The notes under the pieces: model-generated
Told to the model about the DNA's origin: nothing
Databases searched by the model: none
Seen by the model: only the letters and a program-made list of their open reading frames with translations
Assembly (NCBI GenBank): GCA_964589975.1
Contig: CAZPVH010000001.1
Span: forward strand, 100,853-164,852
DNA: 64,000 nt
Reading direction: 5' to 3'
Source: an uncultured Candidatus Saccharibacteria bacterium
Lineage (GTDB): Bacteria > Patescibacteriota > Minisyncoccia > Phycocordibacterales > CSBR16-119
Translations under genes and position numbers: made by a program
Shown: positions 1 through 64,000 of the stretch, one piece after another
How the letters are laid out: the number at the start of each line of letters is the position of its first letter
How positions within the stretch are numbered: the stretch's first letter is position 1

Positions 1-639
1 GCTCGTATCCACCTTAATACTTCTGACGCTACAAAATGGAGAAATTGGAATGGCGGCAATCTAAATGCGGCAACCCCATTCTTTGTAGGCGGCACTAATC
101 CTCTACCTCACGGTTCTGGCGGTAATGTATATATGGGTAGCGAATGGTTCCCACTTACAAATGCTGACGGTTCGTTTATAGTTGACACCAACAACCTTGA
201 TTTTGCTGCAAACAGTAATGTCCCTGGTGTTGCTGTTCAGAGAATAAACGGAGCTATCCGCGTTGTACTCTACGGAAATCACACTGACCTGAGCGGTGGC
301 AAAGAGCTTGCTGCTGGATCAATCGAGCTCTCGACAAATGCCTCTGCTAGACTTCTCGGAGCTTGGGACAAGCCGAATGGATTCATTGATCCTATCTCAA
401 ATGATCCTTACACCGGTACTCGTTTGCACGATGCGACCGTGAATGACGCGGTGAACCCTATGGATTCACGAGGTACATTCAAGGCTTATATCAATCAGTA
501 CGATCCTCGATTTGATAACGTGCGAGTTATCAGCGATCTCTTCCAGTTCCACCTAGTGGCAACATCTGGATCTGATGGATTCTACGCAAGATATAACTAC
601 GATGATATGATCGAAGTTCCGTGCGTGCAGGTAGACTAG
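1..639 (+). CDS. 5'-truncated secreted protein; the frame is open from base 1 and has no start codon in the window. It carries the ~190-aa domain that recurs in CDS 4008..5867.
   Basis: The reading frame is open from position 1. The translation ARIHLNTSDATKWRNWNGG...WFPLTNADGS...VRVVLYGNH...PMDSRGTF.AYINQYD..FD...FHLV.TSGSDGFYA aligns motif by motif with aa ~220-410 of the 4008..5867 product. Confidence 0.6.
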   Translation, partial: ARIHLNTSDATKWRNWNGGNLNAATPFFVGGTNPLPHGSGGNVYMGSEWFPLTNADGSFIVDTNNLDFAANSNVPGVAVQRINGAIRVVLYGNHTDLSGGKELAAGSIELSTNASARLLGAWDKPNGFIDPISNDPYTGTRLHDATVNDAVNPMDSRGTFKAYINQYDPRFDNVRVISDLFQFHLVATSGSDGFYARYNYDDMIEVPCVQVD

Positions 640-659
640 ATAAAAGAAATAGTAAAGCA

Positions 660-686
660 AAAACCGCCCACCCGGCGGTTTTTGCT
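660..686 (+). terminator. Rho-independent terminator
   Basis: Hairpin accgcc-caccc-ggcggt followed by TTTTTGC, directly after the stop codon at 639. Confidence 0.6.
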
Positions 687-758
687 TATCCCCAAACCTA
701 ATATCTTAATCCTTTTCAAAGTTTTATAATTGTCTTGTTATAAAAAGCTATTTCTTAT

Positions 759-1754
759 ATGAAATTATCTGACAGAAGAATTATTGGCGGAGCTATCGCG
801 TTTCTATTTGTCGTCTCGATTGTGCAATCAGGAGCAATTTTGAGGATGTTCGGTGCTGCGAATGGAGGAGATTTGTCGGCAGGGGTGCTTAATATCTCAC
901 CTTTAGGCGGACGTCCTCCAGTAAGTGCCACATATACGCCGGAAGATAATGATGCAGGTGCGAATGGCATTACTTTTACCTCGCGGCAGATCGTGCGCAT
1001 CAGAGCATGCGCAGCTGGCGGCGGAGGTGGAGGCGGAGGTCGCGGCTATGAGTCTGGATCCAATATCGGCAATGGAGGAGCTGGCGGTGGCGGAGGTGGG
1101 CGTGGACAATGTGCCGATCAAGCATTCAAGATGAGACCGGGTGACACGCTCCGGTGGAACATCGGTGTAGGAGGAAATGGTGGTCAGCGCGGAGAACTCT
1201 ACGAACTCATCACGAATGGCAATATCTATCCGCAGATCAGTGCGTCCGCAACGGCTGGAGGCAATGGCGGATGGACGTATGTGAGCATCAATGGCGTTGA
1301 CGTTATACAAGTAGCCGGCGGCCTGGGTGGCCAGCCTGGGGCCAATGCCTACACGACAGGCGCGGCTGGCGGTCTGGGCGGGTCCGTGACATCGGCTGAC
1401 GCTGATTGGCATGCCGGTGAGAATGGCCATATTTCGACAGAGTTGCCCTTGTTTTCATGTGAATATGCAAAAAATAATTTGGCTGGTTACGGTGGCGCGG
1501 GTGGACACGGTGAACCAGAATACCAACCAGGTGAGAGCGGGAATGGAGGAGTGGGTGGCCATTGCTACAAGACCAATACTTATGGATACAACACTGCTTT
1601 TGGCGGCGACGGGATGGCTGCGACGCTTGGAAATGGCGGCGGTGGCGGCGGAGGTGGACTCGGTGTTTGGATGGGCGGAGAGGATGAAATCATCCAATAC
1701 GGCGGCTCTGGTGGAAGGGGAGGTGACGGTTATATAACTGTGAGCGTCGAATAA
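759..1754 (+). CDS. Glycine-rich domain protein with N-terminal membrane anchor (paralog 1 of 3)
   Basis: N-terminal hydrophobic segment IIGGAIAFLFVVSIV. Core motif RIRACAAGGGGGGGG...GGAGGGGGG.G.C....GDTLRW.IG.GG.GG...GGWTYVSINGVDV...GG.GGQ.G, and it ends in GG.GG.GGDGYITVSV. Architecture matches 1874..2839 and 2904..3887. Confidence 0.7.
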   Translation: MKLSDRRIIGGAIAFLFVVSIVQSGAILRMFGAANGGDLSAGVLNISPLGGRPPVSATYTPEDNDAGANGITFTSRQIVRIRACAAGGGGGGGGRGYESGSNIGNGGAGGGGGGRGQCADQAFKMRPGDTLRWNIGVGGNGGQRGELYELITNGNIYPQISASATAGGNGGWTYVSINGVDVIQVAGGLGGQPGANAYTTGAAGGLGGSVTSADADWHAGENGHISTELPLFSCEYAKNNLAGYGGAGGHGEPEYQPGESGNGGVGGHCYKTNTYGYNTAFGGDGMAATLGNGGGGGGGGLGVWMGGEDEIIQYGGSGGRGGDGYITVSVE

Positions 1755-1873
1755 GAAAAATGAAATACTTAATCCATACACTTCTTGCATGTAGTGGGGA
1801 GGAAAGTGATAATCAACAGAAATTTACTTTATTTATGGGTGGAAGAATTAAATTGGGTTAAAATGAGTTTAAT

Positions 1874-2839
1874 ATGAAAAAACTAAATGAAAAAAAGCTT
1901 CTCGTCGGGGCAGTTGCTTTTGTTGCTGTGCTTGGATTTATAAATGTCGTGGCAGTGTTCGCGACAAGAGACGGCATGCTGGCTCAGGTATTCAAGTTCG
2001 GCAACGTTATGACGGTTGATTCTCAGACAGCAACGTACGGTCCTGCGCAAAACGCTTTGGGACAAAACGGTATTTACTTTGATCGAGATAGAAAAGTTTC
2101 TGTTGTTGCGTGTGCGGCCGGCGGCGGCGGAGGCGGCGGTGATCATGGGTATGAAACTGGCAGTGATGATGGCGCCGGTGGCGCTGGCGGCGGCGGAGGC
2201 GGAAAAGGAATGTGCGCGTCGCGAACGCTGAAATTGCGCGCAGGCGACACCCTAAGATGGCTTGTTGGCTCGGGGGGTATGGGCGGTATCAGGGGACGCA
2301 TGATAGAAGTAATGGAGTTCGGTCCGCCGGCAGATCAACATCAGATTGCAACGAATGGAGCTCCGGGCGGCTGGACGTATGTCAGCATAAACGGTATTGA
2401 CGTAATGCAGCTTCAGGGAGGAAATGGCGGCCAGGCTGGCACGCATGCAAGCGATGTATATCTTCCCGGTTGGGGCGGGGCCGGGGGTTCATTGGATACG
2501 GTTCTTCAGCAGGCATGGGGCCACAGAGGTGAAAATGGCCAGAACAATGATCAGCAGTCAAACGGTATGGGCAGCGGAGGCTACGGCGGCAATGGCGAAG
2601 GCCAGAATGGACTCCTTACGAATAGGGGCAGCGGAGGATCATCGTGGACCTGGGGATCAAACCCTCATGGAACTACCGGCGGCAATGGCGTTACTGCCTC
2701 TGGCGGCGGAGGCGGCGGAGGCGGTGCGGGGCAATGGGAGGACTATGATTCCAACGGCGACAATTTTATAAATACATTCAGGAATTGGGGCGGCTACGGC
2801 GGTATCGGCGGAGACGGTTTTGTGACTATCACTTGGTGA
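1874..2839 (+). CDS. Glycine-rich domain protein with N-terminal membrane anchor (paralog 2 of 3)
   Basis: MKKLNEKK + TM segment + RDGMLAQVF. Same ACAAGGGGGGG / GDTLRW / GGWTYVSINGIDV / WGHRGENGQN motifs, and it ends in GGDGFVTITW. Confidence 0.7.
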   Translation: MKKLNEKKLLVGAVAFVAVLGFINVVAVFATRDGMLAQVFKFGNVMTVDSQTATYGPAQNALGQNGIYFDRDRKVSVVACAAGGGGGGGDHGYETGSDDGAGGAGGGGGGKGMCASRTLKLRAGDTLRWLVGSGGMGGIRGRMIEVMEFGPPADQHQIATNGAPGGWTYVSINGIDVMQLQGGNGGQAGTHASDVYLPGWGGAGGSLDTVLQQAWGHRGENGQNNDQQSNGMGSGGYGGNGEGQNGLLTNRGSGGSSWTWGSNPHGTTGGNGVTASGGGGGGGGAGQWEDYDSNGDNFINTFRNWGGYGGIGGDGFVTITW

Positions 2840-2903
2840 GTTTTCCATATTGCTCACGTTATTAATTAAAAAGAATTAATCGGGAACATTAAATTATATC
2901 AAC

Positions 2904-3887
2904 ATGAAAAAACTCAATAAAAAAACTCTCAAGAAGACGGTTATAGCTTTTGCTGCTGTTGTTGGGGTAGTAACTGTATTTGGAACAGTCATTTCGAGGG
3001 ATGGAATGCTGGCCCAAGTCTTTACTTCACAAACATTTCAATCGGATTTGACTTTGCAGATATCGGGCGGGGTTGAAACAAATAGCACAGGCCAAAAAGG
3101 CATAACGCTAAATAGTCAGAGGTTTGTGAGAATTATCGCTTGTTCAGCTGCTGGTGGCGGGGGCGGGGGTGATCGAGGACTTGAAGATGGGTCGAATTGG
3201 GGCTCTGGCGGCGGAGGCGGCGGAGGCGGCGGTAAAGGCAATTGTCGAACAAGAGATATGAAAGTAAGATCCGGAGATGTGCTCCGCTGGTCTGTTGGTA
3301 TGGGCGGCGCTGGTGGCACATATGGAGAGTTGAATCATTTGTTCAATCCTGATGCTCCTGGCGGTGATTACGGTATCGATTTCCCGGAAATTGATACACA
3401 TGCTACGAATGGATCCAGTGGAGGTCCAACGACAGTTGCGATCAACGGTCAGACAGTTCTATCGGTAGAAGGTGGTCATGGTGGTCAGGCGGGCACGAGC
3501 GCAAGCGGAACGTTTTCTCCTGGTTGGGGCGGTGCCGGCGGATCCCTCGATACATCTTTTCAGCAAGCATGGGGGCATAGAGGGGAAAATGGTCAGAATA
3601 CAGACGCACAGACAAATCATATGGGCAGCGGAGGCTATGGCGGAAATGGCGAAGGTCCAAATGGAATTTTGAATAACCGTGGCTACGGAGGGTCTTCATG
3701 GGGACCCGATCCATTCGGTGGCCCTGGTCTGGCCGGGGGTACCATGTCTGGCGGAGGCGGTGGCGGAGGAGGCGCTGGCAGGTGGTATGATCATCAATGG
3801 CAGACGCAGTACGAAGATACAGCGATACAGAATCGCGGCGGAATGGGCGGACCCGGTGGAAACGGTTTTATTCAGATCTATTGGTAG
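2904..3887 (+). CDS. Glycine-rich domain protein with N-terminal membrane anchor (paralog 3 of 3)
   Basis: MKKLNKK + TM segment + RDGMLAQVF. Motifs IIACSAAGGGGGG, GDVLRW, PGWGGAGGSLDT.FQQAWGHRGENGQN. The C-terminus GGNGFIQIYW is colinear with paralog 2. Confidence 0.7.
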   Translation: MKKLNKKTLKKTVIAFAAVVGVVTVFGTVISRDGMLAQVFTSQTFQSDLTLQISGGVETNSTGQKGITLNSQRFVRIIACSAAGGGGGGDRGLEDGSNWGSGGGGGGGGGKGNCRTRDMKVRSGDVLRWSVGMGGAGGTYGELNHLFNPDAPGGDYGIDFPEIDTHATNGSSGGPTTVAINGQTVLSVEGGHGGQAGTSASGTFSPGWGGAGGSLDTSFQQAWGHRGENGQNTDAQTNHMGSGGYGGNGEGPNGILNNRGYGGSSWGPDPFGGPGLAGGTMSGGGGGGGGAGRWYDHQWQTQYEDTAIQNRGGMGGPGGNGFIQIYW

Positions 3888-4007
3888 TACTCGTGTTGCA
3901 ATATTGGCTTTAAGCAATATAATATCAATATTGGAAAGGTTCCGATTTTTCGGAGTCGGAATTAGTCTAGTGCGGCTAATTTCAGATTATAAGAATTATC
4001 TATTTGC

Positions 4008-5867
4008 ATGAAAAATTTTTTGGTGAAGAGTCTGAACATTGTCACGATCTTTTCGATGGTGTTCGTTTGGAATACGGCGAATGCCGTAACGATTGATGAG
4101 CCGGTTGATACAGATATTCCTGCTTGTGAGGAGCAAACGCTTGTTAGTACTCCAGGAGAACATGGGGGCGTTGCCGTTAATCCCGAACACGGCGCTTGGA
4201 CGGCTTCTATCAGTGGGGCGGAATGGATATGGTCAGAGAATCCGATCGCCGATCCTGTTGGCGAAAGCACAGAATCTTTTACACGAGCTTTTGATATCGT
4301 AGGAACTCCGGTTGATGGAAAGCTTGAAATTGCCGCTGACAACGAATATGCGGTTTATTTGAACGGTAATCCGCTCTTTGTCGACATGAACGAAGATAAT
4401 TACAGCTCAGGCGGACAAGACGAATATGTAATTCCTGCCGCTGCCTTTGAAACTGGTGAAAATGAAATTGAGTTTGAAGTTACAAACTGGGCTCAAGAGG
4501 GCGGAACTATGGAGTCAAATCCTGCCGGACTCATGTACAAGCTCACGGTTAACTGCGCAGACGGCGGCGAAGAAGATAATTGCAATCCTGAAGAGGCAGA
4601 ATGCGAAGAAGTAGAAGATCCGACAGATCCCGAAGAAGAATCTTGTCCTATTGTCTACGCGCGCGTTCGCTTCGCAAAGGTTTCAAATGGAGCCGCAGTG
4701 AATGGCTGGAGAAATTGGGCTCCTGGCGGAGATCTTTCGAACCAGACTTTTGTTGGCGGTTCGCTGCTAGAGAATATGTATGCCGATGAAGCGTGGTTCC
4801 CGCTAACGAACCCAGACGGTTCTGTTATTGTTGACGCGGATTTAGCTCCTTACGCAGATGTTTCGGGTCTCGCTGTGGAACGCCAGAATGGTAAAGTAAG
4901 ACTTGTCCTTTATGGTAATCACAATACTGATAATAGTGAAATCGGCGGCAAGGAATTCGCCCAGGGAGTTATCGAGATCCAGGGGGCAACTTGGCAGCCT
5001 GGTATGCAGACCCCGCTTGATTGGAGTAACCTGAACACCAATCCGCGAACACATGATCCACTCATTAATGATCCAGCTTTTCCCATGGATTCACGTGGAT
5101 CATTCAATGGGTATATTAACCAATATGACTACAGGTTCGACCGTATGAGGACATGGACTCCGACTAAAGTTGAATTCCACCTGGTTGTAACGACAGGATC
5201 GGACGGATTCTATGCATCTTATGATATAAATGATGACTGCGATATTAATCAAGAGGATCCTGAAGAGCCCGTGTGTGAAATGGATTGCGAAGAAGACCCT
5301 GTTTGCGAAGAAGAGCCCTGCGACCAGGATCCTCAGTGTGAGGTAGACTGTAGTGAGCTTCCTCCTAATCCTTCTTGTGAAGAAACACAGACTTGTGAAA
5401 ATACAGAAGATAATGATCCCGAAGATCAAGACGAAGAGGAAGAAGAATCGGGTCGGAGTTTTGTTGGGGGACGCGGTTCATCTAATAACGGGGGTGGTAG
5501 CGTTTTAGGGGCCACTGACGGAGAGGTGCTTGGCGCGTGTACCCCTTTTACCGAATATCATAGAAAAGGAGATTCCGGAGGAGAGATTGCTCGCATCCAG
5601 GAATTCTTGAATGAAGAAATGGACGCAGGGCTTATCGTTGATGGTATATATGGCTCGACAACAGCAAAAGCCGTGGGCGATTTCCAGCAGAAATATTTTG
5701 AGCAGATAATTACGCCATGGGTGCCTCCATTTCTACCGCGAGTTACTCACCGATGGTACAAATCTACTCGCATGATGGCGAATGAACTTATCGGTTGTCC
5801 GGAGACAGAAGTTTATCTGGAGGACCCTGGAATCATGTATAAGGTTAAGTGGACCCCTACGGCATAA
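4008..5867 (+). CDS. Secreted acidic Cys/Glu-rich protein with a shared ~190-aa domain and a C-terminal peptidoglycan-binding (PG_binding_1-like) domain
   Basis: Signal-peptide-like N-terminus (MKNFLVKSLNIVTIFSMVFVWNTANA). Central domain is paralogous to CDS 1..639. Acidic CxxxEExC spacers (DCEEDPVCEEEPCDQDPQCEVDC). C-terminal GDSGGEIARIQEFLNEEMDAGLIVDGIYGSTTAKAVGDFQQKY fits the PG-binding helical repeat pattern. Confidence 0.65.
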   Translation: MKNFLVKSLNIVTIFSMVFVWNTANAVTIDEPVDTDIPACEEQTLVSTPGEHGGVAVNPEHGAWTASISGAEWIWSENPIADPVGESTESFTRAFDIVGTPVDGKLEIAADNEYAVYLNGNPLFVDMNEDNYSSGGQDEYVIPAAAFETGENEIEFEVTNWAQEGGTMESNPAGLMYKLTVNCADGGEEDNCNPEEAECEEVEDPTDPEEESCPIVYARVRFAKVSNGAAVNGWRNWAPGGDLSNQTFVGGSLLENMYADEAWFPLTNPDGSVIVDADLAPYADVSGLAVERQNGKVRLVLYGNHNTDNSEIGGKEFAQGVIEIQGATWQPGMQTPLDWSNLNTNPRTHDPLINDPAFPMDSRGSFNGYINQYDYRFDRMRTWTPTKVEFHLVVTTGSDGFYASYDINDDCDINQEDPEEPVCEMDCEEDPVCEEEPCDQDPQCEVDCSELPPNPSCEETQTCENTEDNDPEDQDEEEEESGRSFVGGRGSSNNGGGSVLGATDGEVLGACTPFTEYHRKGDSGGEIARIQEFLNEEMDAGLIVDGIYGSTTAKAVGDFQQKYFEQIITPWVPPFLPRVTHRWYKSTRMMANELIGCPETEVYLEDPGIMYKVKWTPTA

Positions 5868-5892
5868 ACTAATTAAAATTTTTTAAACCAAA

Positions 5893-5916
5893 TCCCGATT
5901 TATCGGGGTTTTGGTT
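5893..5916 (+). terminator. Rho-independent terminator
   Basis: cccgat-tt-atcgggg hairpin followed by TTTTGGTTTT, after the stop codon at 5867. Confidence 0.5.
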
Positions 5917-5944
5917 TTGAAAAGCCCATATTTTAAGGTATTAT
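5917..5944 (+). promoter_or_regulatory. Sigma-70-like promoter for leuS
   Basis: TTGAAA (5917-5922), 16-bp spacer, TATTAT (5939-5944). The ATG follows 7 nt later, so the mRNA is near-leaderless. Confidence 0.35.
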
Positions 5945-5951
5945 TTAACCT

Positions 5952-7784
5952 ATGGCTCCGATCTACGATCCTAATGATATTGAGAAAAAATGGCAATCTG
6001 TATGGGAAAAAGAGGGTATTTATCGTACCCATGATGATTTTTCAAAACCAAAGAAATATGTCCTAGACATGTACCCATACCCGTCTGGAGAGGGTCTTCA
6101 TGTTGGTCATCCAAAAGGATACATTGCAACCGATGTCTATTCTCGGTTTTCGCGCATGAATGGTTTCAGTGTCTTGCACCCGATGGGTTGGGACGCTTTC
6201 GGATTGCCGGCAGAGCAATTTGCGCTCAAAAATAAAATACATCCCAAAATTGCCGTTGCAAAAAACATTTCTCGCTATAAAGAGCAGCTTCAGGTTATTG
6301 GACTTGACTATGATTGGTCGAGAGAGATCAACACCACAGATCCGGAATACTACAAATGGACGCAATGGTGTTTTGTAAAAATGTTTGAACGCGGACTTGT
6401 TTACCAATCCCATGCCCCAATCAACTGGTGTCCTTCTTGCAAGACAGGACTTGCGAACGAAGATTTGGAAGATGGCAAATGTGAGCGTTGTGGTTCAGAA
6501 ATAGAACAGAAGCCTCTTCCGCAATGGGTGATTAAAATAACAGATTACAGAGACCGACTTGTTGAAGACCTGTCGCTTTTGCCGAAATGGCCGGAGTATG
6601 TAAAAACTAGTCAGAAAAACTGGCTGGAAAACCTTCATGACTGGGTTTTTGCTCGTCAGCGCTATTGGGGAGAGCCGATCCCACTCATTCATTGTGAAAA
6701 ATGTGGTACTGTCACAGTCCCAGAAAAAGATTTGCCGGTAAGACTACCTGAAGTAGAGAGTTATGAGCCAACTGGAACAGGTGAGTCGCCGCTTGCTGGG
6801 ATAACAGACTGGGTTAATACGACTTGTCCAAAGTGTGGCGAGGCCGCAAAGAGGGAAACCAACACTATGCCGCAGTGGGCCGGATCTTCCTGGTACTACT
6901 TGCGCTACATGGATCCGAATAATGCGGGGGTATTAGTCGACAAAGACAAAGAAAAATATTGGAATAGCGTTGATGTCTACGTCGGCGGCATGGAACACGC
7001 TACCCGCCACCTTATCTACGCCCGTTTTTGGCACAAATTCCTTTATGACATCGGTACTGTTACAACTAAAGAGCCATTCGAAGAATTGCATACTGTTGGG
7101 CTTATTCAGGCGGCGGACGGGCGCAAGATGTCAAAACGATGGGGAAATGTTGTGAATCCTGACGAGATGGTCGGGCGTTTTGGCGCTGACGCTTTCAGAC
7201 TTTATGAGATGTTTATGGGCCCTTTTGAACAGGCTGTGGCCTGGAATACGGATGGGGTTGTTGGTACAAGGAGATTTTTAGAGAAGGTTTGGCGCGGCGA
7301 GGGGTATTTCGGCGATACTAGCGAAGAGCTAGAGAGTCTTTTGCACAAGACTATAAAAAAAATAGGAGAAGATATTCAGAGTTTTAAGTTCAACACTTGT
7401 GTCTCGACCATGATGGTACTTGCAAACAAGCTCGATGATGAAAAATCAGTTTCGAAAGAAGACTATAAAAAATTTTTGCAGATATTAGCGCCATTTGCTC
7501 CGCACATGACTGAGGAATTGTGGCGCAACCTTGGGGACACAGCCTCGATCCATCTTTCTTCTTGGCCCAAATATGATGAGTCAAAAATCAAGGAAGAAAA
7601 GATTAAAATTGTTATCCAGATTAATGGTAAAGTTCGTGACGAGATTGAGGTTCATGCTGGTGCGAGAGAGGAAGAAGTGAAAACTCTCGTTTTAGCTCGC
7701 GAAAAAGTCGTCGAAAAGCTTGCTGGAGAGGAGGTAAAGAAGATAATTTATGTTGAGGGTCGGTTAATAAATATCGTTATTTAG
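5952..7784 (+). CDS. leuS: Leucyl-tRNA synthetase lacking the CP1 editing domain and the leucyl-specific insertion
   Basis: Class I HIGH-region motif (LHVGH), LeuRS signature PMGWDAFGLPAE, and KMSKR. KNWL is joined directly to DWVFARQRYWGEPIP. In E. coli LeuRS about 190 aa of CP1 sit between those two points. Total length is 610 aa versus ~860. Confidence 0.85.
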   Translation: MAPIYDPNDIEKKWQSVWEKEGIYRTHDDFSKPKKYVLDMYPYPSGEGLHVGHPKGYIATDVYSRFSRMNGFSVLHPMGWDAFGLPAEQFALKNKIHPKIAVAKNISRYKEQLQVIGLDYDWSREINTTDPEYYKWTQWCFVKMFERGLVYQSHAPINWCPSCKTGLANEDLEDGKCERCGSEIEQKPLPQWVIKITDYRDRLVEDLSLLPKWPEYVKTSQKNWLENLHDWVFARQRYWGEPIPLIHCEKCGTVTVPEKDLPVRLPEVESYEPTGTGESPLAGITDWVNTTCPKCGEAAKRETNTMPQWAGSSWYYLRYMDPNNAGVLVDKDKEKYWNSVDVYVGGMEHATRHLIYARFWHKFLYDIGTVTTKEPFEELHTVGLIQAADGRKMSKRWGNVVNPDEMVGRFGADAFRLYEMFMGPFEQAVAWNTDGVVGTRRFLEKVWRGEGYFGDTSEELESLLHKTIKKIGEDIQSFKFNTCVSTMMVLANKLDDEKSVSKEDYKKFLQILAPFAPHMTEELWRNLGDTASIHLSSWPKYDESKIKEEKIKIVIQINGKVRDEIEVHAGAREEEVKTLVLAREKVVEKLAGEEVKKIIYVEGRLINIVI

Positions 7785-7785
7785 C

Positions 7786-9501
7786 ATGGTTAATCGCATC
7801 ATCGGTCTACTTAATCGTGAGTTCAAGAATATAAACCAAGCGGCTATAATTCTCGGAACTTTTACGCTACTTTCGCAGATTTTGGCGATGCTTCGCGATA
7901 GGGCATTCGCGCATTTTTTGGGTGCGTCTTCAACTCTTGATATTTACTATGCGTCATTTAAAATTCCGGATATTATTTTTGTTTCGGTCGCTTCACTTGC
8001 GTCGATTACCGTGCTCCTACCTTTTTTGGTGGACAAAATTGGTCTAAAAGAAGATGGTGAACTAAACGGAGGTAGTGAGTCAGCGCGAAAACTTTTAAAT
8101 GACGTTTTTACAATCTTTATATCCATGATGATTATAGTTTCTGGTATCGCTTTTATCTTTGCGCCAGAACTCGCGAAGTTTGTTGCCCCAGGTTTTAACC
8201 CACTCGAGCTCAAAGAGCTCGTTTCTATAACGCGAATCATGCTGTTGTCTCCGATACTTCTCGGGCTCTCAAATCTTGTCGGGTCTGTAACCCAAATGTT
8301 CAAAAAATTCTTCGTTTTTGCCCTTTCGCCGGTCTTTTACAATATCGGAATCATACTAGGTGTCGTCGTACTATATCCTAGTTTTGGTCTTACAGGACTT
8401 GCTATTGGGGTAGTTTTTGGCGCGCTACTGCATCTTTTGATCCAGTTTCCGGTCCTGGCCAGGCACCACTTCTTGCCAAAGTTGTCTTTCTCGATTGACT
8501 GGGGTCAGATCAAAAAAATATCTATGCTTTCTCTTCCGCGGACGCTCGGACTCGCTCTCAACAGTCTGGCTTTGGTGGTCATAACTGCGCTTGCATCAAA
8601 AATGGGCGAGGGGGCCATCTCAATATTTCAATTTTCTTTAAATTTTCAAAATGTACCGCTTGGAATTATCGGAGTCTCTTATTCAGTGGCTGCTTTTCCA
8701 ACGCTGGCCCGGTATTTTTCAGGATCAAATATGAAAGATTTCGTCGCCTACATTGCCGTGGCTGCGCGACAGATAATTTTCTGGTGCATGCCGATTATGT
8801 TTATCTTTATCGTTCTCCGAGCTCAAATTGTTCGCGTTATTCTCGGGACCGGTCTCTTTTCCTGGGACGATACGCGTCTGACGGCTGCTGGACTTGCGCT
8901 TTTCTCGCTCTCTATTGTTGGTCAAAGCCTCATACTTCTCTTTACTCGCGGATATTATGCGGCGGGGAACACCCGGCGGCCGCTTTATATAAATTTAATT
9001 TCTGCTGGAGCAACTATTATTTTGGCTATGGTCCTTGTAAACGTTTTCCACACGAACCCAAGTTTTCAGTACTTCATTGAGGCGCTTCTGCGAATTGAGA
9101 ATATCCCTCATACGGAAATAGTCATGCTGCCCCTCGCATACTCGATCGGGTCGATTACTAACATACTTCTTCTCTGGGGATTTTTCCGCCGCGATTTTAA
9201 GATTAAAGACGCATTTCTCTTCCGATCTTTCGCTCAGAGCTTTGCCGGCGCGTTTTTCATAGGCTACGTTACCTACATTTCACTAAATATTTTTGATGAA
9301 GTCTTCAACATAGATACTTTTTGGGGAATCTTGGGCCAAGGAGTGTCTTCGGGGCTCATCGGTATAGTTTGCGGCATAATTGTGCTTAAGCTGTTGAAAA
9401 ACCGGGAGCTAGAAATCATATTACAGAGCTTAAAATCACGAAAACTTTTCAAAACAGAAGTCATTTCTTCAGGGGGGGACGAAATGCAAAGTGGTTCCTA
9501 G
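7786..9501 (+). CDS. murJ: Lipid II flippase MurJ/MviN family
   Basis: Polytopic protein of 571 aa. N-terminus ...NQAAIILGTFTLLSQILAMLRDRAFAHFLGASSTLDIYYASFKIPD is typical of MurJ. Confidence 0.8.
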   Translation: MVNRIIGLLNREFKNINQAAIILGTFTLLSQILAMLRDRAFAHFLGASSTLDIYYASFKIPDIIFVSVASLASITVLLPFLVDKIGLKEDGELNGGSESARKLLNDVFTIFISMMIIVSGIAFIFAPELAKFVAPGFNPLELKELVSITRIMLLSPILLGLSNLVGSVTQMFKKFFVFALSPVFYNIGIILGVVVLYPSFGLTGLAIGVVFGALLHLLIQFPVLARHHFLPKLSFSIDWGQIKKISMLSLPRTLGLALNSLALVVITALASKMGEGAISIFQFSLNFQNVPLGIIGVSYSVAAFPTLARYFSGSNMKDFVAYIAVAARQIIFWCMPIMFIFIVLRAQIVRVILGTGLFSWDDTRLTAAGLALFSLSIVGQSLILLFTRGYYAAGNTRRPLYINLISAGATIILAMVLVNVFHTNPSFQYFIEALLRIENIPHTEIVMLPLAYSIGSITNILLLWGFFRRDFKIKDAFLFRSFAQSFAGAFFIGYVTYISLNIFDEVFNIDTFWGILGQGVSSGLIGIVCGIIVLKLLKNRELEIILQSLKSRKLFKTEVISSGGDEMQSGS

Positions 9502-9545
9502 GGTGGAGTATTTTCATATATAGAGTTCTCAACACTTTTTACTGG

Positions 9546-9575
9546 TTGACAACTGTTTTTCGTTGTAAAATATAG
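9546..9575 (+). promoter_or_regulatory. Sigma-70-like promoter for the giant surface protein gene
   Basis: Canonical TTGACA (9546-9551) followed by an AT-rich -10 region (TAAAATATAG) about 40 nt upstream of the start at 9617. Confidence 0.35.
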
Positions 9576-9616
9576 ACATGATAGTTCCCGGAATACGGTT
9601 GAGAATTCATTTGCGA

Positions 9617-12600
9617 ATGAAGAAGCTTTTTTCGCTTGTTCTGCTTTTTGCCTTAACGTTTTCTCCATTTACCAATCCTGTTTTTGCGGCCCCCGGCGTT
9701 CCAGAAATACTTAGCCATCAGGGACGACTTCTTGATTCCTCGGGGAATTTACTGGGCGGATCTAGTGGAACAAATTATTGCTTTAGATTCTCTTTTTACG
9801 ACGATGCAACTGTGGGTGGCGGCGATGTGAAGTTGTGGCCATTAGGTACGCCGTCAACTATGACTGCAAGTGTTGTTTCAGGGGTATTTAATGTCGGAAT
9901 CGGCGATACTGGCGCTGGCGGGGACGTGCTTGATTTTGATTTTAATTCGACGGATACTGTTTATTTAAACACCGAGGTTGCAGCGCAGATTAGCGGATCA
10001 TGCTCGGGTGTTACTTTTGAGAATCTTTCTCCTCGTCAGAGAATAAATTCTTCGGGTTTTGCCATCAACGCTTCAACCGTAGGCGGCTTTACGGCTTCTC
10101 AGTCGGCCGATGGCAATGACGTTGTGGCCCTCACTTCAGATGATCTCATTTTGGGTGGAACAAATCCTGATTTTGGTGCAACGGGAACAAACACTTTGAC
10201 TCTCCAGGGCAATGGCGCGACAGGTAATATAAATTTCTTTTCCGCATCAAATTCGCTTTCTTCGGGGGGAAACCTTGATGTGGCAGGAACCCTTCAATCC
10301 GGATCGTCAAATGTCTCACTGACGCTTGCGACAGGCTTCGTCGATGCGGACGCGCTCACACTTACCGGTGCAGCCGATGGCGGAACCGGAACCTCTTCCG
10401 GTTCGGGACTTATAGCTCGAAATGACGGCATAGGACTTCTTCAGGGCTGCAGCGACGGGCAGATTCTTAAGTGGATTGAAGCTACTGATACGTGGGATTG
10501 CGCTGCGGATAATAGTGGTGGCGGACTCACAGATTCGGATTATGGAGACATTGTCGTTTCTGGTGGAGGCGGCGTTTGGACTATCGATAACGGCGTCGTA
10601 ACCTCGGCTAAAATTGCAGACAATACTATCGCTAACGCCGACCTTGCCGCAGGAACATTCTCTAGTATCACTGGCACTGGCGCTCTCGGAGCTGGCTCCA
10701 TTACATCAGGATTTGGCGCTATTGATGTGGGAGCAGACAACATTACTACAACAGGTATAGTTTCAACTGATACGCTGACGCTTACTAACACCGGCACGTT
10801 GAATGGGCTTGATGTGATTGATGCTGCGTCGGAATCTACGATCGAAGGTGCCATCGATACACTAGCCAACCTTACGAGTATCCAAGGAAATTCTTTCACG
10901 GTTTCTGGTGCCACGACAGTCTCAGGTACCAACACGGGCGACCAGACTTCGGTTACCGGCAACGCAGGCACCGTCACCTTTGCTGATGCCGGCGGTGACA
11001 CAACAACATTCGTTGCTCTTGGAACTTCCGCCACAGGATCGCTTGCGCCAGCAACCGATGCAGGACTTACTTACAATGCCACCACAAACGCTCTTACAGC
11101 AACAACCTTCGTCGGAGGTCTTACTGGTAACGTAACTGGTAATGCCGATACGGCGACAGCACTCGCAGCCAATCCATCTGATTGCGGAGCAAATGCTTTT
11201 GCCACAACTATCGCTGCAAACGGAAATCTGACCTGCGCAAGTATCACCGATGCGGATGTGCCGAATGATATAACGATCGATTTGGCTGCGCTCGCCTCGA
11301 CCGTGACCGTTGTTGACTCAACAGACGCTACCTCTTTCATTGGCATCTACGATTCAGCGACTGGATCATTGGCGCCAAAAACTGACGGAGCTCTAACTTA
11401 TAATGCTTCGACGGGAGTACTTTCGGCAACGACTTTTGTTGGCGCGCTTACCGGAGCTGCCACAGATCTAAATTGTACGGACTGCATTGGTCCTACAGAA
11501 ATAACAGATCTTACTCTTGGAACCGATACGGCAGGAAACTATGTCGCAACCGTAACAGGCGGAGCCGGCCTCACGGGATCTGGCGCTGCCGAAGGTTCAA
11601 CCCCGACACTAGCAGTTGTCTCCGGTAACGGAGGTATTATCGCTAACGCTGACGACATCACGCTTACCGTTGCGCCGTCAGCGAATGCATTATCTTCTAC
11701 GACTTCAACAGGATCCGGTCTTGAGATTCTTTCGACCGGCATCGCGCTTCTACAAGGCTGCAGTGATGGAAATATTCTCAAGTGGGTAGAAGCGACCGAC
11801 ACATGGGACTGTTCAGTCGATAATGCCGGTGGAGGATTGTCAGATGCTGATTATGGCGATATTACGGTATCCTCATCGGGTTCAGTTTGGACTATCGATA
11901 ACGGCGTCGTAACCTCGGCTAAAATTGCAGACAATACTATCGCTAACGCCGACCTTGCCGCAGGAACATTCTCTAGTATCACTGGCACTGGCGCTCTCGG
12001 AGCTGGCTCCATTACATCAGGATTTGGCGCTATTGATGTGGGAGCAGACAACATTACTACAACAGGTATAGTTTCAACTGATACGCTGACGCTTACTAAC
12101 ACCGGCACGTTGAATGGGCTTGATGTGATTGATGCGACCGGCGAAGCAACTCTCGAGGGCGCGCTCGATATTGCTGGAGATATTGACGGGACTGGTCTTA
12201 CGGCGGTGGACCTCGATGAAGCTGCCGTAGAGGCCGAACTCGAAGCAGTGCTTGATCTTGCTGATATGCAGGGCGCGGTCACAGATGCTCAGGTTCCTGA
12301 CAATATAACGGTTGACTCTGCTACCACAGCGGGAACAGTTACTTTTGCAGACGCCGGCGGAGATACAACGACATTCGTCGCACTCGGAACCTCTGCAACG
12401 GGTTCACTTGCGCCTGCAACTGATGCAGGTCTTACATATAACGCGACGACGAATGCGCTTACGGCAACAACATTTGTTGGAGGACTTACAGGAAATGTTA
12501 CTGGTAATGCCGATACGGCCACAGCTCTCGCGGCGAACCCAACAGACTGCGGAGCGAATACTTTTGCGACAACTATTGCCGCTAACGGAAATCTTACATG

Positions 12601-15600
12601 TGCCTCGATTTTGGATGCAGATGTACCAAACAACATCACAATAGACCTTGCAACCCTTGCTTCGACCGTAACTGTTGTAGACGGAACAGATTCGACCTCG
12701 TTCGTTGCAATATTTGATTCTGCAACTGGATCACTTGCTGCCAAGACTGATGGCGGTCTTCTTTATGATGCTTCGACAGGCACTTTGACCGCAACAGTTC
12801 TCTCGACAGACACGCTTACGCTCACTGGTACTGGAACAATCAACGGACTTGACGTGATAGACGCGACTTCGGAATCGACAATCGAAGCCGCGCTCGATAC
12901 GCTTTCGAACGTTACGACTGTCGGTACGCTCAACGCAGGCTCGATCACTTCCGGATTCGGTGCGATCGATGTTGGCACTGACAGTATTACCACCACTGGA
13001 ACTATCGGTTCAACCGGTAGTGCAAAGTTTACCGGAGACACGGCTACTCTATCGGGAGCAATTGCTGCAAATGGTGGAATCACTTTCGATAACTCTACAG
13101 ATACTTTGGGTGCTTTCACGGCGGGTGGAACTATCGATATGAATACTCAAATTCTCGCCGGTAGCACAGGTAGAATCGATTACACAAATTTTGATGTTGG
13201 CGCCACAGGAAATACGGATATCGGCGGGACAATTACAGCTGGTTCAGGAAATGAGGCTATTACTTTGTCTACGGGTAAAATAGATGCTGACGCAATAAGT
13301 CTCGTAACTGCAACAGATGGCCTTACTGGAACATCTTCAGCTTCGGGGCTTGCCACGTATTCTGACACATTGTCGCTTCTCCAAGGGTGCAGCGACGGCC
13401 AGGTTTTAGCTTGGGTGGAGTCGACTGATACGTGGGACTGTACGACAGTTAGCGCCGGTTCTGGAGACATAACTTCCGTTGGTGATGTTGCTTCGGGGGC
13501 CGCGTTTGACGGTACACAAGGCACAACGCTTACGTTTAATGACACCGATGGAGACAAGACGTTTAAATATGATACGACAAACAATTGGTTCGAGCTCAAT
13601 GATAATATCGCCATAGGCTCTGCTGGTGTTCTTATGACAGATGACGGTGACGGTGCGCTAACGCTTCTTGGTATGGGAGATGGTTCTGACGAAGATTTGA
13701 CGATAAATCTTGACGACACCTCGAATACGGTAGTGGTCTCTTCTTCAACAGGTGTCACTAATATGACATTTACATCGATCGGTGCGACGTTTGGAAGTGA
13801 CGTTACTTTAAATACTCAAAGCGACTTACGTTTGGCCGATTCAGACAGCTCGAATTGGGTGGCATTCCAGGCGCCGGCAACCGTTGGATCAAACATTACT
13901 TGGACACTTCCATCTGCTGACGCAGAAGGTTGTTTTAAATCAAATGGCTCCGGAACAGTTTCAATAGGATCTTGTGGAGATACTAAAATACAGACATATA
14001 CCGCTGATGATACGTGGACTAAACCGTCTGACGCTCTTTTGGTTATTGTCCAAGGGTGGGGCGGAGGCGGAGGCGGAGGCGGAGGAACCGGCGGCTCAAC
14101 TGCTGCTACTCGTTCTGGCGGAGGCGGAGGTGGAGGCGGCGCATATAATCAAAAAATAATTTCAGCTAGTGATCTTGCTAGTAGTGTGAGCGTTGAAGTG
14201 GGTGACGGTGGAACAGCTGGTACAGCAGGATCTAGTGGCGTCGGTGGTGTGGGAGGTTCGGGCGGAAGTACTTGTTTTAGCTCATCAGCAGCATGTGGTG
14301 GAACTAATTACTTCATTACTCGTGCTGGCGGAGGAGGTTCTGGATCTGGTACGGCAGGAAACGGCGGAGGCGGAGGCGGAGGCCTCGGTTCTGCCGGTGC
14401 TGTCGGTTCGGGCGCTACGGGAGGCTCTGGCGGTACACCAGCCGGCGCCTCAGATGCTTCTACGGATGGATTTGCGGGAGGCGGAGGAGGAAACTCAGGT
14501 ACTTCTGCTGGAGCGTCTGCCGGTAATTTGGCTGCTTGGGGCGGAGGTGGCGGGGGTGCTTCTACCACAGCGGGAGGCGCGGTTTCTGGTGAAGGAGGAA
14601 GTGCAATTCGCGGTGCCGGAGCCGGCGGCGGAGGTGGAAGTAATCCATCTGGCTGTGCTTCTTTCCGGGGAGGAGGAGACGGAGGAGCTAGCTCTTCCGG
14701 AGCATTGGGTGGCGGTGGAACAGGAGCGCTTGCGCAAGGAATAAATGGTGGTGCTGGAGCTGATAGCACTATATCGAGCCAAAATGGCGGTTCCGGCGGC
14801 GGCGGTGCGGCAAGTCATTGTTCGGGTACCGGGGGAACAGGGGGTGCTGGAGGTATTCCGGGTGGCGGAGGTGGCGGAGGCGGCGCTGGTGCGACCACAA
14901 CAGGTGGTGCCGGAGGAGTTGGTGCTCGCGGTGAATTGCAAGTCTGGACACTTCGGGGGGCGGGTGCCGACCTTGCTGAAATATATGCTACAAACGAGAT
15001 AGATATTGGTCCTGGCGATCTTGTTTCTATTGATCCAGAAATGAATGCCGGAGTCAAAAAGACTAACAAAAAATATGATCACATGGCGATTGGAGTAGTT
15101 TCAACAGAGCCGGGACTAACGATCGGTAATATGGATGAGGATCCGAATGCGTTCCAGCCAGTGCTTATTGCGCTTGCTGGGCGCGTGCCAATGAAGGTTA
15201 ATCTTGAGAATGGCCCGATTGTAAAAGGAGATCTTCTTACCCCGTCATCTGTTCCGGGTGTTGCCATGAAGGCGACAAAGGCGGGTATCGTCGTGGGTCA
15301 ATCAATGACTGACTACAACGGCGATATGCCAACGCAGATTGAATTGGGCTACGGCTATGTTGTTGCCTTTATTAAGAATGCATACAGTAATGGTTCAAAG
15401 CTTGCTGATATCTTGCCTGGACTTACGACCGCCGAAGAAGATGATATTCCGGAAGGAGATATATCTCAAACTTATCCAATAAATAGACAAGCGCTCGAGT
15501 ATTTCTTGGCTCACCGCGCGGAGCTTGGTCCGGAAACAGAACTTTCTGAAATCTATACAGATCGCCTAAGCGCCGGTCTTGAAGTCATCACTCCGACCTT

Positions 15601-16753
15601 GATTGCCGACTCTGTTGAAACTCATACCATATCATCGTCCCATGAGACCGGTGAGGTCCGTGTAGTGCTTGGCGAGACTGGTAAATTTATAATTGGTGGT
15701 GAGGTTGTTTCACTAGAAGACGATGAAGAGTCAGAATCATCTGCAAGTGTTCAAATTGATGCAAGCGGGAATGCTTACTTTGCCGGTACAGTTACGGCAA
15801 AGAATGTCGTAGCTGAAACTATTTCAGGACTTGAGGTATATACGAACAAAATTTCATCGCTCTCTGAGGCGGTTGAGACCGGATCAGCGAACAGCTCCGC
15901 GGATTTTTTGGAGCTAAATGGCAGAATTGGAACACTTGAGGAGCAGGCTGCTAACATTGCCGAGAACACGGCTGATACCCTAGAAGAAATTGAAACGGTA
16001 ATCGATGGTATTCTGGCTGGCGGTTACGCCATTAGTTTGTCAGATGTTGACATATCAGGCGCACTTAATGTAACCGAGCTTTCTACTTTGAGTGGAGGGC
16101 TTGCGGTCAATAGTATATCAGCCGTTGCGTCAGTTGACGGTCCCGAAGCGATGCTGTCTCTTATGAGCGACACAGAGTTTTTTGGTCGCCCGTACTTCAA
16201 TGCCGATACTGCAGGTTTTGCGGTGATTCTGGCTGGGGCGCGATCGGTAGAAATTTCATTTACAGAACCATACTTGACCCAACCGGTCGTGAGCGCAGAC
16301 ATATCTCTTGAACAGCAGGATGAAGAAGAGGATAATTTTGATCTAGAAGAGTCATTTTTTGCCGCGGGTATCGACTATGTTGTGACGCGTAAAAGTCCGG
16401 GGGGATTCACCATAGTTCTAAATCATCCTGCTCCTATGGATCTCAAGTTCTCTTGGATTGCCCTCGCTGTCAAAGATGCCCTAACACTTGTAAGCGAGCC
16501 ATCGGTACTAGATACCACATCTGATTTGGAAGAACCCGAACCCATGTCTGACCCAGACAATCAAGAACCTGAAGAATTATTGCCAGAAAATGAGACGGTA
16601 ATTCCTCAGGATGATGAATACGTGCCAGAAGAACTACCACCGCCAACCACTGAAACCATATCCGAAGGTGGGGAAAACCTGATTGAGGTGTCAGAACCCT
16701 CTACAGAACCTTCGGATTCAGGAGAAAGTATTATATCGGAACCACCGCTTTAA
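9617..16753 (+). CDS. Giant secreted repeat protein (2379 aa) with a signal peptide, three ~437-aa Thr/Gly/Ala-rich repeats, a C-terminal glycine-rich module and an acidic Pro/Glu tail
   Basis: ORF runs from 9578, with the likely start at MKKLFSLVLLFALTFSPFTNPVFA (9617). Repeat unit LLQGCSDGQILKW.EATDTWDC...SAKIADNTIANADLAAGTF... occurs three times. The segment at nt ~14040-14950 (LLVIVQGWGGGGGGGGG...) repeats the Gly-rich module of 759..3887. Coiled-coil-like and acidic PEEL tail. Confidence 0.8.
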   Translation: MKKLFSLVLLFALTFSPFTNPVFAAPGVPEILSHQGRLLDSSGNLLGGSSGTNYCFRFSFYDDATVGGGDVKLWPLGTPSTMTASVVSGVFNVGIGDTGAGGDVLDFDFNSTDTVYLNTEVAAQISGSCSGVTFENLSPRQRINSSGFAINASTVGGFTASQSADGNDVVALTSDDLILGGTNPDFGATGTNTLTLQGNGATGNINFFSASNSLSSGGNLDVAGTLQSGSSNVSLTLATGFVDADALTLTGAADGGTGTSSGSGLIARNDGIGLLQGCSDGQILKWIEATDTWDCAADNSGGGLTDSDYGDIVVSGGGGVWTIDNGVVTSAKIADNTIANADLAAGTFSSITGTGALGAGSITSGFGAIDVGADNITTTGIVSTDTLTLTNTGTLNGLDVIDAASESTIEGAIDTLANLTSIQGNSFTVSGATTVSGTNTGDQTSVTGNAGTVTFADAGGDTTTFVALGTSATGSLAPATDAGLTYNATTNALTATTFVGGLTGNVTGNADTATALAANPSDCGANAFATTIAANGNLTCASITDADVPNDITIDLAALASTVTVVDSTDATSFIGIYDSATGSLAPKTDGALTYNASTGVLSATTFVGALTGAATDLNCTDCIGPTEITDLTLGTDTAGNYVATVTGGAGLTGSGAAEGSTPTLAVVSGNGGIIANADDITLTVAPSANALSSTTSTGSGLEILSTGIALLQGCSDGNILKWVEATDTWDCSVDNAGGGLSDADYGDITVSSSGSVWTIDNGVVTSAKIADNTIANADLAAGTFSSITGTGALGAGSITSGFGAIDVGADNITTTGIVSTDTLTLTNTGTLNGLDVIDATGEATLEGALDIAGDIDGTGLTAVDLDEAAVEAELEAVLDLADMQGAVTDAQVPDNITVDSATTAGTVTFADAGGDTTTFVALGTSATGSLAPATDAGLTYNATTNALTATTFVGGLTGNVTGNADTATALAANPTDCGANTFATTIAANGNLTCASILDADVPNNITIDLATLASTVTVVDGTDSTSFVAIFDSATGSLAAKTDGGLLYDASTGTLTATVLSTDTLTLTGTGTINGLDVIDATSESTIEAALDTLSNVTTVGTLNAGSITSGFGAIDVGTDSITTTGTIGSTGSAKFTGDTATLSGAIAANGGITFDNSTDTLGAFTAGGTIDMNTQILAGSTGRIDYTNFDVGATGNTDIGGTITAGSGNEAITLSTGKIDADAISLVTATDGLTGTSSASGLATYSDTLSLLQGCSDGQVLAWVESTDTWDCTTVSAGSGDITSVGDVASGAAFDGTQGTTLTFNDTDGDKTFKYDTTNNWFELNDNIAIGSAGVLMTDDGDGALTLLGMGDGSDEDLTINLDDTSNTVVVSSSTGVTNMTFTSIGATFGSDVTLNTQSDLRLADSDSSNWVAFQAPATVGSNITWTLPSADAEGCFKSNGSGTVSIGSCGDTKIQTYTADDTWTKPSDALLVIVQGWGGGGGGGGGTGGSTAATRSGGGGGGGGAYNQKIISASDLASSVSVEVGDGGTAGTAGSSGVGGVGGSGGSTCFSSSAACGGTNYFITRAGGGGSGSGTAGNGGGGGGGLGSAGAVGSGATGGSGGTPAGASDASTDGFAGGGGGNSGTSAGASAGNLAAWGGGGGGASTTAGGAVSGEGGSAIRGAGAGGGGGSNPSGCASFRGGGDGGASSSGALGGGGTGALAQGINGGAGADSTISSQNGGSGGGGAASHCSGTGGTGGAGGIPGGGGGGGGAGATTTGGAGGVGARGELQVWTLRGAGADLAEIYATNEIDIGPGDLVSIDPEMNAGVKKTNKKYDHMAIGVVSTEPGLTIGNMDEDPNAFQPVLIALAGRVPMKVNLENGPIVKGDLLTPSSVPGVAMKATKAGIVVGQSMTDYNGDMPTQIELGYGYVVAFIKNAYSNGSKLADILPGLTTAEEDDIPEGDISQTYPINRQALEYFLAHRAELGPETELSEIYTDRLSAGLEVITPTLIADSVETHTISSSHETGEVRVVLGETGKFIIGGEVVSLEDDEESESSASVQIDASGNAYFAGTVTAKNVVAETISGLEVYTNKISSLSEAVETGSANSSADFLELNGRIGTLEEQAANIAENTADTLEEIETVIDGILAGGYAISLSDVDISGALNVTELSTLSGGLAVNSISAVASVDGPEAMLSLMSDTEFFGRPYFNADTAGFAVILAGARSVEISFTEPYLTQPVVSADISLEQQDEEEDNFDLEESFFAAGIDYVVTRKSPGGFTIVLNHPAPMDLKFSWIALAVKDALTLVSEPSVLDTTSDLEEPEPMSDPDNQEPEELLPENETVIPQDDEYVPEELPPPTTETISEGGENLIEVSEPSTEPSDSGESIISEPPL
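10574..10824 (+). repeat. 251-bp exact intragenic direct repeat (copy 1; copy 2 at 11885..12135)
   Basis: gtttggactatcgataacggcgtcgtaacc...cttgatgtgattgatgc is identical in both copies, offset by 1311 bp. The flanking repeat sequence is only ~80% identical at nt level, with mostly synonymous changes. Confidence 0.85.
11885..12135 (+). repeat. 251-bp exact intragenic direct repeat (copy 2)
   Basis: Identical to 10574..10824. Confidence 0.85.
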
Positions 16754-16761
16754 TTTTCAAC

Positions 16762-16789
16762 TTGTTTTTGCGTGGCGCGTACTTATAAT
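16762..16789 (+). promoter_or_regulatory. Candidate promoter
   Basis: TTGTTT, 16-bp spacer, TATAAT (16784-16789), upstream of CDS 16825. Confidence 0.3.
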
Positions 16790-16824
16790 ATAGGGGTCAG
16801 CAATTAGCTAAACATTAAAATATT

Positions 16825-17307
16825 ATGCCAAAAGAATCAGTAGAAACTTTGTCTTCAAGAACAGCGGTTAAAAAATCTGGTAATGCTATGAATAAAGTTC
16901 TCGGGGCGATCGTCATTATCCTTGGAGGTCTTGCCTTTTATTTCTATATGCAATACAGCAACTTGCAAGAAAATCCCAGCGCCGACGCTGAGGCGGAGGT
17001 AAATGAATTAGTTGCCCAGGTGGGAAAATTGATTGTTTTGCCGGAGGAGAGGCCGACGGTTGCAACTGTGACAGACGTAGAGAAGCTTAAAGATCAGCCA
17101 TTTTTCGCTAAGGCCAAAAATGGAGACAAGGTGTTAATATTTACGCAGTCAAAGAAGGCTATACTTTTTGATCCGGCAGCTAATAAGATAATAGAAGTTG
17201 CGCCAATAAATATAGGCGATTCGGCCAAGACCCAGGTCAAGGCCGCCCCAGTCGCGCCTGCACCAGCGCAGAGTTCCGAGTCTGAGACAACAAATACAAA
17301 TCCATAA
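16825..17307 (+). CDS. Hypothetical membrane-anchored protein
   Basis: 160-aa ORF with one TM segment (VLGAIVIILGGLAFYFYM), possibly starting at the internal MNKVL. No family recognised. Confidence 0.5.
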   Translation: MPKESVETLSSRTAVKKSGNAMNKVLGAIVIILGGLAFYFYMQYSNLQENPSADAEAEVNELVAQVGKLIVLPEERPTVATVTDVEKLKDQPFFAKAKNGDKVLIFTQSKKAILFDPAANKIIEVAPINIGDSAKTQVKAAPVAPAPAQSSESETTNTNP

Positions 17308-17317
17308 ATCTTAATCG

Positions 17318-17347
17318 CACGAGCCCCAGTGGGGGCTTTTGTGTTAA
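17318..17347 (+). terminator. Rho-independent terminator
   Basis: gagcccc-agt-gggggct followed by TTTTGTGTT. Confidence 0.6.
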
Positions 17348-17356
17348 AATATTTAT

Positions 17357-18661
17357 ATGTATAAGAGTTTTTCCTCTGCTCTCAAAATTGGCATTTTATT
17401 TTCTATTTTCGCGATTTCTTTTGGAATTGCTTTGGCGGCAGATTTTACAAGTTCGAGCTTTATTGTGCGCGATCCGGTTATTTTGTCTGGCTCGGGTTAT
17501 TCTTCAAGCGCAAGTTTTCAATATTTCGGAAGCCTCGGTCAGACTGCGATCGGCGCTTCGGCAAGTGGCGGTTTTATTGAGCGTTCAGGATTCTTGTATT
17601 TCTCGGTGGTGACTAGTCCAGTTCTTTCGGGTACGGCTGGAAATGCGTCGGTGTCCCTTTCTTGGACCGCTTCTAATGCTAGCCTCGGTCACACTGTTAC
17701 ATCGTATGAGGTTGGCGTTTCTAGCACGTCTGGCTCGGGGTACTCGTATACAAATGTTGGGAATACGCTGTCTTCTAGCCAGACCGGTCTTTCAAACGGG
17801 ACTACATATTATTTCATTGTGAGAACTCTCGACTCGTTAGGAGATGTGATAGCCACATCAAATGAGGTATTTGCTACGCCGACTGCTACTGGTGGCGGAG
17901 GTGGCGGAGGAAGTGGCGGTTCGTCAACTGGAGTCACTTTCTCAGGGTATGCGTTTCCACTTAGCGAAGTTACGATATTGAAAGACGGAGTAGTATCGCT
18001 TAAAACCATTGCTGGCGGTGATGCTAGGTTCTCAGTTCGACTTTCTCGCCTCGATTCCGGATCGTACAATTTTGCTGTTTATGGCACAGACAAAGATGGT
18101 CTGAAATCAACTTCGTTCAGTTTTCCAATAACTATCAATGAGGGCGATTCGGCGACCGTCTCTGGAATATTCCTAACACCGACTATAGAAGTTGATCTGG
18201 CTCAGGTTCGCAAAGGAGACGATATTGTCATATTCGGACAAACAACGCCAGAATCTGAGGTTACTATTGAGGTTAATTCCGAAACGCCGCATTTTGCTGA
18301 AACAGAGTCAAATGACGATGGGGTGTATCTTTATAATTTCAACACCGCACCGCTCGAGATGGGAAATCATAATACTAAGTCAAAATCGCTGCTCGATAAT
18401 GGTCAATCTTCCGGATACGGCAGACAGGTGGCGTTCGTCGTTGGAACAGAAAACATTCCGAAGGAGATTGACACAGGGTCATGCAATGCGGATTTGAACT
18501 CCGATGCAAAAATTAACCTAGTCGATTTCTCAATTGCCGCTTTTTGGTACACGAAAACACTTACCGGAGATATTGTTTCAAAAGAAGCTGACTGTTTGAA
18601 TGGTGATGGCGTCATCAATCTGGTCGATTTCTCGATAATTGCTTATTACTGGACAGGATAG
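17357..18661 (+). CDS. Secreted protein with fibronectin-III-like domain and a C-terminal type-I dockerin module
   Basis: Signal peptide (ILFSIFAISFGIALA). VSLSWTAS...YEV...TYYFIVRT is FN3-like. The C-terminus has two canonical dockerin Ca-binding segments: DLNSDAKINLVDFSIAAFWY and CLNGDGVINLVDFSIIAYYW (D/N at 1,3,5,9,12 plus a hydrophobic helix). Confidence 0.75.
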   Translation: MYKSFSSALKIGILFSIFAISFGIALAADFTSSSFIVRDPVILSGSGYSSSASFQYFGSLGQTAIGASASGGFIERSGFLYFSVVTSPVLSGTAGNASVSLSWTASNASLGHTVTSYEVGVSSTSGSGYSYTNVGNTLSSSQTGLSNGTTYYFIVRTLDSLGDVIATSNEVFATPTATGGGGGGGSGGSSTGVTFSGYAFPLSEVTILKDGVVSLKTIAGGDARFSVRLSRLDSGSYNFAVYGTDKDGLKSTSFSFPITINEGDSATVSGIFLTPTIEVDLAQVRKGDDIVIFGQTTPESEVTIEVNSETPHFAETESNDDGVYLYNFNTAPLEMGNHNTKSKSLLDNGQSSGYGRQVAFVVGTENIPKEIDTGSCNADLNSDAKINLVDFSIAAFWYTKTLTGDIVSKEADCLNGDGVINLVDFSIIAYYWTG

Positions 18662-18662
18662 T

Positions 18663-19541
18663 ATGAAATATATCTACAGGATAACTATTATTTGCGCTTT
18701 GCTTCTTCTTTCAAATTCGGTTTTTGCCGGAACGGTAGCGATTACTAAGCTTCTACCGGCAACCAACGACTTAAAGGTTGGGGACGAGGTATTGATTGAG
18801 CTTGATCTGGTCTCTGGCGGGACTCAGTATAATGCTATCGAGGGTTCGCTTTTTGTCTCGCCAATTTTCGAGATCAATAAAGTCATAACCGGCAACTCTT
18901 TTGTCTCGGTTTGGTTAAATAGTCCATCAGTTTTTGAAGGAAATACGATTAACTTCTCTGGCATAGCTCCGGCGGGATACAACAAAGAAGTCGGCCCGAT
19001 ATTTTCGCTTATCTTGTTGTCAAAAGATGTTGGATCCGGAACCGTTGCTCTTAAGAACGTAGGAATTTTTAAGAATGACGGCCTCGGTACAAGAGAAAAT
19101 ATCGCCGAAAAGTCATTTGCTCTTTCTGTTAGGGCCGCGACAGAAGACGAGATCCCATATCTGGTGAGCGTGAAAGATGAGACACCACCAGAAGAATTTA
19201 ACATAGAGCTTGTTAAAGACCCCGGATTATACGGAGGTTGGTATGCCATCGTTTGGAGCGCACTAGATAAAGGATCTGGTATTAAGTCGTACGATGTATT
19301 GGAGGGCCGACGTGTTTTTAAACAGGCAGAGAGCCCGTATGTCTTGGAGAAACAGTCATTAGGTGGGAAAATATATGTTAAGGCATACGACTATGAGGGC
19401 AATGTCCGTACGGCGGTATTTACGCCTCCTGGCAAGTTCTGCGCTGGTGATTCATGCTTCGGCAGGGGGTATGTGGCGGGTATGGTTATTATCGTTGTGG
19501 CGGGTATCTATCTTATATGGCGAAAAAAGAAACGCGCATGA
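18663..19541 (+). CDS. Membrane-anchored cohesin-like domain protein (scaffoldin-like), 292 aa
   Basis: Signal peptide MKYIYRITIICALLLLSNSVFAG. GTVAITKLLPATNDLKVGDEVLIELDLVSGGTQYNAIEGSLFVSPIFEI...VALKNVGIF fits the cohesin beta-sandwich pattern. C-terminal TM plus KKKRA stop-transfer. The start follows the upstream stop by 1 nt. Confidence 0.55.
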   Translation: MKYIYRITIICALLLLSNSVFAGTVAITKLLPATNDLKVGDEVLIELDLVSGGTQYNAIEGSLFVSPIFEINKVITGNSFVSVWLNSPSVFEGNTINFSGIAPAGYNKEVGPIFSLILLSKDVGSGTVALKNVGIFKNDGLGTRENIAEKSFALSVRAATEDEIPYLVSVKDETPPEEFNIELVKDPGLYGGWYAIVWSALDKGSGIKSYDVLEGRRVFKQAESPYVLEKQSLGGKIYVKAYDYEGNVRTAVFTPPGKFCAGDSCFGRGYVAGMVIIVVAGIYLIWRKKKRA

Positions 19542-21085
19542 CAAAATTTAAAAAAGTGTTTGCTGGCGCCTTTGTGCTGTTTTTCTTATTGACAAGCAAT
19601 GTCGAGGCAGCAAGCCTTTCTTTCACGCCTGCAGCTGGGACCTATGCCGAAAATGCTTCTTTCTCTGTCGGCGTGTATGTCGGAAGCTTGGATAAGTCTA
19701 TGAATGCAGCATCAGGGACGGTAACTTTTCCAACGGATAAGCTTCAAGTGGTATCCCTCTCTAAAGCGAACTCAATAGTAGATTTCTGGGCGCAAGAGCC
19801 TTCATTTTCAAATACCTCTGGCACTATCAAGTATGAAGGCGTGGTATTGCCGCCGGGATTCCAAGGGGGCAATGGGCGTATTATTACTATAAATTTCAAA
19901 GGTAAAGCGTCTGGAGTCGCTGAAATTAAAACTACGGGTGGCCAGGTTCTTGCAAACGATGGTGTGGGCACGCCGATCCTCTCTACTTCGACAGGAGCTG
20001 TTTTTACAATAAAGAAAGCTGAGCCCTCGGCGCCAGAGGTTATTGACCTGGAGGAAGAAATTCCGATAGACGAAACGGTTCCAATAATAGATGAAAAAAC
20101 CTCTTGCGACACAGATTCCCTTATTTATTCCACAACACACCCGGGTCAGATTTGGAGAAAAGAAAATACTGCCGCATTTTCATGGGACGTGACAGAAGAT
20201 GTGGTTGCAAGTAGGACGGCGTTCGACAAGAGTCCGAACACAGAACCAAATGTATTATCAAAGCCAGCCATTGTTGAGAAGAAATATGAAAATATTGAAG
20301 ATGGAACTTGGTATTTCCATCTATCGCTTCAGGACAATGAAGGATGGTCAAAGACTGAACATTTCAAGATTCAAATAGATCAGACCGCGCCAGAATTGAT
20401 CCTTAGTGAAGTCTCAAGGCTAGATCTGACCAACCCAAAACCCATAATTGATCTTGAGATTAAAGACAATATTTCGTGCGTAAAGAACTTTTCAATAAAT
20501 ATTGACGGAAAAGAGGTTGATTGGAATAAGCTACCGAATGGTAATTATGAGCTTGAAACAATTGAGCCTGGAAGTCATGAGCTTTCCGTTATTGTTTATG
20601 ATAGGGCGGGAAATCAGAACGAAGCTTATATTGACATAGAGGTGGCGGCCCTTGACTCGCCAGTCGTGAAAGAATATCAACAAACCGTTCCTAGTGCGGG
20701 AGAGCTTGTGGTTCGCGGCGAAACGATCAAGGGAGCAAATTTAACCGCAAAGATTACAAATAGAAAGAACAATTTTGTTGCGCGAGAGGATTTTCAATCT
20801 GGTTCTGGTAAATGGGTTTGGACTCCCAACTCAAAACTTCGTGGTGGTAACTATTTGATATCTTTCAGGGTCTCTGACTCTCGTGGCGCATCGTCAAATT
20901 GGACCGAGCCAATAGAGGTTCGAGTCGGTGGCGGTATTAATATCGATCTAACAGGTCTAGTAAAAAAGATTCCACCAGAGATTGCAATATTCGGTCTGAT
21001 TGTCGTTGGAATTTTTCTGATTGTCTTCATTACTCGAGCAGTTACAATGCGCGCTATTCGAAGGCGCAATGAGGATTGGCAGTAA
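19538..21085 (+). CDS. Membrane-anchored cohesin-like plus Ig-like domain protein, 515 aa
   Basis: ATGA start/stop overlap with the upstream gene. Signal peptide MTKFKKVFAGAFVLFFLLTSNVEA. ASLSFTPAAGTYAENASFSVGVYVGSLDKSMNAASGTVTFPTDKLQVVSLS... is cohesin-like. Downstream beta-rich repeats. C-terminal TM (IAIFGLIVVGIFLIVFI) plus RAIRRR. Confidence 0.55.
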   Translation: MTKFKKVFAGAFVLFFLLTSNVEAASLSFTPAAGTYAENASFSVGVYVGSLDKSMNAASGTVTFPTDKLQVVSLSKANSIVDFWAQEPSFSNTSGTIKYEGVVLPPGFQGGNGRIITINFKGKASGVAEIKTTGGQVLANDGVGTPILSTSTGAVFTIKKAEPSAPEVIDLEEEIPIDETVPIIDEKTSCDTDSLIYSTTHPGQIWRKENTAAFSWDVTEDVVASRTAFDKSPNTEPNVLSKPAIVEKKYENIEDGTWYFHLSLQDNEGWSKTEHFKIQIDQTAPELILSEVSRLDLTNPKPIIDLEIKDNISCVKNFSINIDGKEVDWNKLPNGNYELETIEPGSHELSVIVYDRAGNQNEAYIDIEVAALDSPVVKEYQQTVPSAGELVVRGETIKGANLTAKITNRKNNFVAREDFQSGSGKWVWTPNSKLRGGNYLISFRVSDSRGASSNWTEPIEVRVGGGINIDLTGLVKKIPPEIAIFGLIVVGIFLIVFITRAVTMRAIRRRNEDWQ

Positions 21086-21097
21086 TCTCCAAAAGAA

Positions 21098-21128
21098 ATA
21101 GCGCCATCACTTTGGATGGCGCTTTTCA
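21098..21128. terminator. Rho-independent terminator, hairpin usable on both strands
   Basis: agcgccatc-actttg-gatggcgct followed by TTTTCAAT on the plus strand. The reverse strand has a T-rich tail as well. Confidence 0.6.
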
Positions 21129-21558
21129 ATACCTGGTTCTGCGCACAGATCTTGTTCGAAGAAGTGTCATAGGGGTTCGCCGTCCCGATGACTATTATGG
21201 CTACAAGATTTGTAACGCAGAACCGGAGCTTTGTCGGCCCCTGCATTATCTTTATTCCAAACCAGAGGAGGAGACGAACCCGGGCGGCCAATGGTTCCAC
21301 TTTTGGGTCGTTTTCCCATTTAGCAGGCCACGGGTCGTCTACCACCTATGTGTATGGAATTTTCTTCGAAGGAACGAATGAACGTATCATAACAAATCTA
21401 TGGCCACTGTCAAATTTGGTATCTTTAATGAAAAAACCCTTATTTTTAGGGCTTTTTTAGTTGTGGTTAAATTACAAAAACTATTAATAGCTAATTATTT
21501 ATTTGATATTCGAGTGCCGTGATAAAATTTGACGAGCGTTTATTAATTAGCAAATGCA

Positions 21559-23529
21559 ATGATGAAAAGTATACTTTGGGGTCTTGGTTTGTTTGTGGCG
21601 GCATTGCCTACTATGGCAAACGCCTTCACGACAACCTATAATTATTCACCTGATTTTTTGGAAGATTTACCGTACAACATGACCTTAGTCCGTGGTGGAA
21701 CGGTGTCTGTTTTAAACGACGCAACTCTTGGAAAAGCTATTCAGATAAAATCTCCAACAGCTTCAACAGACATCATGTTTGACAATGTTCCCCTCACTTC
21801 TTCATGGTTAGATGCAAATTTCAAAATCAAAGGCGGAACTGCAGCAACCACAGATAAACCAGGAATATTGGTTTTCTCAAACGCTGATGCCACGAGCGGA
21901 TATTTTGTTCGTTGGGATAATAACTCAGATGATAAAGTTAGAATTTTCAAGCGTTCTCCGTCCGGCGCAACTTATACGAACACAGAGATCGCAGTTACTA
22001 CATCTTTTCCAACGACGACCGGGCGTCTTTGGCGTGTAACAGCTTCATCAGCAGGCGGAGTGGCAACAATTACTGCTTATAGATGGAACGGCACCGCTTG
22101 GGTTCAATTTCTTCAGGCTGTGGATTCGACATCTCCGTATCTTGCGGGAGGGATGGCGATTTCCCAGACTCAGATCAACTCGACGCTTGTTATGGACAAC
22201 TTCATAATTAATTTCCCTGATACTGATACGATCGGCGTCTCTACACCAGACTCTTATCAAGTTTTTCAGCGCAATGGGTCAAATCTTTCGGATATGCATA
22301 TTTTTGGCAGGTATACAGGTAATGCAACAGCCATAGAAGCTAGTTTTAATGGTGGGGCATACCAGACGATCGACTCAGTTCTAACTAACGGTTTCTATGA
22401 TGGTATCTTGACTGCTCAGGCCGCAGGGCAAGGGGACCTTGTTGTTAGGTTCACAAATAATACTTCTGTGTCGACAACAGTTCCGCTTGTTGGAGTCGGC
22501 GATGTTTTTATCGTCGCTGGTCAGTCAAATGCTGTCGGTCGAGGACAAAATCCTCAGAGTTATTCTCATCCGACACTAAAGGCCTCTGTCTTCAGGGCTG
22601 ATGATGCCTGGAGAGAGCTTACCGATCCTAGCGACATATTCACTGATCAGGGATCTGCTTGGCCGCTTGTTGCGACATATGTGATGGACTCACAAGAGGT
22701 TCCGGTCGCATTCCTTACAACTGCGACAGGCGCGACAGGCTTGGTTAGTCCTCAGGATTGGAAAAAGAATGGTACTGGTCAAAAGCGTTATGAAGCTGCG
22801 CTCCTACGAGTTCTTAGGTCGCACATAAATAGCGCAAAAGCAGTCTTGTGGTATCAGGGAGAAACAGATGCTGGTGGAGGCGTGAGCCGTTCGAATTATT
22901 TAGCTGGACAGCAGGCTCTAACAAATAATTTTGCAACGGATATTGCCGGTGCCCCAAAGACAATTATTGCAAGCTTGAGTCAGATAAATAAGCCAGGAAC
23001 AACTGAGTTAGAATTGGATACCATTCGTCTCTCGCAGCAGGACGCTTGGAATAGTGGAGGCAACAATCTTTATGGTCCAGTTCTTTATGATTTGGGGCCG
23101 CATGCAGATGGCGGACACATTTATACCGATAGCGACATGCAGAAGCTTGCTGCTCGATGGTGGTCTGCGATTGAAAAACATTATTATAGCGGACCAGATG
23201 GGCGCGGACCGATTCTCTCGAGTGCCGTATACACAACAGCCACGAATGAACTTGTCCTCACGTTTGCAGATGATACGCTGCCGCTCAATACAACGGTAGA
23301 TAAAGAAACATTTGTTTTGAAGCAGGGGGGCGTGGTGATGACAATCGGAAGCGTTTCTGTAACAGCTTCAAACCAAGTTACGATTACGCCTTCGACCAAT
23401 CTTTCGGGGCCTATAACTATCTCTGTTGGTTCTGGTAATTCTCCATCGGGCAAAAATGCAGTTCGTGATACCTCTGCAAATAGTCTGCCGGCAGAAACCG
23501 TGGTAGATGCGGCTGTGACAATTATATAA
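21559..23529 (+). CDS. Secreted SASA-family (sialate O-acetylesterase-like, SGNH-type) carbohydrate esterase with an N-terminal beta-sandwich domain
   Basis: Signal peptide (LGLFVAALPTMANA). VFIVAGQSNAVGRG matches the GQSNMxG motif and WYQGETDA matches the second SASA block. About 200 aa of N-terminal lectin-like sequence. Confidence 0.6.
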   Translation: MMKSILWGLGLFVAALPTMANAFTTTYNYSPDFLEDLPYNMTLVRGGTVSVLNDATLGKAIQIKSPTASTDIMFDNVPLTSSWLDANFKIKGGTAATTDKPGILVFSNADATSGYFVRWDNNSDDKVRIFKRSPSGATYTNTEIAVTTSFPTTTGRLWRVTASSAGGVATITAYRWNGTAWVQFLQAVDSTSPYLAGGMAISQTQINSTLVMDNFIINFPDTDTIGVSTPDSYQVFQRNGSNLSDMHIFGRYTGNATAIEASFNGGAYQTIDSVLTNGFYDGILTAQAAGQGDLVVRFTNNTSVSTTVPLVGVGDVFIVAGQSNAVGRGQNPQSYSHPTLKASVFRADDAWRELTDPSDIFTDQGSAWPLVATYVMDSQEVPVAFLTTATGATGLVSPQDWKKNGTGQKRYEAALLRVLRSHINSAKAVLWYQGETDAGGGVSRSNYLAGQQALTNNFATDIAGAPKTIIASLSQINKPGTTELELDTIRLSQQDAWNSGGNNLYGPVLYDLGPHADGGHIYTDSDMQKLAARWWSAIEKHYYSGPDGRGPILSSAVYTTATNELVLTFADDTLPLNTTVDKETFVLKQGGVVMTIGSVSVTASNQVTITPSTNLSGPITISVGSGNSPSGKNAVRDTSANSLPAETVVDAAVTII

Positions 23530-23539
23530 AACACAAAAA

Positions 23540-23572
23540 AGAAAAACCCTCGCCTGAGGGTTTTTCTTTTTA
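23540..23572. terminator. Bidirectional rho-independent terminator between the esterase gene and topA
   Basis: aaaaccctc-gcct-gagggttttt with T-runs on both strands. Confidence 0.65.
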
Positions 23573-25756
23573 TTATTTTTTCTTTTCGGCGAGTTTATGG
23601 GGATTATGATTCGGACAAGCTTTACTGCTACATCTTACTGGAATAGTCTTTGTCCCTTCCATCATCAGCTTTCCGCACATAGGACAAAGTTCTCCGGTCG
23701 GCTTTGCTTTGATAGCATTCTTGCATTCTGGGTAATTTGAGCAACTGTAGAATATTCCGAAGCGGCCTTTGCGCTCAACCATCTCGCCATCTTTGCAGTC
23801 GGTACATTTTACCCCGGTCCTTTTTTTCTTTGCCTCCTCCTCGTCTTCCTTGATGAATTTACATTTTGGATATCTGGAGCAGGAGATGAACATACCGAAG
23901 CGACCCTCTCGGAGCACGAGCTTTCCTTCGTGCTTGTCCCCGCACTCAGGGCACATCTCGCCGATCTCTTTTGGTCCCTCCATGATCTTGCCTTCGGCTG
24001 TGCGGCCGCCAACGCAGTTCGGGAAGTCTGTGCAGCTCATGAACTTGCCGTTCTTTGAAAGCTTGTAGACCATAGGTTTGCCGCAGATGGGGCAGGGGAA
24101 TTCCTTCGGGGCGTCCCCGATGTTGGTGAGCTTTTCGATCTTGTCCTTGGACTTTAGTTCTTTGGTGAATGGGCCATAGAAATCGGACAGAGTTTTTTTA
24201 TATGTCTTCTTTCCTTCGGCAATTTCATCGAGATTTCCTTCCATTTCTGCTGTGAACGAGTCTGAGATATATTCGCCGAAATTATTCTCTATGAATGTCG
24301 AGACGACGTCTCCCGTATCGGTCGGAAATAACGTTCGACCTTCTTTGGTCACGTAGCCGCGGTCTTCGATTGTGCGGATGATGGCTGCGTAAGTCGATGG
24401 CCTGCCAATGTCGCGCTTCTCCAGTTCCTTGATGAGTCCGGCTTCGGTATAGCGGGATGGCGGCTCGGTCTGCTTTTCTTCGGAGTTAATTTTCGTGAGA
24501 TCGAGCTTGTCGCCTTCCTTGAGTTTTGGAACTTCAGTGTCTTCGCCTCGAGCGCGAGTGTCGACAGCAAGCCAGCCGGGAAAAAGAACCCTCGAGCCAT
24601 TGATTGAGAAATTTGGAATATCCTTTGATTCTATATTTGTCGAGATCTTTGTCTTTAGAAGTTTGGCCGGAGTCATTTGAGATGAGATGGCGCGTTCCCA
24701 GATGAGGCGGTAAAGCTTTTGCTCATCATCGGTGCCGGCAATATTCTTTTCGAGAGGGTGGGTTGGACGAATAGCTTCGTGGGCTTCCTGGGCGTTTTTT
24801 GATTTCTTCGCATAGAAATTTTCCTGAGCGTATTCTTTTCCGAGGTTCTTTTTCACCCATTCGAGCATCTCAGCTTGAGCCCCCTTTGAAAGATTTTGGC
24901 TGTCGGTACGCATATATGTGATGAAGCCCTTTTCATATAGCTTCTGAGCCACGCCCATGGTGCGGCTTGGGGCGAAGCCAAGGCGCGTCGAGGCGACCTG
25001 CTGTATGGTCGAAGTGGTGAATGGCGCTCTGGCAGCGCGGCTGGTGTCAGTCTCTTTGACCGAAACAACAGACCATTTTCCGGCTTCTCCTTTTTTAAGT
25101 ATTCCTTCGGCTTCAGCCTTGTCCCATATCTCTTTATCACAGGTAAAAAGCATTTCATCGGCCCCATTCTTTAGAAGCGCACTCAATATATAGAATGTTT
25201 CCGCTTTAAAAGCGCGTATTTCACGTTCGCGCTCCATTATGATCCTAAGGGCCGGTGATTGGACGCGTCCGGCCGAGAGGCCATAGCGAACCTTTTTCCA
25301 GATGAGCCCGGATAAATCGTAGCCAAAAAGCCGATCGAGTACGCGGCGCGCTTCTTGAGCCTGTACCAGGTCTTGATCTATTTCTCGCGGATCTTTTATG
25401 GCTTCTTGAATTGCCTTTTCCGTGATCTCATTAAAAACGATTCGTTTCGGATGTTTGAGGTGGAGCGCCTCAGAGAGGTGCCAGGCTATAGCCTCTCCTT
25501 CACGGTCGCGGTCCGTCGCAAGAACGACCTCGTCAGCTTTTTTTGCGGCGGCCGTGAGTTCTGCCACGACTTTTTTCTTTACCGGCGTAATTTCGTAATG
25601 AGGAATAAAACCGCCGGGGATATCGACGGCTTTCTTGTTTGATTTTGGAAGGTCTCGGATATGTCCGACAGAGGCCATAACCTTATATCCCTTACCGAGA
25701 TATTTCTCTATAGTTTTGGCTTTTGCTGGGGACTCGACGATAAGAAGCTTTGTCAT
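23573..25756 (-). CDS. topA: DNA topoisomerase I with four C-terminal zinc ribbons
   Basis: MTKLLIVESPAKAKTIEKYLG...VMASVGHIRDLP Toprim N-terminus. Type IA core. C-terminal CPICG...C..FPNC, CPECG...CSRYPKC, CTDCK...CSNYPEC, CPMCG...C.SKACPNH. Confidence 0.9.
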   Translation of the reverse strand: MTKLLIVESPAKAKTIEKYLGKGYKVMASVGHIRDLPKSNKKAVDIPGGFIPHYEITPVKKKVVAELTAAAKKADEVVLATDRDREGEAIAWHLSEALHLKHPKRIVFNEITEKAIQEAIKDPREIDQDLVQAQEARRVLDRLFGYDLSGLIWKKVRYGLSAGRVQSPALRIIMEREREIRAFKAETFYILSALLKNGADEMLFTCDKEIWDKAEAEGILKKGEAGKWSVVSVKETDTSRAARAPFTTSTIQQVASTRLGFAPSRTMGVAQKLYEKGFITYMRTDSQNLSKGAQAEMLEWVKKNLGKEYAQENFYAKKSKNAQEAHEAIRPTHPLEKNIAGTDDEQKLYRLIWERAISSQMTPAKLLKTKISTNIESKDIPNFSINGSRVLFPGWLAVDTRARGEDTEVPKLKEGDKLDLTKINSEEKQTEPPSRYTEAGLIKELEKRDIGRPSTYAAIIRTIEDRGYVTKEGRTLFPTDTGDVVSTFIENNFGEYISDSFTAEMEGNLDEIAEGKKTYKKTLSDFYGPFTKELKSKDKIEKLTNIGDAPKEFPCPICGKPMVYKLSKNGKFMSCTDFPNCVGGRTAEGKIMEGPKEIGEMCPECGDKHEGKLVLREGRFGMFISCSRYPKCKFIKEDEEEAKKKRTGVKCTDCKDGEMVERKGRFGIFYSCSNYPECKNAIKAKPTGELCPMCGKLMMEGTKTIPVRCSSKACPNHNPHKLAEKKK

Positions 25757-25812
25757 GTCCCATAGTAAACTATAAAATTCCTAATTCTGCAAATTTCGAG
25801 ATTTTTGCCGCG

Positions 25813-26664
25813 TTAGATTTTTCTGATTTCGCCCATCGTTTCTTTGATGTGTCCCTTGAGCTCTAGGAGAGAAAGCGCCATGTTAAGTTCTGTTACGGAT
25901 CCTTCGTATTGCAAGAGTAGGGATTCTTTGGCCATTGGTTCATAAAGCAGTTTCAAAACCGCTTTCTCAGCGTCAGTGCAATCATCATAAGTTTTTTCTA
26001 CAAGTTCACGCTCTTTAAATCCAAGCATTTCGAGGACTTCTTTGGCGCTGAGGCACGGATGCGCGCCGTCGAGGAGTAGTTTGTTCGTGCCTTTTGAAGT
26101 TTCAGAAAATATTTCTCCAGGCACGACCAAGACATCTCGGTTGTATTCCATGGCAAGCCTTGCAGTAATGAGTGTTCCAGACTTTTCTTTGGCTTCTATG
26201 AGGAGCACCGCGTCGCATAGTCCTGCCATGATCCTGTTTCTTCGCGGAAATGTCCAAACCGCTGCCATGGCTTCTGGTTCGAGTTCTGACATGACGCAGC
26301 CGCCCGCTTGTAAGATTTTTCTGGATAGCAGAAAGTTCGTTCTCGGCGCGATGGCTTTTTCGGAAATTCCCGAGCCGGGGAGCGCCATGGTAAGTAGTCC
26401 GTGCCTTAATGCGGCTTCGTGGGCTATCGCATCTATTCCTAGGGCAAGACCCGAGATTATAACGATGGGATATCCGGTAAGTCCGGCGATTATCTCCTCA
26501 CAAGCGGCTTTACCGTATGAGGTGAAATTGCGCGACCCTACCACTGCTAGATATTTAAAATCACCCTTGGGTAAATTGCCCTCAATGTATAGTTTTTTCG
26601 GAGGATCGTTTATTTCCCGCAGCCGTTCCGGTATTTCATGTAAAAGCTTAATGACCTGAACCAT
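25813..26664 (-). CDS. dprA: DNA processing protein DprA/Smf
   Basis: YLAVVGSRNFTSYGKAACEEIIAGL...IISGLALGIDAIAHEAAL Rossmann-like DprA core. The ORF extends to 26781 but the start chosen here is MVQVIKLL at 26664. Confidence 0.75.
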   Translation of the reverse strand: MVQVIKLLHEIPERLREINDPPKKLYIEGNLPKGDFKYLAVVGSRNFTSYGKAACEEIIAGLTGYPIVIISGLALGIDAIAHEAALRHGLLTMALPGSGISEKAIAPRTNFLLSRKILQAGGCVMSELEPEAMAAVWTFPRRNRIMAGLCDAVLLIEAKEKSGTLITARLAMEYNRDVLVVPGEIFSETSKGTNKLLLDGAHPCLSAKEVLEMLGFKERELVEKTYDDCTDAEKAVLKLLYEPMAKESLLLQYEGSVTELNMALSLLELKGHIKETMGEIRKI

Positions 26665-26683
26665 GGCATAAATTATATCAATT

Positions 26684-27964
26684 TTGTATAATACCGAAAT
26701 GTTAGATATCAAATTTATCAGGGAAAACAAGGACCTGGTCCAAGCTGGCGCGGATAAAAAGAATATAAAAATAGATCTCAACGAGCTTTTGAAGGCAGAT
26801 GATGAGCGTCTGCTTTTTCTTGGGGAGGTTGAAAAGCTGCGAGCCGATCAAAATGATGTTTCTGACAGAATTCCACAGATTACGGATTCGGCGCAGAAGG
26901 CCGAACTCATCAAGTCAATGCAGGTGGTAAAAGAAGATTTGAGGATTAAAGAAGAAAAACTTAAGGCTGTAATGGACGTCTGGCGCGATCTAATGCTTCG
27001 TGTACCTAATATTCCTGATCCAACCTCTCCAGAAGGCTCAGGAGAAGAGGACAACTTGGAAATTAGGACCTGGGGCGAAAAAGCAAAATTTGATTTTGAG
27101 CCAAAAAGTCATGTAGAGATTATGACGGATCTCGGAATGCTTGATCTTGATCGCGGGACAAAGGTTCACGGCTTTCGTGGGTATTTTTTGACGGGTGACG
27201 GGGTTAGGCTTTGCTTTGCTATTTGGAATTACGCCATGGATTTCTGGAGCGCGCGCGGTTTTAATCCCGTAATGCCACCAATCAACGTAAGGCGTGAACC
27301 GCTTCTTGGCTGTGCATTTATCCCCCAAGGCGAAGCCGATATTTACAAAGCCCAAGACGATAGCTATTTTGTAGGTACTTCCGAGGTGCCATTGATGGGG
27401 ATGTATATGAACGAGATCCTCGACGGCTCGAAGCTTCCAGTAAAAATGCTTGGATTTTCTCCTTGCTTTCGTCTTGAAGCTGGCAGCCATGCTAAAGACA
27501 TAAAAGGATTGATCCGCGTCCATGAATTTTATAAGTTTGAACAGGTAATCTTGTGCGCCGGCAATCATGCCGAATCCGTCAGGCAGCACGAAGATGTTCA
27601 GAAAAATATTGAAGATTTTATTCAGTCATTAGAGATACCTTATCAAGTTGTAGATGCATGTACCGGAGACATGGGCTTTGCCAAGGTTCGAATGTACGAT
27701 ACTAATCTTTGGGTTCCAAAAGAAGAAAAGTATCGTGAGATCTCCTCCGCTTCATATTTTCACGACTTCCAGACCAGAAGACTGGGGATCCGTTACAAGG
27801 ACGCTGATGGGAAGATAAACTTCACTCATTCGCTTAACTGTACAGCTATTCCAACTCCGCGAATCCTGGTATCTCTAATTGAGAATTTTCAAAATGCCGA
27901 TGGGTCGGTCCGTGTTCCAACCGTTCTCCAAAAGTACTTCCCGAAAGACGTAATCAAGAAGTAG
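26684..27964 (+). CDS. serS: Seryl-tRNA synthetase
   Basis: MLDIKFIREN... N-terminal coiled-coil followed by a class II catalytic core. The alternative start is MLDIKF at 26699. Confidence 0.85.
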   Translation: MYNTEMLDIKFIRENKDLVQAGADKKNIKIDLNELLKADDERLLFLGEVEKLRADQNDVSDRIPQITDSAQKAELIKSMQVVKEDLRIKEEKLKAVMDVWRDLMLRVPNIPDPTSPEGSGEEDNLEIRTWGEKAKFDFEPKSHVEIMTDLGMLDLDRGTKVHGFRGYFLTGDGVRLCFAIWNYAMDFWSARGFNPVMPPINVRREPLLGCAFIPQGEADIYKAQDDSYFVGTSEVPLMGMYMNEILDGSKLPVKMLGFSPCFRLEAGSHAKDIKGLIRVHEFYKFEQVILCAGNHAESVRQHEDVQKNIEDFIQSLEIPYQVVDACTGDMGFAKVRMYDTNLWVPKEEKYREISSASYFHDFQTRRLGIRYKDADGKINFTHSLNCTAIPTPRILVSLIENFQNADGSVRVPTVLQKYFPKDVIKK

Positions 27965-27967
27965 TCT

Positions 27968-28852
27968 ATGAGGGAAGTGGTTCAGAGAGCTTCGCCGATA
28001 AAGAAGGAAAAAAGAAGAAGATTCTTTTCAAAGTTCTTGTTTTTTTTATTTATTACGGTGATTCTTTTTATCGGCGTTGGTATTGTTTCAGGAATTCCTA
28101 AATTTGTGATAAATGAAGCGGAAGTCGACGGAACAGAATCTTTGGACAAGGCGGAAGTTGCGCAGAAAGTTTTGGCTAGTCTCTCCGGTAAGAAGCTTTT
28201 CTTCTATTCAAAGGCGAATATCTTTCTTTTCTCAAAGAGTGAGCTGGCCAGTTTTATCTCCAAAGAGTTTCCTCGCATCTACCAGATAGTATCGGTCAAT
28301 CGTCTTGGTCAAAAGCTAGAAGTCAGGATTGAGGAGAGGCATGCCGTCTATACCTGGTGTGGATATGAGGCGCCGGCGTATTCCTCCAGATGGCAGAGAG
28401 GGAAATGTTATTTCTTGGACCAAAAAGGATTTGCTTTTGCCGAGGCTCCTAATTTTTCTGAAGGAGTATATCTTTCAATATATGGCGGCTTATCCACAGG
28501 GAAGACAATCATAGGAGAGACAATAAATCTTAAAAACAACATTTCTGATGTTTCAAAAATGTTAGCAATACTCGAAGATAATGGACTACCGGTGCACTCG
28601 CTGGTGCTTGGGCCGGACGGTCAGCATCAGTTTCTTCTGGATACATATTCACTTACTGGAGATTATGCCAAAATACTTTGGAATGAAGACGCGCCTCTAA
28701 ATGATACGCTTCAAAAACTTGGCGCGGCGATTTCCGAAGAGAAGTTTCAAAATGATTGGGAAGAGCGCAAGGAGCGCCTTTTGTATGTTGACACTCGTTT
28801 CAACAATAGAGTATTCTACAAATTCCAAAATGAAGAAAATATCATTGAATAG
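27968..28852 (+). CDS. FtsQ/DivIB-like cell division protein (N-terminal TM plus POTRA-like domain)
   Basis: Basic N-terminus, TM FLFFLFITVILFIGVGIV. POTRA-like KFVINEAEVDGTESL...IYQIVSVNRLGQKLEVRIEERHAVYTW. Confidence 0.45.
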   Translation: MREVVQRASPIKKEKRRRFFSKFLFFLFITVILFIGVGIVSGIPKFVINEAEVDGTESLDKAEVAQKVLASLSGKKLFFYSKANIFLFSKSELASFISKEFPRIYQIVSVNRLGQKLEVRIEERHAVYTWCGYEAPAYSSRWQRGKCYFLDQKGFAFAEAPNFSEGVYLSIYGGLSTGKTIIGETINLKNNISDVSKMLAILEDNGLPVHSLVLGPDGQHQFLLDTYSLTGDYAKILWNEDAPLNDTLQKLGAAISEEKFQNDWEERKERLLYVDTRFNNRVFYKFQNEENIIE

Positions 28853-29816
28853 TGGTGGATTCTGGAAAAAGCTTCGCGAAAAGAAGCCCTTCTTTGTTTT
28901 GGCCCCAATGGCCGATGTCACAGACTGTGTTTTTAGAAATCTTATTGCAGAAAATGGCAAGCCGGATGTAATGTGGACCGAGTTTGTTTCAGCGGATGGA
29001 TTAGCTTCAGAGAAGGGTCGCCAGGCACTCATCATTGATCTCAAATTCTCAGAGGTTGAACGCCCTATTGTGGCGCAGCTCTTTGGCGGAAATCCGGAAA
29101 ACATGGAGTTTGCCTCACGTCTTTGCGCAGATCTCGGCTTCGATGGCATCGATATAAACATGGGTTGTCCTGATAGGTCTATAGAAAAGTCTAAAAGCGG
29201 CGCGTACTCAATTAGAGATCCCAAGCTTGCAAAAGAGGTTATGCTTGCCGCTAGGCGCGGCGCCGGAAATTTGCCTGTCAGTATAAAAACTAGAATCGGC
29301 TACAATAAGATTGAATGGGACTGGATTAAGGAAGTCCTATCTTGGCAATTACCAGCAGTAACTTTTCATCTTCGTACTAGAAAAGAAATGTCATTAGTTG
29401 CCGCTCACTGGGAGCTTATGCCGGAAATCATAAAATTGCGCGATGAGATCTCGCCTGAAACTCTAGTGATAGGGAACGGCGACGCAAAAGATATTGAAGA
29501 CGGGAGGAAAAAAGCGGTGGCGTCCGATGCAGACGGCATCATGCTAGGTCGTGCTATTTTTGGACGACCTTGGTTATTTGATCAAAACAAAACATTCACC
29601 AGCGTCAGAGAGCGATTGGTTGCCATGCTCCAACACACGAAGAGATTCGTTGAGGTTTTAGGCGAGTATAAAAATTTCGCCATCATGAAGAAACACTACA
29701 AGGCTTATGTGAATAATTGGGATGGCGCTAAAGAGCTTCGGATGTCTTTAATGGACGCCGAAAGCTATGAAGAAATAGAAAAAATTACAAAAGATTATCT
29801 GAAGAATGTAAATTAG
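28830..29816 (+). CDS. tRNA-dihydrouridine synthase
   Basis: FFVLAPMADVTDCVFRNL...VAQLFGGNPENM...DGIDINMGCP Dus TIM-barrel motifs. The start is taken at MKKISLN (28830), which overlaps the upstream gene end by 23 nt. The ORF is open from 28701. Confidence 0.8.
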   Translation: MKKISLNSGGFWKKLREKKPFFVLAPMADVTDCVFRNLIAENGKPDVMWTEFVSADGLASEKGRQALIIDLKFSEVERPIVAQLFGGNPENMEFASRLCADLGFDGIDINMGCPDRSIEKSKSGAYSIRDPKLAKEVMLAARRGAGNLPVSIKTRIGYNKIEWDWIKEVLSWQLPAVTFHLRTRKEMSLVAAHWELMPEIIKLRDEISPETLVIGNGDAKDIEDGRKKAVASDADGIMLGRAIFGRPWLFDQNKTFTSVRERLVAMLQHTKRFVEVLGEYKNFAIMKKHYKAYVNNWDGAKELRMSLMDAESYEEIEKITKDYLKNVN

Positions 29817-29825
29817 CTGACTTTC

Positions 29826-29853
29826 TTGACGACCATTCTTCTCTTGTTATAAT
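29826..29853 (+). promoter_or_regulatory. Near-consensus sigma-70-like promoter
   Basis: TTGACG (29826-29831), 16-bp spacer, TATAAT (29848-29853). Confidence 0.5.
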
Positions 29854-29898
29854 CTGGTTGTGGTCTCTGGATCACCATTACAAATAGCTCATAATCAT

Positions 29899-30057
29899 AT
29901 GGTAGAAACAGAATTTTTGAAGACTCTCGCAATTGACGCAGATTTGGAAGAAGAGGAGACCGTTGGCGACGATATGGATGCAGATACAGACGAGGATGAG
30001 GACGAAGATGAAATTGACAGTGATGAAGGAAGTGACGAAGGTGCCGGGGATCTATAA
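29899..30057 (+). CDS. Small, extremely acidic protein (52 aa) upstream of dnaX
   Basis: MVETEFLKTLAIDADLEEEETVGDDMDADTDEDEDEDEIDSDEGSDEGAGDL. It is preceded by the strong promoter above and followed by a terminator. The ORF track begins at a GTG at 29860. Confidence 0.4.
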   Translation: MVETEFLKTLAIDADLEEEETVGDDMDADTDEDEDEDEIDSDEGSDEGAGDL

Positions 30058-30073
30058 TTAGTTAAAATATAGT

Positions 30074-30102
30074 AAAAGCGCCCTTTTGGGCGCTTTTACT
30101 AT
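30074..30102 (+). terminator. Rho-independent terminator
   Basis: aaagcgccc-tttt-gggcgctttt. Confidence 0.65.
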
Positions 30103-30121
30103 ATTTGTTATAATCTGAGCC

Positions 30122-31153
30122 ATGTCAGAGATTGCTTTGTATAGAAAATACCGGCCAGAGGCCTGGAAGGAGGTTCTGGGTCAGGAACATATTGTAAAAG
30201 TTTTGCAGGGTGCGCTCGCGCTTGGCAATGTTGCGCATGCGTACCTCTTTTTCGGTTCTCGTGGAACAGGCAAGACCACTGTGGCCAGGATTGTCGCGCG
30301 CGAGCTTGGAGTTTCCGAAAATGATACTTTCGAAATAGATGCCGCATCGAATGGTGGTATCGATGAGATTCGCGCGCTTCAGGAAAATATTGCGACACTT
30401 CCTTTTGACTCCAAATACAAAGTTTATATTTTCGATGAAGTTCACATGTTGTCGAAAGCTGCTTGGAACGCGATGCTAAAAACGCTCGAGGAACCGCCAG
30501 CCCATGTCGTGTTTATTTTAGCTACCACCGAAATAGAAAAAGTCCCTGAAACAATCATATCTCGCTGCCAAGTCTTTACTTTTAAAAAGCCAAACACCAA
30601 AATCTTGAAACAGATGGTTGAGGGCGTGGCCAAGAGCGAAGGCTGGAAAATCGATGCCGCCGGCGCCGAGCTCATATCGATTCTCGGAGACGGATCTTTC
30701 CGCGACACGCATGGTATTCTGCAGAAAGTGATGTCGTTCTCAAAAGACAAGAAGATTAGTTCACAGGAAATTGAAGCAGTTACAAACGCGCCTTCGGGTA
30801 TGCTGGCAGTCAGTCTCTTGAAAAGCATCGCTGAAAAAGATCTAGCGGGTGGACTTGAACTTATTTCAAAGGCGGCTGAACAAAATATCGATATGGCTTT
30901 ATTTTTGAAACTTTCCGTCATGAGGCTGCGCACGGCGCTTCTTTTACGCTACGCTCCTGAGATGAAAAATGAGCTTTTCGAATCCATGACCGACGGCGAG
31001 CGAGACGCCATAACTCTGGTTTTAAAAACAAAAGGATCCAATCTGTCTTCGAAGACTTTAGAAATTCTCTTGGAAACGGGGGAGAAAATAAAATACGCCA
31101 GTGTTTCGACATTGCCTCTGGAACTCGCGCTCATAAAAATAATCGAGGAATAA
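30122..31153 (+). CDS. dnaX: DNA polymerase III subunit gamma/tau, short form (343 aa)
   Basis: YRKYRPEAWKEVLGQEHIVKVL...FFGSRGTGKTT Walker A. IYIFDEVHML. DnaX-type AAA+ clamp-loader core without a tau extension. Confidence 0.8.
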   Translation: MSEIALYRKYRPEAWKEVLGQEHIVKVLQGALALGNVAHAYLFFGSRGTGKTTVARIVARELGVSENDTFEIDAASNGGIDEIRALQENIATLPFDSKYKVYIFDEVHMLSKAAWNAMLKTLEEPPAHVVFILATTEIEKVPETIISRCQVFTFKKPNTKILKQMVEGVAKSEGWKIDAAGAELISILGDGSFRDTHGILQKVMSFSKDKKISSQEIEAVTNAPSGMLAVSLLKSIAEKDLAGGLELISKAAEQNIDMALFLKLSVMRLRTALLLRYAPEMKNELFESMTDGERDAITLVLKTKGSNLSSKTLEILLETGEKIKYASVSTLPLELALIKIIEE

Positions 31154-31154
31154 G

Positions 31155-31190
31155 AAAGCCCCGCGTCATGCGCGGGGCTTTTCCTTTTGT
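31155..31190. terminator. Bidirectional terminator between dnaX and rpoD
   Basis: aaagccccgcg-tcat-gcgcggggcttttcctttt. Confidence 0.7.
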
Positions 31191-31199
31191 ACTGTGTTC

Positions 31200-32132
31200 T
31201 CATCCGAGATAGGCCTTGAGGAGCTTGCCTCGACTGAAATGTCTGAGGCGTCGGATGCCCTTTTCCTTGATCTGGCGGACGCGTTCGCGGGTCAGGTCGA
31301 ATTTGGCGCCGATCTCGTCCAGCGTGAGACCGTGGTTCATGCCAATCCCAAAGTACAGCCTTACGACATCACCCTCACGTCCGGAAAGCATACTGAGCGC
31401 GCGTTCAATCTCTTCTGACATGCTGCCATTCATGATCAGGTCATCGGCTTGAGGACCCTTTTCGTCCTTCATGACATCGAGCAGTGTTGATTCCTCTCCA
31501 TCTCGGAGCGGCGCATCAAGACTCGTGTGTCTGCCGCCGCCAAGCTTGAGGGCTGTCTCAATGTTGTCCACAGGGAGATCAAGCAGCGCAGAGAGCTCTT
31601 CTGCTGTCGGCATACGCTCGAATTCCTGCTCGAGCTTTGCCACAGCCTTGTTGATCTTGTTCATCGAACCGATCTGGTTAAGCGGTAGTCGCACGATTCG
31701 CGCCTGTTCGGCCAACGCTTGGAGGATGCTTTGGCGTATCCACCAAACGGCGTAGCTGATGAACTTGAAGCCGCGAGTTTCGTCAAAACGCTTTGCCGCC
31801 TTAATGAGACCATGGTTGCCTTCGCTGATGAGATCAGGAAGAGAGAGTCCCTGATTTTGGTACTGCTTTGCAACAGATACCACGAATCGCGTGTTCGCTT
31901 TCACCAGTTTCTCCAGCGCGTCCTCGTCGCCTTGTTTGATGCGGACAGCGAGCTCAACTTCCTGTTGGGCCGTAATGAGAGGCAGTCTTCCGATCTCGTG
32001 GAGATACTTGTCGAGCGACCTGTCTTCGCGATTGGTAAGCGTCTTTGTGATCTTTAATTGGCGCATTCTGGCCATATGTATGGAGCTGTTGGTTTCAGTT
32101 ACCATAACATTCAGCCTGATAGATGTCAACAT
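31200..32132 (-). CDS. rpoD: RNA polymerase sigma factor, group 1/2 sigma-70 family
   Basis: Region 2 [55 protein letters not shown]. Region 4 [30 protein letters not shown]. Several possible start codons within the first 27 codons. Confidence 0.8.
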
Positions 32133-32160
32133 AAAAGCCCCCGGTGAAAGGGGCTTTTAT

Positions 32161-32574
32161 TTATGCGGCTTGGCTGTGATCTATTTCTTCGATTGGAGGA
32201 TCTATTGGTTTAATTTTTCTTGGATCTTCTTTTACGATAATTCCGCCACCTTTTAAGATCATTTCTTCAGTAGTGGCGAAATCAACTTTGTCGTCTGTGC
32301 ACCAAACAGTGCCGGTATAACCGTCAGTCGTTTTTTCTATTTTTACCGGGTGCTCTTTTTCATCGAATACATCAAGGACAGAAGGGTCTTCGAAATGAAA
32401 AATAAACCAAGGTTTAAGCGCGTCCCCTTCACTCCTCTCCGGATGTTCCGCCAAGAATAGATTATTCGCTAGATGATTTTCATCAATAGGGGAAAAACTC
32501 TTGTGTACGGATTCAATACCAGGCCTGTTAGGAGCCGCCTCATTCTTTTGTCCGCCAATGCCGAAAAGTCCCAT
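32161..32574 (-). CDS. Hypothetical protein
   Basis: 137-aa ORF between the aquaporin gene and rpoD. A hairpin terminator sits at its 3' end (32133-32160). No family recognised. Confidence 0.45.
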   Translation of the reverse strand: MGLFGIGGQKNEAAPNRPGIESVHKSFSPIDENHLANNLFLAEHPERSEGDALKPWFIFHFEDPSVLDVFDEKEHPVKIEKTTDGYTGTVWCTDDKVDFATTEEMILKGGGIIVKEDPRKIKPIDPPIEEIDHSQAA

Positions 32575-32579
32575 GTGAA

Positions 32580-33176
32580 TTATTTATTACCCTGTCCCAA
32601 GAATTTGTAGATGAGCATACCGATAACCGATCCGATAAATGGAGCGACGAGGTATGGGATGGCCCAGATGTGCACGCCGAGAGCGATAGCAGGGTTGATG
32701 ACTCCGTATGATCCGAGTCCACCGCCGATGTATGCGCCCATGATGAGAGATAGACCGATGATAGCCGCAGTCTGCAGTCCACCGCGAGCTTTATCGAGAG
32801 CACCCATGATGCCGAAGGCAAAGATTGCCATACCGATCATTTCGGCAACGAATGAATAAACAGAAAATTCTGTTCTGAATGCTGGTAGCTGTAGCGCCAT
32901 AGCCATGGTTATGGCCCAGACCGCGACGCCAGCAAGTGCCTGAAGGAATATATAGATGAGAGCGTTCTTTAGGCTAATGCGTCGCATAACGAGCATTCCA
33001 AAAGTGACAGCCGGATTGTAGTGTCCGCCTGAAACAGCGCCGATAGTAAAGACAAGCATAGCGAGCGTGAGACCGACCCAGAAGGCGGTCGGCACTCCAG
33101 CGGCGCTAAAAATAGATGCGGTAACTGTAAGCGTCAAGACTAATGTGCCGAAAAATTCAGCAATGTATTTTTTCAT
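32580..33176 (-). CDS. Aquaporin / MIP-family channel (short, 198 aa)
   Basis: Two NPA boxes (GGHYNPAVTFG and GVINPAIALG) in a 6-TM arrangement. Confidence 0.8.
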   Translation of the reverse strand: MKKYIAEFFGTLVLTLTVTASIFSAAGVPTAFWVGLTLAMLVFTIGAVSGGHYNPAVTFGMLVMRRISLKNALIYIFLQALAGVAVWAITMAMALQLPAFRTEFSVYSFVAEMIGMAIFAFGIMGALDKARGGLQTAAIIGLSLIMGAYIGGGLGSYGVINPAIALGVHIWAIPYLVAPFIGSVIGMLIYKFLGQGNK

Positions 33177-33331
33177 GATTCTTTTATAAAGCTATATTAA
33201 TGCGTCTATTATACCAGGGGATGTCCGTCGTGAGAAAGGGGATATATTTCTTGACCGGACACGAACGGAATGTTATTAATTAAAAGACGCAAGTTCATTA
33301 ACCCGGCTTACCCCGGACAAAACCCTACAAG

Positions 33332-33664
33332 ATGCTGACAGCACTTCTCATTGCGGTCGTGGCCGCAGCGAGCCTTGGTATATTTCTCTACGATCGGCGC
33401 AAGATCAAGAAAAGCGGCGCCGCGAAGTTCGAGAAATATCTGATCGACCAGCTTGAGACCGAACTGATTCCGCATTTTGCTACTCGGGACGAGGCTTTGA
33501 GCTTTGTTGCCAAGTTTCAAGATGCCAAGCAGAAAAACTTTGGACCGGTTCATGTTATTGATCTCCAGGTCCTCTGCGACAATGTCGTCTATAGGATGTG
33601 CAATAAAGGCATGATTCCCGAGCGACACTGGCGGAATTGGCCGGTTTTGGTCGAGATGGCATGA
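33332..33664 (+). CDS. Hypothetical membrane-anchored protein
   Basis: N-terminal TM MLTALLIAVVAAASLGIFL. 110 aa. Terminator follows directly. Confidence 0.4.
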   Translation: MLTALLIAVVAAASLGIFLYDRRKIKKSGAAKFEKYLIDQLETELIPHFATRDEALSFVAKFQDAKQKNFGPVHVIDLQVLCDNVVYRMCNKGMIPERHWRNWPVLVEMA

Positions 33665-33700
33665 AAAAGCCCCCGCGCGATGCGCGGGGGCTTTAGCTTT
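33664..33700. terminator. Bidirectional rho-independent terminator
   Basis: aaaagcccccgcgcg-at-gcgcgggggcttt, a 13-bp GC stem. Confidence 0.7.
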
Positions 33701-33703
33701 TCA

Positions 33704-34108
33704 TTACATCTTCACTAGGGGCTGATGAATGCCGAAAACATTCTTTTCCGTGTCGATGTAATATGCCTGCCAAGCCATGCCAGCCAGATCCATTTTTGGT
33801 AGGGCGCAGATTGAACCGGTTTCCTCGAGTTTTTTTATCGTCGCGTCGATATCATCCACGACGATGGTGCAAACATAACCAGTTACGGCTTGTCGTGGCT
33901 TCACCGGATCGCATTCGCCAGGCCGTTTCAAGAGGCCGCCATTGATACCGGTCTCAGTCGAGTCCTTTGGCGCGGTCATGATCATCCAGTATTCTGTGTC
34001 ACTTCCTTTCCACTCGACAAATTCCCAGCCGAAAATTTTTTTATAAAAATCCATTGCTCTCTGTAGATCATCTGCTTGTATTTCAAAATGCGCAACTCTA
34101 TTAGACAT
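33704..34108 (-). CDS. VOC / glyoxalase-bleomycin-resistance family protein
   Basis: MSNRVAHFEIQADDLQRAMDFYKKIFGWEF...YYIDTEKNVFGIHQ fits the paired beta-alpha-beta-beta-beta VOC fold pattern. Confidence 0.65.
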   Translation of the reverse strand: MSNRVAHFEIQADDLQRAMDFYKKIFGWEFVEWKGSDTEYWMIMTAPKDSTETGINGGLLKRPGECDPVKPRQAVTGYVCTIVVDDIDATIKKLEETGSICALPKMDLAGMAWQAYYIDTEKNVFGIHQPLVKM

Positions 34109-34137
34109 ATATAAAAATTAAAATATTAAATGTGATT

Positions 34138-34665
34138 TTATCTTAACATCTCCAAATGTAATTTGCTGCTATCGGTCTTTATTGCATTGAAAATATTTTT
34201 AGAAATTCCAAGTCTTTCGAACCAGTTCTGGAAATATTCAAATAATTCTGCTGAGCGTTCATGCTTGCCAAAATGATATTGCATAAAATCTTTGTAATTC
34301 TGGATTTTATCGGCAATCAGCATTTGATTAACTTCAGTAAGTGGACTAAGAGCTATTTCTTCAAGGCTAATAATTTTTCTTCGACTTAGGTATGCATTGG
34401 CAATATTCCTGTATTCCATTGTTAAAGCAACGATCTTCGGATCAAATTCTGAAATTCTAGAAATATTCTTGAGTACATCTTCATCACTCTGAAAAAGTGG
34501 ATGAAGGCAATAGGCTCTCTGGGTATATTCTGAAGCGTTTATGGCTTTAAGAATCTCCAAGCCTTCATTTATGTGATTAATAAGTAAAACACCGCTTCGG
34601 GCAGTTGTTTGTCCTCCATAGTATTTTTTGATCGCTTCGTATTCTTTAGAAGGAGTATCTTTCAT
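34138..34665 (-). CDS. Hypothetical protein
   Basis: 175 aa with SD-like AGGAG upstream (rc of ctcct at 34651-34655). No family recognised. Confidence 0.5.
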   Translation of the reverse strand: MKDTPSKEYEAIKKYYGGQTTARSGVLLINHINEGLEILKAINASEYTQRAYCLHPLFQSDEDVLKNISRISEFDPKIVALTMEYRNIANAYLSRRKIISLEEIALSPLTEVNQMLIADKIQNYKDFMQYHFGKHERSAELFEYFQNWFERLGISKNIFNAIKTDSSKLHLEMLR

Positions 34666-34668
34666 GTG

Positions 34669-34739
34669 CTACCGGGCAGGGACTCGAACCCCAATTAACA
34701 GGACCAAAACCTGCTGTCCTACCATTAGACGACCCGGTA
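34669..34739 (-). tRNA. tRNA-Gln (anticodon UUG)
   Basis: The reverse complement gives TACCGGG-TC-GTCT-AATGGTA-GGAC-A-GCAGG-TTTTGGT-CCTGT-TAAT-TGGGG-TTCGAGT-CCCTG-CCCGGTA-G. It has a 7-bp acceptor stem, a TTCGAGT T-loop and anticodon loop TT-TTG-GT. CCA is not encoded. Confidence 0.75.
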
Positions 34740-34779
34740 ATGACGTCATTTTGCCTTAAAACATACTTTTTATCAAGAA

Positions 34780-34810
34780 AAGAAAAGCCCCGCGGTTGCG
34801 GGGTTTTTCA
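34780..34810. terminator. Bidirectional rho-independent terminator
   Basis: aaaagccccgcgg-tt-gcggggttttt. Confidence 0.65.
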
Positions 34811-34815
34811 AAAGA

Positions 34816-35391
34816 TCAGAATTGCGCGCGCGGGACGGTACGGTAAGCGGGCTTTCTCAGCGAGAACAAAATAAGAACCGCGCAGAGGAAGGTCGTGCAT
34901 CCGGCGTAAAGCCTTTCCTCGATGGTCCAATCCTTACCTGCGTACAGGGACATAGCATTCGCTATTAGGAAAAGCGTGTAGATACCGGTCGGGGTGGATT
35001 CGGGCTTTTTCCACGTGTCGACGCCCTGCGGAACAGAAGCGATCACGACTGCTAGGCTGCTGGCTACAGTCCCAGCCTCTGGTCCTATCGCATACCACAC
35101 GAAAAGGCAGACCAACACCAGAAACGTTGTGACTGACTCGACCCATGTCCAGGAAACCTGCTTCTTGAAAGCGAGACACGTGGTGACGATCGAAGCGCTG
35201 CAAGCATAAGCGAGGGGAAGCGCGTAATTTCCTTTCTGGATTATGGTTGTTGTGGCCGCAATGATGTCCAGGAGGGCCCATAGGAAGAAGGCGGCAAAGT
35301 TTTGCTGCACAGTTCCCTTTAAGATTCGGTAAATGAGCGGTGCATTAGCGCCTAGGCCAATGATCGCAGCGAGGAGTTGTAAACGATCCAT
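34816..35391 (-). CDS. Hypothetical polytopic membrane protein
   Basis: 191 aa with five or six hydrophobic segments. No family recognised. Confidence 0.5.
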   Translation of the reverse strand: MDRLQLLAAIIGLGANAPLIYRILKGTVQQNFAAFFLWALLDIIAATTTIIQKGNYALPLAYACSASIVTTCLAFKKQVSWTWVESVTTFLVLVCLFVWYAIGPEAGTVASSLAVVIASVPQGVDTWKKPESTPTGIYTLFLIANAMSLYAGKDWTIEERLYAGCTTFLCAVLILFSLRKPAYRTVPRAQF

Positions 35392-35470
35392 TGGTTCCGG
35401 TTTTGAAAGATATTGTCATAATTCTCTGACACCGTCAACTAAAACAATTATTCTTTTAATTAAAAATAAG

Positions 35471-35818
35471 ATGGTAGAATTGGCGCACATTCTAATGATG
35501 GAGAATACTCAAATAAAACAACTCACAGAAAATGCCAAGAAGGTGATGCAAATGTATCAGAAGGAATTTCCGGATGTGAAAATGGATCGTGACTACTTGC
35601 CGTTTAAAATCACCGAAGAGTGGGGCGAATGTTTGCAGGCGTATCTCATGCTCACCGATCGCGGACGCCAGAAAGGGAAGTCGAAAGAGGATATCAAGGA
35701 ACTTCTGTCCCAGGAGTTCGCAGACGTCTTCGCCTACCTTCTTCTTTTTGCCGAAAGCGAAGGAGTAGACTTGGCAGAATCTATCGATAAGAAATGGTTT
35801 TCGTATTTGAAAAGATAG
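35471..35818 (+). CDS. MazG-like nucleotide pyrophosphohydrolase (all-alpha NTP-PPase)
   Basis: ITEEWGECLQAYL (EExGE motif) and EFADVFAYLLLFAESEGVDL. The start is chosen at MVELAH (35471). The ORF is open from 35333 but overlaps the divergent gene. Confidence 0.45.
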   Translation: MVELAHILMMENTQIKQLTENAKKVMQMYQKEFPDVKMDRDYLPFKITEEWGECLQAYLMLTDRGRQKGKSKEDIKELLSQEFADVFAYLLLFAESEGVDLAESIDKKWFSYLKR

Positions 35819-35845
35819 TTAAAAACTTTCTCGTCTAACTAAAAC

Positions 35846-35872
35846 AAAAACCCGGGCATGTGTCCCGGGCTT
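35846..35872. terminator. Terminator hairpin, strongest on the minus strand
   Basis: Palindromic cccggg-catgtgt-cccggg. The minus strand continues TTTTTGTTTT directly after the stop of CDS 35871..36215. Confidence 0.55.
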
Positions 35873-36215
35873 ATGTCTTCGGTTTTTTTGGGCGCCGCTT
35901 CCTGTTAAGGAATATCCGGAAAAGGGAGAAGAGAACGGTCAGGCCTGCGCAAGTCGCGACTGCCCAGAGTAAGCCAAAGAACATCCACCCGAGCATCGCC
36001 GCCGTAAAAAGTAGAAATAGATAGAGTACGAAAGCAATGACTTTCTTGAATACCTCCATCTCAAGCATGTAAATCTTGTGCAGTTGCGCTTTTCGTTCTT
36101 CGCGTGCGCGTATCAGGTTGTATACAGCGTCCTGGCCAATCTCTGTCGCCTCCATTAGGTCTGCGTCCTGGAGCTGTTCTCTGAGCATGGGATCATCAAA
36201 GCCCGTTGTTTTCAT
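35871..36215 (-). CDS. Small membrane protein, hypothetical
   Basis: 114 aa with two TM segments and a basic C-terminus RKRRPKKPKT. Confidence 0.45.
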   Translation of the reverse strand: MKTTGFDDPMLREQLQDADLMEATEIGQDAVYNLIRAREERKAQLHKIYMLEMEVFKKVIAFVLYLFLLFTAAMLGWMFFGLLWAVATCAGLTVLFSLFRIFLNRKRRPKKPKT

Positions 36216-36255
36216 TTGAACACGGTTTTACAGAAATTATATTCCAAATTAACAA

Positions 36256-36561
36256 TTGTCAAACTGTACGGCCCGGAATCAAGTCGGATATAATAGATAC
36301 GTGCAAAAGAAATGGTTCAAAAGAAAACTCTATGGCTATGGCTGGTACCCGGCTTCGTGGGAAGGGTGGCTGTCTCTCATGATATTCCTTTTATACATTG
36401 TTTGGTGTTTTCTTTGCATTGAAAATCGTTCAAATTCTACAGGCGAGCTTTTGATAAAATTCTTGCCTAGGCTTCTTTTGGCCATGGCTATCATGACATT
36501 TCTCGCCATCAAAAAAGGCGAGAAGCCGCGCTGGCAATGGGGAAAGCACATAGAAGATTAA
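36256..36561 (+). CDS. Small membrane protein, hypothetical
   Basis: 101 aa, two TM segments, hairpin terminator downstream. Confidence 0.35.
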   Translation: MSNCTARNQVGYNRYVQKKWFKRKLYGYGWYPASWEGWLSLMIFLLYIVWCFLCIENRSNSTGELLIKFLPRLLLAMAIMTFLAIKKGEKPRWQWGKHIED

Positions 36562-36595
36562 ATAAATCAAAAGGGCGTCCTTGCGGACGCCCTTC

Positions 36596-36928
36596 TTACT
36601 TGGGGTCATCTTTGGGTTTTTTACGCTTGATGAGGTGCGAGCCTGCGGCGTAGGCAAACAGGGGATCGAATTCCTTCTTCGGGATGACGAAGTTGTTCTT
36701 ATCTGAAATGACTTCGGTAATTCCCGGGTCAGGCTCAGTTTGTGCCGGACTTTGGACCGTGGACGAATCATCCAGAATCACGCCAGTAGCGCCAGGCTTT
36801 CCGGCCATCCAGTCTTCATACTGCTTCTTGTGCTCCGGAGACAGTACACCGATCTTGTCGCTTGTGATTAGGGCCATCAGACCGCGATTGATGCCCGGTG
36901 GCTTTTTCCGACGGTTTTTCTTTGCCAT
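36596..36928 (-). CDS. Hypothetical basic protein
   Basis: 110 aa with lysine-rich termini. Hairpin terminator at 36571-36595. Confidence 0.4.
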   Translation of the reverse strand: MAKKNRRKKPPGINRGLMALITSDKIGVLSPEHKKQYEDWMAGKPGATGVILDDSSTVQSPAQTEPDPGITEVISDKNNFVIPKKEFDPLFAYAAGSHLIKRKKPKDDPK

Positions 36929-36987
36929 GATTTGTTCGGTTTTTATTAAAATACATTAGTTTATAAGTTTGTCAAATAAATATGAGT

Positions 36988-37020
36988 AAAAGAAAAGCCC
37001 CCGCGATGTGCGAGGGCTTT
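36988..37020 (-). terminator. Rho-independent terminator for the minus-strand gene
   Basis: rc: aaagccctcgcacatcgcgggggcttttctttt. Confidence 0.55.
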
Positions 37021-37030
37021 CCAAAACCTT

Positions 37031-37630
37031 TTATGCTCCGGTCGGTGTTGTGTCGGTTAGCCTGCCGTTTTGGCCGACGGTATTTGCGTTGACTGTTCCT
37101 CTCCAGTTCGCTGTACGATCATGTGGATGTTCATCATCCTTTGGATGACGGGGCTCATCATCAACGAATACGCGACTTCCGACAATATTGTCGTGGAACT
37201 TGTTCTCGGTGATCTCAATCAGACCGCGGATGTGTTCTAGTTGCCTTTCCAACAAGTCTCTATCCTCTGAAGGAATTTTCTTTAGGAGTTCTTCTTTCAG
37301 TGAGTCCTTGTAGTCCTGAAGATACACTTGCTGACGGCGGTTCATTTCCCGAGACTTTCCTACGACTATACGTCTCCACCTCAGAGAAAACGCTGCAACG
37401 CCGATCGCCATCATAAGACTGAAAACGAAAGCGCCCATAGGTTCGCCATCGATGTTTTGAGAGATCAGCATGTACGATGCAAGTAGGACCGCTATGCTGA
37501 GGAACAGTGGCCATCCGGCAAAAGGCTTGCCCCAGGCAATATCATTTCTGGTGCCAACTGTTTTTGCTGATAGCCAGTTCTGATTGATGACATCCTTCAT
37601 GAATATTCGAGGTGGTTTGCGCTGCTGCAT
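37031..37630 (-). CDS. Hypothetical membrane protein
   Basis: The ORF is open to 37789. The start is chosen at MQQRKPPRIFMKDVINQ (37630 or 37600). Two TM segments followed by a charged C-terminal domain. Confidence 0.45.
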   Translation of the reverse strand: MQQRKPPRIFMKDVINQNWLSAKTVGTRNDIAWGKPFAGWPLFLSIAVLLASYMLISQNIDGEPMGAFVFSLMMAIGVAAFSLRWRRIVVGKSREMNRRQQVYLQDYKDSLKEELLKKIPSEDRDLLERQLEHIRGLIEITENKFHDNIVGSRVFVDDEPRHPKDDEHPHDRTANWRGTVNANTVGQNGRLTDTTPTGA

Positions 37631-37816
37631 TCGGTTTTTTGGTTTTGGTTTTTTTGTTCGGTTCGGAGGAATACTAGGACAAAAAAGGCTTTTAGTCAAA
37701 GCCATGGGTTGCAAAAGGGTAAAAGATATTGTATTCTTTCTGTCCTTCCCCGAATAGGGGATCCCGCCCGTACGAACGGCGCTGTGCACGTTCGGGCGGG
37801 TTTTTAATCAAAACTT

Positions 37817-39598
37817 ATGGAAATCAGGAATATCGCAATTATCGCCCACGTCGACCACGGAAAGACAACGCTCACCGACGCCATCATGCGCCAGACCGGC
37901 ATGGTCAAGGACGAATCTTCGTCTATGGATTCGAACGATCTTGAAAAAGAGCGCGGCATTACCATTTACGCGAAGAATGCCTCGGTTAACTACAAAGGCA
38001 CGAAGATCAATATCGTCGACACTCCGGGCCACGCCGATTTCGGCTCCGAGGTCGAACGCGTTCTTCGATCGATCGATTGCGTTCTCTTGGTTGTTGACGC
38101 TCAGGAGGGTCCCATGCCGCAGACCAGATTTGTTTTGAAGAAGTCCCTAGAAATCGGACACAAACCAATCGTCGTAATAAATAAAATTGATAAGCCGGCC
38201 GCGGACGCAAAGCGCGCTCATGATGAAGTCTTCGAACTTTTCTTTGAGCTTGGCGCGACAGAAGAGCAGCTTAATTTCACGACCGTGTACGCTATTGGTA
38301 AGCAAGGTGTCGCCATGCGTTCAATGGATGATGAGCGGAAAGACATAACTCCGCTCCTCGATGTCGTCCTTGAAACCGTACCAGTCGCAAAGAACGACAC
38401 GACTCTTCCACTAAAAGCCCAGCCTTTTAACCTGGCGTACGACAACTTCTTTGGACGTATGGCTGTGGGACGAATTTACGATGGGGAACTCAAAACCAAT
38501 GCTAATGTTTTCATAAAAAAGCACGACGGAACAATTAGCCAGGGTCGTGTGACGAAGCTTTTCACATTCGAAGGCACAGCTCGAAAAGAGGCCGATGTTG
38601 TCGAAGCCGGAGACATATTCCTTATGGCCGGACTTCCGGACATATACATTGGCGACACCATTTGCATGTCTAAAGACACTGAAGAACTTCCGACGATCAA
38701 AGTCGACGAGCCAACGATCGCGCTTAACTTCTTGGTTAACAGCTCGCCATTCGGCGGACGAGAAGGAAAATTCGTTACGTCCCGCCAGATTCGCGAGCGG
38801 CTACTCAAAGAGCTTGAGATTAACGTGGGACTTCGCGTCGACTTCGAAGGCGATACGATGAAAGTATTCGGCAGAGGCGAGCTTCACGTCGCCATCCTCC
38901 TAGAGAACATGCGCCGCGAAGGCTACGAAATGCAGGTGAGCCAGCCGCAGGTCATCATCAAAGAAGAAAATGGTCAAAAAATGGAACCATTTGAAGAAGT
39001 TACTATTGAAATTCCGGTCGAAGCTCAGGGTGCCGTCATCGACAAGCTCTCCCGCCGAGCTGTTCATGTTACGAACATCAAGCCTGATGGAAATCGTGTA
39101 CGCCTCATGCTTGAAGGTCCGACCCGCGGACTTCTCGGGTACCGAGGCCAGTTTATGGTGGATACGAAAGGCGAAGGAATTTTCGCTTCGCGCGTCATCG
39201 GTTTCAAACCGTACGTTGGCGAAATTGAGAAGCGTCAAGTTGGCTCCATGGTTTCCATGGCGACCGGCAAGGCTCTTGGTTACTCTCTTTGGAATCTCCA
39301 GGATCGAGGCGTTCTATATATCGGTCCTGCAACTGAAGTTTATGAGGGAATGGTCCTTGGTAACACTTCAAAGGGTGAAGAGATGATGGTGAATCCAACC
39401 AAAGGTAAAAATCTCACGAACGTCCGCTCATCCGGAAACGACGAAGCCATCACGCTCATACCGCCGCTCACACTTTCAATTGAACGCGGACTTGAGATCA
39501 TGTCTGATGATGAATTCCTGGAGATCACCCCGAAATCTGTGCGACTTCGAAAACAATTCCTTACAGAAGCCGAGCGATCACGGAATAAAAGACAATAA
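37817..39598 (+). CDS. typA: Translational GTPase TypA/BipA
   Basis: [18 protein letters not shown]1, DTPGHADF G3, NKID G4. TypA-type C-terminal domain. 593 aa. Confidence 0.9.
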
Positions 39599-39599
39599 T

Positions 39600-39635
39600 G
39601 AAAAAGCCCCGCCTTCCGGCGGGGCTTTGCGTTGG
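39600..39635. terminator. Bidirectional rho-independent terminator
   Basis: aaaagccccgcc-ttcc-ggcggggcttt. Confidence 0.65.
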
Positions 39636-39857
39636 TGTGTCACTTATCCGTCAAAAGAGCGAGGAAGGCAGTGCCCATCATCCAGATCATCAGGATGATG
39701 ATCTCTGCGTCCGGCGCGCCGGATTGCGCATGCATTTGGAGTGCTTGTTGTATTGCTGTCAGTCCGTACATGTAGTTTTCTTTTGTTGCAATATATAATT
39801 ATTATATATTTTGTCAACCAATCTAGAGTCTCTGCGATACCATGCTAAGATTTAGAA

Positions 39858-40865
39858 ATGCCAAAGAAAAATACCTTCAAGGGAAAAAACGCAATCCTCG
39901 ACTACTTACGTCCGGGCGCGACGGGCCCGACGCCGCTTGTCGAGCTTCCCGCACGCCTCAATCCATTCCTTAAAGATAAAGTTCATATCTACATCAAGCT
40001 CGCTCAGAGCGTGCCGCTCGCTAATATCAAATCTCTGCCGTCGTGGTATATGCTCGAAGGAATCCCGAAAAAAGAATTAAAGAAGATAAAGCATCTCGTC
40101 GAGTACTCTTCGGGAAACACCGTGCTCTCACTCGCCATACTCTCGCGTCATTTCGGTATCCCAAACATGCACGCCATTATCACGCCGGACGTCCCGAAAA
40201 ATAAAAAGAATTTTCTCCGCCTTGTCGGCGCGGAAACTATTATTTCTCATGGACCAGCATCGCCAGACGTCGGCGCAAATGTTGGCGGTATATACGAAGC
40301 AGGCGCACTTGGAAAGAAAGCCGGGTGGTATAACTTGAACCAATATGTGAATACAGATAATCCAAAGGCGTCCGGCTCAATCATTGGCCGAGAGCTTTTC
40401 GATCAGCTTGGAAAAGACCTATCGATCGTTATGACAAGTCTCGGAACCGGTGGAACGGTTGTCGGCACATCAAAGTATCTGAAGAAAAAGAATCCGAAGG
40501 TAAAAGTTTTGACGTCGTACATAAAGAGAGGCTTTTCGATCCCGGGTCCACGTGGGGAAGACGCTGTCCGAAAACTTGCCTTTCCTTGGCCCGAGGCCGT
40601 AGACGGGGAGATGAAAATAGAAACCGTGCCAGCCTTCCGGGAGAGTCTCAAGCTTATTCGAGAAGGCTTCTTTGTTGGGCCATCCACCGGTATGCAGCTC
40701 GCGGCGCTGCTAGAGTTTCTGAAAGAAGAGAGGGGGGCTAAACGTCTAAAAGAGTATCGAGACAAGAGCGGGGAGATAAATATCGCTTTTGTTGCCTGTG
40801 ATACAATGTTTGCATATATCGAAGATTATTTTGAAGTATTAGGAGATAATTTGAACAAGAAATGA
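39858..40865 (+). CDS. PLP-dependent enzyme of the cysteine synthase / Trp-synthase beta (fold type II) family
   Basis: TPLVEL, EYSSGNTVLSLA, the glycine loop SLGTGGTVVG. The canonical SVKDR lysine block is divergent (SVPLANIKSL). Confidence 0.55.
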   Translation: MPKKNTFKGKNAILDYLRPGATGPTPLVELPARLNPFLKDKVHIYIKLAQSVPLANIKSLPSWYMLEGIPKKELKKIKHLVEYSSGNTVLSLAILSRHFGIPNMHAIITPDVPKNKKNFLRLVGAETIISHGPASPDVGANVGGIYEAGALGKKAGWYNLNQYVNTDNPKASGSIIGRELFDQLGKDLSIVMTSLGTGGTVVGTSKYLKKKNPKVKVLTSYIKRGFSIPGPRGEDAVRKLAFPWPEAVDGEMKIETVPAFRESLKLIREGFFVGPSTGMQLAALLEFLKEERGAKRLKEYRDKSGEINIAFVACDTMFAYIEDYFEVLGDNLNKK

Positions 40866-41368
40866 AAAAATTCATAATAATATTACTTGTAGTTTTGGCG
40901 GCCTTGGTGATATTCGCTATCGTAAAAACCAACAAGATTAAATACGACGGAGCAGATACTCCGGCGGCCGAAGAAACAGGAGGAGTGTCAGGACAATTCA
41001 TGAAGCTAGGAGAAAACGCGATTGTGGTCCTTGAGCAACGTCTCACGGACAGTGTTTCTATAAATGCGATAAATATGGAAAAAGCCGGCTTTGTTATTAT
41101 TCACCGCGATGAAGGCGGGAAGCCGGGCCCAATCATTGGTGTATCAAAATGGTTCCCGGCTGGTCAGTACGCTGACGAGGATATTGGCACGACAGAAACC
41201 TTGCTTGAGGGAGTAGATTATTATGCGATGCTTCATGTCGACGATGGTAACGGCGTTTTCGATCCAAAGAATGATAAACCGGCCACAAACTTCGCCGGAG
41301 AAATTTGGGGAGTCTTTCAAGCCAGCAAAGATGCTCCAGATCCTAAAGGGGTAGAAATTAATTACTAA
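40862..41368 (+). CDS. Hypothetical membrane-anchored protein
   Basis: N-terminal TM IIILLVVLAALVIFAIV. 168 aa. Confidence 0.45.
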   Translation: MKKFIIILLVVLAALVIFAIVKTNKIKYDGADTPAAEETGGVSGQFMKLGENAIVVLEQRLTDSVSINAINMEKAGFVIIHRDEGGKPGPIIGVSKWFPAGQYADEDIGTTETLLEGVDYYAMLHVDDGNGVFDPKNDKPATNFAGEIWGVFQASKDAPDPKGVEINY

Positions 41369-41375
41369 ATTTAAT

Positions 41376-42113
41376 ATGCAAATTAAACAAATTTTCGAAA
41401 AACAGAACGCAACAGCCGCCGGAGTTTTGGGCGCGTCGCTTATCGTTATGGCCATAGTCGCTGGAATTTTTCTCTCCAATCTTCGTTCGAGCGGAAACGT
41501 TCTTACATCAACTGGTTCCGCCAAAACCAGCGTGATTTCTGACTCAGCCAAATTTTCCGGCTCGGTGATCGCTTATGGTGCGCAGTTTGAATTGCCGACT
41601 CGCTACAAAGAGATGGAGGCCAGCACAGCCAAGGTCAAAGCTTATCTCTTGGAAAACGGCGTGACCGAAGAAGAGCTTGTGATTTCTCCGATTACTCAGT
41701 TTGAACAGTATGATTATAACAATACCGGTGGACCTAAACAGTTCCAGCTTTCACAAATGATAAGCGTAAACTCGGCTGACGTTGAGAAGGTGACAAAGAT
41801 TTCTAACGGCGTTTCGGCAATCGCCAAGTCTGGTGTCTTATTTCAGACAAATGGCGCGCAGTATTTCTATTCAGATCTAGCGAGCCTTCGCGTTTCGCTC
41901 CTTGGCGAAGCTGTAAAAGACGCCAAAGCTCGAGCGAAGGAGATTGCCAAAGCATCCGGCGGAAATGTAGGAAAGCTTAAATCCGCGACTTCCGGCGTGG
42001 TGCAAGTCTTGGCGCCTAACTCTATTGATACATCTGACTACGGTACATATGACACGACCACTGTTGAGAAAGAAGTCATGGTGACAGTCAGGGCGACATT
42101 CATTATCAGATAA
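41376..42113 (+). CDS. SIMPL (DUF541)-like periplasmic protein
   Basis: N-terminal TM. C-terminal AVKDAKARAKEIAKASGGNVGKLKSATSG resembles the SIMPL family signature. Confidence 0.45.
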   Translation: MQIKQIFEKQNATAAGVLGASLIVMAIVAGIFLSNLRSSGNVLTSTGSAKTSVISDSAKFSGSVIAYGAQFELPTRYKEMEASTAKVKAYLLENGVTEEELVISPITQFEQYDYNNTGGPKQFQLSQMISVNSADVEKVTKISNGVSAIAKSGVLFQTNGAQYFYSDLASLRVSLLGEAVKDAKARAKEIAKASGGNVGKLKSATSGVVQVLAPNSIDTSDYGTYDTTTVEKEVMVTVRATFIIR

Positions 42114-42115
42114 AT

Positions 42116-42595
42116 ATGCAATTCGATATTATGAAAAACGTAATTATTGTTATTGTTGGCGCGCTAATTGTCTTCTTTATCATTTCAAAAGTTGGTCCCG
42201 AAGCTCCGGCGCCTGTTGTAGAAGAGCCGGGTATTGTTGTGCCGGCAGAGATTGAACTTATGAGTCTGAAAGGAGTAAAAATTTATATAACCGCGCCAAA
42301 AGAGGGCGACGGCGTCACTAGCCCATTGGTGGTGAAAGGCCGTGCGCCGGGAAATTGGTTCTTTGAAGCCAACGCGGGACTTACTCTGACTGACTGGGAC
42401 GGACTTATTATTGCCGAGGGCAATATCATGGCTGACGGCGAGTGGATGACTACAGAATATGTTCCTTTTACCGGAACACTCGCGTTCACTAAGCCAGCCT
42501 ACGGCGAAAGGGGAACGCTCATTCTGAAGAAAGACAATCCTTCGGGCGAGCCGCAATTTGATGATTCCGCTGAACTGACAATCAAATTCCAATAA
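42116..42595 (+). CDS. Gmad2-like immunoglobulin-fold domain protein, membrane-anchored
   Basis: N-terminal TM, then ITAPKEGDGVTSPLVVKGRAPGNWFFEANAGLTLTDWDG typical of the Gmad2 Ig-like domain. Confidence 0.4.
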   Translation: MQFDIMKNVIIVIVGALIVFFIISKVGPEAPAPVVEEPGIVVPAEIELMSLKGVKIYITAPKEGDGVTSPLVVKGRAPGNWFFEANAGLTLTDWDGLIIAEGNIMADGEWMTTEYVPFTGTLAFTKPAYGERGTLILKKDNPSGEPQFDDSAELTIKFQ

Positions 42596-42596
42596 A

Positions 42597-43112
42597 ATGA
42601 AAGATTTCAGCAAGAAGTATCTAGCTGAGTTCGTTTACGGCGCCACTGATGGCGCCGTTACGACGTTCGCCATCATATCTGGTGTTATGGGCGCCTCACT
42701 TTCCCCGGTTATTGTTTTGATTCTCGGCGTGTCGAATGTTTTAGCCGACGGCTTCTCAATGGCGAGCTCAAATTATCTTTCAGCGAAATCAGAAAAGGCT
42801 GTTGGAAATAGCCACGGCAAAGCCCCGCTCAAAACCGCCGCCATAACCTTCGGTTCATTTGTGCTAGTCGGTCTTGTGCCGCTTCTTCCGTTCATTGGCA
42901 AAGCGCTTTTTAAAAGTATGGATTTTAATGAATTTATGGTTTCCGGGATATTTACAGCCGCAGCTTTCGTCATCATTGGCATTGTCCGCGGAACGGTTAC
43001 GGGCCAGAGTCGGACAAAATCATCTATCGAAACAGTGCTTGTCGGTGGCCTGGCTGCAAGCATAGCTTATTTTGCCGGGTATGCTTTGAAACACTACGCA
43101 GGCTTATCATAG
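42597..43112 (+). CDS. VIT1/CCC1-family (DUF125) membrane protein, short form
   Basis: YGATDGAVTTFAIISGVMGA and LADGFSMASSNYLSAKSEKA blocks. 171 aa. Confidence 0.55.
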   Translation: MKDFSKKYLAEFVYGATDGAVTTFAIISGVMGASLSPVIVLILGVSNVLADGFSMASSNYLSAKSEKAVGNSHGKAPLKTAAITFGSFVLVGLVPLLPFIGKALFKSMDFNEFMVSGIFTAAAFVIIGIVRGTVTGQSRTKSSIETVLVGGLAASIAYFAGYALKHYAGLS

Positions 43113-43165
43113 TCCCCAATTTCTTGTATAATCTTTGATGGATTTAAAAGTTTAATCTTTTTACT

Positions 43166-43717
43166 ATGACAATATTTGGAAAAGTACTCCTTGGACTTAT
43201 ACTCGCGACTGCGGCAGTTCTCATAATCAAAGGCGCTGGCAAGGGAAATGACGAGATAGTTTTGGCTCCAGAGGGTGAGGAAGTTGTAGCTGACACGCCG
43301 GCTCCTGCTGAGCAGGAAGTTGGAACGTTCCAAGGCTCGGCCAAGGATCTGATGGCACGAGGCGGCGATCACAAGTGCACGTTTACTCAGGAGGTGGAAA
43401 ATAGCAAATCAACAGGAACGATTTATATCTCAGGAACCAAGATGCGCGGCGACTTTAATTCAAACGTGTTGGCCGGCGGAACGACAATGGATTTAGAAAG
43501 CCATATGATTTCTGATGGTGCAACCATGTGGACTTGGTCAAACATGATGCCAACGGGCTTCAAGATGGCCGTCGATCAGAGCGCGCAGGCTGGCGGACAG
43601 CAGCAGGGGTTTGACGCAAATGTCGATCTTGAATACACATGCATAAATTGGGCTCCTGATCAGTCGCAGTTTGTAGTACCATCGGCAATCACCTTTACCG
43701 AGTTTAAAGCTCAATAA
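43166..43717 (+). CDS. Hypothetical secreted or membrane-anchored protein
   Basis: N-terminal TM. 183 aa. Terminator downstream. Confidence 0.45.
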   Translation: MTIFGKVLLGLILATAAVLIIKGAGKGNDEIVLAPEGEEVVADTPAPAEQEVGTFQGSAKDLMARGGDHKCTFTQEVENSKSTGTIYISGTKMRGDFNSNVLAGGTTMDLESHMISDGATMWTWSNMMPTGFKMAVDQSAQAGGQQQGFDANVDLEYTCINWAPDQSQFVVPSAITFTEFKAQ

Positions 43718-43726
43718 GTGAGATAG

Positions 43727-43751
43727 AAAAAGCGCCTAAGAGGCGCTTTTT
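43727..43751 (+). terminator. Rho-independent terminator
   Basis: aaaagcgcct-aag-aggcgcttttt. Confidence 0.7.
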
Positions 43752-43774
43752 CTATGAATTTTTTGTGCTAAGAT

Positions 43775-45175
43775 ATGGAAACTATGGCTAAATTTAAAGA
43801 ATATCTAAAGACAAATAAGAAGAAATTGCTTATTGGCGGAGGCGTGCTACTCCTCTTGGTAATTATCGTTGCCGGCGGCGGCAAAGGCGATGAAGGAATT
43901 TCAAGATTCACTGTTGAGCGCGGAGACGTGCTAGACACCTTGATCCTCTCGGGCGAGGCGAAGCCTGTCGAGGGCGCAGAGATGGCTTTCTCCACCTCCG
44001 GCATGGTGGAACAGGTCTTCAAACAAGCGGGCGACAAGGTTTTTGTGGGCGAGAAAATTGTCGAGCTTGATAACGCGTCTCTTCGGGCTGATCTTTCCGA
44101 CGCGGTTGCAAACTTAGAGCTCGCGAAAGCCGAGGCCAAGGTTTCTGACGCCGAGCTTGACCAGGATGTGAAAAACGCTTATGCCAAACTCCTCTCGGAC
44201 GATCTGCAGGCATATTCCCGGGATTCAAGCGTAACGCATGAACCGCCGGTTATTTCCGGAAGCTATCAGGGGATGGAGGAGGGAGAGTATCGCGTGACCA
44301 TTGAGTCTTCGAATGATGCCTCTGGCAAATCATTCCGATATTTCGGCATCGAGAATGGCAAATCTCCAGTAGTCTTCTACAAAGCTATTCCGCTTGGAAC
44401 AAAGGGTCTCTTCATAAAATTCACCGAGGGTCAGACTTCTTCGGGCGACACATGGCGAATTTCCATCCCAAATGTTGAGGGAGATTCTTATATTGAAAAC
44501 TACAATGCTTATCAAAGCGCGCTTGCGAGCCGCGACGCCGCAGAAAAAGACAATGTCTCAAAGCAGATTTCAGACGCCCGCATCAAACAAGCGGCCGCCG
44601 GCGTAGCGCGTATCCAAGCTGAGATAAATGAGCGAACACTCAGAGCGCCATTCTCTGGAGTCGTTTCCAAAGTAGATGTAAAGAAGGGCGAGATTGCCGA
44701 GGCAAACGTCATTGTTACCGGAGTTATCACTGACGGTGCTTATGAGGTTGTTGTAGAGGTTCCAGAATCAGATGTTGTCGGCCTTATGCCGGGCATACCG
44801 GCGCCTATTACTCTAGATGCTTACGGTTCGGAAGTGGTTTTCCCAGGAACACTTGTATCAATCGACCCCGCAGAAACTGAAGTCGACGGCGTATCCGTCT
44901 ATCGCGGCAAGGTTTCTTTTGTCGAAGCCGATGAGCGGATTCGCTCAGGCATGACGGCAACGGTCAATATTGCGAAAGCGGAAGCGAAGGATGTGATCCG
45001 TATCCCAGAGCGATACATTGAGCTCGATGACGAAGGAATCTTTGTGAATCTTTTAAAGGATGAAGAAGAAGTTAAAGTAAGCGTTGTTACCGGTCTATAT
45101 GGGAGCGACGGCTATGTTGAGATAAAGGAAGGACTCGCAGAGGGAGACATCATAATTGGGCATTTTGCCGAGTAA
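43775..45175 (+). CDS. HlyD/MacA-type periplasmic adaptor (membrane fusion protein)
   Basis: N-terminal TM, coiled-coil ASLRADLSDAVANLELAKAEAKV, beta-barrel/lipoyl-like segments. Adjacent to an ABC permease and an ATPase. Confidence 0.7.
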   Translation: METMAKFKEYLKTNKKKLLIGGGVLLLLVIIVAGGGKGDEGISRFTVERGDVLDTLILSGEAKPVEGAEMAFSTSGMVEQVFKQAGDKVFVGEKIVELDNASLRADLSDAVANLELAKAEAKVSDAELDQDVKNAYAKLLSDDLQAYSRDSSVTHEPPVISGSYQGMEEGEYRVTIESSNDASGKSFRYFGIENGKSPVVFYKAIPLGTKGLFIKFTEGQTSSGDTWRISIPNVEGDSYIENYNAYQSALASRDAAEKDNVSKQISDARIKQAAAGVARIQAEINERTLRAPFSGVVSKVDVKKGEIAEANVIVTGVITDGAYEVVVEVPESDVVGLMPGIPAPITLDAYGSEVVFPGTLVSIDPAETEVDGVSVYRGKVSFVEADERIRSGMTATVNIAKAEAKDVIRIPERYIELDDEGIFVNLLKDEEEVKVSVVTGLYGSDGYVEIKEGLAEGDIIIGHFAE

Positions 45176-45181
45176 TATGAG

Positions 45182-45296
45182 TCTCGTTAGAAGTCGCGGT
45201 CGCAGATAAAAAATAAAATATGATAATCAAGGAATACAAAATTAAAAGTATAAATCAAGTATGTTGCGGAACGACCGCGACCTACTTCTAACGGGA
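45182..45296. mobile_element. MITE-like intergenic repeat, copy A (115 bp, imperfect ~22-bp terminal inverted repeats, TGAG direct repeats on both flanks)
   Basis: Left arm tctcgttagaagtcgcggtcgc. Right arm gaccgcgacctacttctaacggga, which is the rc of tcccgttagaagtaggtcgcggtc. AT-rich ~68-bp core. TGAG at 45178-45181 and 45297-45300. About 80% identical to copy B. Confidence 0.6.
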
Positions 45297-46543
45297 TGAG
45301 AGCTGCGCTAAGAGTCGGATTCCTGCTGGGGCTCCGGCAGATAAAAAGAGCCAATATTTGGACGACGGCACTTATCATTTTTATTATGATGCTGACCTTC
45401 TTGAACCTGGTCGGAGTCTCCGGTATTTTGGTTGGCCTTATCGAAGGATCGGTCAAGGCTAACCGCGAACAATACAGCGGAAACGTACTTCTCACTACGC
45501 CAAAAGGCGAAAACTATATTGAAGGCAGCAATAGCGTAATTGCGACACTTCATAATATTCCGGAAGTCCAGAACTTCACGGCAAGGTTCCTTGATTCTGC
45601 AACCATTGAGGCGAATTATCGAAACCGCCGCGATCCGAACGCGCTCCGCGACAGCGTTGGCGCGCAAGTGGCCGGAATTGATCCTGTAGCTGAAAATGAG
45701 GTCGCGAGTTTGGCTAAATACGTGGCCGAAGGAGAATATCTGGAGCCGGGAGATGATCAGTATGTTCTGGTCGGAGCTAATATGATCCAGAGGTATATCT
45801 CAGATTTCGGCGAGGGATTCGATACGCTTGATGATATTTTCCCTGGAACAAAAATCCGTCTTACATCGGGAGACAAGACGCGTGAATACATCGTGAAAGG
45901 TATCGTTGATAGCAAAGTTGACCAGACATCTTTCCGAATATTTATGACCGAAGGTGAATTCGTCCGGTTCTTTGACCGAACGAGCGTGAATGTAAACGAG
46001 ATCGCGGTACTGGCGACGCCGGGGGTTTCGGAAGAGCGCCTCAAAGATATTTTCATCAAAAGCGGTTTCGCTGAAACAGCAAAGGTTCAGACTTCGAACG
46101 AGGCTATTCCGCAATTTTTGACTGACATCAAACTTGCTTTCGGGCTTCTTGGAAACATTATCGGTATGATCGGCATCATTGTCGCTTCCATTACAATCTT
46201 CATCATCATTTTCATTAACGCTGTGACGCGGCGTAAATATATCGGCATTTTGAAAGCGATCGGTATCGAGGCGCGCTCGATCAAGTGGGCATATATTATC
46301 CAGTCAATTTTTTACGCTGTCTCCGGCGCCGTCCTCGGACTCATTGTGCTTTACGGCGTGATGGTCCCGGCCTTTAACGCTCATCCGATAGACTTTCCAT
46401 TCTCTGACGGAATCTTGGTCGCGCCAATCGACAGCGTAATGTTCAAGTTTGCCCTGCTTCTAGTTGTGACTCTAATCGCGGGCTACATTCCGGCGTCGAT
46501 GATTATCAGAAAAAATACCCTGGACTCGATCCTTGGACGATAA
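45296..46543 (+). CDS. ABC transporter permease, FtsX/MacB-like
   Basis: N-terminal TM, large periplasmic loop, three C-terminal TM helices (GMIGIIVASITIFIIIFINAVTRRKYIGILKAIG). Confidence 0.75.
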   Translation: MRAALRVGFLLGLRQIKRANIWTTALIIFIMMLTFLNLVGVSGILVGLIEGSVKANREQYSGNVLLTTPKGENYIEGSNSVIATLHNIPEVQNFTARFLDSATIEANYRNRRDPNALRDSVGAQVAGIDPVAENEVASLAKYVAEGEYLEPGDDQYVLVGANMIQRYISDFGEGFDTLDDIFPGTKIRLTSGDKTREYIVKGIVDSKVDQTSFRIFMTEGEFVRFFDRTSVNVNEIAVLATPGVSEERLKDIFIKSGFAETAKVQTSNEAIPQFLTDIKLAFGLLGNIIGMIGIIVASITIFIIIFINAVTRRKYIGILKAIGIEARSIKWAYIIQSIFYAVSGAVLGLIVLYGVMVPAFNAHPIDFPFSDGILVAPIDSVMFKFALLLVVTLIAGYIPASMIIRKNTLDSILGR

Positions 46544-47228
46544 ATATATGATAATCACTGTAAAAAATCTCACAAAGACGTTCGTAAACGGAAAAATCGA
46601 GACTCATGTCTTGAAGGGAATTGACCTTACGGTTCGAGAAGGCGAATTCTTGGCCATCATGGGCAAATCCGGCGCGGGTAAATCCACGCTCATGTATCAG
46701 ATGAGCCTCCTCGATGAGCCGACGACTGGCGAGCTTATTGTCGACGGACTGGACGTTTTGAAACTAACAAACAAAGAAAAAACCAAATTCCGTTTGGACA
46801 AGCTTGGTTATGTTTTCCAAGACTACGCCCTCATGCCGGAACTCACCGCGAGCGAAAATATCATGGTACCAATCATTATGAAAGGATTTTCGACAGAGGA
46901 TGCGAAGAAGAAGGCCTCTGCCGCACTCGCTGAGGTCGGACTTGCTGGAAAAGAAGAGAACAGGCCATCACAGCTCTCTGGCGGGGAACAACAGCGCGTC
47001 TCCATCGCTAGAGCTATTGCTGAAGATCCAAAGATTCTTTTTGCCGATGAGCCAACGGCAAACCTCGATACTGCTTCCGGCGAGCACATTATTGAAGTTC
47101 TGCGAGACCTAAATAAAAAAGGGCAGACTATCGTTATGGTCACTCATGAAAAAGAATATACGCTCTACTGCGACAGAATCGTTCATCTGGCTGACGGAAA
47201 GATCGTGAGGGAAGAGAAGCTCAAATAA
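46533..47228 (+). CDS. ABC transporter ATP-binding protein (MacB/LolD-like)
   Basis: Walker A GKSGAGKST, signature LSGGEQQRVSIARA, Walker B ILFADEPT. Confidence 0.85.
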   Translation: MDDKYMIITVKNLTKTFVNGKIETHVLKGIDLTVREGEFLAIMGKSGAGKSTLMYQMSLLDEPTTGELIVDGLDVLKLTNKEKTKFRLDKLGYVFQDYALMPELTASENIMVPIIMKGFSTEDAKKKASAALAEVGLAGKEENRPSQLSGGEQQRVSIARAIAEDPKILFADEPTANLDTASGEHIIEVLRDLNKKGQTIVMVTHEKEYTLYCDRIVHLADGKIVREEKLK

Positions 47229-47253
47229 GTCTTTAAATACAAGCTAAAATTAT

Positions 47254-47282
47254 GTTGACAAATAGTATTAATTATGCTATTG
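47254..47282 (+). promoter_or_regulatory. Candidate sigma-70-like promoter
   Basis: TTGACA, 17-bp spacer, TATTGT. Confidence 0.35.
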
Positions 47283-47318
47283 TCTTTCAAAATACAAAAC
47301 ACCCTAAAACCAAAAAAC

Positions 47319-47651
47319 ATGTCTATGTTCTTGCGAGCCATGGGCGGAGTGTCGCGCGAAAGTCTCAGCGAGTCTGCAGGCAGTCCTCCTTCAAAACGAA
47401 AAGAAGTAAAATTCATTCTGAGGATCCCCGATCATTCTACTAGGCTGGAGCTCTCCGAACGCTATGATTTTGACGTTCAGGGCAAAGAGACAGTTGAAGT
47501 TGTAGCTGTGAGTAACGGGATGCAGTGGAACGACATGTCGGGGGAAGAATTTAGCCTGACCGGTTCAGTGAACATGAATGGCACATGGTGTCCATTTGTG
47601 AACCACTTCTACAAAACCGCTCATGGAGGAACGATGACCATAAAATATTGA
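47319..47651 (+). CDS. Hypothetical protein
   Basis: Start chosen at MSMFLRAMGG. The ORF is open from 47274. Terminator downstream. Confidence 0.4.
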   Translation: MSMFLRAMGGVSRESLSESAGSPPSKRKEVKFILRIPDHSTRLELSERYDFDVQGKETVEVVAVSNGMQWNDMSGEEFSLTGSVNMNGTWCPFVNHFYKTAHGGTMTIKY

Positions 47652-47661
47652 ACCAAGAAGT

Positions 47662-47697
47662 AGCGCCGTCCCACGTGGGGCGGCGTTCCTGTTTTTG
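47662..47697 (+). terminator. Rho-independent terminator
   Basis: gcgccgtccc-acg-tggggcggcg followed by TTCCTGTTTTTGG. Confidence 0.6.
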
Positions 47698-47710
47698 GTA
47701 TACTTCTTAA

Positions 47711-48415
47711 ATGGAAAATGTGAATCTCGTAACTTCATTCATCGCCGGCCTCTTTATGTTCTTGGCTCCTTGCACGCTTCCGCTTGTGCCTGGATTTATC
47801 GCTTTTATCTCACATGGAGAGAAAGAGCGGACAACGCGAAGCGCGCTGATGTTTTGTCTAGGGTTTCTTATGACGTTCATGATCTTCGGACTCTTGGCCG
47901 GACTCCTGGGTTACGCCCTCGCGCCAGTAAAAGCTGTGATTGAGAAAATTGGCGCGGTGTTTATCATCGTCCTTGGTTTCTACATGATCGGATTATTTAA
48001 TCTGCCATTCTTTAAGGGCCAATTATTCGGTGAGAAATTTCGAAATATTTTTAAAGGGAAACACTCGCCATTTATTTTCGGAGTTTCAATAGCGCTTGGT
48101 TGGTCGCCATGCGTCGGCCCCGTGCTGGCGGGAATATTTTTCTACGCCGCGTTTTCTTACAGCGTCTTCCAAGCGCTTTGGCTTTTCTTATTCTTCTCAC
48201 TCGGCTTTATTCTGCCGTTTCTTTTCATCGCCCACCTCATAAAAAGAGGCAGGAAGGTCACGCTTCGCTCTTCGCGCTGGTTTTCAGTCTTGGCCGGACT
48301 TATCCTCATATTCATAGGCATTCTTCTGTGGCGCGGCAAATTCGGCCAGCTTTCCGGATGGCTTTATAGCGCTCTGGATTTTCTAGACTACGAAAAGCTA
48401 AACAATCTCCTATAG
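47711..48415 (+). CDS. ccdA: CcdA/DsbD-family thiol-disulfide transmembrane electron transporter
   Basis: FLAPCTLPLVPGF and GWSPCVGPVLAGI, the two conserved Cys blocks of CcdA. Six TM segments. Confidence 0.7.
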   Translation: MENVNLVTSFIAGLFMFLAPCTLPLVPGFIAFISHGEKERTTRSALMFCLGFLMTFMIFGLLAGLLGYALAPVKAVIEKIGAVFIIVLGFYMIGLFNLPFFKGQLFGEKFRNIFKGKHSPFIFGVSIALGWSPCVGPVLAGIFFYAAFSYSVFQALWLFLFFSLGFILPFLFIAHLIKRGRKVTLRSSRWFSVLAGLILIFIGILLWRGKFGQLSGWLYSALDFLDYEKLNNLL

Positions 48416-48444
48416 CTTGATATAAATTTGCGTTATGATATTGT

Positions 48445-48660
48445 TTTAATTAATTCCGTTTCGAGCCCCAAGGGGATTTCGAAAGCAGCGCAGCTAGCCT
48501 TAGCGGATAGAGGGGGCAAAACGTCCAAGAAGTGAAAGTAGGGGTACCCCTCGTGCGCGGCCCGTAAGCCCGTAAAACCCTGGTTCTCGGTTAGGAGGTG
48601 CGTCGGAGTCCACACAAGTGGCGCGCACCTCCGCCGAGGATTTATTAGCTCTTTTGAAGA
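48445..48660 (+). ncRNA. Candidate structured ncRNA of undetermined class
   Basis: GC-rich 215-nt island between ccdA and a DedA gene. Nested stems: tttcga-gcccc-aa-gggga-tcgaaa, and ctcgg-tta-ggaggtgcg-(19-nt loop)-cgcacctcc-g-ccgag. Followed by its own terminator. No ORF. Confidence 0.3.
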
Positions 48661-48695
48661 CTAAAGCCCCTGAACACTTGTGTTCAGGGGCTTTC
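48655..48695 (+). terminator. Rho-independent terminator
   Basis: aaagcccctgaaca-cttg-tgttcaggggcttt followed by CTGTTATTTTGATTTT. Confidence 0.65.
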
Positions 48696-48697
48696 TG

Positions 48698-49387
48698 TTA
48701 TTTTGATTTTCTAGTCTGCTTTTTAACCGGCTCAGGATCTTTCATTTCAAGTCCCGGGATGATGGTCGGGATGAAGTCTCCAATTTTCCTGAGCCAAATC
48801 AAGAAATTCTTTTGGATGTAGCGGAGGATGACGATGGTGCCGATGGTAAGAAGTCCGATTAATAGGTAGTTCTTGAATCTTGCAACCCCATCGGTGATGA
48901 ACTCAATCTGCTTGTGGAAATGATGACCAAGCCCTAGGAAGACATTCACATATATAACAAGCGCTAAAAAGTTGTGAGAGAGGAAAGTTTTTCGATTTAC
49001 TCGGAGGTATCCTGACATAACCGGCCCGATAAATCGGAGGTATACTAGAAAACGCGAGAAGAAAATAATTTTATTGATATGTTTCTTCGTGTAAGCCTCG
49101 TTCTTTAATAGGCCTCTTTTCTCAAGCCTCTTGATAAAACTTTTGACCAGCTTGCTGCCGCGGAACGCCAGGCTGTAGAGGACATAGTCAGAAAGCATTA
49201 GTCCCAGGACGAAGAGAGCCATGACAATAGGGTAGAGAAAAAGCCCGTTGCCAGAAAGATACCCCATAACAACCAGGATCAACTCTTCTGGAACGGGAAT
49301 AAAAATATTTGAGAGAATAGCTAAAATGAAGACTCCAAAATAAGAGAGTCCTCCGACCGAGTCCAGGATTAAATTCGCTTCTTCCAT
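48698..49387 (-). CDS. DedA/TVP38-family membrane protein
   Basis: GVFILAILSNIFIPVPEELILVVMGYL matches the DedA signature. 229 aa, polytopic. Confidence 0.7.
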   Translation of the reverse strand: MEEANLILDSVGGLSYFGVFILAILSNIFIPVPEELILVVMGYLSGNGLFLYPIVMALFVLGLMLSDYVLYSLAFRGSKLVKSFIKRLEKRGLLKNEAYTKKHINKIIFFSRFLVYLRFIGPVMSGYLRVNRKTFLSHNFLALVIYVNVFLGLGHHFHKQIEFITDGVARFKNYLLIGLLTIGTIVILRYIQKNFLIWLRKIGDFIPTIIPGLEMKDPEPVKKQTRKSK

Positions 49388-49537
49388 TTGATGCTTCCAT
49401 TATACCAAGCGGCATGCCCCCACACCAAGTTGATTGTTTCTAACCAGGGCCCTAATTTAAAAACTTAGTGTGGGGGTGTATTTTTAAAAAAGTGGATGGG
49501 TGGTATAATGTCTTCATTAGCCTTAACTTTTATAACT

Positions 49538-49996
49538 ATGGAAAATAATTCATTCAAGACTCTAATGTGGATACTGCTCGGCCTTGCTGTTGTGGTTGTG
49601 GCAGTTATTATTCTGACTAAAAATAAAGACAAAAGTGGAGATGAAAATATGGTCATTGGCACGGCCGATGTGGACTCAGTTGATATCTTAAAGCTTGAAT
49701 CATTCCCGGTTCAGATCAGTGTCGTCGCAAAGGGTAATCTCCCTGACGGCTGCACTACTCTAGGTGACGCAAAAGAAACTTTTGACGGCAAAAGCGATTT
49801 CTCTATACGTCTTGAAACAAAGCGACCAATCGATGGTGCTTGTACTCAGGCCCTGGTACCGTTTGAGAAGAGCATTAACCTTGCCGGGGCAAATGGTCTC
49901 ACAAAAGGAACATACACAGTGGATGTTAATGGCGTAAAGAAATCTTTCACTCTAGATATGGACAACTTCATTAGTGAAGAAGACCCTCTTAAATAA
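49538..49996 (+). CDS. Hypothetical membrane-anchored protein
   Basis: Start chosen at MENNSFKTLMWILLGLAVVVVAVIIL. The ORF is open from 49496. Confidence 0.4.
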   Translation: MENNSFKTLMWILLGLAVVVVAVIILTKNKDKSGDENMVIGTADVDSVDILKLESFPVQISVVAKGNLPDGCTTLGDAKETFDGKSDFSIRLETKRPIDGACTQALVPFEKSINLAGANGLTKGTYTVDVNGVKKSFTLDMDNFISEEDPLK

Positions 49997-49998
49997 AC

Positions 49999-50445
49999 AT
50001 GTTTAGGTACGCCTCCTTGGTTTTGGCTGTTCTGTTGATCGCGACACCGGTTTTCGCGCAGGATAAGGATGCAAAAAGAACTGAAGCCAAAGAAAAAACA
50101 GGATTTCTTCAAAAACTCAACTTCGAAGAAGGGACATTTCTTGGGAATGCCAATGTGAAGTTCATGAAGCTAGTAAACAGAGTGGAAGATTGGCGCCTAG
50201 AAACTAAAGAAAAAATAGAAACCTCACTCGACAAGATAGAGACTCGCCGGGAAGATGAAAAAGAACCGAGCACAGCTGTTAAGGTGATTACGGTACTGCA
50301 TATCGCGCTACTTGCGATCCTCCTTTTCCTATTTTCTCTCCAATTTGTTTTTTGGACGGTCTCCATCCTACTAGTCATTGCTTTCATTCGTCGAATAGTC
50401 AGATTTATTGCAGGACTAATTCGTCGCGATCATATTTCCGCTTGA
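49999..50445 (+). CDS. Hypothetical secreted or membrane protein
   Basis: Signal peptide LVLAVLLIATPVFAQ. Charged middle region. C-terminal TM. Confidence 0.4.
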   Translation: MFRYASLVLAVLLIATPVFAQDKDAKRTEAKEKTGFLQKLNFEEGTFLGNANVKFMKLVNRVEDWRLETKEKIETSLDKIETRREDEKEPSTAVKVITVLHIALLAILLFLFSLQFVFWTVSILLVIAFIRRIVRFIAGLIRRDHISA

Positions 50446-50473
50446 TTTTGACCCAAGTCTCAGTTCATATATA

Positions 50474-50758
50474 ATGCGGAATATGGAACGCACAGGACTT
50501 TATTATCCCATTACTATTCTTATGGCTGTTTCAGCCATTTTTTGGCCATTTTGGGTAACGGCCATTTTTTTCATTGTTGGAGTATTGTTGTTTGAGAATT
50601 TTTACCCGGGGCTCATGATTTTATTCGTGATGGACGCTGTGTATGGATTTGAGACTTTTCGCGTAGGTCCTGTTTATGGATTCCTTACAATTAGCGGCAT
50701 ACTACTATTTATCTTTATGAAAATTATAAAGGGTTCTACTTCAATAATAAATCGTTAG
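50474..50758 (+). CDS. Small polytopic membrane protein, hypothetical
   Basis: 94 aa with three hydrophobic segments. Confidence 0.35.
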   Translation: MRNMERTGLYYPITILMAVSAIFWPFWVTAIFFIVGVLLFENFYPGLMILFVMDAVYGFETFRVGPVYGFLTISGILLFIFMKIIKGSTSIINR

Positions 50759-50759
50759 T

Positions 50760-52517
50760 ATGTTTTTTAGAAAAAGGAGAAAACTAAATAAAATAGGTAT
50801 TGATTTCGACGAGATTCTGATGGATTCAAAGAATCTTGGCGACTTCGATACACAGCAGTTCGAAGGCCGAATTGAACAAACTATCTCGAAACAAGCCATT
50901 TGGTCCATTGGCCTTGTGTTCTCGCTTGTGATTGTTATTTTTGCCGGACGGCTTCATGCTCTCCAGATAAAGAAAGGTGAAGAATATCGCGTGCTTTCAG
51001 AAAAAAATAGCTTAGATAGTCAGATAATTTTTGCTGATCGAGGGGTTATCTTTGATCGCAATGGCATCGAACTTGCATGGAATGAACGAACGCCGGAAAT
51101 GACAGAGTTTGATTTCTCGCACCGCGCTTATACCAAAGAACCGGGCGCGTCAGTATTGCTTGGTTACATAAAATATCCGCAAAAGGATAAAAAGGGTTAC
51201 TATTGGCAAACTAACTTTACCGGAATGGATGGTATAGAAAAAGAATATAACGACGACCTATCCGGTGAAAATGGTTCTAAGATTATTGAAGTTGATGCGC
51301 TGGGTGAGGTGGGTGGAGAAAATATTTTAAATTCGCCTGAGCACGGTAAAAACATAACTCTCACCATTGACCAGCGTCTCCAGTCAGCAATGTATAACTC
51401 CATGAAGACTTTATCTGAAGACATCGGTTATCAGGGTGGCGCAGGTGCCATCATGGACCTCTCTACAGGAGAACTTATTGTCGCCACGAGTTTTCCGGAG
51501 TATGATCCGGGCGTTATTACTGACGGCAGCGACGATGCACTCATAACTTCATATTTTCAAGATCAGAGGAAGCCATTCTTGAATAGATTTGTCTCCGGAC
51601 TTTATTCACCGGGATCTATCGTGAAGCCATTCATTGCGATCGGTGCTTTGAATGAGGGAATAATTACTCCTAGCACCACAGTTTTATCAACTGGAGAGAT
51701 AAAAGTTCCGAACCCATATGACCCTGAGCTTTCAACGACATTCAAAGATTGGAAAGAAGGAGGACACGGAGTTACTGATGTACGTAAAGCCTTGGCAGAA
51801 TCGGTTAACACTTTTTTCTACGCCATCAGCGGAGGTTATAAGGGTCAAAAGGGCATGGGTATAGCTAAAATTGAAGAATACATCCGCTTGTTTGATATCG
51901 GCGACAAGACAAATACTGATATTGGCGGGGAAGTCTCGGGAACTGTTCCAAGTCCAGAATGGAAAAAAAGAATATTTAATGGTGAGGCGTGGCGACTTGG
52001 AGATACTTACCACACTGCCATTGGGCAATATGGTTTTCAGGTCACGCCAGCCGAAATGCTCCGCGCTATTTCGGCTATCGCCAATGATGGGACTCTTGTA
52101 ACTCCTCATGTGGTAATGAATACTGAGCCATACTTAAAACATATCGAAAAAAATCTTCCGGCAGAAGATTATGAAGTAATTCGCGAGGGACTGCGGAGCG
52201 TGATCACCGAGGGAACAGGACAAGTTCTAAATGTTCCGTATGTCCATTTGGCAGGTAAGACTGGTACGGCCCAGGCCGGTGTGGGAAATAAATACATAAA
52301 CTCTTGGACGATTGGGTTCTTTCCATATGAAGATCCGAAATATGCTTACGTGCTCCTGATGGAAAAAGGTCCCAAAACTGGAGATCGCTCGGCTTCGTTC
52401 GCCTTGAGGACGTTTCTTGACTGGATGAAAGAAAACACGCCGGAGTATTTTGGCCTGCCGCCAGCTGAGCCGAAGCCTGCGCCAGAGGATGTACCCACTG
52501 ACGAGGAACAGGTTTAA
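50760..52517 (+). CDS. mrdA: Penicillin-binding protein 2-like peptidoglycan transpeptidase
   Basis: N-terminal TM. SPGSIVKPF (SxxK), LAGKTGTAQ (KTG). The dimerisation domain precedes the transpeptidase domain. It is not adjacent to ftsL, hence PBP2 rather than FtsI. Confidence 0.7.
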   Translation: MFFRKRRKLNKIGIDFDEILMDSKNLGDFDTQQFEGRIEQTISKQAIWSIGLVFSLVIVIFAGRLHALQIKKGEEYRVLSEKNSLDSQIIFADRGVIFDRNGIELAWNERTPEMTEFDFSHRAYTKEPGASVLLGYIKYPQKDKKGYYWQTNFTGMDGIEKEYNDDLSGENGSKIIEVDALGEVGGENILNSPEHGKNITLTIDQRLQSAMYNSMKTLSEDIGYQGGAGAIMDLSTGELIVATSFPEYDPGVITDGSDDALITSYFQDQRKPFLNRFVSGLYSPGSIVKPFIAIGALNEGIITPSTTVLSTGEIKVPNPYDPELSTTFKDWKEGGHGVTDVRKALAESVNTFFYAISGGYKGQKGMGIAKIEEYIRLFDIGDKTNTDIGGEVSGTVPSPEWKKRIFNGEAWRLGDTYHTAIGQYGFQVTPAEMLRAISAIANDGTLVTPHVVMNTEPYLKHIEKNLPAEDYEVIREGLRSVITEGTGQVLNVPYVHLAGKTGTAQAGVGNKYINSWTIGFFPYEDPKYAYVLLMEKGPKTGDRSASFALRTFLDWMKENTPEYFGLPPAEPKPAPEDVPTDEEQV

Positions 52518-52547
52518 ATTGACTTAAAGCCCTCAAAAGGCTAAAAT

Positions 52548-53024
52548 TTGGCCACTATGATCGATAAAGAACTGATAACCAAAGAGCGAAAGGCTGAGCT
52601 CGAAGCAGAGCTGAGACGCCTGGAAGGAGAAGAAAGGAGAGAAATAATCGAAAGTCTAGAGTTCGCCAAATCACTTGGCGACCTTTCTGAAAATGCCGAA
52701 TATCACCAAGCTAGAGAGGCTCAGGGTAAGCTTGAAGACCGCGTTAGGGAAATCAAAAGAATTTTGAAAGACGCCGAAGTTGTTTCCGGCAAGAAAAAGG
52801 GCGATACTGCTCAGATTGGTTCTATTGTCACTGTCCAGAAAAAAGGGGACAAGGATAAAAGGAAATTCATTATCGTTGGCGAAGGTGAGGCTGACATGGC
52901 TGCAGGCAAAATCTCTTATCAATCTCCACTTGGTTCGGCTATTTATGGACACAAGAAAGGCGACAAGACCGTATTCGACAGTCCGGCCGGATCGGTTGAA
53001 TATACTATCGTAGACATGGAATAA
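52548..53024 (+). CDS. greA: Transcription elongation factor GreA
   Basis: N-terminal coiled-coil ELITKERKAELEAELRRLEGEERREII...DLSENAEYHQAREAQGKLEDRVREI, plus a C-terminal FKBP-like domain. Confidence 0.85.
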   Translation: MATMIDKELITKERKAELEAELRRLEGEERREIIESLEFAKSLGDLSENAEYHQAREAQGKLEDRVREIKRILKDAEVVSGKKKGDTAQIGSIVTVQKKGDKDKRKFIIVGEGEADMAAGKISYQSPLGSAIYGHKKGDKTVFDSPAGSVEYTIVDME

Positions 53025-53030
53025 ATTGAG

Positions 53031-53142
53031 TCCCGTTATAAGCCGCGGTCGCTATGAAATATAAAATGATAATACTAGAAAGCAAAGTTAAAAATATAAT
53101 ACGAGCAAGTCGCGCCAAGACCGCGACCTGCTTCTAACGGGA
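53031..53142. mobile_element. MITE-like intergenic repeat, copy B (112 bp)
   Basis: tcccgttataagccgcggtcgc ... gaccgcgacctgcttctaacggga, flanked by TGAG (53027-53030 and 53143-53146). The last base of the element is the A of the lysS ATG. The stem carries a compensatory change relative to copy A (T-A becomes C-G). Confidence 0.6.
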
Positions 53143-54599
53143 TGAGCGCCCCAGACTCATTAAAAGAGGTGAGACTTCAAAAACTAGAGCTTCTCAAAAG
53201 CGCTGGCATGGATCCATACCCGGCTCGCGCTGATCGTGATTTCACTTTGGCCGAGGCCAAAGAAAAATTCGAAGATCTTGGCGAGCGAAGTCTATCGCTT
53301 GCGGGGCGCATCATGGCTATCCGCGGACAGGGAGCCATACTTTTTACTGTTCTAAATGATGGAACTGATTCTTTCCAGTCAGTGTTCAAGAAGGACGAGC
53401 TTGATGAAAATTTATTCAATCTTTTTGTCGACGCTGTTGACGTCGGGGATTTCATTTCCGTAACGGGTACATTTTTCACCACCCAAAAAGGTGAGAAGAG
53501 CCTTTTGGTCAAAGGTTGGAATATTCTTTCAAAGTCGCTTCTTCCTATGCCGGAGAAATGGGCGGGTATTCAGGACGAAGAGCTCCGACTCAGGAAGAGA
53601 TACCTTGATCTCCTTATGGACAAGGAAGCTCGCGATCTCTTTTACAAGAAATCAAAATTCTGGGAAGCGACAAGAAACTTTTTGAAGAAAGAAGGATTTC
53701 TGGAAGTCGAAACTCCGACGCTTGAAATCACAACCGGCGGCGCCGAGGCCAGACCATTTAAAACACATCACAATGACTATGATTTGGATGTATACCTCAG
53801 AATTTCTGTCGGCGAGCTCTGGCAAAAGCGTCTCATGGCCGCGGGGTTCCCGAAAACTTTTGAAATCGGCCGAGTTTACAGAAACGAAGGATCCAGTCCG
53901 GAACATCTTCAGGAATTTACGAACATGGAATTCTACTGGTCATTCGCCGACTATAACGACGGCATGAGACTTGTCGAGAATTTGTATAAACATGTAGCGA
54001 TGGAGGTTTTTGGCACCACTATTTTTACTACTCGCGGCCACACATTCGATCTCGGACACGAATGGGGCAAGGTTGATTATGTATCGCACGTGGAAGAACA
54101 TACGGGAATCAATGTCCTCACTGCGACGGAAAAGGAAATGGAGGCAAAGCTTCGCGAGCTTGGCGTTGAATACACTGGAAATAATCGTGAAAGGCTTATG
54201 GATACGCTTTGGAAATATTGCAGGAAAAAGATTGGCGGTCCGGCATTCCTCATAAATCATCCAAAACTCGTTTCGCCGCTCGCTAAGTCATTGCCGGATG
54301 ATCCGGAGCGCACAGAGCGTTTCCAGGTGCTTCTGGCCGGTTCAGAAGTAGGGAACGGCTTCTCTGAGCTGAACGATCCTATTGATCAGAGGGCGCGCTT
54401 TGAGCTTCAGGAAAAGCTTATAGAGCGCGGGGATGATGAGGCCATGATGCCGGAATGGGAATTTGTTGAGATGCTTGAACACGGCATGCCGCCAACCTGC
54501 GGATTTGGCTTCGGTGAGCGCCTATTTGCCTTTTTGGCAGATAAACCGATCCGCGAAACTCAGCTTTTCCCACTGGTAAAGCCGCGAAAAGACAACTAA
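53142..54599 (+). CDS. lysS: Lysyl-tRNA synthetase, class II
   Basis: N-terminal OB-fold anticodon-binding domain. Motif 2 VYRNEGSSPEHLQEFTNMEFY. Motif 3 region GMPPTCGFGFGERL. Confidence 0.9.
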   Translation: MSAPDSLKEVRLQKLELLKSAGMDPYPARADRDFTLAEAKEKFEDLGERSLSLAGRIMAIRGQGAILFTVLNDGTDSFQSVFKKDELDENLFNLFVDAVDVGDFISVTGTFFTTQKGEKSLLVKGWNILSKSLLPMPEKWAGIQDEELRLRKRYLDLLMDKEARDLFYKKSKFWEATRNFLKKEGFLEVETPTLEITTGGAEARPFKTHHNDYDLDVYLRISVGELWQKRLMAAGFPKTFEIGRVYRNEGSSPEHLQEFTNMEFYWSFADYNDGMRLVENLYKHVAMEVFGTTIFTTRGHTFDLGHEWGKVDYVSHVEEHTGINVLTATEKEMEAKLRELGVEYTGNNRERLMDTLWKYCRKKIGGPAFLINHPKLVSPLAKSLPDDPERTERFQVLLAGSEVGNGFSELNDPIDQRARFELQEKLIERGDDEAMMPEWEFVEMLEHGMPPTCGFGFGERLFAFLADKPIRETQLFPLVKPRKDN

Positions 54600-54607
54600 T
54601 AAACATG

Positions 54608-54638
54608 AAGGCCCCCGCATAGCGGGGGCCTTTGTTTT
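54608..54638 (+). terminator. Rho-independent terminator
   Basis: aaggcccccgc-atag-cgggggcctttgtttt. Confidence 0.7.
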
Positions 54639-54906
54639 ATTGGGGTTTCGGTGAGGCTTGGTCACCGTTACCGGGCTCTTTTGCCGGTTCTGCGTCGACC
54701 ACAATGGTTTCTTGAGCGTCGACAGGTCTTTCTTCGGGCTTCGATTCGCCCAGATCTTCGAAGCAACCGATAGGGACCAGTTTGCTTTTTCTCAAGGAGT
54801 AAACAGGAATCATGGGCGTTATTTTTTTCTGATAATACAATCTCTATAATTTGTTGTCAACGCTAACTCTCAGTTATCCCCAAACAAGGTGGGAATAGGT
54901 TTTTCT

Positions 54907-54953
54907 AAGTGGGATGAAGTGGTGTATAATTTAGCCTAAGTGGGATGAAGTGG
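54907..54953 (+). promoter_or_regulatory. mraZ promoter with four phased AAGTGG direct repeats (putative MraZ operator)
   Basis: AAGTGG at 54907, 54917, 54938 and 54948, with 10/21/10-bp spacing. It is an 18-mer TAAGTGGGATGAAGTGGT duplicated. TATAAT at 54925-54930 sits between the repeat pairs, 39 nt upstream of the mraZ ATG. Confidence 0.5.
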
Positions 54954-54968
54954 TAAGTCGAAATTTTT

Positions 54969-55403
54969 ATGTTAATAGGCGAGTTTACACATACAATCGA
55001 CGAAAAAAACCGCATCTCACTTCCGGCGAAATTCCGAAAGGAGATGGGCAATGATCTCGTGATCACACCCGGTCTCGACAACTGTCTCTTCGTCTTTACG
55101 AAGAAGGAATGGCAGAAGATTTCGGAAAAGCTCTCAGGCTTCTCGATGCTCGCGGCGGACAACCGATCGTTCAACCGATTTATGTTCGGCGGCGCGACAG
55201 AGGTGAGTGTTGATGCTATCGGCAGAATCCTCCTTCCGGATTTCCTGAAGGACAGAGCGGGACTCAAGTCGAAAGCGGCGCTCGTCGGCGTGCAGAACAG
55301 GCTCGAGATCTGGAACGACAAGGTCTGGGGCGAGTATAAGAAGGTGGTCGAGAAGCAGGCCGATGCTTTGGCCGAAAAATTGGGAGGAGTAGGCGTGATA
55401 TAG
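54969..55403 (+). CDS. mraZ: Transcriptional regulator MraZ
   Basis: MLIGEFTHTIDEKNRISLPAKFR...IGRILLP is a duplicated MraZ/SpoVT-AbrB fold. Confidence 0.9.
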   Translation: MLIGEFTHTIDEKNRISLPAKFRKEMGNDLVITPGLDNCLFVFTKKEWQKISEKLSGFSMLAADNRSFNRFMFGGATEVSVDAIGRILLPDFLKDRAGLKSKAALVGVQNRLEIWNDKVWGEYKKVVEKQADALAEKLGGVGVI

Positions 55404-55404
55404 C

Positions 55405-56295
55405 ATGCATGCCTCAGTACTTTTAAAAGAAGCAGTAGACAATCTCGATCTTTCGAAGGGTAAAACTTTGGTCGATGGAACGTTTGGTTCCGGCGGTCAT
55501 ACCAGAGAAATATGCGAAAGATTTGGAAGCGACGTTAAAATCCTGGCCTTGGACCTCGACAGAGGATCGATTGAGCGGGGAACCGAAAGATTGTCCGGAC
55601 TTACTTGCGATGTGACGCTACGAGAAGGAAACTTCCGAGACATCGACAAGTTCTTGTCCGAGACAGGAATCGGAAGCCCTGATGCTATCCTTCTAGATCT
55701 CGGTTGGAGCATGGACCAGTTCGAAGAGTCCGGCAGAGGATTTTCTTTTCGCCGCGACGAGCCGCTGTCTATGACGCTAAAGGCCGAAAAGTCTGATTCT
55801 GAATTTGACGCCGCGGATATCGTGAACACCTGGAAGGAAGAGGACATCGCGAATGTTTTGTACGGATATGGTGAAGAGCGTTTCGCTAGACGTATTGCTA
55901 GAGAGATTGTCGAAAGGCGTGACGAGAAGCCGATCAAGACGACCAAGGACTTGGTAGAGATTGTCATGAGCGCGGTTCCGGTCTTCTACAGATTCGGGCG
56001 CATCCATCCGGCGACGAAAACTTTCCAAGCGCTCAGGATTGCCGTAAATGACGAGCTTCGCAGTCTGACGGAAGCGCTCGATAAGGGATTTGAAACCCTA
56101 AAGCCGGGCGGCAGAATGGCGATCATAACTTTTCACAGTTTGGAGGATCGAATCGTGAAGAATTTTTTTAAAGAAAAAGTCGCAGAAGAAAGAGGAGAGC
56201 TTATATCGAAGAAGCCGATAGTTCCGAGCGATGAAGAATTGGAGGCAAACCCTCGGTCCAGAAGCGCAAAACTTAGAGTAATAAGGAAACAATGA
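55405..56295 (+). CDS. rsmH: 16S rRNA (cytosine1402-N4)-methyltransferase RsmH (MraW)
   Basis: HASVLLKEAVDNL...VDGTFGSGGHT SAM-binding motif. It follows mraZ directly. Confidence 0.9.
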   Translation: MHASVLLKEAVDNLDLSKGKTLVDGTFGSGGHTREICERFGSDVKILALDLDRGSIERGTERLSGLTCDVTLREGNFRDIDKFLSETGIGSPDAILLDLGWSMDQFEESGRGFSFRRDEPLSMTLKAEKSDSEFDAADIVNTWKEEDIANVLYGYGEERFARRIAREIVERRDEKPIKTTKDLVEIVMSAVPVFYRFGRIHPATKTFQALRIAVNDELRSLTEALDKGFETLKPGGRMAIITFHSLEDRIVKNFFKEKVAEERGELISKKPIVPSDEELEANPRSRSAKLRVIRKQ

Positions 56296-56606
56296 ATCAA
56301 GCACATGCAAAAATAAATACGAGAAGTTCTTGGGCCGTGGCAAGACCTTTTTACATATTTGCCGGGATTACTTTTGCAACTTTTATGTTGTATGTCGCAT
56401 TTATCGGCAAGACTATTTTTACACTTGTTGAAGAGAAAAGTCTTGAGGCCGAAAACAGGAGCCTTGCGACAGAAATTTCAGAGTTAGAGCTTCAGACTTT
56501 GGCCCAGAACGATGCAGTCTCGATTGAAAAAGCCTACTCAATGGGCTTTGTCAGCGCCAAAACTGCAGAATATGTCGCCCCTGACCTTACTCTCAGCCAT
56601 AGATGA
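56292..56606 (+). CDS. ftsL: Cell division protein FtsL-like
   Basis: 104 aa: TM (FYIFAGITFATFMLYVAFI) then coiled-coil. Position between rsmH and ftsI. Confidence 0.55.
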   Translation: MNQAHAKINTRSSWAVARPFYIFAGITFATFMLYVAFIGKTIFTLVEEKSLEAENRSLATEISELELQTLAQNDAVSIEKAYSMGFVSAKTAEYVAPDLTLSHR

Positions 56607-58327
56607 TGAATGATTCGAAAAAGACTTTCTTAGTACGAATACGCGTCCTATCGATCGGAGCCTTGATCGTCGGCGCTTTTATTTTGGTTAGACTCTTCTC
56701 TGTCCAGGTGGTCAAGAACGAGGCGTACGCTGACAAAGCTGATCGCTCGTATGTCCGCTCGAGTGATAATTTTGATCGCGGTGCGATTTACTTTTCAAAA
56801 AAGGATGGCAGCCGTATTTCGGCCGCTACCATGATGAGCGGCTTCAAGCTGGCCATCAAACCGAACCTTATCAAAGATCCCGGTGATGTTTATCCAAAAC
56901 TCTCTGAAATTATCCCGATCGAGAGAAAGGATTTCATGGATAAGGCAGAAAAAAAGGATGATCCATATGAAGATATTGCGGCAAAGATTACTCGAGAGCA
57001 GGCTGATGCCATTACCGCGCTAAATTTGACTGGGGTGGACCTTTATAAGGACCGATGGAGATTTTACCCAGGTGAATCTATGGCTGCGCATATTGTAGGT
57101 TTTTTGGGGTTCGGTAGTGAGAATATAATCTCGGGGCAATATGGATTGGAAAAGTATTTCAATGAGACTCTCAAAAAGGAAGAAGAGAATTTGTACGTGA
57201 ATATTTTTGCCGAAATTTTTTCTGGGGTAAAGAAGATAGTTTTTGAGGGGGACGAACGCTCGGGCGATGTTATTACGACTATTGAGCCAACGGTCCAGAA
57301 TTCTCTAGAGAAGGAACTCTTAGCCGTGATGGAGAAATATAATCCAGAATCGGCCCACGGGATAATCATGAATCCTCAAACAGGAGAAATTTATGGTATG
57401 GCCAAAATGCCTAATTTTAATCTTAATAATTTTAGAGATGTAGAAAGTGTTGAGGTTTTTTCTAATTCTTTGGTAGAAAATGTATATGAATTTGGTTCGG
57501 TCGTTAAGCCTCTTGTTATCGCAGCCGGAATTGATTCTGGCGTTCTTAATGCCTCAACGCCATTTTATGATAAAGGCTCTGTTACGGTCGGTGATAGGGA
57601 GATCTTTAATTTCGACAAACGCGGCCGCGGCCAAATCACGATGCAGGACGTTTTGTCAGAGTCACTGAACACAGGCATGGTCTTTGCCGAGCAGAAAATT
57701 GGTAAAGAAAAATTCCACAAATATATGACAGACTATCGCTTGGGCGAAAAGACCAACATCGATTTGCCAAACGAAGCCAAGGGTCTGTCGGCGAACTTGG
57801 ATTCCATGCGCGATGTCGAATTCGCGAACATTTCTTTTGGTCAGGGAATTTCCTTTTCGCCGGTTGCTCTGGTGCGCGCAATTTCGGCACTAGGCAACGG
57901 CGGATACTTGGTGCGCCCGCACGTGGTCAAATCAATTGATTTTCATGATGGGGGAGAGAAAACTTTTGAATTTTTGAAAACTGATCAACCGCGAGTTTTC
58001 AAAGACGGCACTTCAGAAGCGATATCAAAAATGATGGTTTACAGTGTCGACAATGTTTATGGCAATGGGAAATACAAAATGCCAAATTACAGTATCGCGG
58101 CCAAGACCGGTACAGCTCAGATTCCTGATCCCAAGGGTGGATACTATGAGGACCGAAATCTACACTCCTTTGTTGGCTACTTCCCGGCCACGGACCCACA
58201 GTTTATCGTATTCCTATCCATAATAGCCCCCAGGGGCGTTAAATATGCCGCTGAGACGCTTTCTGAGCCATTCTTCGACATGGCCAAATTCCTCCTCTCA
58301 TACTATGAAGTACCACCGGATAGATAG
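56603..58327 (+). CDS. ftsI: Penicillin-binding transpeptidase FtsI (PBP3-like)
   Basis: N-terminal TM. GSVVKPL (SxxK), SLN (SxN), KTGTAQ (KTG). Located in the dcw context. Confidence 0.75.
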   Translation: MMNDSKKTFLVRIRVLSIGALIVGAFILVRLFSVQVVKNEAYADKADRSYVRSSDNFDRGAIYFSKKDGSRISAATMMSGFKLAIKPNLIKDPGDVYPKLSEIIPIERKDFMDKAEKKDDPYEDIAAKITREQADAITALNLTGVDLYKDRWRFYPGESMAAHIVGFLGFGSENIISGQYGLEKYFNETLKKEEENLYVNIFAEIFSGVKKIVFEGDERSGDVITTIEPTVQNSLEKELLAVMEKYNPESAHGIIMNPQTGEIYGMAKMPNFNLNNFRDVESVEVFSNSLVENVYEFGSVVKPLVIAAGIDSGVLNASTPFYDKGSVTVGDREIFNFDKRGRGQITMQDVLSESLNTGMVFAEQKIGKEKFHKYMTDYRLGEKTNIDLPNEAKGLSANLDSMRDVEFANISFGQGISFSPVALVRAISALGNGGYLVRPHVVKSIDFHDGGEKTFEFLKTDQPRVFKDGTSEAISKMMVYSVDNVYGNGKYKMPNYSIAAKTGTAQIPDPKGGYYEDRNLHSFVGYFPATDPQFIVFLSIIAPRGVKYAAETLSEPFFDMAKFLLSYYEVPPDR

Positions 58328-58384
58328 AATATTGACATTGACCTGTTCATAGGGTAAATTCTGCTTGAACAAAAACCGAAGAAC

Positions 58385-58969
58385 ATGGAGCACAAATATT
58401 TCCGACTCAAGGATCTCGTCGGATTCATAAACGGTAGTAATGGTTGGGCCTGTCGAAGGATCCTTAGCGATAATGAGGAACTTTTTGGTGTGGCTCGTGG
58501 CTCGTCGCATAACCACCAGGCCTGGGAGGGTGGCTATCTCGATCATGTCACAGAGTGTATGAACATTGCTGTGGTTTTGTACGAAACGTTCGGGATGATT
58601 CGATCAGCTCGGGTCGATATTTCCGATGCGCTGCTTGTACTCTTCCTCCACGACATTGAAAAGCCGTGGAAGTACACACTGATGGATGGAAAGCTTGAAA
58701 TCAGGCCAGAGCTTGAGAGCAAGGCCGCTCAGCGTAAGTTTCGTGATCAAAAGTTCAAGGAGTACGGTCTTGGGTTGACTCCAAGAGTGCAAAACGCGCT
58801 CGAGTATGTCGAAGGTGAGATTCACAACCATTCTACGAAGGAGCGCATGATGAATGAGCTTGCGGCATTCTGCCACATGTGTGACATTGCTAGCGCTCGG
58901 TTGTGGCATGATTACCCAAAGGTGAATGATGAGTACGAGTGGTCGGGAAAAAGAGGACAGATAAGATAG
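58385..58969 (+). CDS. HD-domain-like metal-dependent phosphohydrolase, hypothetical
   Basis: SSHNHQAW...YLDH and LVLFLHDIEKP (HD motif). Later EIHNH and CDIA residues. 194 aa. Confidence 0.45.
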   Translation: MEHKYFRLKDLVGFINGSNGWACRRILSDNEELFGVARGSSHNHQAWEGGYLDHVTECMNIAVVLYETFGMIRSARVDISDALLVLFLHDIEKPWKYTLMDGKLEIRPELESKAAQRKFRDQKFKEYGLGLTPRVQNALEYVEGEIHNHSTKERMMNELAAFCHMCDIASARLWHDYPKVNDEYEWSGKRGQIR

Positions 58970-58974
58970 AAAGT

Positions 58975-59000
58975 GAAAGGCGGGCAAACCCGCTTTTTTC
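58975..59000 (+). terminator. Rho-independent terminator
   Basis: gaaaggcggg-caaa-cccgcttttttct. Confidence 0.7.
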
Positions 59001-59089
59001 TATTGAAATTCAATCAAAACGGGACCCTTGCAACCTTCAGAGAAATAAGTATTCTAATGATAGATACGAACACTTAAAACCCACAACGA

Positions 59090-59986
59090 ATGCGAAGCGA
59101 AGCCCACGCAGAAAGCTCGGCCAAGATCTTTGGTGGCGAGCCCAAAGACTATCAGGACATTCATGCTGTCATCGACCAGAACAAGTCGGTACATGCCTCC
59201 CCAAAAGGACGATTCTTCCTGCATCACTATGACGTCGGAGGAGCGATTCTTGTGGATCTCTTCGGAACTGACGTGCTCAATTCGGCTGGTACGCTGGTTG
59301 ATGTGAAGGACGTCCTGATGCAGCATCTCATCGAGGACTATGGCCAAGTGCCGCTCTTCAAGGACTGGATCGATTCGTTTGCCATCGGTGAAGTTCCATT
59401 GAAAGCTTTCGACATTTTTCTTGCCAGGCCTCGTACCAAGGCTGAGCTCTTCGACAGGCTCGTCTCGGCGAAGCTCGTGCCGAAAGGTAGGAAGAGGGAA
59501 ATGTACGAGCTTCTGGGGCGGGTCTACGATACAGTGAGCCTGGAGAAGTACACCGAGGATGGCAGCATCAAGATGACAGCAGTCTCGCGCTGCATTTTCG
59601 GCCACTACACCGGGCTTGATCTGCTGCGCCGTATCATTAATGCGTCTGATCAGGCAGCTGACGATTTCGTTTTCCTGGTCTTCGGCGCAATGATGGACCA
59701 GAAGACGCTCGATCCGAAGCGGCCGAACATTCAGACCCTTCTCGACTGGATGAAGTCGGTCGAAGAACTGCCCTGGATGCTCCCTCCTAAGGATTTGGGG
59801 CGCCACAATCCGAAATTCGTGAAGGCCGAGATGGAGAAGATTAAGGCCGGTGGATCAGACGCTCTCGGAATCAAGAAAGGCAAGGAAAAACCGAAACCAA
59901 AGCTGACACATGGACAGATCGACGACTTCATGACATCTGGCCGCTATAGCGACCCTCACAAGTGCACTGGCGGACGTATGGACTGA
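59090..59986 (+). CDS. Hypothetical protein (298 aa)
   Basis: Protein-like composition and a terminator downstream. The antisense ORF 59054..59806 is Arg/His-rich and judged a shadow ORF. Confidence 0.5.
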   Translation: MRSEAHAESSAKIFGGEPKDYQDIHAVIDQNKSVHASPKGRFFLHHYDVGGAILVDLFGTDVLNSAGTLVDVKDVLMQHLIEDYGQVPLFKDWIDSFAIGEVPLKAFDIFLARPRTKAELFDRLVSAKLVPKGRKREMYELLGRVYDTVSLEKYTEDGSIKMTAVSRCIFGHYTGLDLLRRIINASDQAADDFVFLVFGAMMDQKTLDPKRPNIQTLLDWMKSVEELPWMLPPKDLGRHNPKFVKAEMEKIKAGGSDALGIKKGKEKPKPKLTHGQIDDFMTSGRYSDPHKCTGGRMD

Positions 59987-60002
59987 ATACAGAAGAAGCG
60001 AA

Positions 60003-60035
60003 AGGCGGGGATGACCCCGCCTTTTTCTTTTGGTT
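60003..60035 (+). terminator. Rho-independent terminator
   Basis: gaaaggcgggg-atga-ccccgcctttttcttttgg, similar in sequence to the hairpin at 58975. Confidence 0.7.
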
Positions 60036-60104
60036 TTTTCACCGTCTGTATTGACTCTTCGCTCAGAAGTAATAATATTTCCTTGAAACCAAAAGCACCC
60101 TAAC

Positions 60105-60818
60105 ATGAACGCCAAATTCAAGGCATTTGCGCGATCGGATGTGATTGACGCCATGCATAGAGATTTATTCAGCCACTGGGCTGGGGTGAAAGACGCGATA
60201 GTTTTCCTGGAACAAGACAGGAAATATCGCGCCTACTTTACCTTTATACGAAAACTCTGTGATCGCGTCGCAAAAAAGTGCGGTCCGGATTGGACGCCGG
60301 CAGAGTTTACCCGAAAACTTGTAGTCGAAGTTGAAAGAATTGAAAACTCCTCAAGGCTTCAGATAGTTTTCATTGATCCGGCAAAGATGAAACTTGATGT
60401 GGCCCGTATGGATCCGGGCGTCGGCGGCAAGCCGGCAAAACTTACTTTGAGGATTCCGAATTCGCGTAGGCGGAAGAGCCGGGTCCTCATAAGCGCATTT
60501 GAACTCAATATTCTATTTCACGAATTCTGCCATTTCCTGATCTCAATGGGGAATGGCGAGCCAAGCGTGAATCAGAGCCTTCATTGGATCAAGTGCTTGC
60601 ATAAAGTGATGAAGATGCGCGATAGCCGCGATACCAGAGAAGACAAACCCTGGGCTCTGGTGGAAATGCTTTGCGAAAGCGGAAGCCTGATTCTGCTTGA
60701 AGCAGCAACCAGACACATGGTTTTGAAGGGGCCATTTTATACGGACTTTCCGTGCAAAAAGCCCAATTATCGTAAGCGCCCCGGAAGGGGCGCTTATTGT
60801 TTTGTGCTATTTCAATAG
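60105..60818 (+). CDS. Hypothetical protein with HExxH metallohydrolase-like motif
   Basis: ILFHEFCHFLISMG, a candidate zinc-binding HExxH. 237 aa. No further family assignment possible. Confidence 0.4.
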   Translation: MNAKFKAFARSDVIDAMHRDLFSHWAGVKDAIVFLEQDRKYRAYFTFIRKLCDRVAKKCGPDWTPAEFTRKLVVEVERIENSSRLQIVFIDPAKMKLDVARMDPGVGGKPAKLTLRIPNSRRRKSRVLISAFELNILFHEFCHFLISMGNGEPSVNQSLHWIKCLHKVMKMRDSRDTREDKPWALVEMLCESGSLILLEAATRHMVLKGPFYTDFPCKKPNYRKRPGRGAYCFVLFQ

Positions 60819-60820
60819 AA

Positions 60821-60848
60821 AAGCCCCACAATAGCGGGGCTCTTCTTG
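60821..60848. terminator. Bidirectional terminator hairpin
   Basis: aaaagcccca-caata-gcggggctcttcttgg, between two convergent genes. Confidence 0.5.
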
Positions 60849-60851
60849 GTG

Positions 60852-61424
60852 TCATGAGTGTGCAGGTGCGACTTGTTTCACTTCTCTTCCTGGAAGCGTC
60901 TTTGTCTTGCCGAGTGGTAGATGGAAGGTACGGGTCAATTTCTTTCCCCGCACCCATTTCATTTGGGGGCCGTAGATCCATTCCGGAAGATTCTCGTCGG
61001 CTTCTTTGTAAAGTGCGATTCTTTCCAAGTTTCGTTTTTTGTCGCGGAGCTTGTCTAGCTGGTCGGTTGCTGTCGCGCTTAGCTGGTTGCGGTGAATCTT
61101 CAGAACCAGGACCTTGCTTGAAAGGATGGGGTCGAGAAGGTAATGGAAGACATACTTCTTCTTTTCCTCATCATGCTCTTCGTGGCTTACCATGAAGTCA
61201 TGTGGGTGAGAGTCCAAAAGACGCAAAAGCATGTTGATAGAATCATCGTCAACCTTTGCTTTCCAGAAGGCATCATAGGTGTATGTCACTCGGCCACGCA
61301 TATTAGGCTGAGGGCCTCTCTGGCTTTCGTACATGTTCCATCCGATGTGCTTTTTGTTGAAATCCTTGATGCCGATAAGCGGTTCTGACAGGGTCACTTC
61401 AGCCTTTTTTATCCTTTTTGCCAT
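60852..61424 (-). CDS. Hypothetical protein (190 aa)
   Basis: Charged, His-rich (HPHDFMVSHEEHDEE). No family recognised. Confidence 0.45.
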   Translation of the reverse strand: MAKRIKKAEVTLSEPLIGIKDFNKKHIGWNMYESQRGPQPNMRGRVTYTYDAFWKAKVDDDSINMLLRLLDSHPHDFMVSHEEHDEEKKKYVFHYLLDPILSSKVLVLKIHRNQLSATATDQLDKLRDKKRNLERIALYKEADENLPEWIYGPQMKWVRGKKLTRTFHLPLGKTKTLPGREVKQVAPAHS

Positions 61425-61465
61425 GTTCGGGGCGTTTTTCCGATTCTAACAAGAAATTTGCTATA

Positions 61466-62515
61466 ATGTCTATATTAGATTTAACAATGCATTTTCGTAT
61501 GGATAATAATCATCATGGATCGAAGTTATCTCCGAAGTTCTTTTTCCTCTCGCTAGGGGTTTTGGTAACTCTTATTGCCAGTGTTACAGCATTTCTCAAT
61601 CTGGTTTTTGAGACACTCAATCAGAAGTTTCCTGACGCGCTGAACTCCATGTATCAGTACGGATACAACACTTATAACTACGAAGGTATCAGAAGCGCCA
61701 TCGCGACTCTCATAATTGTTTTCCCGGTATATTTAATCCTTTCATATTTTTGGCGCCGTGTTGCGAGTGGAACGCTTGGGCGGATTGATCACGCTATAAA
61801 AAAGTGGATGCTTTATCTTATTCTTTTCCTCGCCGGTGTTGTCATCATTGTTGATCTCATAACACTTGTTCGCTATTTTGTCTCCGGGGAAATCACAACT
61901 CGCTTTATTTTGAAGGTCGTCGCAGCTCTCGCAGTCGCGAAGCTTGTCGGCTGGTTCTATATTTCCGAACTCAGGTCTCAAGCAAGCAGGAGCCTCGCGC
62001 GGCTTTTTGCCGGCGTCGGTATTGTTCTCGCCCTAGTGGCCGTAATTTGGAGCTTTAACGTTATTGGTAGCCCTGCCGAACAGCGCGCCTGGAGGCTCGA
62101 TGAGCGACGTGTACAGGATCTCCAATCCATCCAATGGCAAGTGATCTCGTTCTGGCAGCAGAAGGAAAGATTGCCGGAATCTCTAGAGGAAATGGAGGAT
62201 CCTATCAGTAGCTTCATGGCGCCGTTTGATCCTGAATTCGAGAAGGGTCGTACGTATGAATATAAAAAGACTGCGGATATGACATTTGAACTCTGCGCGA
62301 CTTTTAGCGCCGTCATGCCGGAAGGTTGGCAGGAAACAAAAGGATGGGGTGGCGGCATGCCGTTTGCTACTCGGGAAGCCGTCGACATGTCATACCCATA
62401 TCCAGGAGGCGTTGGTAACGATTCCTGGACTCACGAAGTCGGCCGAACCTGCTTCGCTCGAACTATCGACCCAGAGATCTATCCGCCATTCGATAATTTG
62501 CCGAAGCCTCTATAA
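61466..62515 (+). CDS. Hypothetical membrane protein with four or five TM segments and a C-terminal soluble domain
   Basis: The ORF is open from 61418. The ATG at 61466 overlaps a TATAAT, so the true start may be the downstream MHFRMD. TM-rich first half, then a Trp/Pro-rich C-terminus. Confidence 0.45.
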   Translation: MSILDLTMHFRMDNNHHGSKLSPKFFFLSLGVLVTLIASVTAFLNLVFETLNQKFPDALNSMYQYGYNTYNYEGIRSAIATLIIVFPVYLILSYFWRRVASGTLGRIDHAIKKWMLYLILFLAGVVIIVDLITLVRYFVSGEITTRFILKVVAALAVAKLVGWFYISELRSQASRSLARLFAGVGIVLALVAVIWSFNVIGSPAEQRAWRLDERRVQDLQSIQWQVISFWQQKERLPESLEEMEDPISSFMAPFDPEFEKGRTYEYKKTADMTFELCATFSAVMPEGWQETKGWGGGMPFATREAVDMSYPYPGGVGNDSWTHEVGRTCFARTIDPEIYPPFDNLPKPL

Positions 62516-62519
62516 AAAC

Positions 62520-62550
62520 AAAAGGCCCGCTAAAAGCAGGCCTTTTGTTT
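62520..62550. terminator. Bidirectional terminator between convergent genes
   Basis: aaaggcc-cgctaaaagca-ggccttttgttt. Confidence 0.55.
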
Positions 62551-62551
62551 A

Positions 62552-63901
62552 TTAAATTTTTCTTATCTCAAAATCATCGCCTTTGTCCAAAATTTCAAAG
62601 CCGAGATTGGTTATTTGCTCGCGGAGATTGTCGGCCCTTGCCCAATCTTTTGCGGCTTTAGCTGTCGCGCGGTCTTGAACGAGTTTAGTAACTTCTTCCG
62701 GAATTTCATCACGGATCCAAGATTCCATCCCGAGGCCTAATACTCGATCCATGTCGATGAGGGTTGTTCTCTTGTCGGCATCAAGCATCTCTTTGTCTTG
62801 CGCAAGTTGCCACATGACTGACAATGCCTCGGCAGTATTTAGGTCTTCGTCGAGAGCTTCCTCGAATCTTTTCGTATATGCATGATTTAGTGCGCCGACG
62901 TCATTCCCGAGATTAAGATATAAGTTCTTAAGTTTACGGAGCGCATTTTGTGATGCCTCCAAGGCTTCCCAAGTAAAATTTATAAGGTTTCTGTAGTTTC
63001 CTTGGAGTAGGAAATAACGATAATCGATCGGAGAAAATCCTTTTTCTTTTATATCGATAAGTCGGTAATCATTCTTCAATGATTTAGACATTTTCTTGCC
63101 GTCGATCAAAATGTGTCCGTTGTGTAGCCAATAATTTACAAATGGTTCGCCTGAGGCGCACTCAGACTGAGCAATCTCATTTTCATGATGAGGGAACTGC
63201 AGGTCTATTCCACCGGTATGGAGATCGAAATGGTTACCAAGGTATTTCGTCGACATGGCCGAGCACTCGATATGCCACCCCGGACGTCCTTTGCCGAGTG
63301 GTGTGTCCCAAAACACATCACCGTCATTTTCATCCCATGCTTTCCAGAGCGCGAAGTCCTGAGCGTTTTCTTTGTCATATTCGTCATTTTTTATTCTACT
63401 CTGGGCAGCCTCTGATTTTTTCAAATCTAGGCCGGAAAGTTTTCCATACTCAGAATCTTTTTTGATATCGAAATAGATACTGCCGTCATCGCTTTTATAC
63501 GCGAAGCCTTTCTTGAGTAGCGTTTCAATCATCGATACCATTTCGCCAATGTGTTCAGTGGCCAAAGATTCGGTAGTCGGCGGAATAATATGAAGTTCAG
63601 CGCATTCCTCGTGAAATTTATCTGTATAAAACTGAGTAAACTCTTTAAGAGACTTTTGAGCGGCTTTAGAATCTCGGACTATTTTGTCTTCAACATCAGT
63701 AATATTCATGACGTGGTTAACCTCTAGGCCTCCATACTGGAGAGTTCTCTTTAGTAGATCGGCAAAGACGAAAGCTCGGTAATTTCCGATATGAGGCATG
63801 CCGTAAACCGTCGGACCGCAAGAATACATCCCAATTTTACCTGGGTTTATGGGCACAATTTCTTCCTCTTTCTTTGTCAGCGTATTGTATATCTTGAGCA
63901 T
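62552..63901 (-). CDS. cysS: Cysteinyl-tRNA synthetase
   Basis: MYSCGPTVYGMPHIGNYRAFVFADLLKR (HIGH region), KMSKSLKN (KMSKS), and a zinc-binding Cys/His set. Confidence 0.9.
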   Translation of the reverse strand: MLKIYNTLTKKEEEIVPINPGKIGMYSCGPTVYGMPHIGNYRAFVFADLLKRTLQYGGLEVNHVMNITDVEDKIVRDSKAAQKSLKEFTQFYTDKFHEECAELHIIPPTTESLATEHIGEMVSMIETLLKKGFAYKSDDGSIYFDIKKDSEYGKLSGLDLKKSEAAQSRIKNDEYDKENAQDFALWKAWDENDGDVFWDTPLGKGRPGWHIECSAMSTKYLGNHFDLHTGGIDLQFPHHENEIAQSECASGEPFVNYWLHNGHILIDGKKMSKSLKNDYRLIDIKEKGFSPIDYRYFLLQGNYRNLINFTWEALEASQNALRKLKNLYLNLGNDVGALNHAYTKRFEEALDEDLNTAEALSVMWQLAQDKEMLDADKRTTLIDMDRVLGLGMESWIRDEIPEEVTKLVQDRATAKAAKDWARADNLREQITNLGFEILDKGDDFEIRKI

Positions 63902-64000
63902 TCCGCTATTCTACCTTTTTTCTAGTCACTAGGCACTAGCCACTAATCACTCGTCTTACAGCCACTTTTTGCCTTTGAAATAGACAAGCATGATAAGTCC

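Follow-up and report, generated by a model that had tools for sequence, protein, structure and literature searches.

Tandem paralogous genes for predicted TNF-like/polyglycine 'brush' proteins form an array of variable copy number in a Candidatus Saccharibacteria genome

What do three neighbouring genes for glycine-rich proteins encode, and is their resemblance to each other and to a giant protein further downstream more than a matter of composition? The question was raised by a 64,000-nucleotide stretch of DNA (hereafter the window) from an uncultured Candidatus Saccharibacteria bacterium, near the left end of which three ORFs of 331, 321 and 327 aa follow one another on the + strand (Table 1). 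A sequence-only reading of the window had described three adjacent genes of one architecture, and the ORFs were found with every motif that it quoted, paralog 3 bearing the variant GGPTTVAINGQTV at the position of GGWTYVSING in the other two. These ORFs are true paralogs, with 43-55% identity among the three. Composition-corrected BLASTP, the kind of alignment by which their kinship was to be judged, was significant both for paralogs 1 and 2 (E 1e-32, 46% over 228 aa) and for paralogs 2 and 3 (E 2e-48, 55% over 301 aa); the latter alignment runs to the last residue, the ectodomain of paralog 3 being colinear with that of paralog 2 up to the end, as had been proposed. Each gene also has its own AT-rich upstream region, again in agreement with that reading (25-31% GC in spacers of 64-120 bp, versus 49-52% in the genes). 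A promoter and terminator scan gave nothing better than shuffled sequences, save for the palindrome at 655-687. The genes are real: paralog 1 is 93% identical to its ortholog (gene 8001-8996 of contig L087) with a dN/dS of 0.086, and an exhaustive search with the family profile recovered 88 cluster representatives elsewhere. Stand-alone representatives of the triplet subfamily amounted to about 16 among 1.84 billion.

Table 1. Features of the array, its borders and the giant protein (nucleotide positions are those of the window)
Feature	Position	Strand	Remarks
Left-border ORF	133-639	+	94.5% identical to residues 503-667 of a 672-aa DUF642 protein of contig L087
Spacer 5' of paralog 1	640-758	.	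31% GC
GC-rich palindrome, 14-bp stem	655-687, in spacer 640-758		Resembles a terminator of the upstream gene
Paralog 1	759-1754	+	331 aa; in tandem with paralogs 2 and 3
Paralog 1 hydrophobic helix	residues ~9-27, nt 783-839	+
Paralog 1 ectodomain, predicted TNF-like/polyglycine	residues ~54-331	+
Spacer between paralogs 1 and 2	1755-1873	.	29% GC
Paralog 2	1874-2839	+	321 aa; modelled with AF2
Paralog 2 helix	residues 6-32 in the model; hydrophobic core 10-28, nt 1901-1957	+
Paralog 2 linker	residues 33-50		Low confidence in the model
Paralog 2 ectodomain	residues 50-321, nt 2021-2836	+
Paralog 2 invariant Cys80 and Cys114	nt 2111-2113 and 2213-2215
Spacer between paralogs 2 and 3	2840-2903	.	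25% GC
Paralog 3	2904-3887	+	327 aa
Paralog 3 hydrophobic core	residues 12-30, nt 2937-2993	+
Right-border gene, secreted 619-aa protein	4008-5867	+	C-terminal peptidoglycan-binding domain
Giant secreted fibre-like protein	9617-16753	+	Canonical signal peptide with ATG at 9617
Giant Gly-rich block, Gly_rich_2/phage 'brush' domain	13985-14959	+	aa 1470-1794 counted from nt 9578
Giant C-terminal module, ~500 aa	14963-16450	+	In many Patescibacteria proteins, behind varied N-terminal domains

Of the columns in the family alignment, 74 are invariant (C, W, N, H, K, D and E among them), and the invariant non-Gly positions comprise C80, C114, W129, N173, H217 and W288; paralog 1 has four Cys (84, 118, 234 and 269). 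Conservation and indels mapped over 18 family members showed conserved Gly runs alternating with variable segments (residues 142-158, 193-198, 209-215, 223-232, 256-263 and 290-303), in or beside which insertions were concentrated. The Gly runs had been considered candidates for codon slippage, but this was not borne out: they are written in mixed GGC, GGA, GGT and GGG codons, their lengths vary little among homologs, and Tandem Repeats Finder reported only 1.9-3.6 copies of 6-12-nt units, besides 3-nt GGC/GCG runs that are imperfect (80-83% match) and reach about 8 copies. Scans of the three paralogs against Pfam, NCBIfam, PHROGs and PADLOC gave no match. Sequence searches of the PDB with a small alignment and with the family profile returned only poly-Gly linker artefacts, and a scan of IMG/VR and JGI metagenome contigs with the back-translated motif TYVS[IV]NG[IV][DE] produced chance matches and no family member.

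The AF2 model of paralog 2 was confident (pLDDT 81, pTM 0.74), including across the Gly runs, which have high pLDDT yet are left unassigned by DSSP, as might be expected of hexagonally packed polyglycine-II helices like those of the ALK/LTK TG supradomain. Compared with the PDB using Foldseek, its top 22 matches comprised the Pam3 fibre (E 9e-4) and ALK/LTK glycine-rich domains (E 5e-3 to 0.24) and nothing else, the next match having E >= 1; the TM-scores of these matches were low (0.20-0.36) and their rmsd high. Among viral models in BFVD, 169 matched at E <= 1e-3 (best 3e-11), under names such as tail fibre, minor tail and glycine-rich domain-containing proteins. As modelled, the paralogs were thus shown to be structured proteins of a TNF-like beta-sandwich plus polyglycine fold class, and not unstructured low complexity. 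A disordered or structural Gly-rich protein class was largely ruled out by position-specific conservation, the low dN/dS and the confident models, and the multigene family of Gly-rich modules postulated by the sequence-only reading can be described as a structured family.

The curated HMM of PF21722 (Gly_rich_2; gathering score 24.3 bits) found nothing at E <= 1 in the three paralogs and the giant segment. This 'Glycine-rich domain' is known from tail fibres of phages and from proteins of giant viruses and bacteria, and the triplet was connected to it through its own profile: distant matches (P0184, P0192, P0194 and others) carry PF21722 over the same region at 18-58 bits, and in proteins of ~1000 aa a triplet-type domain immediately precedes a canonical PF21722 domain. 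Common to both are an N-terminal beta-strand that continues into Gly-rich runs (h-h-h-h-x-G-x-GGGGGG), another Gly run ahead of a strand and 'VG.GG.GG', repeated GGxGG turns and a terminal strand 'G.dG.v.i.W', and this motif order is colinear between the consensus sequences of the triplet family and of the giant-module family. The N-terminal hydrophobic helix, the invariant Cys pair and the motifs GD.LRW, WTYVSING and W.H.GENG are additions of the triplet subfamily. Profile homology to accepted members thus showed the paralogs to belong to the Gly_rich_2 superfamily. The suspected link with the phage tail-fibre 'glycine-rich domain' was upheld by this homology and by the BFVD fold matches, although HMM searches gave it only via the family profile and not as a direct Pfam or NCBIfam match of the paralogs.

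The longest ORF of the giant gene opens at 9578, and internal direct repeats recur in the protein at a spacing of about 1.3 kb. Its Gly-rich block is a canonical Gly_rich_2/'brush' domain: over its whole length it aligns with proteins bearing PF21722, a domain present in many of its homologs; its profile matched Bxb1 gp33 (E 9.2e-12), and the block also matched phrog_863 (tail; E 5.6e-13). The AF2 model of the block (pLDDT 84, pTM 0.86) retrieved Bxb1 gp33 (9d93_Q, E 3e-8) and the Pam3 fibre (7yfw, E 3.7e-3), at modest TM-scores. The sequence-only reading had placed the module of the triplet in this protein as well. A glycine-rich block was indeed present at that position, but 'same module' was too strong. 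BLASTP of the paralogs against the giant protein gave no match after composition correction, nor did the family HMM with null2 on; a 110-bit match obtained by this HMM without null2 was compositional and was discarded. The giant-module HMM gave only weak, out-of-register matches to the paralogs, and neither the Cys pair nor the motifs GD.LRW and WTYVSING occur in the block. Profile-profile comparison, however, detected kinship: hhalign aligned the first ~100 columns of the two families with 92.5% probability (E 4.8e-7), and a separate run scored 49.0, whereas the reversed profile reached 27.9 and block shuffles 21.5 +/- 2.9 (maximum 29), so that the score lies about 9 sd over the shuffled controls. 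Triplet and giant block are therefore of one superfamily and fold but of separate subfamilies, and the relationship is real but remote.

Each of the three proteins displays one N-terminal hydrophobic peak at residues ~9-30 (Kyte-Doolittle 19-residue maxima 2.06-2.63) and no second peak, with about 8 residues ahead of the hydrophobic helix. The stretch covers 20-22 residues, whereas the 619-aa and giant proteins nearby, whose signal peptides are clear, have h-regions of ~13-15 residues. Judging from this hydropathy, membrane anchoring of the paralogs by the helix is plausible; cleavage between the invariant Ala37 and Gln38, a possible signal-peptidase site, may make them secreted rather than anchored. 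Signals of lipoproteins (no Cys close to the N-terminus), of type IV pilins (motif G-F-T-L-x-E absent) and for C-terminal sorting (the last beta-strand is the protein end) were ruled out. The single hydrophobic peak, the invariant Cys pair and the secreted or peptidoglycan-binding neighbours all suggest an extracytoplasmic location. Since the linker between helix and domain has only ~18 residues in the paralog 2 model, a membrane-tethered domain may fall short of the exterior of the wall or S-layer.

The number of copies at the syntenic site differs across related genomes (one, at least two, or four, as against three in the window), and this synteny holds between genomes with MurJ and LeuRS identities of only ~60%. 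Secreted peptidoglycan-binding or DUF642 proteins flank the array in every case, with MurJ adjoining. Its context is one of housekeeping genes in the window and in contigs L002, L004, L005, L087 and L089, which showed it to be chromosomal, and cellular rather than viral. Nucleotides 1-1735 of the window are 85-90% identical to L087 and the remainder at most 70%, the boundary falling just ahead of the spacer between paralogs 1 and 2. An assembly chimera at this junction was rejected, as contig L001 is 100% identical across it and L089 provides an independent linkage of a gene like paralog 1 with an N-terminus like that of paralog 2. Variation of the locus, for which related genomes had been suggested as one place to look, was thus shown both as copy number and as mosaicism. 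The mosaic segment, 85-90% identical within otherwise ~67%-identical genomes, is also cited by a host-recognition reading discussed below.

Among solved structures, the best match of the paralog model was the tail fibre gp24 of cyanophage Pam3 (PDB 7YPX/7YFW; 7ypx_A, probability 1.00), at a TM-score of only 0.29-0.36. Both share the order N-terminal helix, TNF-like sandwich, glycine-rich domain and variable distal tip, and in Pam3, where the Gly motifs are conserved, the variable tip has been proposed as receptor site (PMC9608196). However, the Pam3 helix is a trimeric bundle on the baseplate, whereas the hydrophobic helix of the paralogs would fit a membrane anchor or secretion signal, and gp24 requires a chaperone, gp25, for which no gene was seen here. 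Homology to the 'tail wing brush' gp33 of mycobacteriophage Bxb1 (PDB 9D93; target-normalised TM-score 0.64) concerns the giant block, which lies on a bacterial chromosome whereas gp33 is in the virion; the paralogs had no sequence match to gp33, nor was it among their listed fold matches. In the literature, polyglycine-rich or 'brush' domains count as anti-receptors of phages (PMC13243795, PMC13243192). Phage brush proteins belong to a virion tail/baseplate cluster, unlike the paralogs with their housekeeping context and absence of PHROG matches. The gp38 adhesins of Salmonella phage S16 and T-even phages were recovered by none of the sequence or fold searches and are alike in organisation alone, with glycine-rich motifs alternating with hypervariable segments (PMC9608196, PMC13243192) as they do with indel-rich loops here; S16 gp38 has a beta-helix where the TNF-like sandwich would be (PMC9608196). 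The TG/GRD of ALK/LTK (PDB 7LS0, 7N00, 7NX1, 7MZY, 7LIR and others) made up 21 of the 22 top PDB fold matches, all of them weak (TM-score 0.20-0.29), and the family profile found no sequence-level link to ALK/LTK in the PDB. Human ALK binds its ligand through the glycine-lattice fold. An extracellular domain, single-pass attachment and ligand binding would be common to these receptors and the paralogs, but ALK, a type I receptor, carries a cytoplasmic kinase, whereas the paralogs would have ~8 cytoplasmic residues, the opposite topology and no kinase.

Taken together, the paralogs most likely represent an extracytoplasmic ligand-binding or adhesion module, and the best overall explanation, to which we give a probability of roughly 0.6, is that they are helix-tethered TNF-like and polyglycine 'brush' proteins for recognition. 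In the three-part topology that we infer, a short cytoplasmic N-terminus would be followed by one hydrophobic helix, acting as signal anchor or, less likely, as a long cleaved signal peptide, and by an outside domain of ~270 residues. This domain would have the Gly_rich_2-superfamily fold of the Pam3 gp24 tip, the Bxb1 gp33 brush and ALK/LTK: conserved runs of 6-9 Gly would pack as extended helices into a rigid lattice, probably stapled by a Cys80-Cys114 disulfide, and the variable, indel-rich loops between them would form the ligand-binding tip. If the phage proteins are a guide, each of the three divergent copies may bind a different envelope structure, whether glycan, lipid or protein. Since an epibiotic life is typical of Patescibacteria, these targets would most likely sit on another cell, or else in the bacterium's own wall. 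The array would grow, shrink and swap segments between lineages. The giant secreted protein bears its canonical domain of this superfamily on a long fibre.

A more far-reaching possibility, which we consider doubtful, is that an epibiotic Patescibacterium uses the array as a host-recognition cassette, with membrane-displayed brush domains of tail-fibre type acting like phage receptor-binding proteins. Each paralog would then recognise a different host envelope structure, and host range would be set or shifted as copies, of which a genome has 1 to 4, are gained, lost or exchanged between lineages. Instead of recognising another cell, the domains could also bind the cell's own peptidoglycan, wall polymer or S-layer from its membrane side and serve as membrane-to-wall tethers or spacers, a role for which the short tether, the flanking peptidoglycan-binding and DUF642 proteins and the adjoining MurJ would argue. 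It nevertheless appears unlikely, since the divergence of the paralogs, their indel-rich loops and the turnover of copies are more typical of variable external targets and the family has a very narrow distribution.

An origin as phage tail-fibre genes, in the form of a prophage or tailocin remnant or of a recent capture, is suggested by a fold that is overwhelmingly viral in the searched libraries and by the phrog_863 match of the giant block. Yet the window and four other contexts hold no phage genes but ribosomal proteins, RNR, SecDF, FtsW, LeuRS and MurJ, the site is syntenic across divergent genomes, the N-terminus is a membrane or secretion signal rather than a fibre-attachment domain, and neither PHROGs nor the IMG/VR motif scan yielded the paralogs' family, all of which makes this origin quite improbable. 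Likeness to phage receptor-binding tips and fast, arms-race-like evolution of the array would also suit an anti-phage function, through receptor mimics or decoys or through superinfection exclusion by a copied receptor-binding domain; with no PADLOC match and no defence-gene neighbourhood, we give it very little credit. Least credible is mere compositional similarity between unrelated or disordered Gly-rich proteins. HMMER bias terms are very large and the matches to the giant protein vanish under composition correction, but the composition-adjusted E-values among the paralogs, the profile-profile score, the confident models, the specific fold matches and the invariant non-Gly residues largely refute it.

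To our knowledge, host recognition and attachment in the ultra-small Patescibacteria (CPR) are largely unknown beyond type IV pili, and we know of the polyglycine 'brush' fold so far only from phage receptor-binding tips and ALK/LTK receptors. Here, one Patescibacterium encodes it in two forms: small proteins in an array of variable copy number, and one domain borne by a giant fibre. The small proteins have no match in Pfam, NCBIfam or PHROGs and would therefore be annotated as 'hypothetical'. Given a predicted glycine-lattice binding fold and a hydrophobic N-terminus, these proteins are candidates for cell-surface recognition in a host-dependent group, and their ~270-residue domains are concrete, expressible candidates for binding studies. 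They may offer a natural example of cells and viruses using one binding scaffold.

Paralogy within the triplet of consecutive ORFs (see table) was established by composition-adjusted BLASTP: paralogs 1 and 2 were 46% identical over 228 aa (E 1e-32) and paralogs 2 and 3 were 55% identical over 301 aa (E 2e-48), the latter pair being colinear to the last residue. Every motif listed in the sequence-only reading was recovered in these proteins, and the N-terminal transmembrane segment it had proposed agreed, as regards hydrophobicity, with a single strong N-terminal peak per paralog (Kyte-Doolittle 19-residue maxima of 2.06-2.63 at residues ~9-30, without a second peak). The AT-rich region described upstream of each gene corresponded to spacers of 64-120 bp with 25-31% GC. 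Comparison of paralog 1 with its ortholog on the related contig L087 yielded a dN of 0.039, a dS of 0.452 and a dN/dS of 0.086; judging from sequence comparison, purifying selection acts on the triplet genes. The upstream gene is separated from paralog 1 by sequence that includes a perfect GC-rich palindrome with 14-bp stems (AAGCAAAAACCGCC...GGCGGTTTTTGCTT; window 655-687), likely a bidirectional terminator.

Positions of the triplet ORFs and of the glycine-rich block of the giant protein in the window
Feature	Position (nt)	Strand	Residues	Basis
Paralog 1	759-1754	+	331 aa	ORF
Paralog 2	1874-2839	+	321 aa	ORF
Paralog 3	2904-3887	+	327 aa	ORF
Gly-rich block of giant protein	13985-14959	+	aa 1470-1794, counted from nt 9578	ORF translation

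The three paralogs had no match in Pfam, NCBIfam, PHROGs or PADLOC, and a word-indexed search returned nine relatives only. When 1.84 billion cluster representatives were searched exhaustively with an HMMER profile, 88 were retrieved at E <= 1e-3 (17 at E <= 1e-30), which were sorted into three groups. About 16 were stand-alone proteins of ~290-350 aa with a hydrophobic N-terminus as in the triplet. Some 35 were secreted proteins of ~800-1190 aa, in which a triplet-type domain at ~500-870 immediately preceded a canonical 'Gly_rich_2' domain (Pfam PF21722). The remaining distant matches, such as proteins P0184, P0192 and P0194, were aligned over a region that is itself PF21722 (18-58 bits). Within the triplet subfamily, C80 and C114 (paralog 2 numbering) were invariant and flanked the first pair of Gly runs; we infer that they form a disulfide staple, and a second Cys pair was present in paralog 1. 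K120, D125, W129, N173, H217 and W288 were further non-glycine invariants. In a conservation map of 18 members, variable segments (residues 142-158, 193-198, 209-215, 223-232, 256-263 and 290-303), inside or beside which insertions clustered, alternated with Gly runs and strands that were conserved. The same 'conserved motif / hypervariable loop' layout is that of phage adhesins. Five long relatives (P0133, P0134, P0142, P0152 and P0172) shared a common N-terminus, 'NWTPPtxxPpxxNxPxPxNxG...Q.K.G', right after the signal peptide, and the same motif type 'G(D/Q)xLxWxxxxxxW' was repeated before their tandem brush domains; they constitute a fibre-like secreted protein family without annotation.

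The AlphaFold2 model of paralog 2, built from a 10-member alignment (mean pLDDT 81, pTM 0.74), comprised a helix (residues 6-32), a linker of low confidence (33-50) and roughly twelve beta-strands, between which long, confident segments without regular DSSP assignment coincided with the glycine runs. Its best PDB match in Foldseek was 7ypx_A, the fibre of cyanophage Pam3 (E 9e-4); the next 21 were chains of ALK/LTK glycine-rich domains (E 5e-3 to 0.24), and all later ones had E >= 1. TM-scores to solved structures were low. BFVD contributed 169 matches at E <= 1e-3 (best 3e-11), named tail fibre, minor tail protein or 'glycine-rich domain-containing protein' and originating from tailed phages and giant viruses. 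The fold and superfamily of the paralogs are already known from PF21722, Pam3 gp24, Bxb1 gp33 and the ALK/LTK glycine-rich domain. Pam3 gp24 consists of an N-terminal helix, a TNF-like sandwich and a glycine-rich domain, in which the conserved Gly motifs stack into a lattice and receptor binding is proposed for the distal tip, which is less conserved (PMC9608196). Domains of this class are named 'polyglycine-rich' or 'brush' in Bxb1 and other siphophages, and are regarded as anti-receptor (PMC13243192, PMC13243795).

The module of the triplet had also been assigned to the giant protein (product of window ORF 9617..16753). BLASTP with the paralogs revealed no match in this protein, nor did the triplet HMM with composition correction; a score of 110 bits obtained without correction was compositional and was gone once corrected. 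The Gly-rich block of the giant protein is a canonical Gly_rich_2/brush domain: 116 homologs, many of them annotated PF21722, aligned with it end to end and carried the domain C-terminally. Against the PDB sequence set, its family profile matched the 'tail wing brush' protein Bxb1 gp33 at E 9.2e-12 and the Pam3 fibre at 0.035; phrog_863 (tail) was matched at 5.6e-13. The AF2 model of the block (pLDDT 84, pTM 0.86) matched the folds of Bxb1 gp33 (E 3e-8, with a target-normalised TM-score of 0.64), the Pam3 fibre (3.7e-3) and ALK (0.37). Profile-profile comparison aligned the triplet and giant-block families across the initial ~100 columns, where strand-GGGGGG, the second Gly run, strand-VG.GG.GG and the next strand pair were in the expected register. 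The hhalign probability was 92.5% (E 4.8e-7), and a separate profile-profile run scored 49.0; the reversed profile reached 27.9, and 40 block shuffles averaged 21.5 +/- 2.9 (maximum 29). With the enlarged family the probability was 95% (E 3e-8), in a test that is partly circular because this family contains distant canonical members. Given the BLASTP and HMM null results and the profile-profile match, the link is therefore real at the superfamily and fold level only; the block does not duplicate the triplet module.

Elsewhere in the giant ORF, two long direct repeats spaced ~1.3 kb apart (10574-10859 / 11885-12170, 95% identical; 10964-11263 / 12329-12628, 78%) correspond to the duplication of a ~440-aa fibre unit that has the recurring motif 'LLQGCSDGxILKW...TDTWDC'. 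The ~500 aa following the brush domain (window 14963-16450, +) form a module without Pfam or PDB match that was found in >150 proteins, after N-terminal domains as diverse as SH3_3, H_lectin, Ig-like, Peptidase_G2, Gly_rich_2 and more. The few matches with a source name were nearly all from Patescibacteria (Saccharibacteria, Parcubacteria, Microgenomates, Woesebacteria, Gottesmanbacteria and others), and the module could serve CPR surface proteins as a conserved cell-surface anchor or auto-chaperone.

Variation of the locus among related genomes, suspected earlier, was found at the syntenic site, where one copy was counted on contig L002, at least two on L089, three in the window and four (353, 331, 318 and 334 aa) on L087; the array is thus subject to turnover. 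Window nt 1-628 and 653-1735, covering the end of a DUF642-type gene and paralog 1, were 85% and 90% identical to L087 (6015-8977) at the DNA level, and between these two blocks L087 had an extra 1.25 kb with the fourth paralog. To the right of nt 1735 identity was <= 70%, MurJ and LeuRS included; protein identities to L087 were 93% for paralog 1, 60% for MurJ and 58% for LeuRS. Paralogs 2 and 3 were only 43-49% identical to any L087 copy and nearer each other (55%). Similarly, L089 had 92% identity to window nt 1216-1944, a stretch ending 70 nt into paralog 2, and fell to 51% amino-acid identity beyond. Such mosaicism suggests birth-and-death evolution of the array and recombination or transfer between diverged lineages, by which the left segment was exchanged fairly recently. 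The independent Logan contig L001, although possibly from the same sample as the window, was 100% identical to window 1598-5839, and the paralog 1/2 junction that it spans is therefore not an obvious assembly chimera. Codon slippage, put forward as a source of variation, was unsupported: GGC, GGA, GGT and GGG codons were interleaved in the Gly runs, whose lengths varied little among homologs, the longest homopolymer was 7 nt, and Tandem Repeats Finder detected only 1.9-3.6 copies of 6-12-nt units and imperfect 3-nt GGC/GCG runs (about 8 copies, 80-83% match).

The cellular context is that of a bacterial chromosome, with LeuRS, MurJ, TopA, SerRS, LysRS, CysRS, RsmH and a PBP in the window; the closest LeuRS relatives were from Parcubacteria/Paceibacteria-type Patescibacteria (<= 66% identity). 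Family members on other contigs also had housekeeping neighbours (L10/L12, RNR, SecDF, FtsW), not phage genes. From left to right, the syntenic site comprised DUF642 and peptidoglycan-binding secreted proteins, the array, mostly a PG_binding_1 protein, LeuRS and MurJ. The product of ORF 133-639 (+) and the middle of the 619-aa peptidoglycan-binding protein encoded at 4008-5867 (+) shared 50% identity, with 'WFPLTN.DGS.IVD' in common, so that the array has paralogous secreted proteins on both sides. A row of further secreted proteins (17357-23529, +) lies downstream of the giant gene. Domains of the fn3/Big/dockerin-like and Big_13/Big_9 Ig-like types occurred among them, as did a carbohydrate esterase of the SASA (sialate O-acetylesterase-like) type that also has a cadherin-like domain. 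Taken together, the ~23 kb resemble a surface-protein island. The window LeuRS (5952-7784, +) had only 610 aa, without the PF13603 editing (CP1) domain, and may, from its domain content, be naturally editing-deficient. Its syntenic L087 counterpart had 989 aa, including the editing domain and an inserted NUDIX domain, and most relatives from Patescibacteria genomes matched over ~800 aa.

The hydrophobic stretch of the paralogs (20-22 residues) was longer than the ~13-15-residue h-regions in the clear signal peptides of the 619-aa and giant proteins, and as a helix it would insert each paralog N-in/C-out. A rigid sandwich-plus-polyglycine lattice would thereby be displayed, and its variable loops would bind a ligand, presumably an envelope structure by analogy with phage fibres. 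The host-cell surface would be the most attractive target because cultivated Patescibacteria are epibiotic (10.1101/2024.11.25.624915). With ~18 residues, however, the tether may not extend past the wall. The main rival explanation is that the domains bind the cell's own wall, in keeping with the peptidoglycan-binding neighbours of the array. Ala37 followed by Gln38, invariant in the family, could also represent a signal-peptidase site, in which case the paralogs would be secreted.

No description was found of a subfamily with a hydrophobic N-terminal anchor and a Cys staple, encoded in variable-copy chromosomal arrays of Patescibacteria and missed by current domain libraries, nor was relevant literature found on PF21722/Gly_rich_2 or on glycine-rich surface proteins of Patescibacteria. 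The triplet proteins, the function of which we entirely infer, represent testable candidates for host recognition by CPR bacteria.

Follow-up and report, generated by a model that had tools for sequence, protein, structure and literature searches.

How a secreted protein that ends in a dockerin might be kept at the surface of an ultra-small bacterium is the question raised by three consecutive genes in the 64-kb window, by which we mean the whole stretch of DNA analysed here (64,000 nucleotides). The genes, which like all features given below with coordinates of the window lie on the forward (+) strand, encode protein A (17357..18661, 434 aa), protein B (18663..19541, 292 aa), and protein C (19538..21085, 515 aa). 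An earlier note made from the sequence alone had read them as a minimal docking system in which two membrane-anchored cohesin proteins hold a dockerin protein. The list of open reading frames bears out all three genes and both of the junctions claimed for them: a 1-nt gap between A and B (the TAG of A ends at 18661 and the ATG of B begins at 18663) and an ATGA overlap at 19538-19541 that contains the TGA of B and the ATG of C. Our preferred answer, to which we give a probability of roughly 55%, is that A, B, and C form a socket which, via dockerin–cohesin pairing, anchors a fibre or adhesin of the cell surface in the membrane beneath it, the cytoplasmic membrane.

Protein A has the layout of a secreted stalk or adaptor. 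Its sole hydrophobic segment is a signal-peptide-like stretch at the N-terminus; hydropathy revealed no retention signal other than the dockerin, and Pfam and Foldseek detected no catalytic domain. The N-terminal head (residues 28–87, 17438..17617) carries a conserved motif and is predicted to be disordered (pLDDT about 30). It is followed at 17624..18445 by an FN3 domain (residues 90–173), a Gly linker, and two Ig-like domains (residues 192–260 and 265–363), assigned from Pfam and the structural model. The FN3-like domain was already named in the earlier note and is recovered by Pfam fn3 at residues 95–171 (26.1 bits; gathering threshold 25), and Big_6 scored 25.2 bits. Together these domains are predicted to form a beads-on-a-string stalk, and Foldseek matches to the model are tandem FN3/Ig stalks such as those of SiiE and MpIBP.

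The C-terminus of A is a type-I-like dockerin (residues 378–434, 18488..18658) composed of two loop-helix repeats. Both segments quoted in the earlier note are present, since A ends in ...CNADLNSDAKINLVDFSIAAFWYTKTLTGDIVSKEADCLNGDGVINLVDFSIIAYYWTG, but the description “textbook” is too strong for the second calcium loop. The repeats, DLNSDAKINLVDFSIAAFWY (residues 379–398) and CLNGDGVINLVDFSIIAYYW (residues 413–432), display the tandem loop-helix (F-hand) organization at a protein terminus, ~22 residues per repeat, that characterizes dockerins. Of the calcium-ligand positions (1, 3, 5, 9, and 12), those of loop 1 are almost fully retained among 80 orthologues, with D1, D5, and D12 in all 80 and N3 and N9 in 79. 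Loop 2 keeps N3 (70/80), D5 (78/80), and D12 (80/80); its position 1 is Cys in the window, whereas the orthologues mostly have K, R, H, or Y there, with Asp in only 8 of the 80. The helices are nearly invariant across these orthologues, reading L-V-D-F-S-I-x-A-x-W/Y in both repeats. The model places helices at residues 388–396, 405–413, and 422–433, with a block-mean pLDDT of 81–91 over residues 381–430 and 63 over residues 431–434. Dockerin_1 (PF00404) scores 18.6 bits on A (E 0.0022; gathering score 22.9) and reaches E ≤ 0.01 in 29 of 33 full-length homologues, at best 3.4e-7. Precomputed PF00404 matches exist for several homologues, some of which bear the NCBI name ‘dockerin type I repeat-containing protein’.

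Proteins B and C each begin with the hydrophobic segment expected of a signal peptide and end in a transmembrane (TM) helix with a basic tail, so that hydropathy agrees with the earlier note on the topology of both. In B, the signal peptide is followed by a cohesin domain (residues ~23–158, 18729..19136, from the predicted structure), an Ig-like domain, a Cys-x4-Cys stalk, and a TM helix (about residues 267–285) with the basic stop-transfer tail WRKKKRA (19464..19541). In C, a cohesin domain (residues ~25–165, 19610..20032, from alignment to B and Pfam matches of orthologues) precedes three Ig-like domains, Big_13 and Big_9 among them, and a TM helix (residues 481–499) with the basic tail RAVTMRAIRRRNEDWQ (20978..21085). 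The cohesin and adjoining Ig domain of the two proteins align by hhalign at 99.8% (E 3.8e-29), by which measure B and C are evidently paralogues.

The N-terminal ~135 residues of B are confidently predicted as a beta-sandwich, with the nine-stranded jelly-roll of about 140 residues that is typical of cohesins. As the earlier note had anticipated, the top PDB matches of this model are cohesins (Foldseek, 2w1n, E 1.8e-9), with further matches to 2vo8, 2jh2, and 2xdh at TM 0.72–0.76. Support from sequence profiles is divided: neither B nor C matches Pfam Cohesin (PF00963) at E ≤ 1, nor NCBIfam Cohesin, whereas three orthologues of C at 57–67% identity (P0041, P0043, and P0053) score 26.0–31.8 bits over residues ~24–148, above the gathering threshold of 24.1. 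Cohesin matches occur in 20 of 37 members of the C family (best 6.1e-9), none of 25 close homologues of B has any Pfam match, and cohesin matches in a profile-to-PDB sequence search were not significant (E 0.2–0.5). The checks that the earlier note had named as able to refute it came out in its favour. Conservation within the domain peaks at strands 3, 5, and 6 and at an NDGxGT loop (mean top-residue frequency 0.61–0.77, against 0.20–0.47 in other strands), and the same motifs are conserved in B and in C. Judged by strand order, these strands presumably belong to the 8-3-6-5 face, which is the dockerin-binding side in known cohesins.

The trio is not peculiar to this genome. The earlier note considered that such a system would be unusual in a CPR-like organism, whereas A is encoded in at least 543 species genomes, which makes the trio a widespread CPR trait. 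The survey of related genomes that the note proposed found B and C directly 3′ of A in 104 of the 105 loci with enough sequence; counted on the same strand where at least 3 kb of downstream sequence is available, the figures are 69/70 and 35/35. Spacing in related loci is as tight as in the window, and the dockerin gene and both cohesin genes often overlap. Hundreds of ultra-small (CPR/Patescibacteria) species have kept the trio, mostly beside a giant fibre gene, and it is a real, widespread, and apparently undescribed variant of the non-cellulosomal cohesin–dockerin anchor. Fifteen nucleotides past the stop codon of C lies a perfect 9-bp hairpin, AGCGCCATC-ACTTTG-GATGGCGCT, followed by TTTTC (21100..21123), which is likely the end of the A-B-C transcription unit.

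The module is also larger than the word “minimal” in the earlier note allowed, since in this lineage it takes in two further genes upstream (9578..17307), one for a giant and one for a small membrane protein. The giant (9578..16753, 2391 aa) is secreted. Its signal peptide and conserved N-terminal domain (residues ~7–196) are followed by a repetitive Cys-pair/Gly-rich fibre region with internal repeats; the last ~600 aa are again conserved, contain a coiled coil, and close in an H-lectin-like end. Hydropathy shows no TM helix beyond the signal peptide and no wall anchor was found, so the giant would need an anchor. In 67 loci the available upstream sequence is 3 kb or longer, and 54 of them have a homologue of the giant upstream of A; the N-terminus is the most conserved part across species (57–65% identity, against 30–38% at the C-terminus). 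The small protein (16825..17307, 160 aa) is signal-anchored, with a TM helix at residues 25–43 by hydropathy and a conserved extracytoplasmic domain. It is present in 48 of the same 67 loci at about 55% identity and belongs to a family of 6017 cluster representatives at E ≤ 0.001. A terminator-like GC hairpin with a T-run (17321..17338) falls between the small gene and A, which are 49 nt apart, so that the giant and small genes may be transcribed separately. Terminator-like sites are no more numerous in the region than expected by chance, so the hairpin is suggestive by its position alone.

The head of A co-varies with these upstream genes, while its Ig-Ig-dockerin part, B, and C are invariant. 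The head motif is unique to A within the window and related loci and is restricted to those variants of A that have the giant and small genes for neighbours. Where A has the N-motif/FN3 head, the giant accompanies it in 49 of 68 loci, the small protein in 52, and a gene resembling WxLIP_PGBD (PF06030) in none. Where A instead has a Cys-rich head, as in other CPR lineages, the WxLIP-like gene lies immediately 5′ of A in 30 of 32 loci, and the giant and small protein in none. Its product combines a beta-domain with a TM helix and basic tail at the C-terminus; the matches, at E 1e-5 and 1.6e-4, score 26.0 and 22.1 bits and so stay below the gathering cut-off of 27.3. This second module type recalls the WxL/WxLIP (DUF916) clusters of Firmicutes, although its partner proteins have no Pfam WxL match, and the window’s own module type, lacking the WxLIP-like gene throughout, falls outside such clusters.

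We hypothesize that A is exported, that its signal peptide is then cleaved, and that its calcium-binding dockerin then retains it on the cell surface by plugging into the cohesins at the N-termini of B and C, two single-pass membrane paralogues that would present these domains at the distal end of Ig-domain stalks. In this module, which is conserved across Patescibacteria, the trio would be the constant membrane “socket”, and the head of A, which changes with the upstream genes, would act in the manner of an adaptor. Here these genes encode a small signal-anchored envelope protein and a tail-fibre-like giant that has no anchor itself. The cell lacks an outer membrane, and the module would most likely serve to fasten a long fibre or adhesin on its surface to the cytoplasmic membrane. 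The domain identities, membrane topology, gene coupling, conservation, and co-variation of the head of A with the upstream genes are observed. That the dockerin binds the cohesins, that A contacts the giant, in which no recognisable binding site for A was found, and that the module acts in adhesion are inferences.

The same proteins might serve as a housekeeping envelope scaffold, for example as struts linking membrane, wall, and surface layer, rather than in host attachment. Cohesin–dockerin pairing among the three proteins would be compatible with such a scaffold, whose role would be structural. A is about 45–50% identical across many CPR classes and its dockerin is nearly invariant; conservation this high would be unusual for a host-specific adhesin system, and a housekeeping envelope role would fit as well. 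Housekeeping and wall genes (MurJ, Mur ligases, PBP) surround the module, the second module type includes the peptidoglycan-binding-like WxLIP protein, and the envelope domain LytR_C is often fused to the small-protein family, at the C-terminus of its longer members (8 of 9 exceed the Pfam cut-off). However, the C-terminal ends of the giants are variable and of receptor-binding type: H_lectin matches weakly in 11 of 19 (best E 0.001), and giants with the same N-terminal domain end in the tail-fibre chaperone Peptidase_S74 (E 1e-10 and 4e-12). The internal repeats of the giant also evolve rapidly. Variable tips and fast repeats are what adhesins and fibres typically show, unlike lattice proteins, and argue against a scaffold, which we regard as possible, if unlikely.

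It is more doubtful that the cohesin and dockerin folds are present without binding each other, in which case the cohesin-like domains of B and C would have some other ligand, for instance a glycan, a host protein, or the giant, and the dockerin of A would be a mere calcium-stabilised terminal module. Solved cohesins resemble that of B at only 10–17% identity among the cohesin matches, the Pfam scores are sub-threshold, loop 2 is degenerate, and many non-cellulosomal dockerins have no known partner, as Peer et al. 2009 is cited in PMC9012536. Set against this, the dockerin gene and two cohesin genes are adjacent and co-oriented in all but one of the informative loci, no dockerin other than that of A and no cohesins other than those of B and C are available in the window, A is secreted with no other means of retention, and conservation gathers on one face of the cohesins and on both dockerin helices.

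The socket reading also has to be set against the cellulosome. Among the closest known systems are the single-cohesin surface anchors of cellulosomes, such as OlpA, OlpC, and SdbA of Clostridium thermocellum, which have dockerin-bearing partners. Those proteins are anchored by an SLH domain or a sortase signal, whereas B and C are held by a TM helix at the C-terminus, and no SLH or LPXTG match was found in the trio, which therefore lacks cellulosomal wall anchoring. The cargo here is a non-enzymatic Ig/FN3 stalk, the 64-kb window has no multi-cohesin scaffoldin or dockerin-bearing CAZyme, the host is a non-cellulolytic CPR bacterium, and one dockerin is always accompanied by two different cohesin proteins. 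A cellulosome proper was rejected, there being one cohesin per protein, no enzyme cargo, and a TM-helix anchor. A looser cellulosome-like surface complex for glycan degradation is very improbable: its candidate cargo would be other enzymes or the SASA-family carbohydrate esterase encoded 470 nt downstream (PF03629, E 2.6e-18), which the earlier note thought might share the function of the trio. The esterase does not belong to the module: it has no dockerin, a hairpin and the 470-nt spacer separate it from C, and A has no catalytic domain. Synteny already contradicts this complex, as none of 80 related loci has a SASA homologue within 8 kb.

That the giant and its neighbours are a prophage or tail-fibre remnant, phage-derived cargo as the tail-fibre-like giant and the Peptidase_S74 of its relatives might suggest, is hardly credible given flanks of tRNA synthetase, MurJ, topA, and dprA without phage structural genes, module GC of 0.42–0.53 per 2-kb block inside the window’s spread, and the same gene order at species-representative scale in cellular MAGs.

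A likeness to phage tail fibres and tailspikes nevertheless exists under the socket reading. Some giants sharing the N-terminal domain have the C-terminal intramolecular chaperone, and the giant combines a conserved N-terminus with a variable C-terminal tip; in phage fibres the N-terminus is the attachment end. The giant differs in that its gene is chromosomal, in a housekeeping context without baseplate genes, and in that the window’s giant ends H-lectin-like rather than in S74. Non-cellulosomal cohesins among the structural matches of B are modules of secreted enzymes or toxins in Clostridium perfringens (GH33 NanJ, 2vo8; GH84C NagJ, 2w1n) and Archaeoglobus fulgidus (2xdh), whereas those of B and C head membrane-anchored proteins without a catalytic domain and share a conserved operon with their presumed dockerin partner. 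Dockerin and cohesin proteins of ANME archaea, predicted to form extracellular complexes of unknown function, likewise belong to non-cellulolytic organisms dependent on cell–cell contact, but these proteins are variable, often have several cohesins, and have no fixed operon described (PMC9012536), in contrast to the fixed order and composition of the CPR trio. The eukaryotic TMEM132 family comprises adhesion molecules with the layout of B and C, namely a cohesin-like domain and Ig domains outside the cell, a single TM helix, and a short tail in the cytoplasm (PMC6030884); it has no dockerin partner, and the likeness is architectural only.

Three adjacent proteins encoded at 17357-21085 of the window, here A, B and C, had been proposed in the earlier note to form a cohesin-dockerin surface docking system, and that observation held up as a whole, domain calls included. 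An ORF check of the window returned the same three plus-strand genes, A at 17357..18661 (434 aa), B at 18663..19541 (292 aa), and C at 19538..21085 (515 aa). One nucleotide lies between the stop of A and the start of B, and the TGA of B overlaps the ATG of C as ATGA, both as first described. The two dockerin segments quoted at the time, DLNSDAKINLVDFSIAAFWY and CLNGDGVINLVDFSIIAYYW, are present at the C-terminal end of A. Hydropathy bore out the signal peptides and C-terminal transmembrane (TM) helices with basic tails ascribed to B and C: each has an N-terminal segment and a C-terminal TM helix, which is followed by WRKKKRA in B and by RAVTMRAIRRRNEDWQ in C. The sole hydrophobic stretch of A is an N-terminal signal-peptide-like segment (..GIALA/AD). 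Where the earlier note fell short is in extent, as the system is real but broader and better conserved than had been guessed.

The domain assignments were weak in direct family searches but are supported by deeper tests using models, profiles, and orthologues. Pfam placed fn3 (26.1 bits) above threshold in A and also matched Big_6 (25.2 bits), with Dockerin_1 at 18.6 bits, below its gathering score of 22.9. Among homologues of A, Dockerin_1 was matched in 29/33 (best E 3.4e-7). The model of A ends in three helices at residues 388-433 (block-mean pLDDT 81-91 over residues 381-430), preceded by an FN3 domain, a Gly linker, and two Ig domains. Foldseek with this model returned solely tandem FN3/Ig stalks, resembling those of adhesins such as SiiE and MpIBP, and no dockerin, which at 57 residues is too short to rank. 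Across 80 orthologues of A, calcium loop 1 is fully canonical, loop 2 is without its position-1 Asp in 72, and the motif L-(V/I)-D-F-S-I-x-A-(Y/F)-x-x is near-unchanged in both dockerin helices.

B had no match in Pfam or NCBIfam, and C matched Ig-type Pfam families alone (Big_13, DUF4625, and Big_9), without a Cohesin match. Searches of PDB sequences with the single B and C sequences found no cohesin; with profiles, the top matches of B were cohesins at non-significant values (E 0.2-0.5) and those of C were solely Ig adhesins such as SiiE and Bap. Residues 24-157 of B form a beta-sandwich in a model that draws on 25 homologues (pLDDT 85.5); another beta domain (180-267) follows, and a helix (268-291) ends the chain. 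Cohesins rank first among the Foldseek matches of this model, including 2w1n, the cohesin+FN3 pair of Clostridium perfringens GH84C (E 1.8e-9), and 2vo8, 2jh2, and 2xdh (TM-score 0.72-0.76). C is a paralogue of B by profile-profile comparison, with a probability of 99.8% and E 3.8e-29 over 242 columns that span the cohesin and the next Ig domain. Full-length orthologues of C (57-67% identity) score 26.0-31.8 bits against 24.1 for Pfam Cohesin at the same N-terminal position, and Cohesin was matched in 20/37 members of the C family, a sample enriched for precomputed hits.

Conservation within the cohesin domain, expressed as mean top-residue frequency per strand in 78 B sequences, is concentrated in strand 3 (YNAIEG, 0.61), strand 5 (W84 and P88, 0.66), strand 6 (FSGI..AGY, 0.71), and the NDGxGT loop (0.77), with the remaining strands at 0.20-0.47. 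The same motifs are kept in C, namely N56-A57, W84..P88, x-E-G, P-x-G-F, and NDGVGT. In solved complexes, the 8-3-6-5 sheet of cohesins is the dockerin-binding face. Judged by strand order and position against the CipA cohesin of Clostridium thermocellum, the conserved elements of B and C probably belong to this sheet.

Relatives of A occur in at least 543 genomes in a scan of one genome per species. The best 80 loci of that scan, from which gene order was counted, come from metagenome-assembled genomes (MAGs) named as Magasanik-, Uhr-, Nomura-, Taylor-, Vogel-, Niyogi-, Zambryski- and Staskawicz-bacteria, Paceibacterota, Minisyncoccia, and Peribacteraceae, with some other labels. Gene order is ABC in 46 of these loci, ABCC in 21 (L018, L022, L025, L027 and 17 others), ACBC in five (L042, L068, L078, L079, L081), and AABC and CABC in one each; the remaining six hold AB or A alone, and several of their contigs stop within ~1 kb after A or B. 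Where at least 3 kb follow A, B and C lie directly downstream on the same strand in 69/70 loci, and the same arrangement was found in 35/35 metagenome loci of a second set. Spacing within the trio consists mostly of overlaps or a few nucleotides. Genomes with the ABCC and ACBC orders have extra cohesin-type membrane proteins, a third or a fourth, seen as two shorter C-like genes of ~375 and ~435 aa, so the number of cohesin anchors per dockerin ranges from two to four. The 64-kb window itself holds exactly one dockerin and two cohesins. An intervening gene between A and B is rare among the sampled loci; a C-type gene takes this place in the five ACBC loci, and a PDDEXK_3 nuclease-like gene does so in one Jorgensenbacteria locus (L006, 2160..2576). 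Some module-bearing MAGs (L010, L014, L019, L056 and others), from one TPA assembly series, bear the titles 'uncultured Gammaproteobacteria', 'Planctomycetia' or 'Candidatus Saccharibacteria'; these look more like mislabelled taxonomy than like genuine cases of the module outside the CPR.

The module had been described as three genes; it is larger here, since two upstream genes with homologues at related loci also belong to it. The first encodes a giant secreted protein of 2391 aa (9578..16753) and the second a small signal-anchored protein of 160 aa (16825..17307). Among 67 loci with at least 3 kb upstream, a homologue of the giant precedes A in 54 and the small protein in 48. The giant is conserved over its N-terminal ~190 residues (57-65% identity) and its C-terminal ~600 residues (30-38%), with a repetitive middle. 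Within 10436..13440, the gene contains internal direct repeats of 286 nt at 95% identity (10574-10859 and 11885-12170) and of 300 nt at 78%, along with three copies of a Cys-pair motif, LLQGCSDG..W..TDTWDC. Its Gly-rich segment yields several spurious antisense ORFs. Part of the C-terminus resembles a coiled coil, and 11/19 homologues match an H-type lectin weakly in this region; other giants with the same N-terminal domain end in a Peptidase_S74 tail-fibre chaperone (E 1e-10 and 4e-12). Hydropathy revealed no membrane or wall anchor in the giant besides its signal peptide. PDB sequence searches gave nothing significant for its N-terminus, its C-terminal profile, or the small protein. The family of the small protein is very large (6017 cluster representatives at 50% clustering), and its longer members carry a LytR_C envelope domain fused at the C-terminus; this points to a general role in the cell envelope beyond this module.

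The trio is also found in Falkowbacteria, Jorgensenbacteria, and Ca. Microsyncoccus archaeolyticus (MCSN_0750 and its neighbours), the last being among the lineages with enrichment cultures. The shorter A of these groups served to retrieve a second set of 80 loci. The module there differs from that of the window: a large protein (in one example with DUF7483) comes first, then a small protein paralogous to the C-terminal domain of the large one, then a WxLIP_PGBD-like protein, under the Pfam threshold, with a TM helix at its C-terminal end; A, B, and C follow (L087-L166, L003, L005, and L006). A of this second type is without the N-terminal motif and FN3 domain and has instead a Cys-rich CGNxxxExGExCD head. 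The association of head type with the upstream gene set is clean. Where A has the N-terminal motif and FN3, 49 of 68 loci with at least 3 kb upstream encode the giant C-terminus, 52 the small protein, and none the WxLIP-like protein; of 32 such loci where A has the Cys-rich head, 30 encode the WxLIP-like protein and none either of the others. B, C, and the Ig-Ig-dockerin part of A stay constant across both types, and the head changes in step with the upstream genes, as would be expected if A were an adaptor with its dockerin end on B/C and its head on a lineage-specific partner. In the window, the N-terminal motif occupies residues 28-87 of A (17438..17617), 60 strongly conserved residues of the form DFTSSSFxVxDPV...SGFLYF that are predicted to be disordered (pLDDT ~30) and were found in no other protein of the window or the loci. 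It may fold only in complex, on binding or strand exchange.

The folds, homology, and topology of the trio, its coupling as an operon, its conservation, and the co-variation are shown by the data. In the best-supported reading, B and C act as type I membrane proteins presenting their cohesins at the tips of Ig stalks, and secreted A would be retained by dockerin-cohesin binding. Through its head, A would then link this B/C anchor to the giant fibre and possibly to the small protein as well, with a putative role in adhesion. One near-symmetric dockerin always comes with two or more distinct cohesin proteins; this allows a heterotrimeric anchor but does not demonstrate it. A bolder reading, which we consider unlikely, is that the trio is a universal Patescibacteria membrane socket, whose near-two-fold dockerin would bridge two different cohesin membrane proteins into a heterotrimer and whose exchangeable head would plug in giant tail-fibre-like adhesins, the case in the window, or WxL-type surface proteins. 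If true, this would supply the long-sought physical basis for how ultra-small episymbionts hold host-contacting fibres.

The cohesin-dockerin pair that anchors cellulosomes works in a like way to A, B, and C. However, we reject a cellulosome, as each protein here has a single cohesin, the anchor is a TM helix, and there is no enzyme cargo. A prophage remnant was likewise rejected as a reading of the module.

Much of bacterial diversity lies in the CPR bacteria, or Patescibacteria, whose usual lifestyle is attachment to other cells. To our knowledge, almost nothing is known of their surface molecules apart from type IV pili. The module is one of a small number of multi-gene surface systems shared by many classes of this major, poorly understood radiation, with its at least 543 species representatives, and its architecture of one dockerin, two membrane cohesins, and a lineage-varying partner is clear and testable, its function being presumptive. 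Cohesin-dockerin biology would thereby gain a new use away from polysaccharide degradation, as an operon-encoded anchor that sits in the membrane and has no enzymatic part. The nearest structures are non-cellulosomal cohesins of C. perfringens and A. fulgidus, and the nearest ecological parallel is the dockerin/cohesin repertoire of ANME archaea (PMC9012536). Automated NCBI names already given to some homologues include 'cohesin domain-containing protein' (for MDO8524600.1) and 'dockerin type I repeat-containing protein' (for MDO8604004.1 and MBX4200198.1). A literature search, with most subscription journals outside its scope, returned no paper tying cohesins or dockerins to CPR lineages or describing the operon, and the module is absent from the Microsyncoccus paper and its supplements.

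Downstream of C, a SASA esterase (21559..23529) had been suggested to share the function of the trio. We reject it as a part of the module: it has no dockerin and no homologue in 80 related loci, and a hairpin and a 470-nt spacer (21086..21558), unusually long for this compact genome, separate it from C. The hairpin (21100-21123) is perfect, with a T-run, and terminator-like. In the closest relative, topA directly follows C. The spacer also contains a second stem with a T-run near 21465-21490 and a promoter-like site (11/12) on the minus strand at 21413-21386; overall, scanning for promoters and terminators yielded no more sites than expected from shuffled sequence, and the sole Rfam match was a tRNA-Gln, with nothing in this spacer. 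Between the small gene and A, another terminator-like hairpin (17321-17338) suggests separate or attenuated transcription.

Further upstream, three tandem paralogues of ~325 aa (759..1754, 1874..2839, 2904..3887), 47-55% identical and without a Pfam match, each have an N-terminal hydrophobic segment and long poly-Gly stretches resembling the Gly-rich part of the giant. A Cys/acidic-rich secreted protein of 619 aa (4008..5867) has a weak PG_binding_1 match. The gene at 133..639 encodes a protein of 168 aa that aligns to residues 263-413 of this larger one at 50% identity, and looks like a partial duplicate or a domain common to surface proteins.

Follow-up and report, generated by a model that had tools for sequence, protein, structure and literature searches.

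Within the window, as we call the whole 64,000-nt stretch of DNA analysed here, two copies of a short palindromic element are found, and all the features described below lie on the forward strand. Copy A (45182..45296, 115 nt) is placed between a gene for a HlyD-family membrane-fusion protein (43775..45175), the stop codon of which ends 6 nt before the element, and a gene for an FtsX-like ABC permease (45296..46543), which starts at the ATG rebuilt by the element. Copy B (53031..53142, 112 nt) is placed in the same manner between greA (52548..53024), with its stop again 6 nt upstream, and lysS, the gene of a class II lysine-tRNA ligase (53142..54599), which also starts at the rebuilt ATG. Pfam assigned the four products as HlyD-like, FtsX permease, GreA and class II LysRS, the same neighbours that had been named in a preliminary description of this DNA. 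Full-length homologues (415 aa) were found for the permease, and the homologues of lysS span the whole N-terminus, so that lysS truly begins at the ATG on the border of the element. At NCBI the lysS of the window is annotated with an N-terminus 22 codons shorter, and we suspect that the gene caller was led astray by the element. Breaks in assemblies may be a further effect, as is suspected from three copies which sit at the ends of their loci.

In copy A the left arm, TCTCGTTAGAAGTCGCGGTCGC (45182..45203), pairs with the right arm, GACCGCGACCTACTTCTAACGGGA (45273..45296), which contains an ACCT bulge and a TAA stop codon (45289-45291). The arms of copy B, read from the sequence and its fold, are TCCCGTTATAAGCCGCGGTCGC (53031..53052) and GACCGCGACCTGCTTCTAACGGGA (53119..53142), the latter with TAA at 53135-53137. 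The final base of the element, 45296 in copy A and 53142 in copy B, is the A of the ATG of the downstream gene. Upstream of copy A the sequence ATGAG (45177..45181) is a duplicated start, in which TGAG (45178-45181) is the target-site duplication and the ATG at 45177 is read as the remnant of the original permease start codon; the downstream TGAG (45297..45300) makes up bases 2-5 of the permease gene. In the case of copy B the duplicated start is TTGAG (53026..53030), the duplication occupies 53027-53030, and the downstream TGAG (53143..53146) makes up bases 2-5 of lysS. Thus the stop-to-ATG position of two similar elements, the TGAG on both sides of each and the terminal A shared with the next ATG, all reported in the preliminary description, were confirmed on rereading.

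The two copies show 83% mean column identity in an alignment of 162 columns. The window contains the 24-nt right arm, GACCGCGACCT[A/G]CTTCTAACGGGA, at exactly two places, and none of 100 shuffles of the window contains it, even with three mismatches allowed. A covariance model of the family recovers copy A (91.7 bits, E 1e-22) and copy B (89.0 bits) as its sole matches in the window. The ends of the element read TCCCGTTAGAAG and CTTCTAACGGGA, and a sister family possesses a CCCCG variant.

Distribution, target duplication and mobility

The element is abundant in Patescibacteria, in Paceibacteria/Parcubacteria lineages, its copies numbering hundreds over many genomes. A search of related genomes, which had been proposed as a check on the two copies, revealed by the right-arm pattern at least 117 loci in 78 Patescibacteria assemblies, with up to four loci per assembly among the matches listed; since this main sample was collected by the exact pattern, the conservation of the right arm is in part a product of the search, and old, decayed copies are under-represented. 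Left-arm positions 1-17, on which the search pattern has no bearing, show a conservation of 90% or more. The arms hardly vary over many orders of Patescibacteria, in contrast to the divergent and mostly unconserved loops, and an outer TCCCGT..ACGGGA is common to all the subfamilies. The size distribution has its mode at 116-122 nt, usually about 118 bp, as compared with 112-115 nt for the window copies. The host genes are diverse (lysS, ssb-like genes, permeases and many others) and do not make up a functional set.

The placement at translation starts, noted initially for two copies, turned out to be a rule rather than a coincidence. The ATG is rebuilt together with the flank in 122 of 129 oriented copies, the orientation relative to the gene is fixed in the same proportion (122/129), and an ORF of at least 60 aa follows 117 of the 129. 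Other T...A subfamilies, i.e., those which like the window copies start with T and end with A, were found without the search pattern, and all 17 of their 17 copies abut an ATG. Among the 129 copies, duplications of 4 nt were counted in 72, of 3 nt in 17 and of 5 nt in three, and the duplicated bases are TGAA (36), TGGA (16), TGAG (12), TGG (9), TGA (7) and TGTA (4). The base before the upstream duplication is A in 88 of 92 cases, and the consensus of the 4-nt duplication is TG[A/G/t][A/G]. Where the duplication is exactly 4 nt long (72 copies), ATG is followed in every case by AA, GA, AG, TA or GG, as against 45% of control genes. The T...A branch has as its target a start codon followed by two bases, mostly purines: A|TG[A/G/t][A/G]. 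Near-identical copies bear different duplicated bases, which means that the repeat is a true target duplication and not a part of the element. Of the proposed MITE with TGAG target preference, the MITE with its duplications stands, while TGAG is only one of several tetranucleotides used. Tandem copies with one common duplication, nested copies and decayed copies are also present.

Empty sites were found at both window positions, as a search for element-free junctions had been expected to decide. In the closest relative (L248, FtsX 90% identical) the site of copy A is empty and reads ..GAATAACATGAGAGCTGCA; the junction TAACATGAGAGCTGCA corresponds exactly to the empty site predicted for copy A, with a single ATGAGAGCT. 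The greA-lysS junctions of four further loci (L240-L243) have gaps of 3-9 nt with the element absent, and L239 is the filled site orthologous to copy B, in which the upstream repeat is still ATGAG. Empty and filled orthologous starts were observed at other loci of the family as well, and within one genome there are pairs at different genes with a loop identity of 0.87-0.99. The empty alleles, taken together with the near-identical copies at different genes, make this a mobile, MITE-like element, which is gained and lost between close relatives. The mode of transposition is here assumed from the duplication. In about 1.9 Mb of loci no arm pair encloses a transposase-sized ORF that would indicate a cognate autonomous element. 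Candidates for such a partner, sought as solo arms and as arm pairs 300-6000 bp apart with matching duplications, were all explained by several small elements having the common TGAA.

A GC-rich sister family, CCCCG...CGGGG, measures 64-94 nt; it inserts at R|TNNA|Y, a palindromic target of 4 bp, and duplicates 4 bp. Among the 113 copies with an evaluable context, 49 are intergenic, 28 lie within ORFs and keep the frame, 22 are found at stops and 14 at starts; adding 4 to the length of the element gives a multiple of 3 in 76 of 126. These mixed contexts indicate that the shared machinery is not start-specific in itself and that intergenic insertions can survive. Proteins gain 22-32 residues from the in-frame copies, which could in this way contribute to protein novelty, a role which has reportedly been proposed for the Rickettsia palindromic elements.

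Given such a sister, the window elements might belong to an ordinary MITE which cuts any R|TNNA|Y, the start pattern being produced wholly by purifying selection in compact genomes where only the ATG-rebuilding insertions survive. The target and the many contexts of the sister family fit this explanation, A|TG[A/G]A is a subset of R|TNNA|Y, and rare T...A copies lack an ATG at the duplication, e.g., L028 with CAGA/CAGA. Moreover, the AT-rich loop is full of stop codons, and survival inside an ORF would for that reason never be possible. Nevertheless, several observations oppose it. The right flank is TG in 122 of 129 copies, and none of the 129 lies 1-3 nt upstream of an ATG, where the gene would be spared too. 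The sister copies are 43% intergenic, hence tolerated there, yet the T...A branch is almost absent from such places, and the 17 of 17 copies found without the pattern abut ATG. By a rough estimate, reached by reasoning, intergenic R|TNNA|Y sites would also outnumber matching starts several-fold. Selection acting on indiscriminate insertion is thus an unlikely, though not a remote, source of the pattern.

Stem, loop and reading frames

Folding of copies A and B gives an outer helix of 13 bp, then a 4-nt ACCU bulge and an inner helix of 7-9 bp, with one G-U pair in the outer helix of copy A and one mismatch in that of copy B. The fold energies are −34.3 kcal/mol (z −3.0) for copy A and −30.4 kcal/mol (z −2.0) for copy B. 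A stem of 10 bp, a 4-nt bulge and 7 bp had been described before; the bulge is retained, the outer helix is longer than stated and the inner one measures 7-9 bp. The compensatory change between the copies, T-A in A to C-G in B, is real, and at this pair 104 members have CG in 97, UA in three and UG in four. Over the same number of copies and 20 paired positions, 98% of the cells are paired and changes on both sides occur at 8 of the 20 pairs. None of five stem measures, these two included, was reached by any of 500 shuffles. The strand test, which compares G-U with A-C mismatches in the stem, revealed no asymmetry (41 vs 30, and in a second count 38 vs 42 non-standard cells). As G-U and A-C are about equally frequent, there is no ground for preferring selection on a sense-strand RNA stem to selection on inverted repeats in the DNA.

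An alternative local hairpin might form between ACCTGCTT in the right arm and its complement in the loop, the motif AAG[C/T]AGG(T); a score of at least 7 was obtained for 25% of the elements vs 6% of shuffles. At the variable position of this pairing, C:G was counted 29 times, T:G 10 times, T:A twice and other combinations three times. In one subfamily only, a local hairpin CGCGR..YCGCG was observed near the right end; four or all of its 5 pairs are present in 24% of elements vs 5% of shuffles.

An effect of the hairpin at the RNA level is likely, judging from the sequences. One may go further and regard the element first and foremost as a cis-acting RNA with a function. A conserved hairpin leader, which may include a structural switch and a leader peptide, would then control the translation of many genes through a conserved factor, and its mobility would be secondary or ancient. 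The nearly invariant arms between divergent loops, the fixed orientation relative to the gene, the pairing of the loop motif with the right arm and the enrichment of a mini-ORF in one frame (see below) are what such a leader would exhibit. The same applies to the comparison of copy A with the element at the same site in L246, which is 92% identical when third codon positions of the adjacent gene are 46% identical (synonymous sites are saturated); such conservation would not be expected of an element that is purely selfish and decays neutrally. In copy B, on the other hand, the loop has decayed to background (61%) relative to its orthologue in L239. The closest relatives do without the element at the same starts, the host genes share no function, near-identical copies are found at different genes, some in tandem or nested, with duplications that depend on the target, and decayed copies exist. 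There is also no Rfam match, and G-U is not in excess over A-C in the stem. A regulatory RNA as the main nature of the element is therefore quite improbable. The shared structured 5′ leader, which the preliminary description had offered as the alternative to a MITE, found no support as the identity of the element in view of the diversity of hosts, the variable presence among close relatives and the mostly unconserved loop.

The mini-ORF of copy A (45220..45291, 23 codons, MIIKEYKIKSINQVCCGTTATYF) starts in the loop and ends with the TAA 4 nt before the permease ATG; it is intact in the orthologous element of L246. That of copy B (53054..53137) has 27 codons, or 23 from a second ATG at 53066, ends in ..TATCF and has its TAA 4 nt before the lysS ATG. 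In the frame of these mini-ORFs, 51% of 122 elements contain an ATG-initiated ORF of at least 15 codons vs 2-4% in the other two frames, and an open stretch of 20 codons or more is present in this frame in 58% of the elements vs 18% and 11% for the others. About half of the copies are without a mini-ORF. The ORFs inside the elements of the family are all of this small kind, not exceeding 27 codons except in a few members, where they reach 40. Pairwise differences between the mini-ORFs at codon positions 1, 2 and 3 amount to 0.58, 0.58 and 0.64, and the slight third-position excess hints faintly at coding constraint. A conserved leader peptide, MNPVRSRG, was considered and dismissed as its reading frame shifts with the length of the duplication.

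Shine-Dalgarno-like motifs are located upstream of 7% of the element-bearing starts, 11% of ordinary starts and 12% of random ATGs. The preliminary description had supposed that the element donates a promoter; a scan with the sigma-70 −35/−10 consensus found no promoter-like site inside copy A or copy B, and the supposition was dropped. The right-arm sequence TGCTTCTAA bears a weak likeness to an extended −10, was considered as such and was set aside because the key A at position 2 is missing. No terminator was found on the sense strand of the element.

The hairpin could also be removed from the message, as in an intron-like element of the 5′ end from which the hairpin and one repeat are taken out, or by RNase III or another nuclease which cuts at the foot of the hairpin so that the mRNA restarts at or near the AUG. 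RNase III acts on duplexes above a certain length, and the stem of at least 20 bp is long enough as a substrate. In 122 of 129 copies the last base of the element is precisely the A of the AUG, and a −10 box stands 4-10 nt before the first ATG in about 38% of the element-bearing genes, a spacing of the leaderless type. Patescibacteria are reported to retain RNase III (PMC12641178), which counts in the same direction. The variable loop has no ribozyme-like conserved core, there is again no match in Rfam, and the flanks, being direct repeats, cannot form the bulge-helix-bulge splice motif. Removal of the hairpin from the mRNA is accordingly a very improbable account of the element. A tRNA-like minihelix cut by RNase P or RNase Z was also rejected, the cuts predicted from the sequence being such that AUG would not be freed.

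Proposed mechanism of insertion and persistence

Taken together, the element is most probably a non-autonomous, palindromic, MITE-like element which inserts at start codons, rebuilds the ATG and persists as a tolerated mRNA hairpin with a hand-over of ribosomes to the host gene. Insertion would take place by a short staggered cut, leading to a duplication of 4 bp and sometimes of 3 or 5. In the T...A branch, the cut would cover the TG of the start codon together with the two bases behind it, which are mostly purines. The first base of the element is T and its last is A, and the upstream duplication retains the old ATGNN. The last A of the element restores an ATG with the downstream TGNN, and the coding sequence is thus left intact.

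The element would be transcribed within the host mRNA and form a stable hairpin, the 3′ foot of which touches the real AUG. Such a hairpin is presumably tolerated, since Shine-Dalgarno motifs are not enriched in front of these genes and the promoters are often spaced as for leaderless mRNAs. The right arm would deliver ribosomes to the start in each of its frames: the first has TAA 4 nt before the AUG, the second has a TGA overlapping the AUG if the fourth base of the gene is A, and the third is in frame with the host gene. We infer that the end of the element hands ribosomes on to the host AUG in this way. In about half of the copies a mini-ORF of 21-24 codons, running from the unstructured A-rich loop to the TAA, would permit termination-reinitiation. 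Continued translation of the host gene by means of these features is deduced from the sequences.

Start codons would accordingly represent a safe landing site for the T...A branch, brought about either by recognition by the enzyme or by selection. A further proposal, which we make with a little more hesitation than conviction, is that this branch is a specialist lineage: either its integrase recognises A|TGRR at starts with a defined orientation, or a self-contained module for translational hand-over has evolved within the element. This module would consist of the ATG-rebuilding terminal A, the stops at the start codon, the mini-ORF in the loop and the alternative local hairpin. If it exists, the start codon would be the one place where the element can live, and, with the in-frame sister family added, genomes of Patescibacteria would be permeated by palindromic elements fitted to each gene boundary.

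Landing on a start codon and creating it anew is a strategy of persistence that we did not find described, and mobile elements in tiny genomes must spare the genes. Translation initiation in Patescibacteria is little known, and the filled and empty pairs provide a natural experiment on the use of an AUG directly behind a 20-bp hairpin in hosts without Shine-Dalgarno signals. Moreover, the enzyme that makes the 4-bp R|TNNA|Y cut could be a new lineage of transposases.

Comparison with known systems

The element is apparently undescribed. No publication on such an element was found in the literature searched, Rfam gave no match at the gathering score over the whole window and nothing relevant at E up to 10 around copy A (45100-45400), the right-arm pattern is absent from IMG/VR, and GenBank phages yielded no hit by blastn. 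The earlier statement that it resembles no recognised repeat family holds for all these collections. A known structured RNA family was discarded as a class, as there is no Rfam match and the loop is not conserved. Four characters of a MITE, in contrast, are observed, namely a small size (below about 300 bp) without an internal transposase gene, inverted repeats at the termini, a short target-dependent duplication and dispersed copies with filled and empty alleles.

Among palindromic repeats with arms of this kind, REP/REPIN elements (RAYT) and the palindromes derived from IS200/IS605 share the hairpin, the non-autonomous nature, the conserved arms, the variable spacer and the lack of an internal transposase. 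They are moved by a HUH (Y1) transposase and insert without duplication beside a fixed tetra- or pentanucleotide, whereas the flanking repeat of our element follows the target, and the REP tags GTAG and CGTC are absent from it. This class was rejected as the flanks vary with the target (TGAA, TGGA, TGAG, TGTA, CAGA) even between near-identical copies. An HUH-type insertion without duplication, in which the right ATGNN would be a part of the element, was rejected on similar grounds, near-identical copies carrying different NN. In the attC hairpin of integrons an R″ box (RYYYAAC) stands on the 5′ side and an R′ box (GTTRRRY) on the 3′ side, the AAC and GTT of these boxes face inward, and the sites are situated between promoterless cassettes. 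The element has GTTAGAA in the 5′ arm and TTCTAAC in the 3′ arm, which is the reverse geometry, and its neighbours are housekeeping genes in conserved order; an attC was therefore dismissed.

Correia elements of Neisseria and the ERIC/IRU of enterobacteria are similar in size (about 100-150 bp), long inverted repeats, short duplication and copy number, and they too are found beside genes, with a presence varying between relatives. There they enter the mRNA and can form a long hairpin, as is predicted for our element. Correia elements duplicate TA and carry promoter and IHF-site features, and ERIC is not known to have a defined relation to start codons. Neither is known to be tied to starts, to rebuild an ATG, to keep a fixed orientation to the gene or to have sequence similarity to our element. 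The mycobacterial interspersed repetitive units (MIRUs) are likewise short, intergenic within operons and oriented with the gene, and the ends of their small ORF overlap the flanking stop and start, which suggests translational coupling and recalls the mini-ORF of our element with its end 4 nt from the host ATG. They are direct tandem repeats of 46-100 bp and not hairpins, and they are not known to have a target duplication at a start codon or to rebuild a start.

The Rickettsia palindromic elements are small, palindromic and selfish, live in a reduced genome without a known transposase and leave genes unbroken, as does our element. The sister C...G family behaves like them, with 28 of 113 copies in frame inside ORFs. 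The window copies differ by their position on the start codon, by their AT-rich, stop-containing loops and by phylum and sequence. An in-frame, stop-free insert of the Rickettsia type was rejected for them because they lie between stop and start, and only the sister family qualifies.

The logic of a safe haven is the one followed by Tn7 at attTn7, by group II introns behind terminators and by IS elements within REP sequences, and the resemblance is one of logic only. We know of no described example in which the start codon re-created by the terminal base of an element serves as the haven. The start codon would thus add a new class to the safe landing sites exploited by Tn7, group II introns and similar elements.

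Two hairpin elements and their family

The two hairpin elements of the preliminary description, copy A at 45182-45296 and copy B at 53031-53142, are borne out by the sequence, as is their likeness (mean column identity 83% in the alignment). The 24-nt right arm, GACCGCGACCT[A/G]CTTCTAACGGGA, has exactly two matches in the 64-kb window, whereas 100 shuffles of the window contained none; a covariance model trained on 104 family members retrieved copies A and B and nothing else from the window. The predicted fold of each copy is a hairpin in which an outer helix of 13 bp is followed by an ACCU bulge of 4 nt in the 3′ arm, 7-9 further pairs and an AT-rich loop of ~65 nt (copy A, −34.3 kcal/mol, z −3.0; copy B, −30.4 kcal/mol, z −2.0). 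Both copies are flanked on either side by TGAG direct repeats and end in the A of the downstream ATG, just as had been described. The neighbouring genes were likewise confirmed by Pfam, an HlyD-like gene and an FtsX permease around copy A, GreA and class II lysyl-tRNA synthetase around copy B. At the latter gene (53142-53207 region), the NCBI protein for the window lysS, P0001, has 463 aa, 22 residues fewer than the ORF of 485 aa (95% of it), and homologues span the full N-terminus of this ORF. We suspect that the gene caller was misled by the element at the lysS start.

The window also contains other repeats. Long runs of GGCGGAGG-type repeats, in families of up to 23 copies, are found at 1000-3900, 14050-14900 and 17885-17930, and would encode glycine-rich stretches of tandem paralogous ORFs. 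Large direct repeats at 10436-13440 with a period of 1311 bp (286 nt at 95% and 300 nt at 78% identity) suggest repeated domains or duplicated genes. Three similar GC-rich hairpins followed by a T run, AAAGCCCCGCG..CGCGGGGCTTT, at 31152-31182, 33664-33694 and 36990-37020, look like intrinsic terminators of common sequence.

When species-representative genomes were scanned with 20 specified right-arm bases, at least 117 loci were obtained, from 78 assemblies among the matches listed. Nearly all listed loci are labelled Patescibacteria (Paceibacteria, Nomura-, Kaiser-, Taylor-, Zambryski-, Campbell-, Sung-, Moran- and Buchananbacteria); one is a short contig in a bin labelled archaeon. Together with second copies from their flanks, the listed loci gave 129 oriented elements, mostly 116-122 nt long. 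Both arms are strongly conserved, positions 1-17 of the left arm at 90% or more independently of the search pattern, and the loop shows little conservation other than its composition (A+T 75%; on the gene strand A 44%, T 32%). Across 104 copies, pairing holds in 98% of stem cells, and changes on both sides are seen at 8 of the 20 stem pairs, among them the compensatory T-A/C-G pair noted earlier; none of 500 shuffles reached any of five stem measures, pairing and both-sided change included. This compensation had been taken as a sign that the stem is selected, be it as an RNA structure or as a DNA cruciform. G-U mismatches are about as frequent as A-C mismatches, and RNA-level selection is therefore not separable from upkeep of an inverted repeat in DNA.

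The covariance model also detected copies outside the search pattern. These belong to further subfamilies that have only the outer TCCCGT...ACGGGA in common; their inner stems are quite different, each self-complementary, and all 17 copies adjoin an ATG. In two loci (L004:1270-1408 and L020:7003-7144) the left arm is split by a GC-rich palindrome of ~20 nt, e.g. GAAGCCCCGCCTATCGGCAGGCAGGCGCGGTC, which may be a second, still smaller inserted element. Copies also occur at the extreme start of their loci (L029:1-96, L034:1-96, L103:1-126), so the repeat may break metagenome assemblies.

Start codons as insertion sites and the mobility of the element

Among the matches listed, the terminal A and its flank form an ATG in 122 of the 129 copies, and 117 lead into an ORF of 60 aa or more. 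The 5′ flank is usually ATG plus 1-3 bases, repeated 3′ of the element. With the terminal A assigned to the element, 72 copies have a 4-nt duplication, 17 a 3-nt and 3 a 5-nt one, and in 37 it is absent or decayed; an A precedes the upstream duplicate in 88 of 92. The TGAG duplication that had been proposed stands for the window copies but not as the family target, as TGAG (12) is outnumbered by TGAA (36) and TGGA (16), with TGG (9), TGA (7) and TGTA (4) also present. Four copies, e.g. window copy B, L072 and one of L006, have TTG or GTG upstream but ATG downstream. All 72 genes with an exact 4-nt duplication carry AA, GA, AG, TA or GG after the ATG, compared with 45% of control genes. That the element inserts on start codons and regenerates the ATG is an unusual property, and it is strongly supported.

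The element family is mobile. Element-free alleles, the check on mobility suggested in the preliminary description, were found at both window sites. In L248, the closest relative among those fetched (FtsX 90% identical), the junction reads ...GAATAACATGAGAGCTGCA... with a single ATGAGAGCT and no element, which is exactly how the empty site should read, given the TGAG duplication. The copy A site is also empty in L244, L245 and L247 and filled in L246; the copy B site is filled in L239 (LysS 91% identical), and in L240-L243 (LysS 85-80% identical) the element is absent and the greA-lysS gap is 3-9 nt. Further filled and empty pairs exist among the listed loci, for instance L099, AAAAATATGG[element]ATGGCATTAAA, and L056, AAAAATAT|ATGGCATTAAA, at 86% protein identity. 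Copies at different genes of one genome have loop identities of 0.87-0.99 (L052/L116, L037/L113, L084/L091), and these near-identical pairs differ in the duplicated bases; the repeat therefore derives from the target, and insertion without duplication is ruled out. In tandem arrays (L055, L076, L010) adjacent copies have one TGAA in common.

The copy A site in L246 (element upstream of 601) presents either an island of conservation or a parallel insertion. At the same start codon the two elements are 92% identical (loop 90%), and the adjoining FtsX genes are 73.7% identical, with 46% at third codon positions. L248, L244 and L245, all empty, are nearer relatives than L246. Either selection acts on the whole element at this site and several precise losses took place, or one element lineage struck the start codon twice. 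The reverse pattern was observed for copy B and L239, where the loop is down to background (61%) and the arms are retained.

A GC-rich sister family and a probable preference for start codons

A GC-rich variant of 74 nt, bounded by CCCCG...CGGGG, was first seen in L014 (864-1351, minus strand), where one copy lies in frame within a 366-aa RibD-like ORF and another on its stop codon, with a third nested within. A single metagenome scan with both ends, CCCCGTTAGAAG...CTTCTAACGGGG, gave at least 120 loci (L119-L238) with 126 copies of 64-94 nt; the host contigs are of Patescibacteria type. Among the matches listed, 83 of the 126 have an exact 4-nt duplication, and the target conforms to a palindromic consensus, R (84%) | T (86%) N N A (88%) | Y (80%). 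The copy lengths have a period of three (length + 4 divisible by 3 in 76 of 126). Of 113 evaluable copies, 28 run in frame through a long ORF, translated as ..PVRS....SNGV.. or, in the opposite orientation, ..TPLEV....LLTG.., 22 coincide with a stop codon or closely follow one, 14 adjoin a start, giving GTG, and 49 lie elsewhere. In L218 and L220 (e.g. L220:1966-6531) many C...G copies, flanked by GGTGAA...TGAA(C/G)CC, occur within a few kb, at least three read through in frame, possibly inside one large gene.

The sister family shows that closely related ends integrate into sites of various types and that copies in intergenic DNA persist. Since A|TG[A/G]A falls within R|TNNA|Y, the start-codon (T...A) branch could be moved by the enzyme of the C...G family. 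A pure survival filter leaves two facts unexplained: no copy lies 1-3 nt upstream of an ATG, though equally harmless there, and the T...A branch is nearly missing from intergenic DNA, home to 43% of sister copies. By a rough estimate, intergenic R|TNNA|Y sites would be several-fold more numerous than matching start codons. Taken together, these points speak for start codons being truly preferred by the T...A branch or advantageous to it, through the enzyme or through selection. The orientation relative to the gene, fixed in 122 of 129 copies, argues for some strand-specific factor, be it the integration step or RNA.

Possible routes of host-gene expression and comparison with known elements

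The promoter that the element had been suggested to donate, as a possibility, was not found; neither copy A nor copy B contains a promoter-like site. In the listed loci and the window, Shine-Dalgarno-like motifs precede 7% of element-bearing starts, 11% of ordinary starts and 12% of random ATGs; with no such enrichment, a hairpin before the AUG would split no ribosome-binding site from it. Shine-Dalgarno signals thus seem to be missing from these genomes. In 38% of element-bearing genes, and at 21% of other predicted starts, a −10 box (TAnnnT) is placed 4-10 nt ahead of the first ATG, a spacing that fits leaderless mRNAs, which appear to be frequent in these genomes.

The right arm runs into the gene as ...ACC GCG ACC TGC TTC TAA CGGG ATG. 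Of its three frames, one terminates at the TAA, 4 nt ahead of the AUG, another is in frame with the gene, and the remaining one meets a TGA that overlaps the AUG if the fourth base of the gene is A; through this placement of stops the arm would pass ribosomes on to the host AUG. In 58% of elements the TAA frame stays open over 20 codons or more (18% and 11% in the other frames), and in 51% it contains an ATG-ORF of 15 codons or more (2-4% in the others), including mini-ORFs at 45220-45291 in copy A and 53054-53137 in copy B; a constraint on the peptide itself is weakly indicated. A loop motif, AAG[C/T]AGG(T), is complementary to ACCTGCTT of the right arm, bulge included, and four-fold enriched over shuffles. 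While a ribosome covers the left arm, the two could form a local hairpin freeing the last 9 nt and the AUG. In copy B (53104-53132) loop AGCAAGTCGCG pairs with right-arm CGCGACCTGCT at 10 of 11 positions, giving a local hairpin in competition with the long stem; the terminator scan picked up this hairpin on the minus strand. A relative of this loop segment, AAGYAGG(T), recurs family-wide. We regard ribosome hand-on, mini-ORF and alternative fold as leads to possible expression routes.

The element has the structure that defines bacterial MITEs, save a known autonomous partner, which was not found in ~1.9 Mb of loci; the MITE reading of the preliminary description thus agrees with both the structure and the filled and empty alleles. 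A REP/REPIN or an IS200/IS605 derivative is ruled out because the duplication changes with the target, and an attC site on account of the reversed geometry of the boxes. Rfam gave no relevant match for the whole window at gathering score or for the copy A region (45100-45400) at E up to 10, and the open-access literature yielded no publication on the element or its arm sequences, which is consistent with the earlier remark that no known repeat family fits, though no proof of novelty. We conclude that the family is real, mobile and apparently undescribed, a variant of small palindromic mobile elements. The Correia and ERIC hairpin MITEs are among the closest to it in logic. Also close are the MIRUs, by a small ORF bridging gene ends, and the Rickettsia palindromic elements (RPEs), by way of the C...G sister family, which resembles them in its in-frame residence in protein genes.
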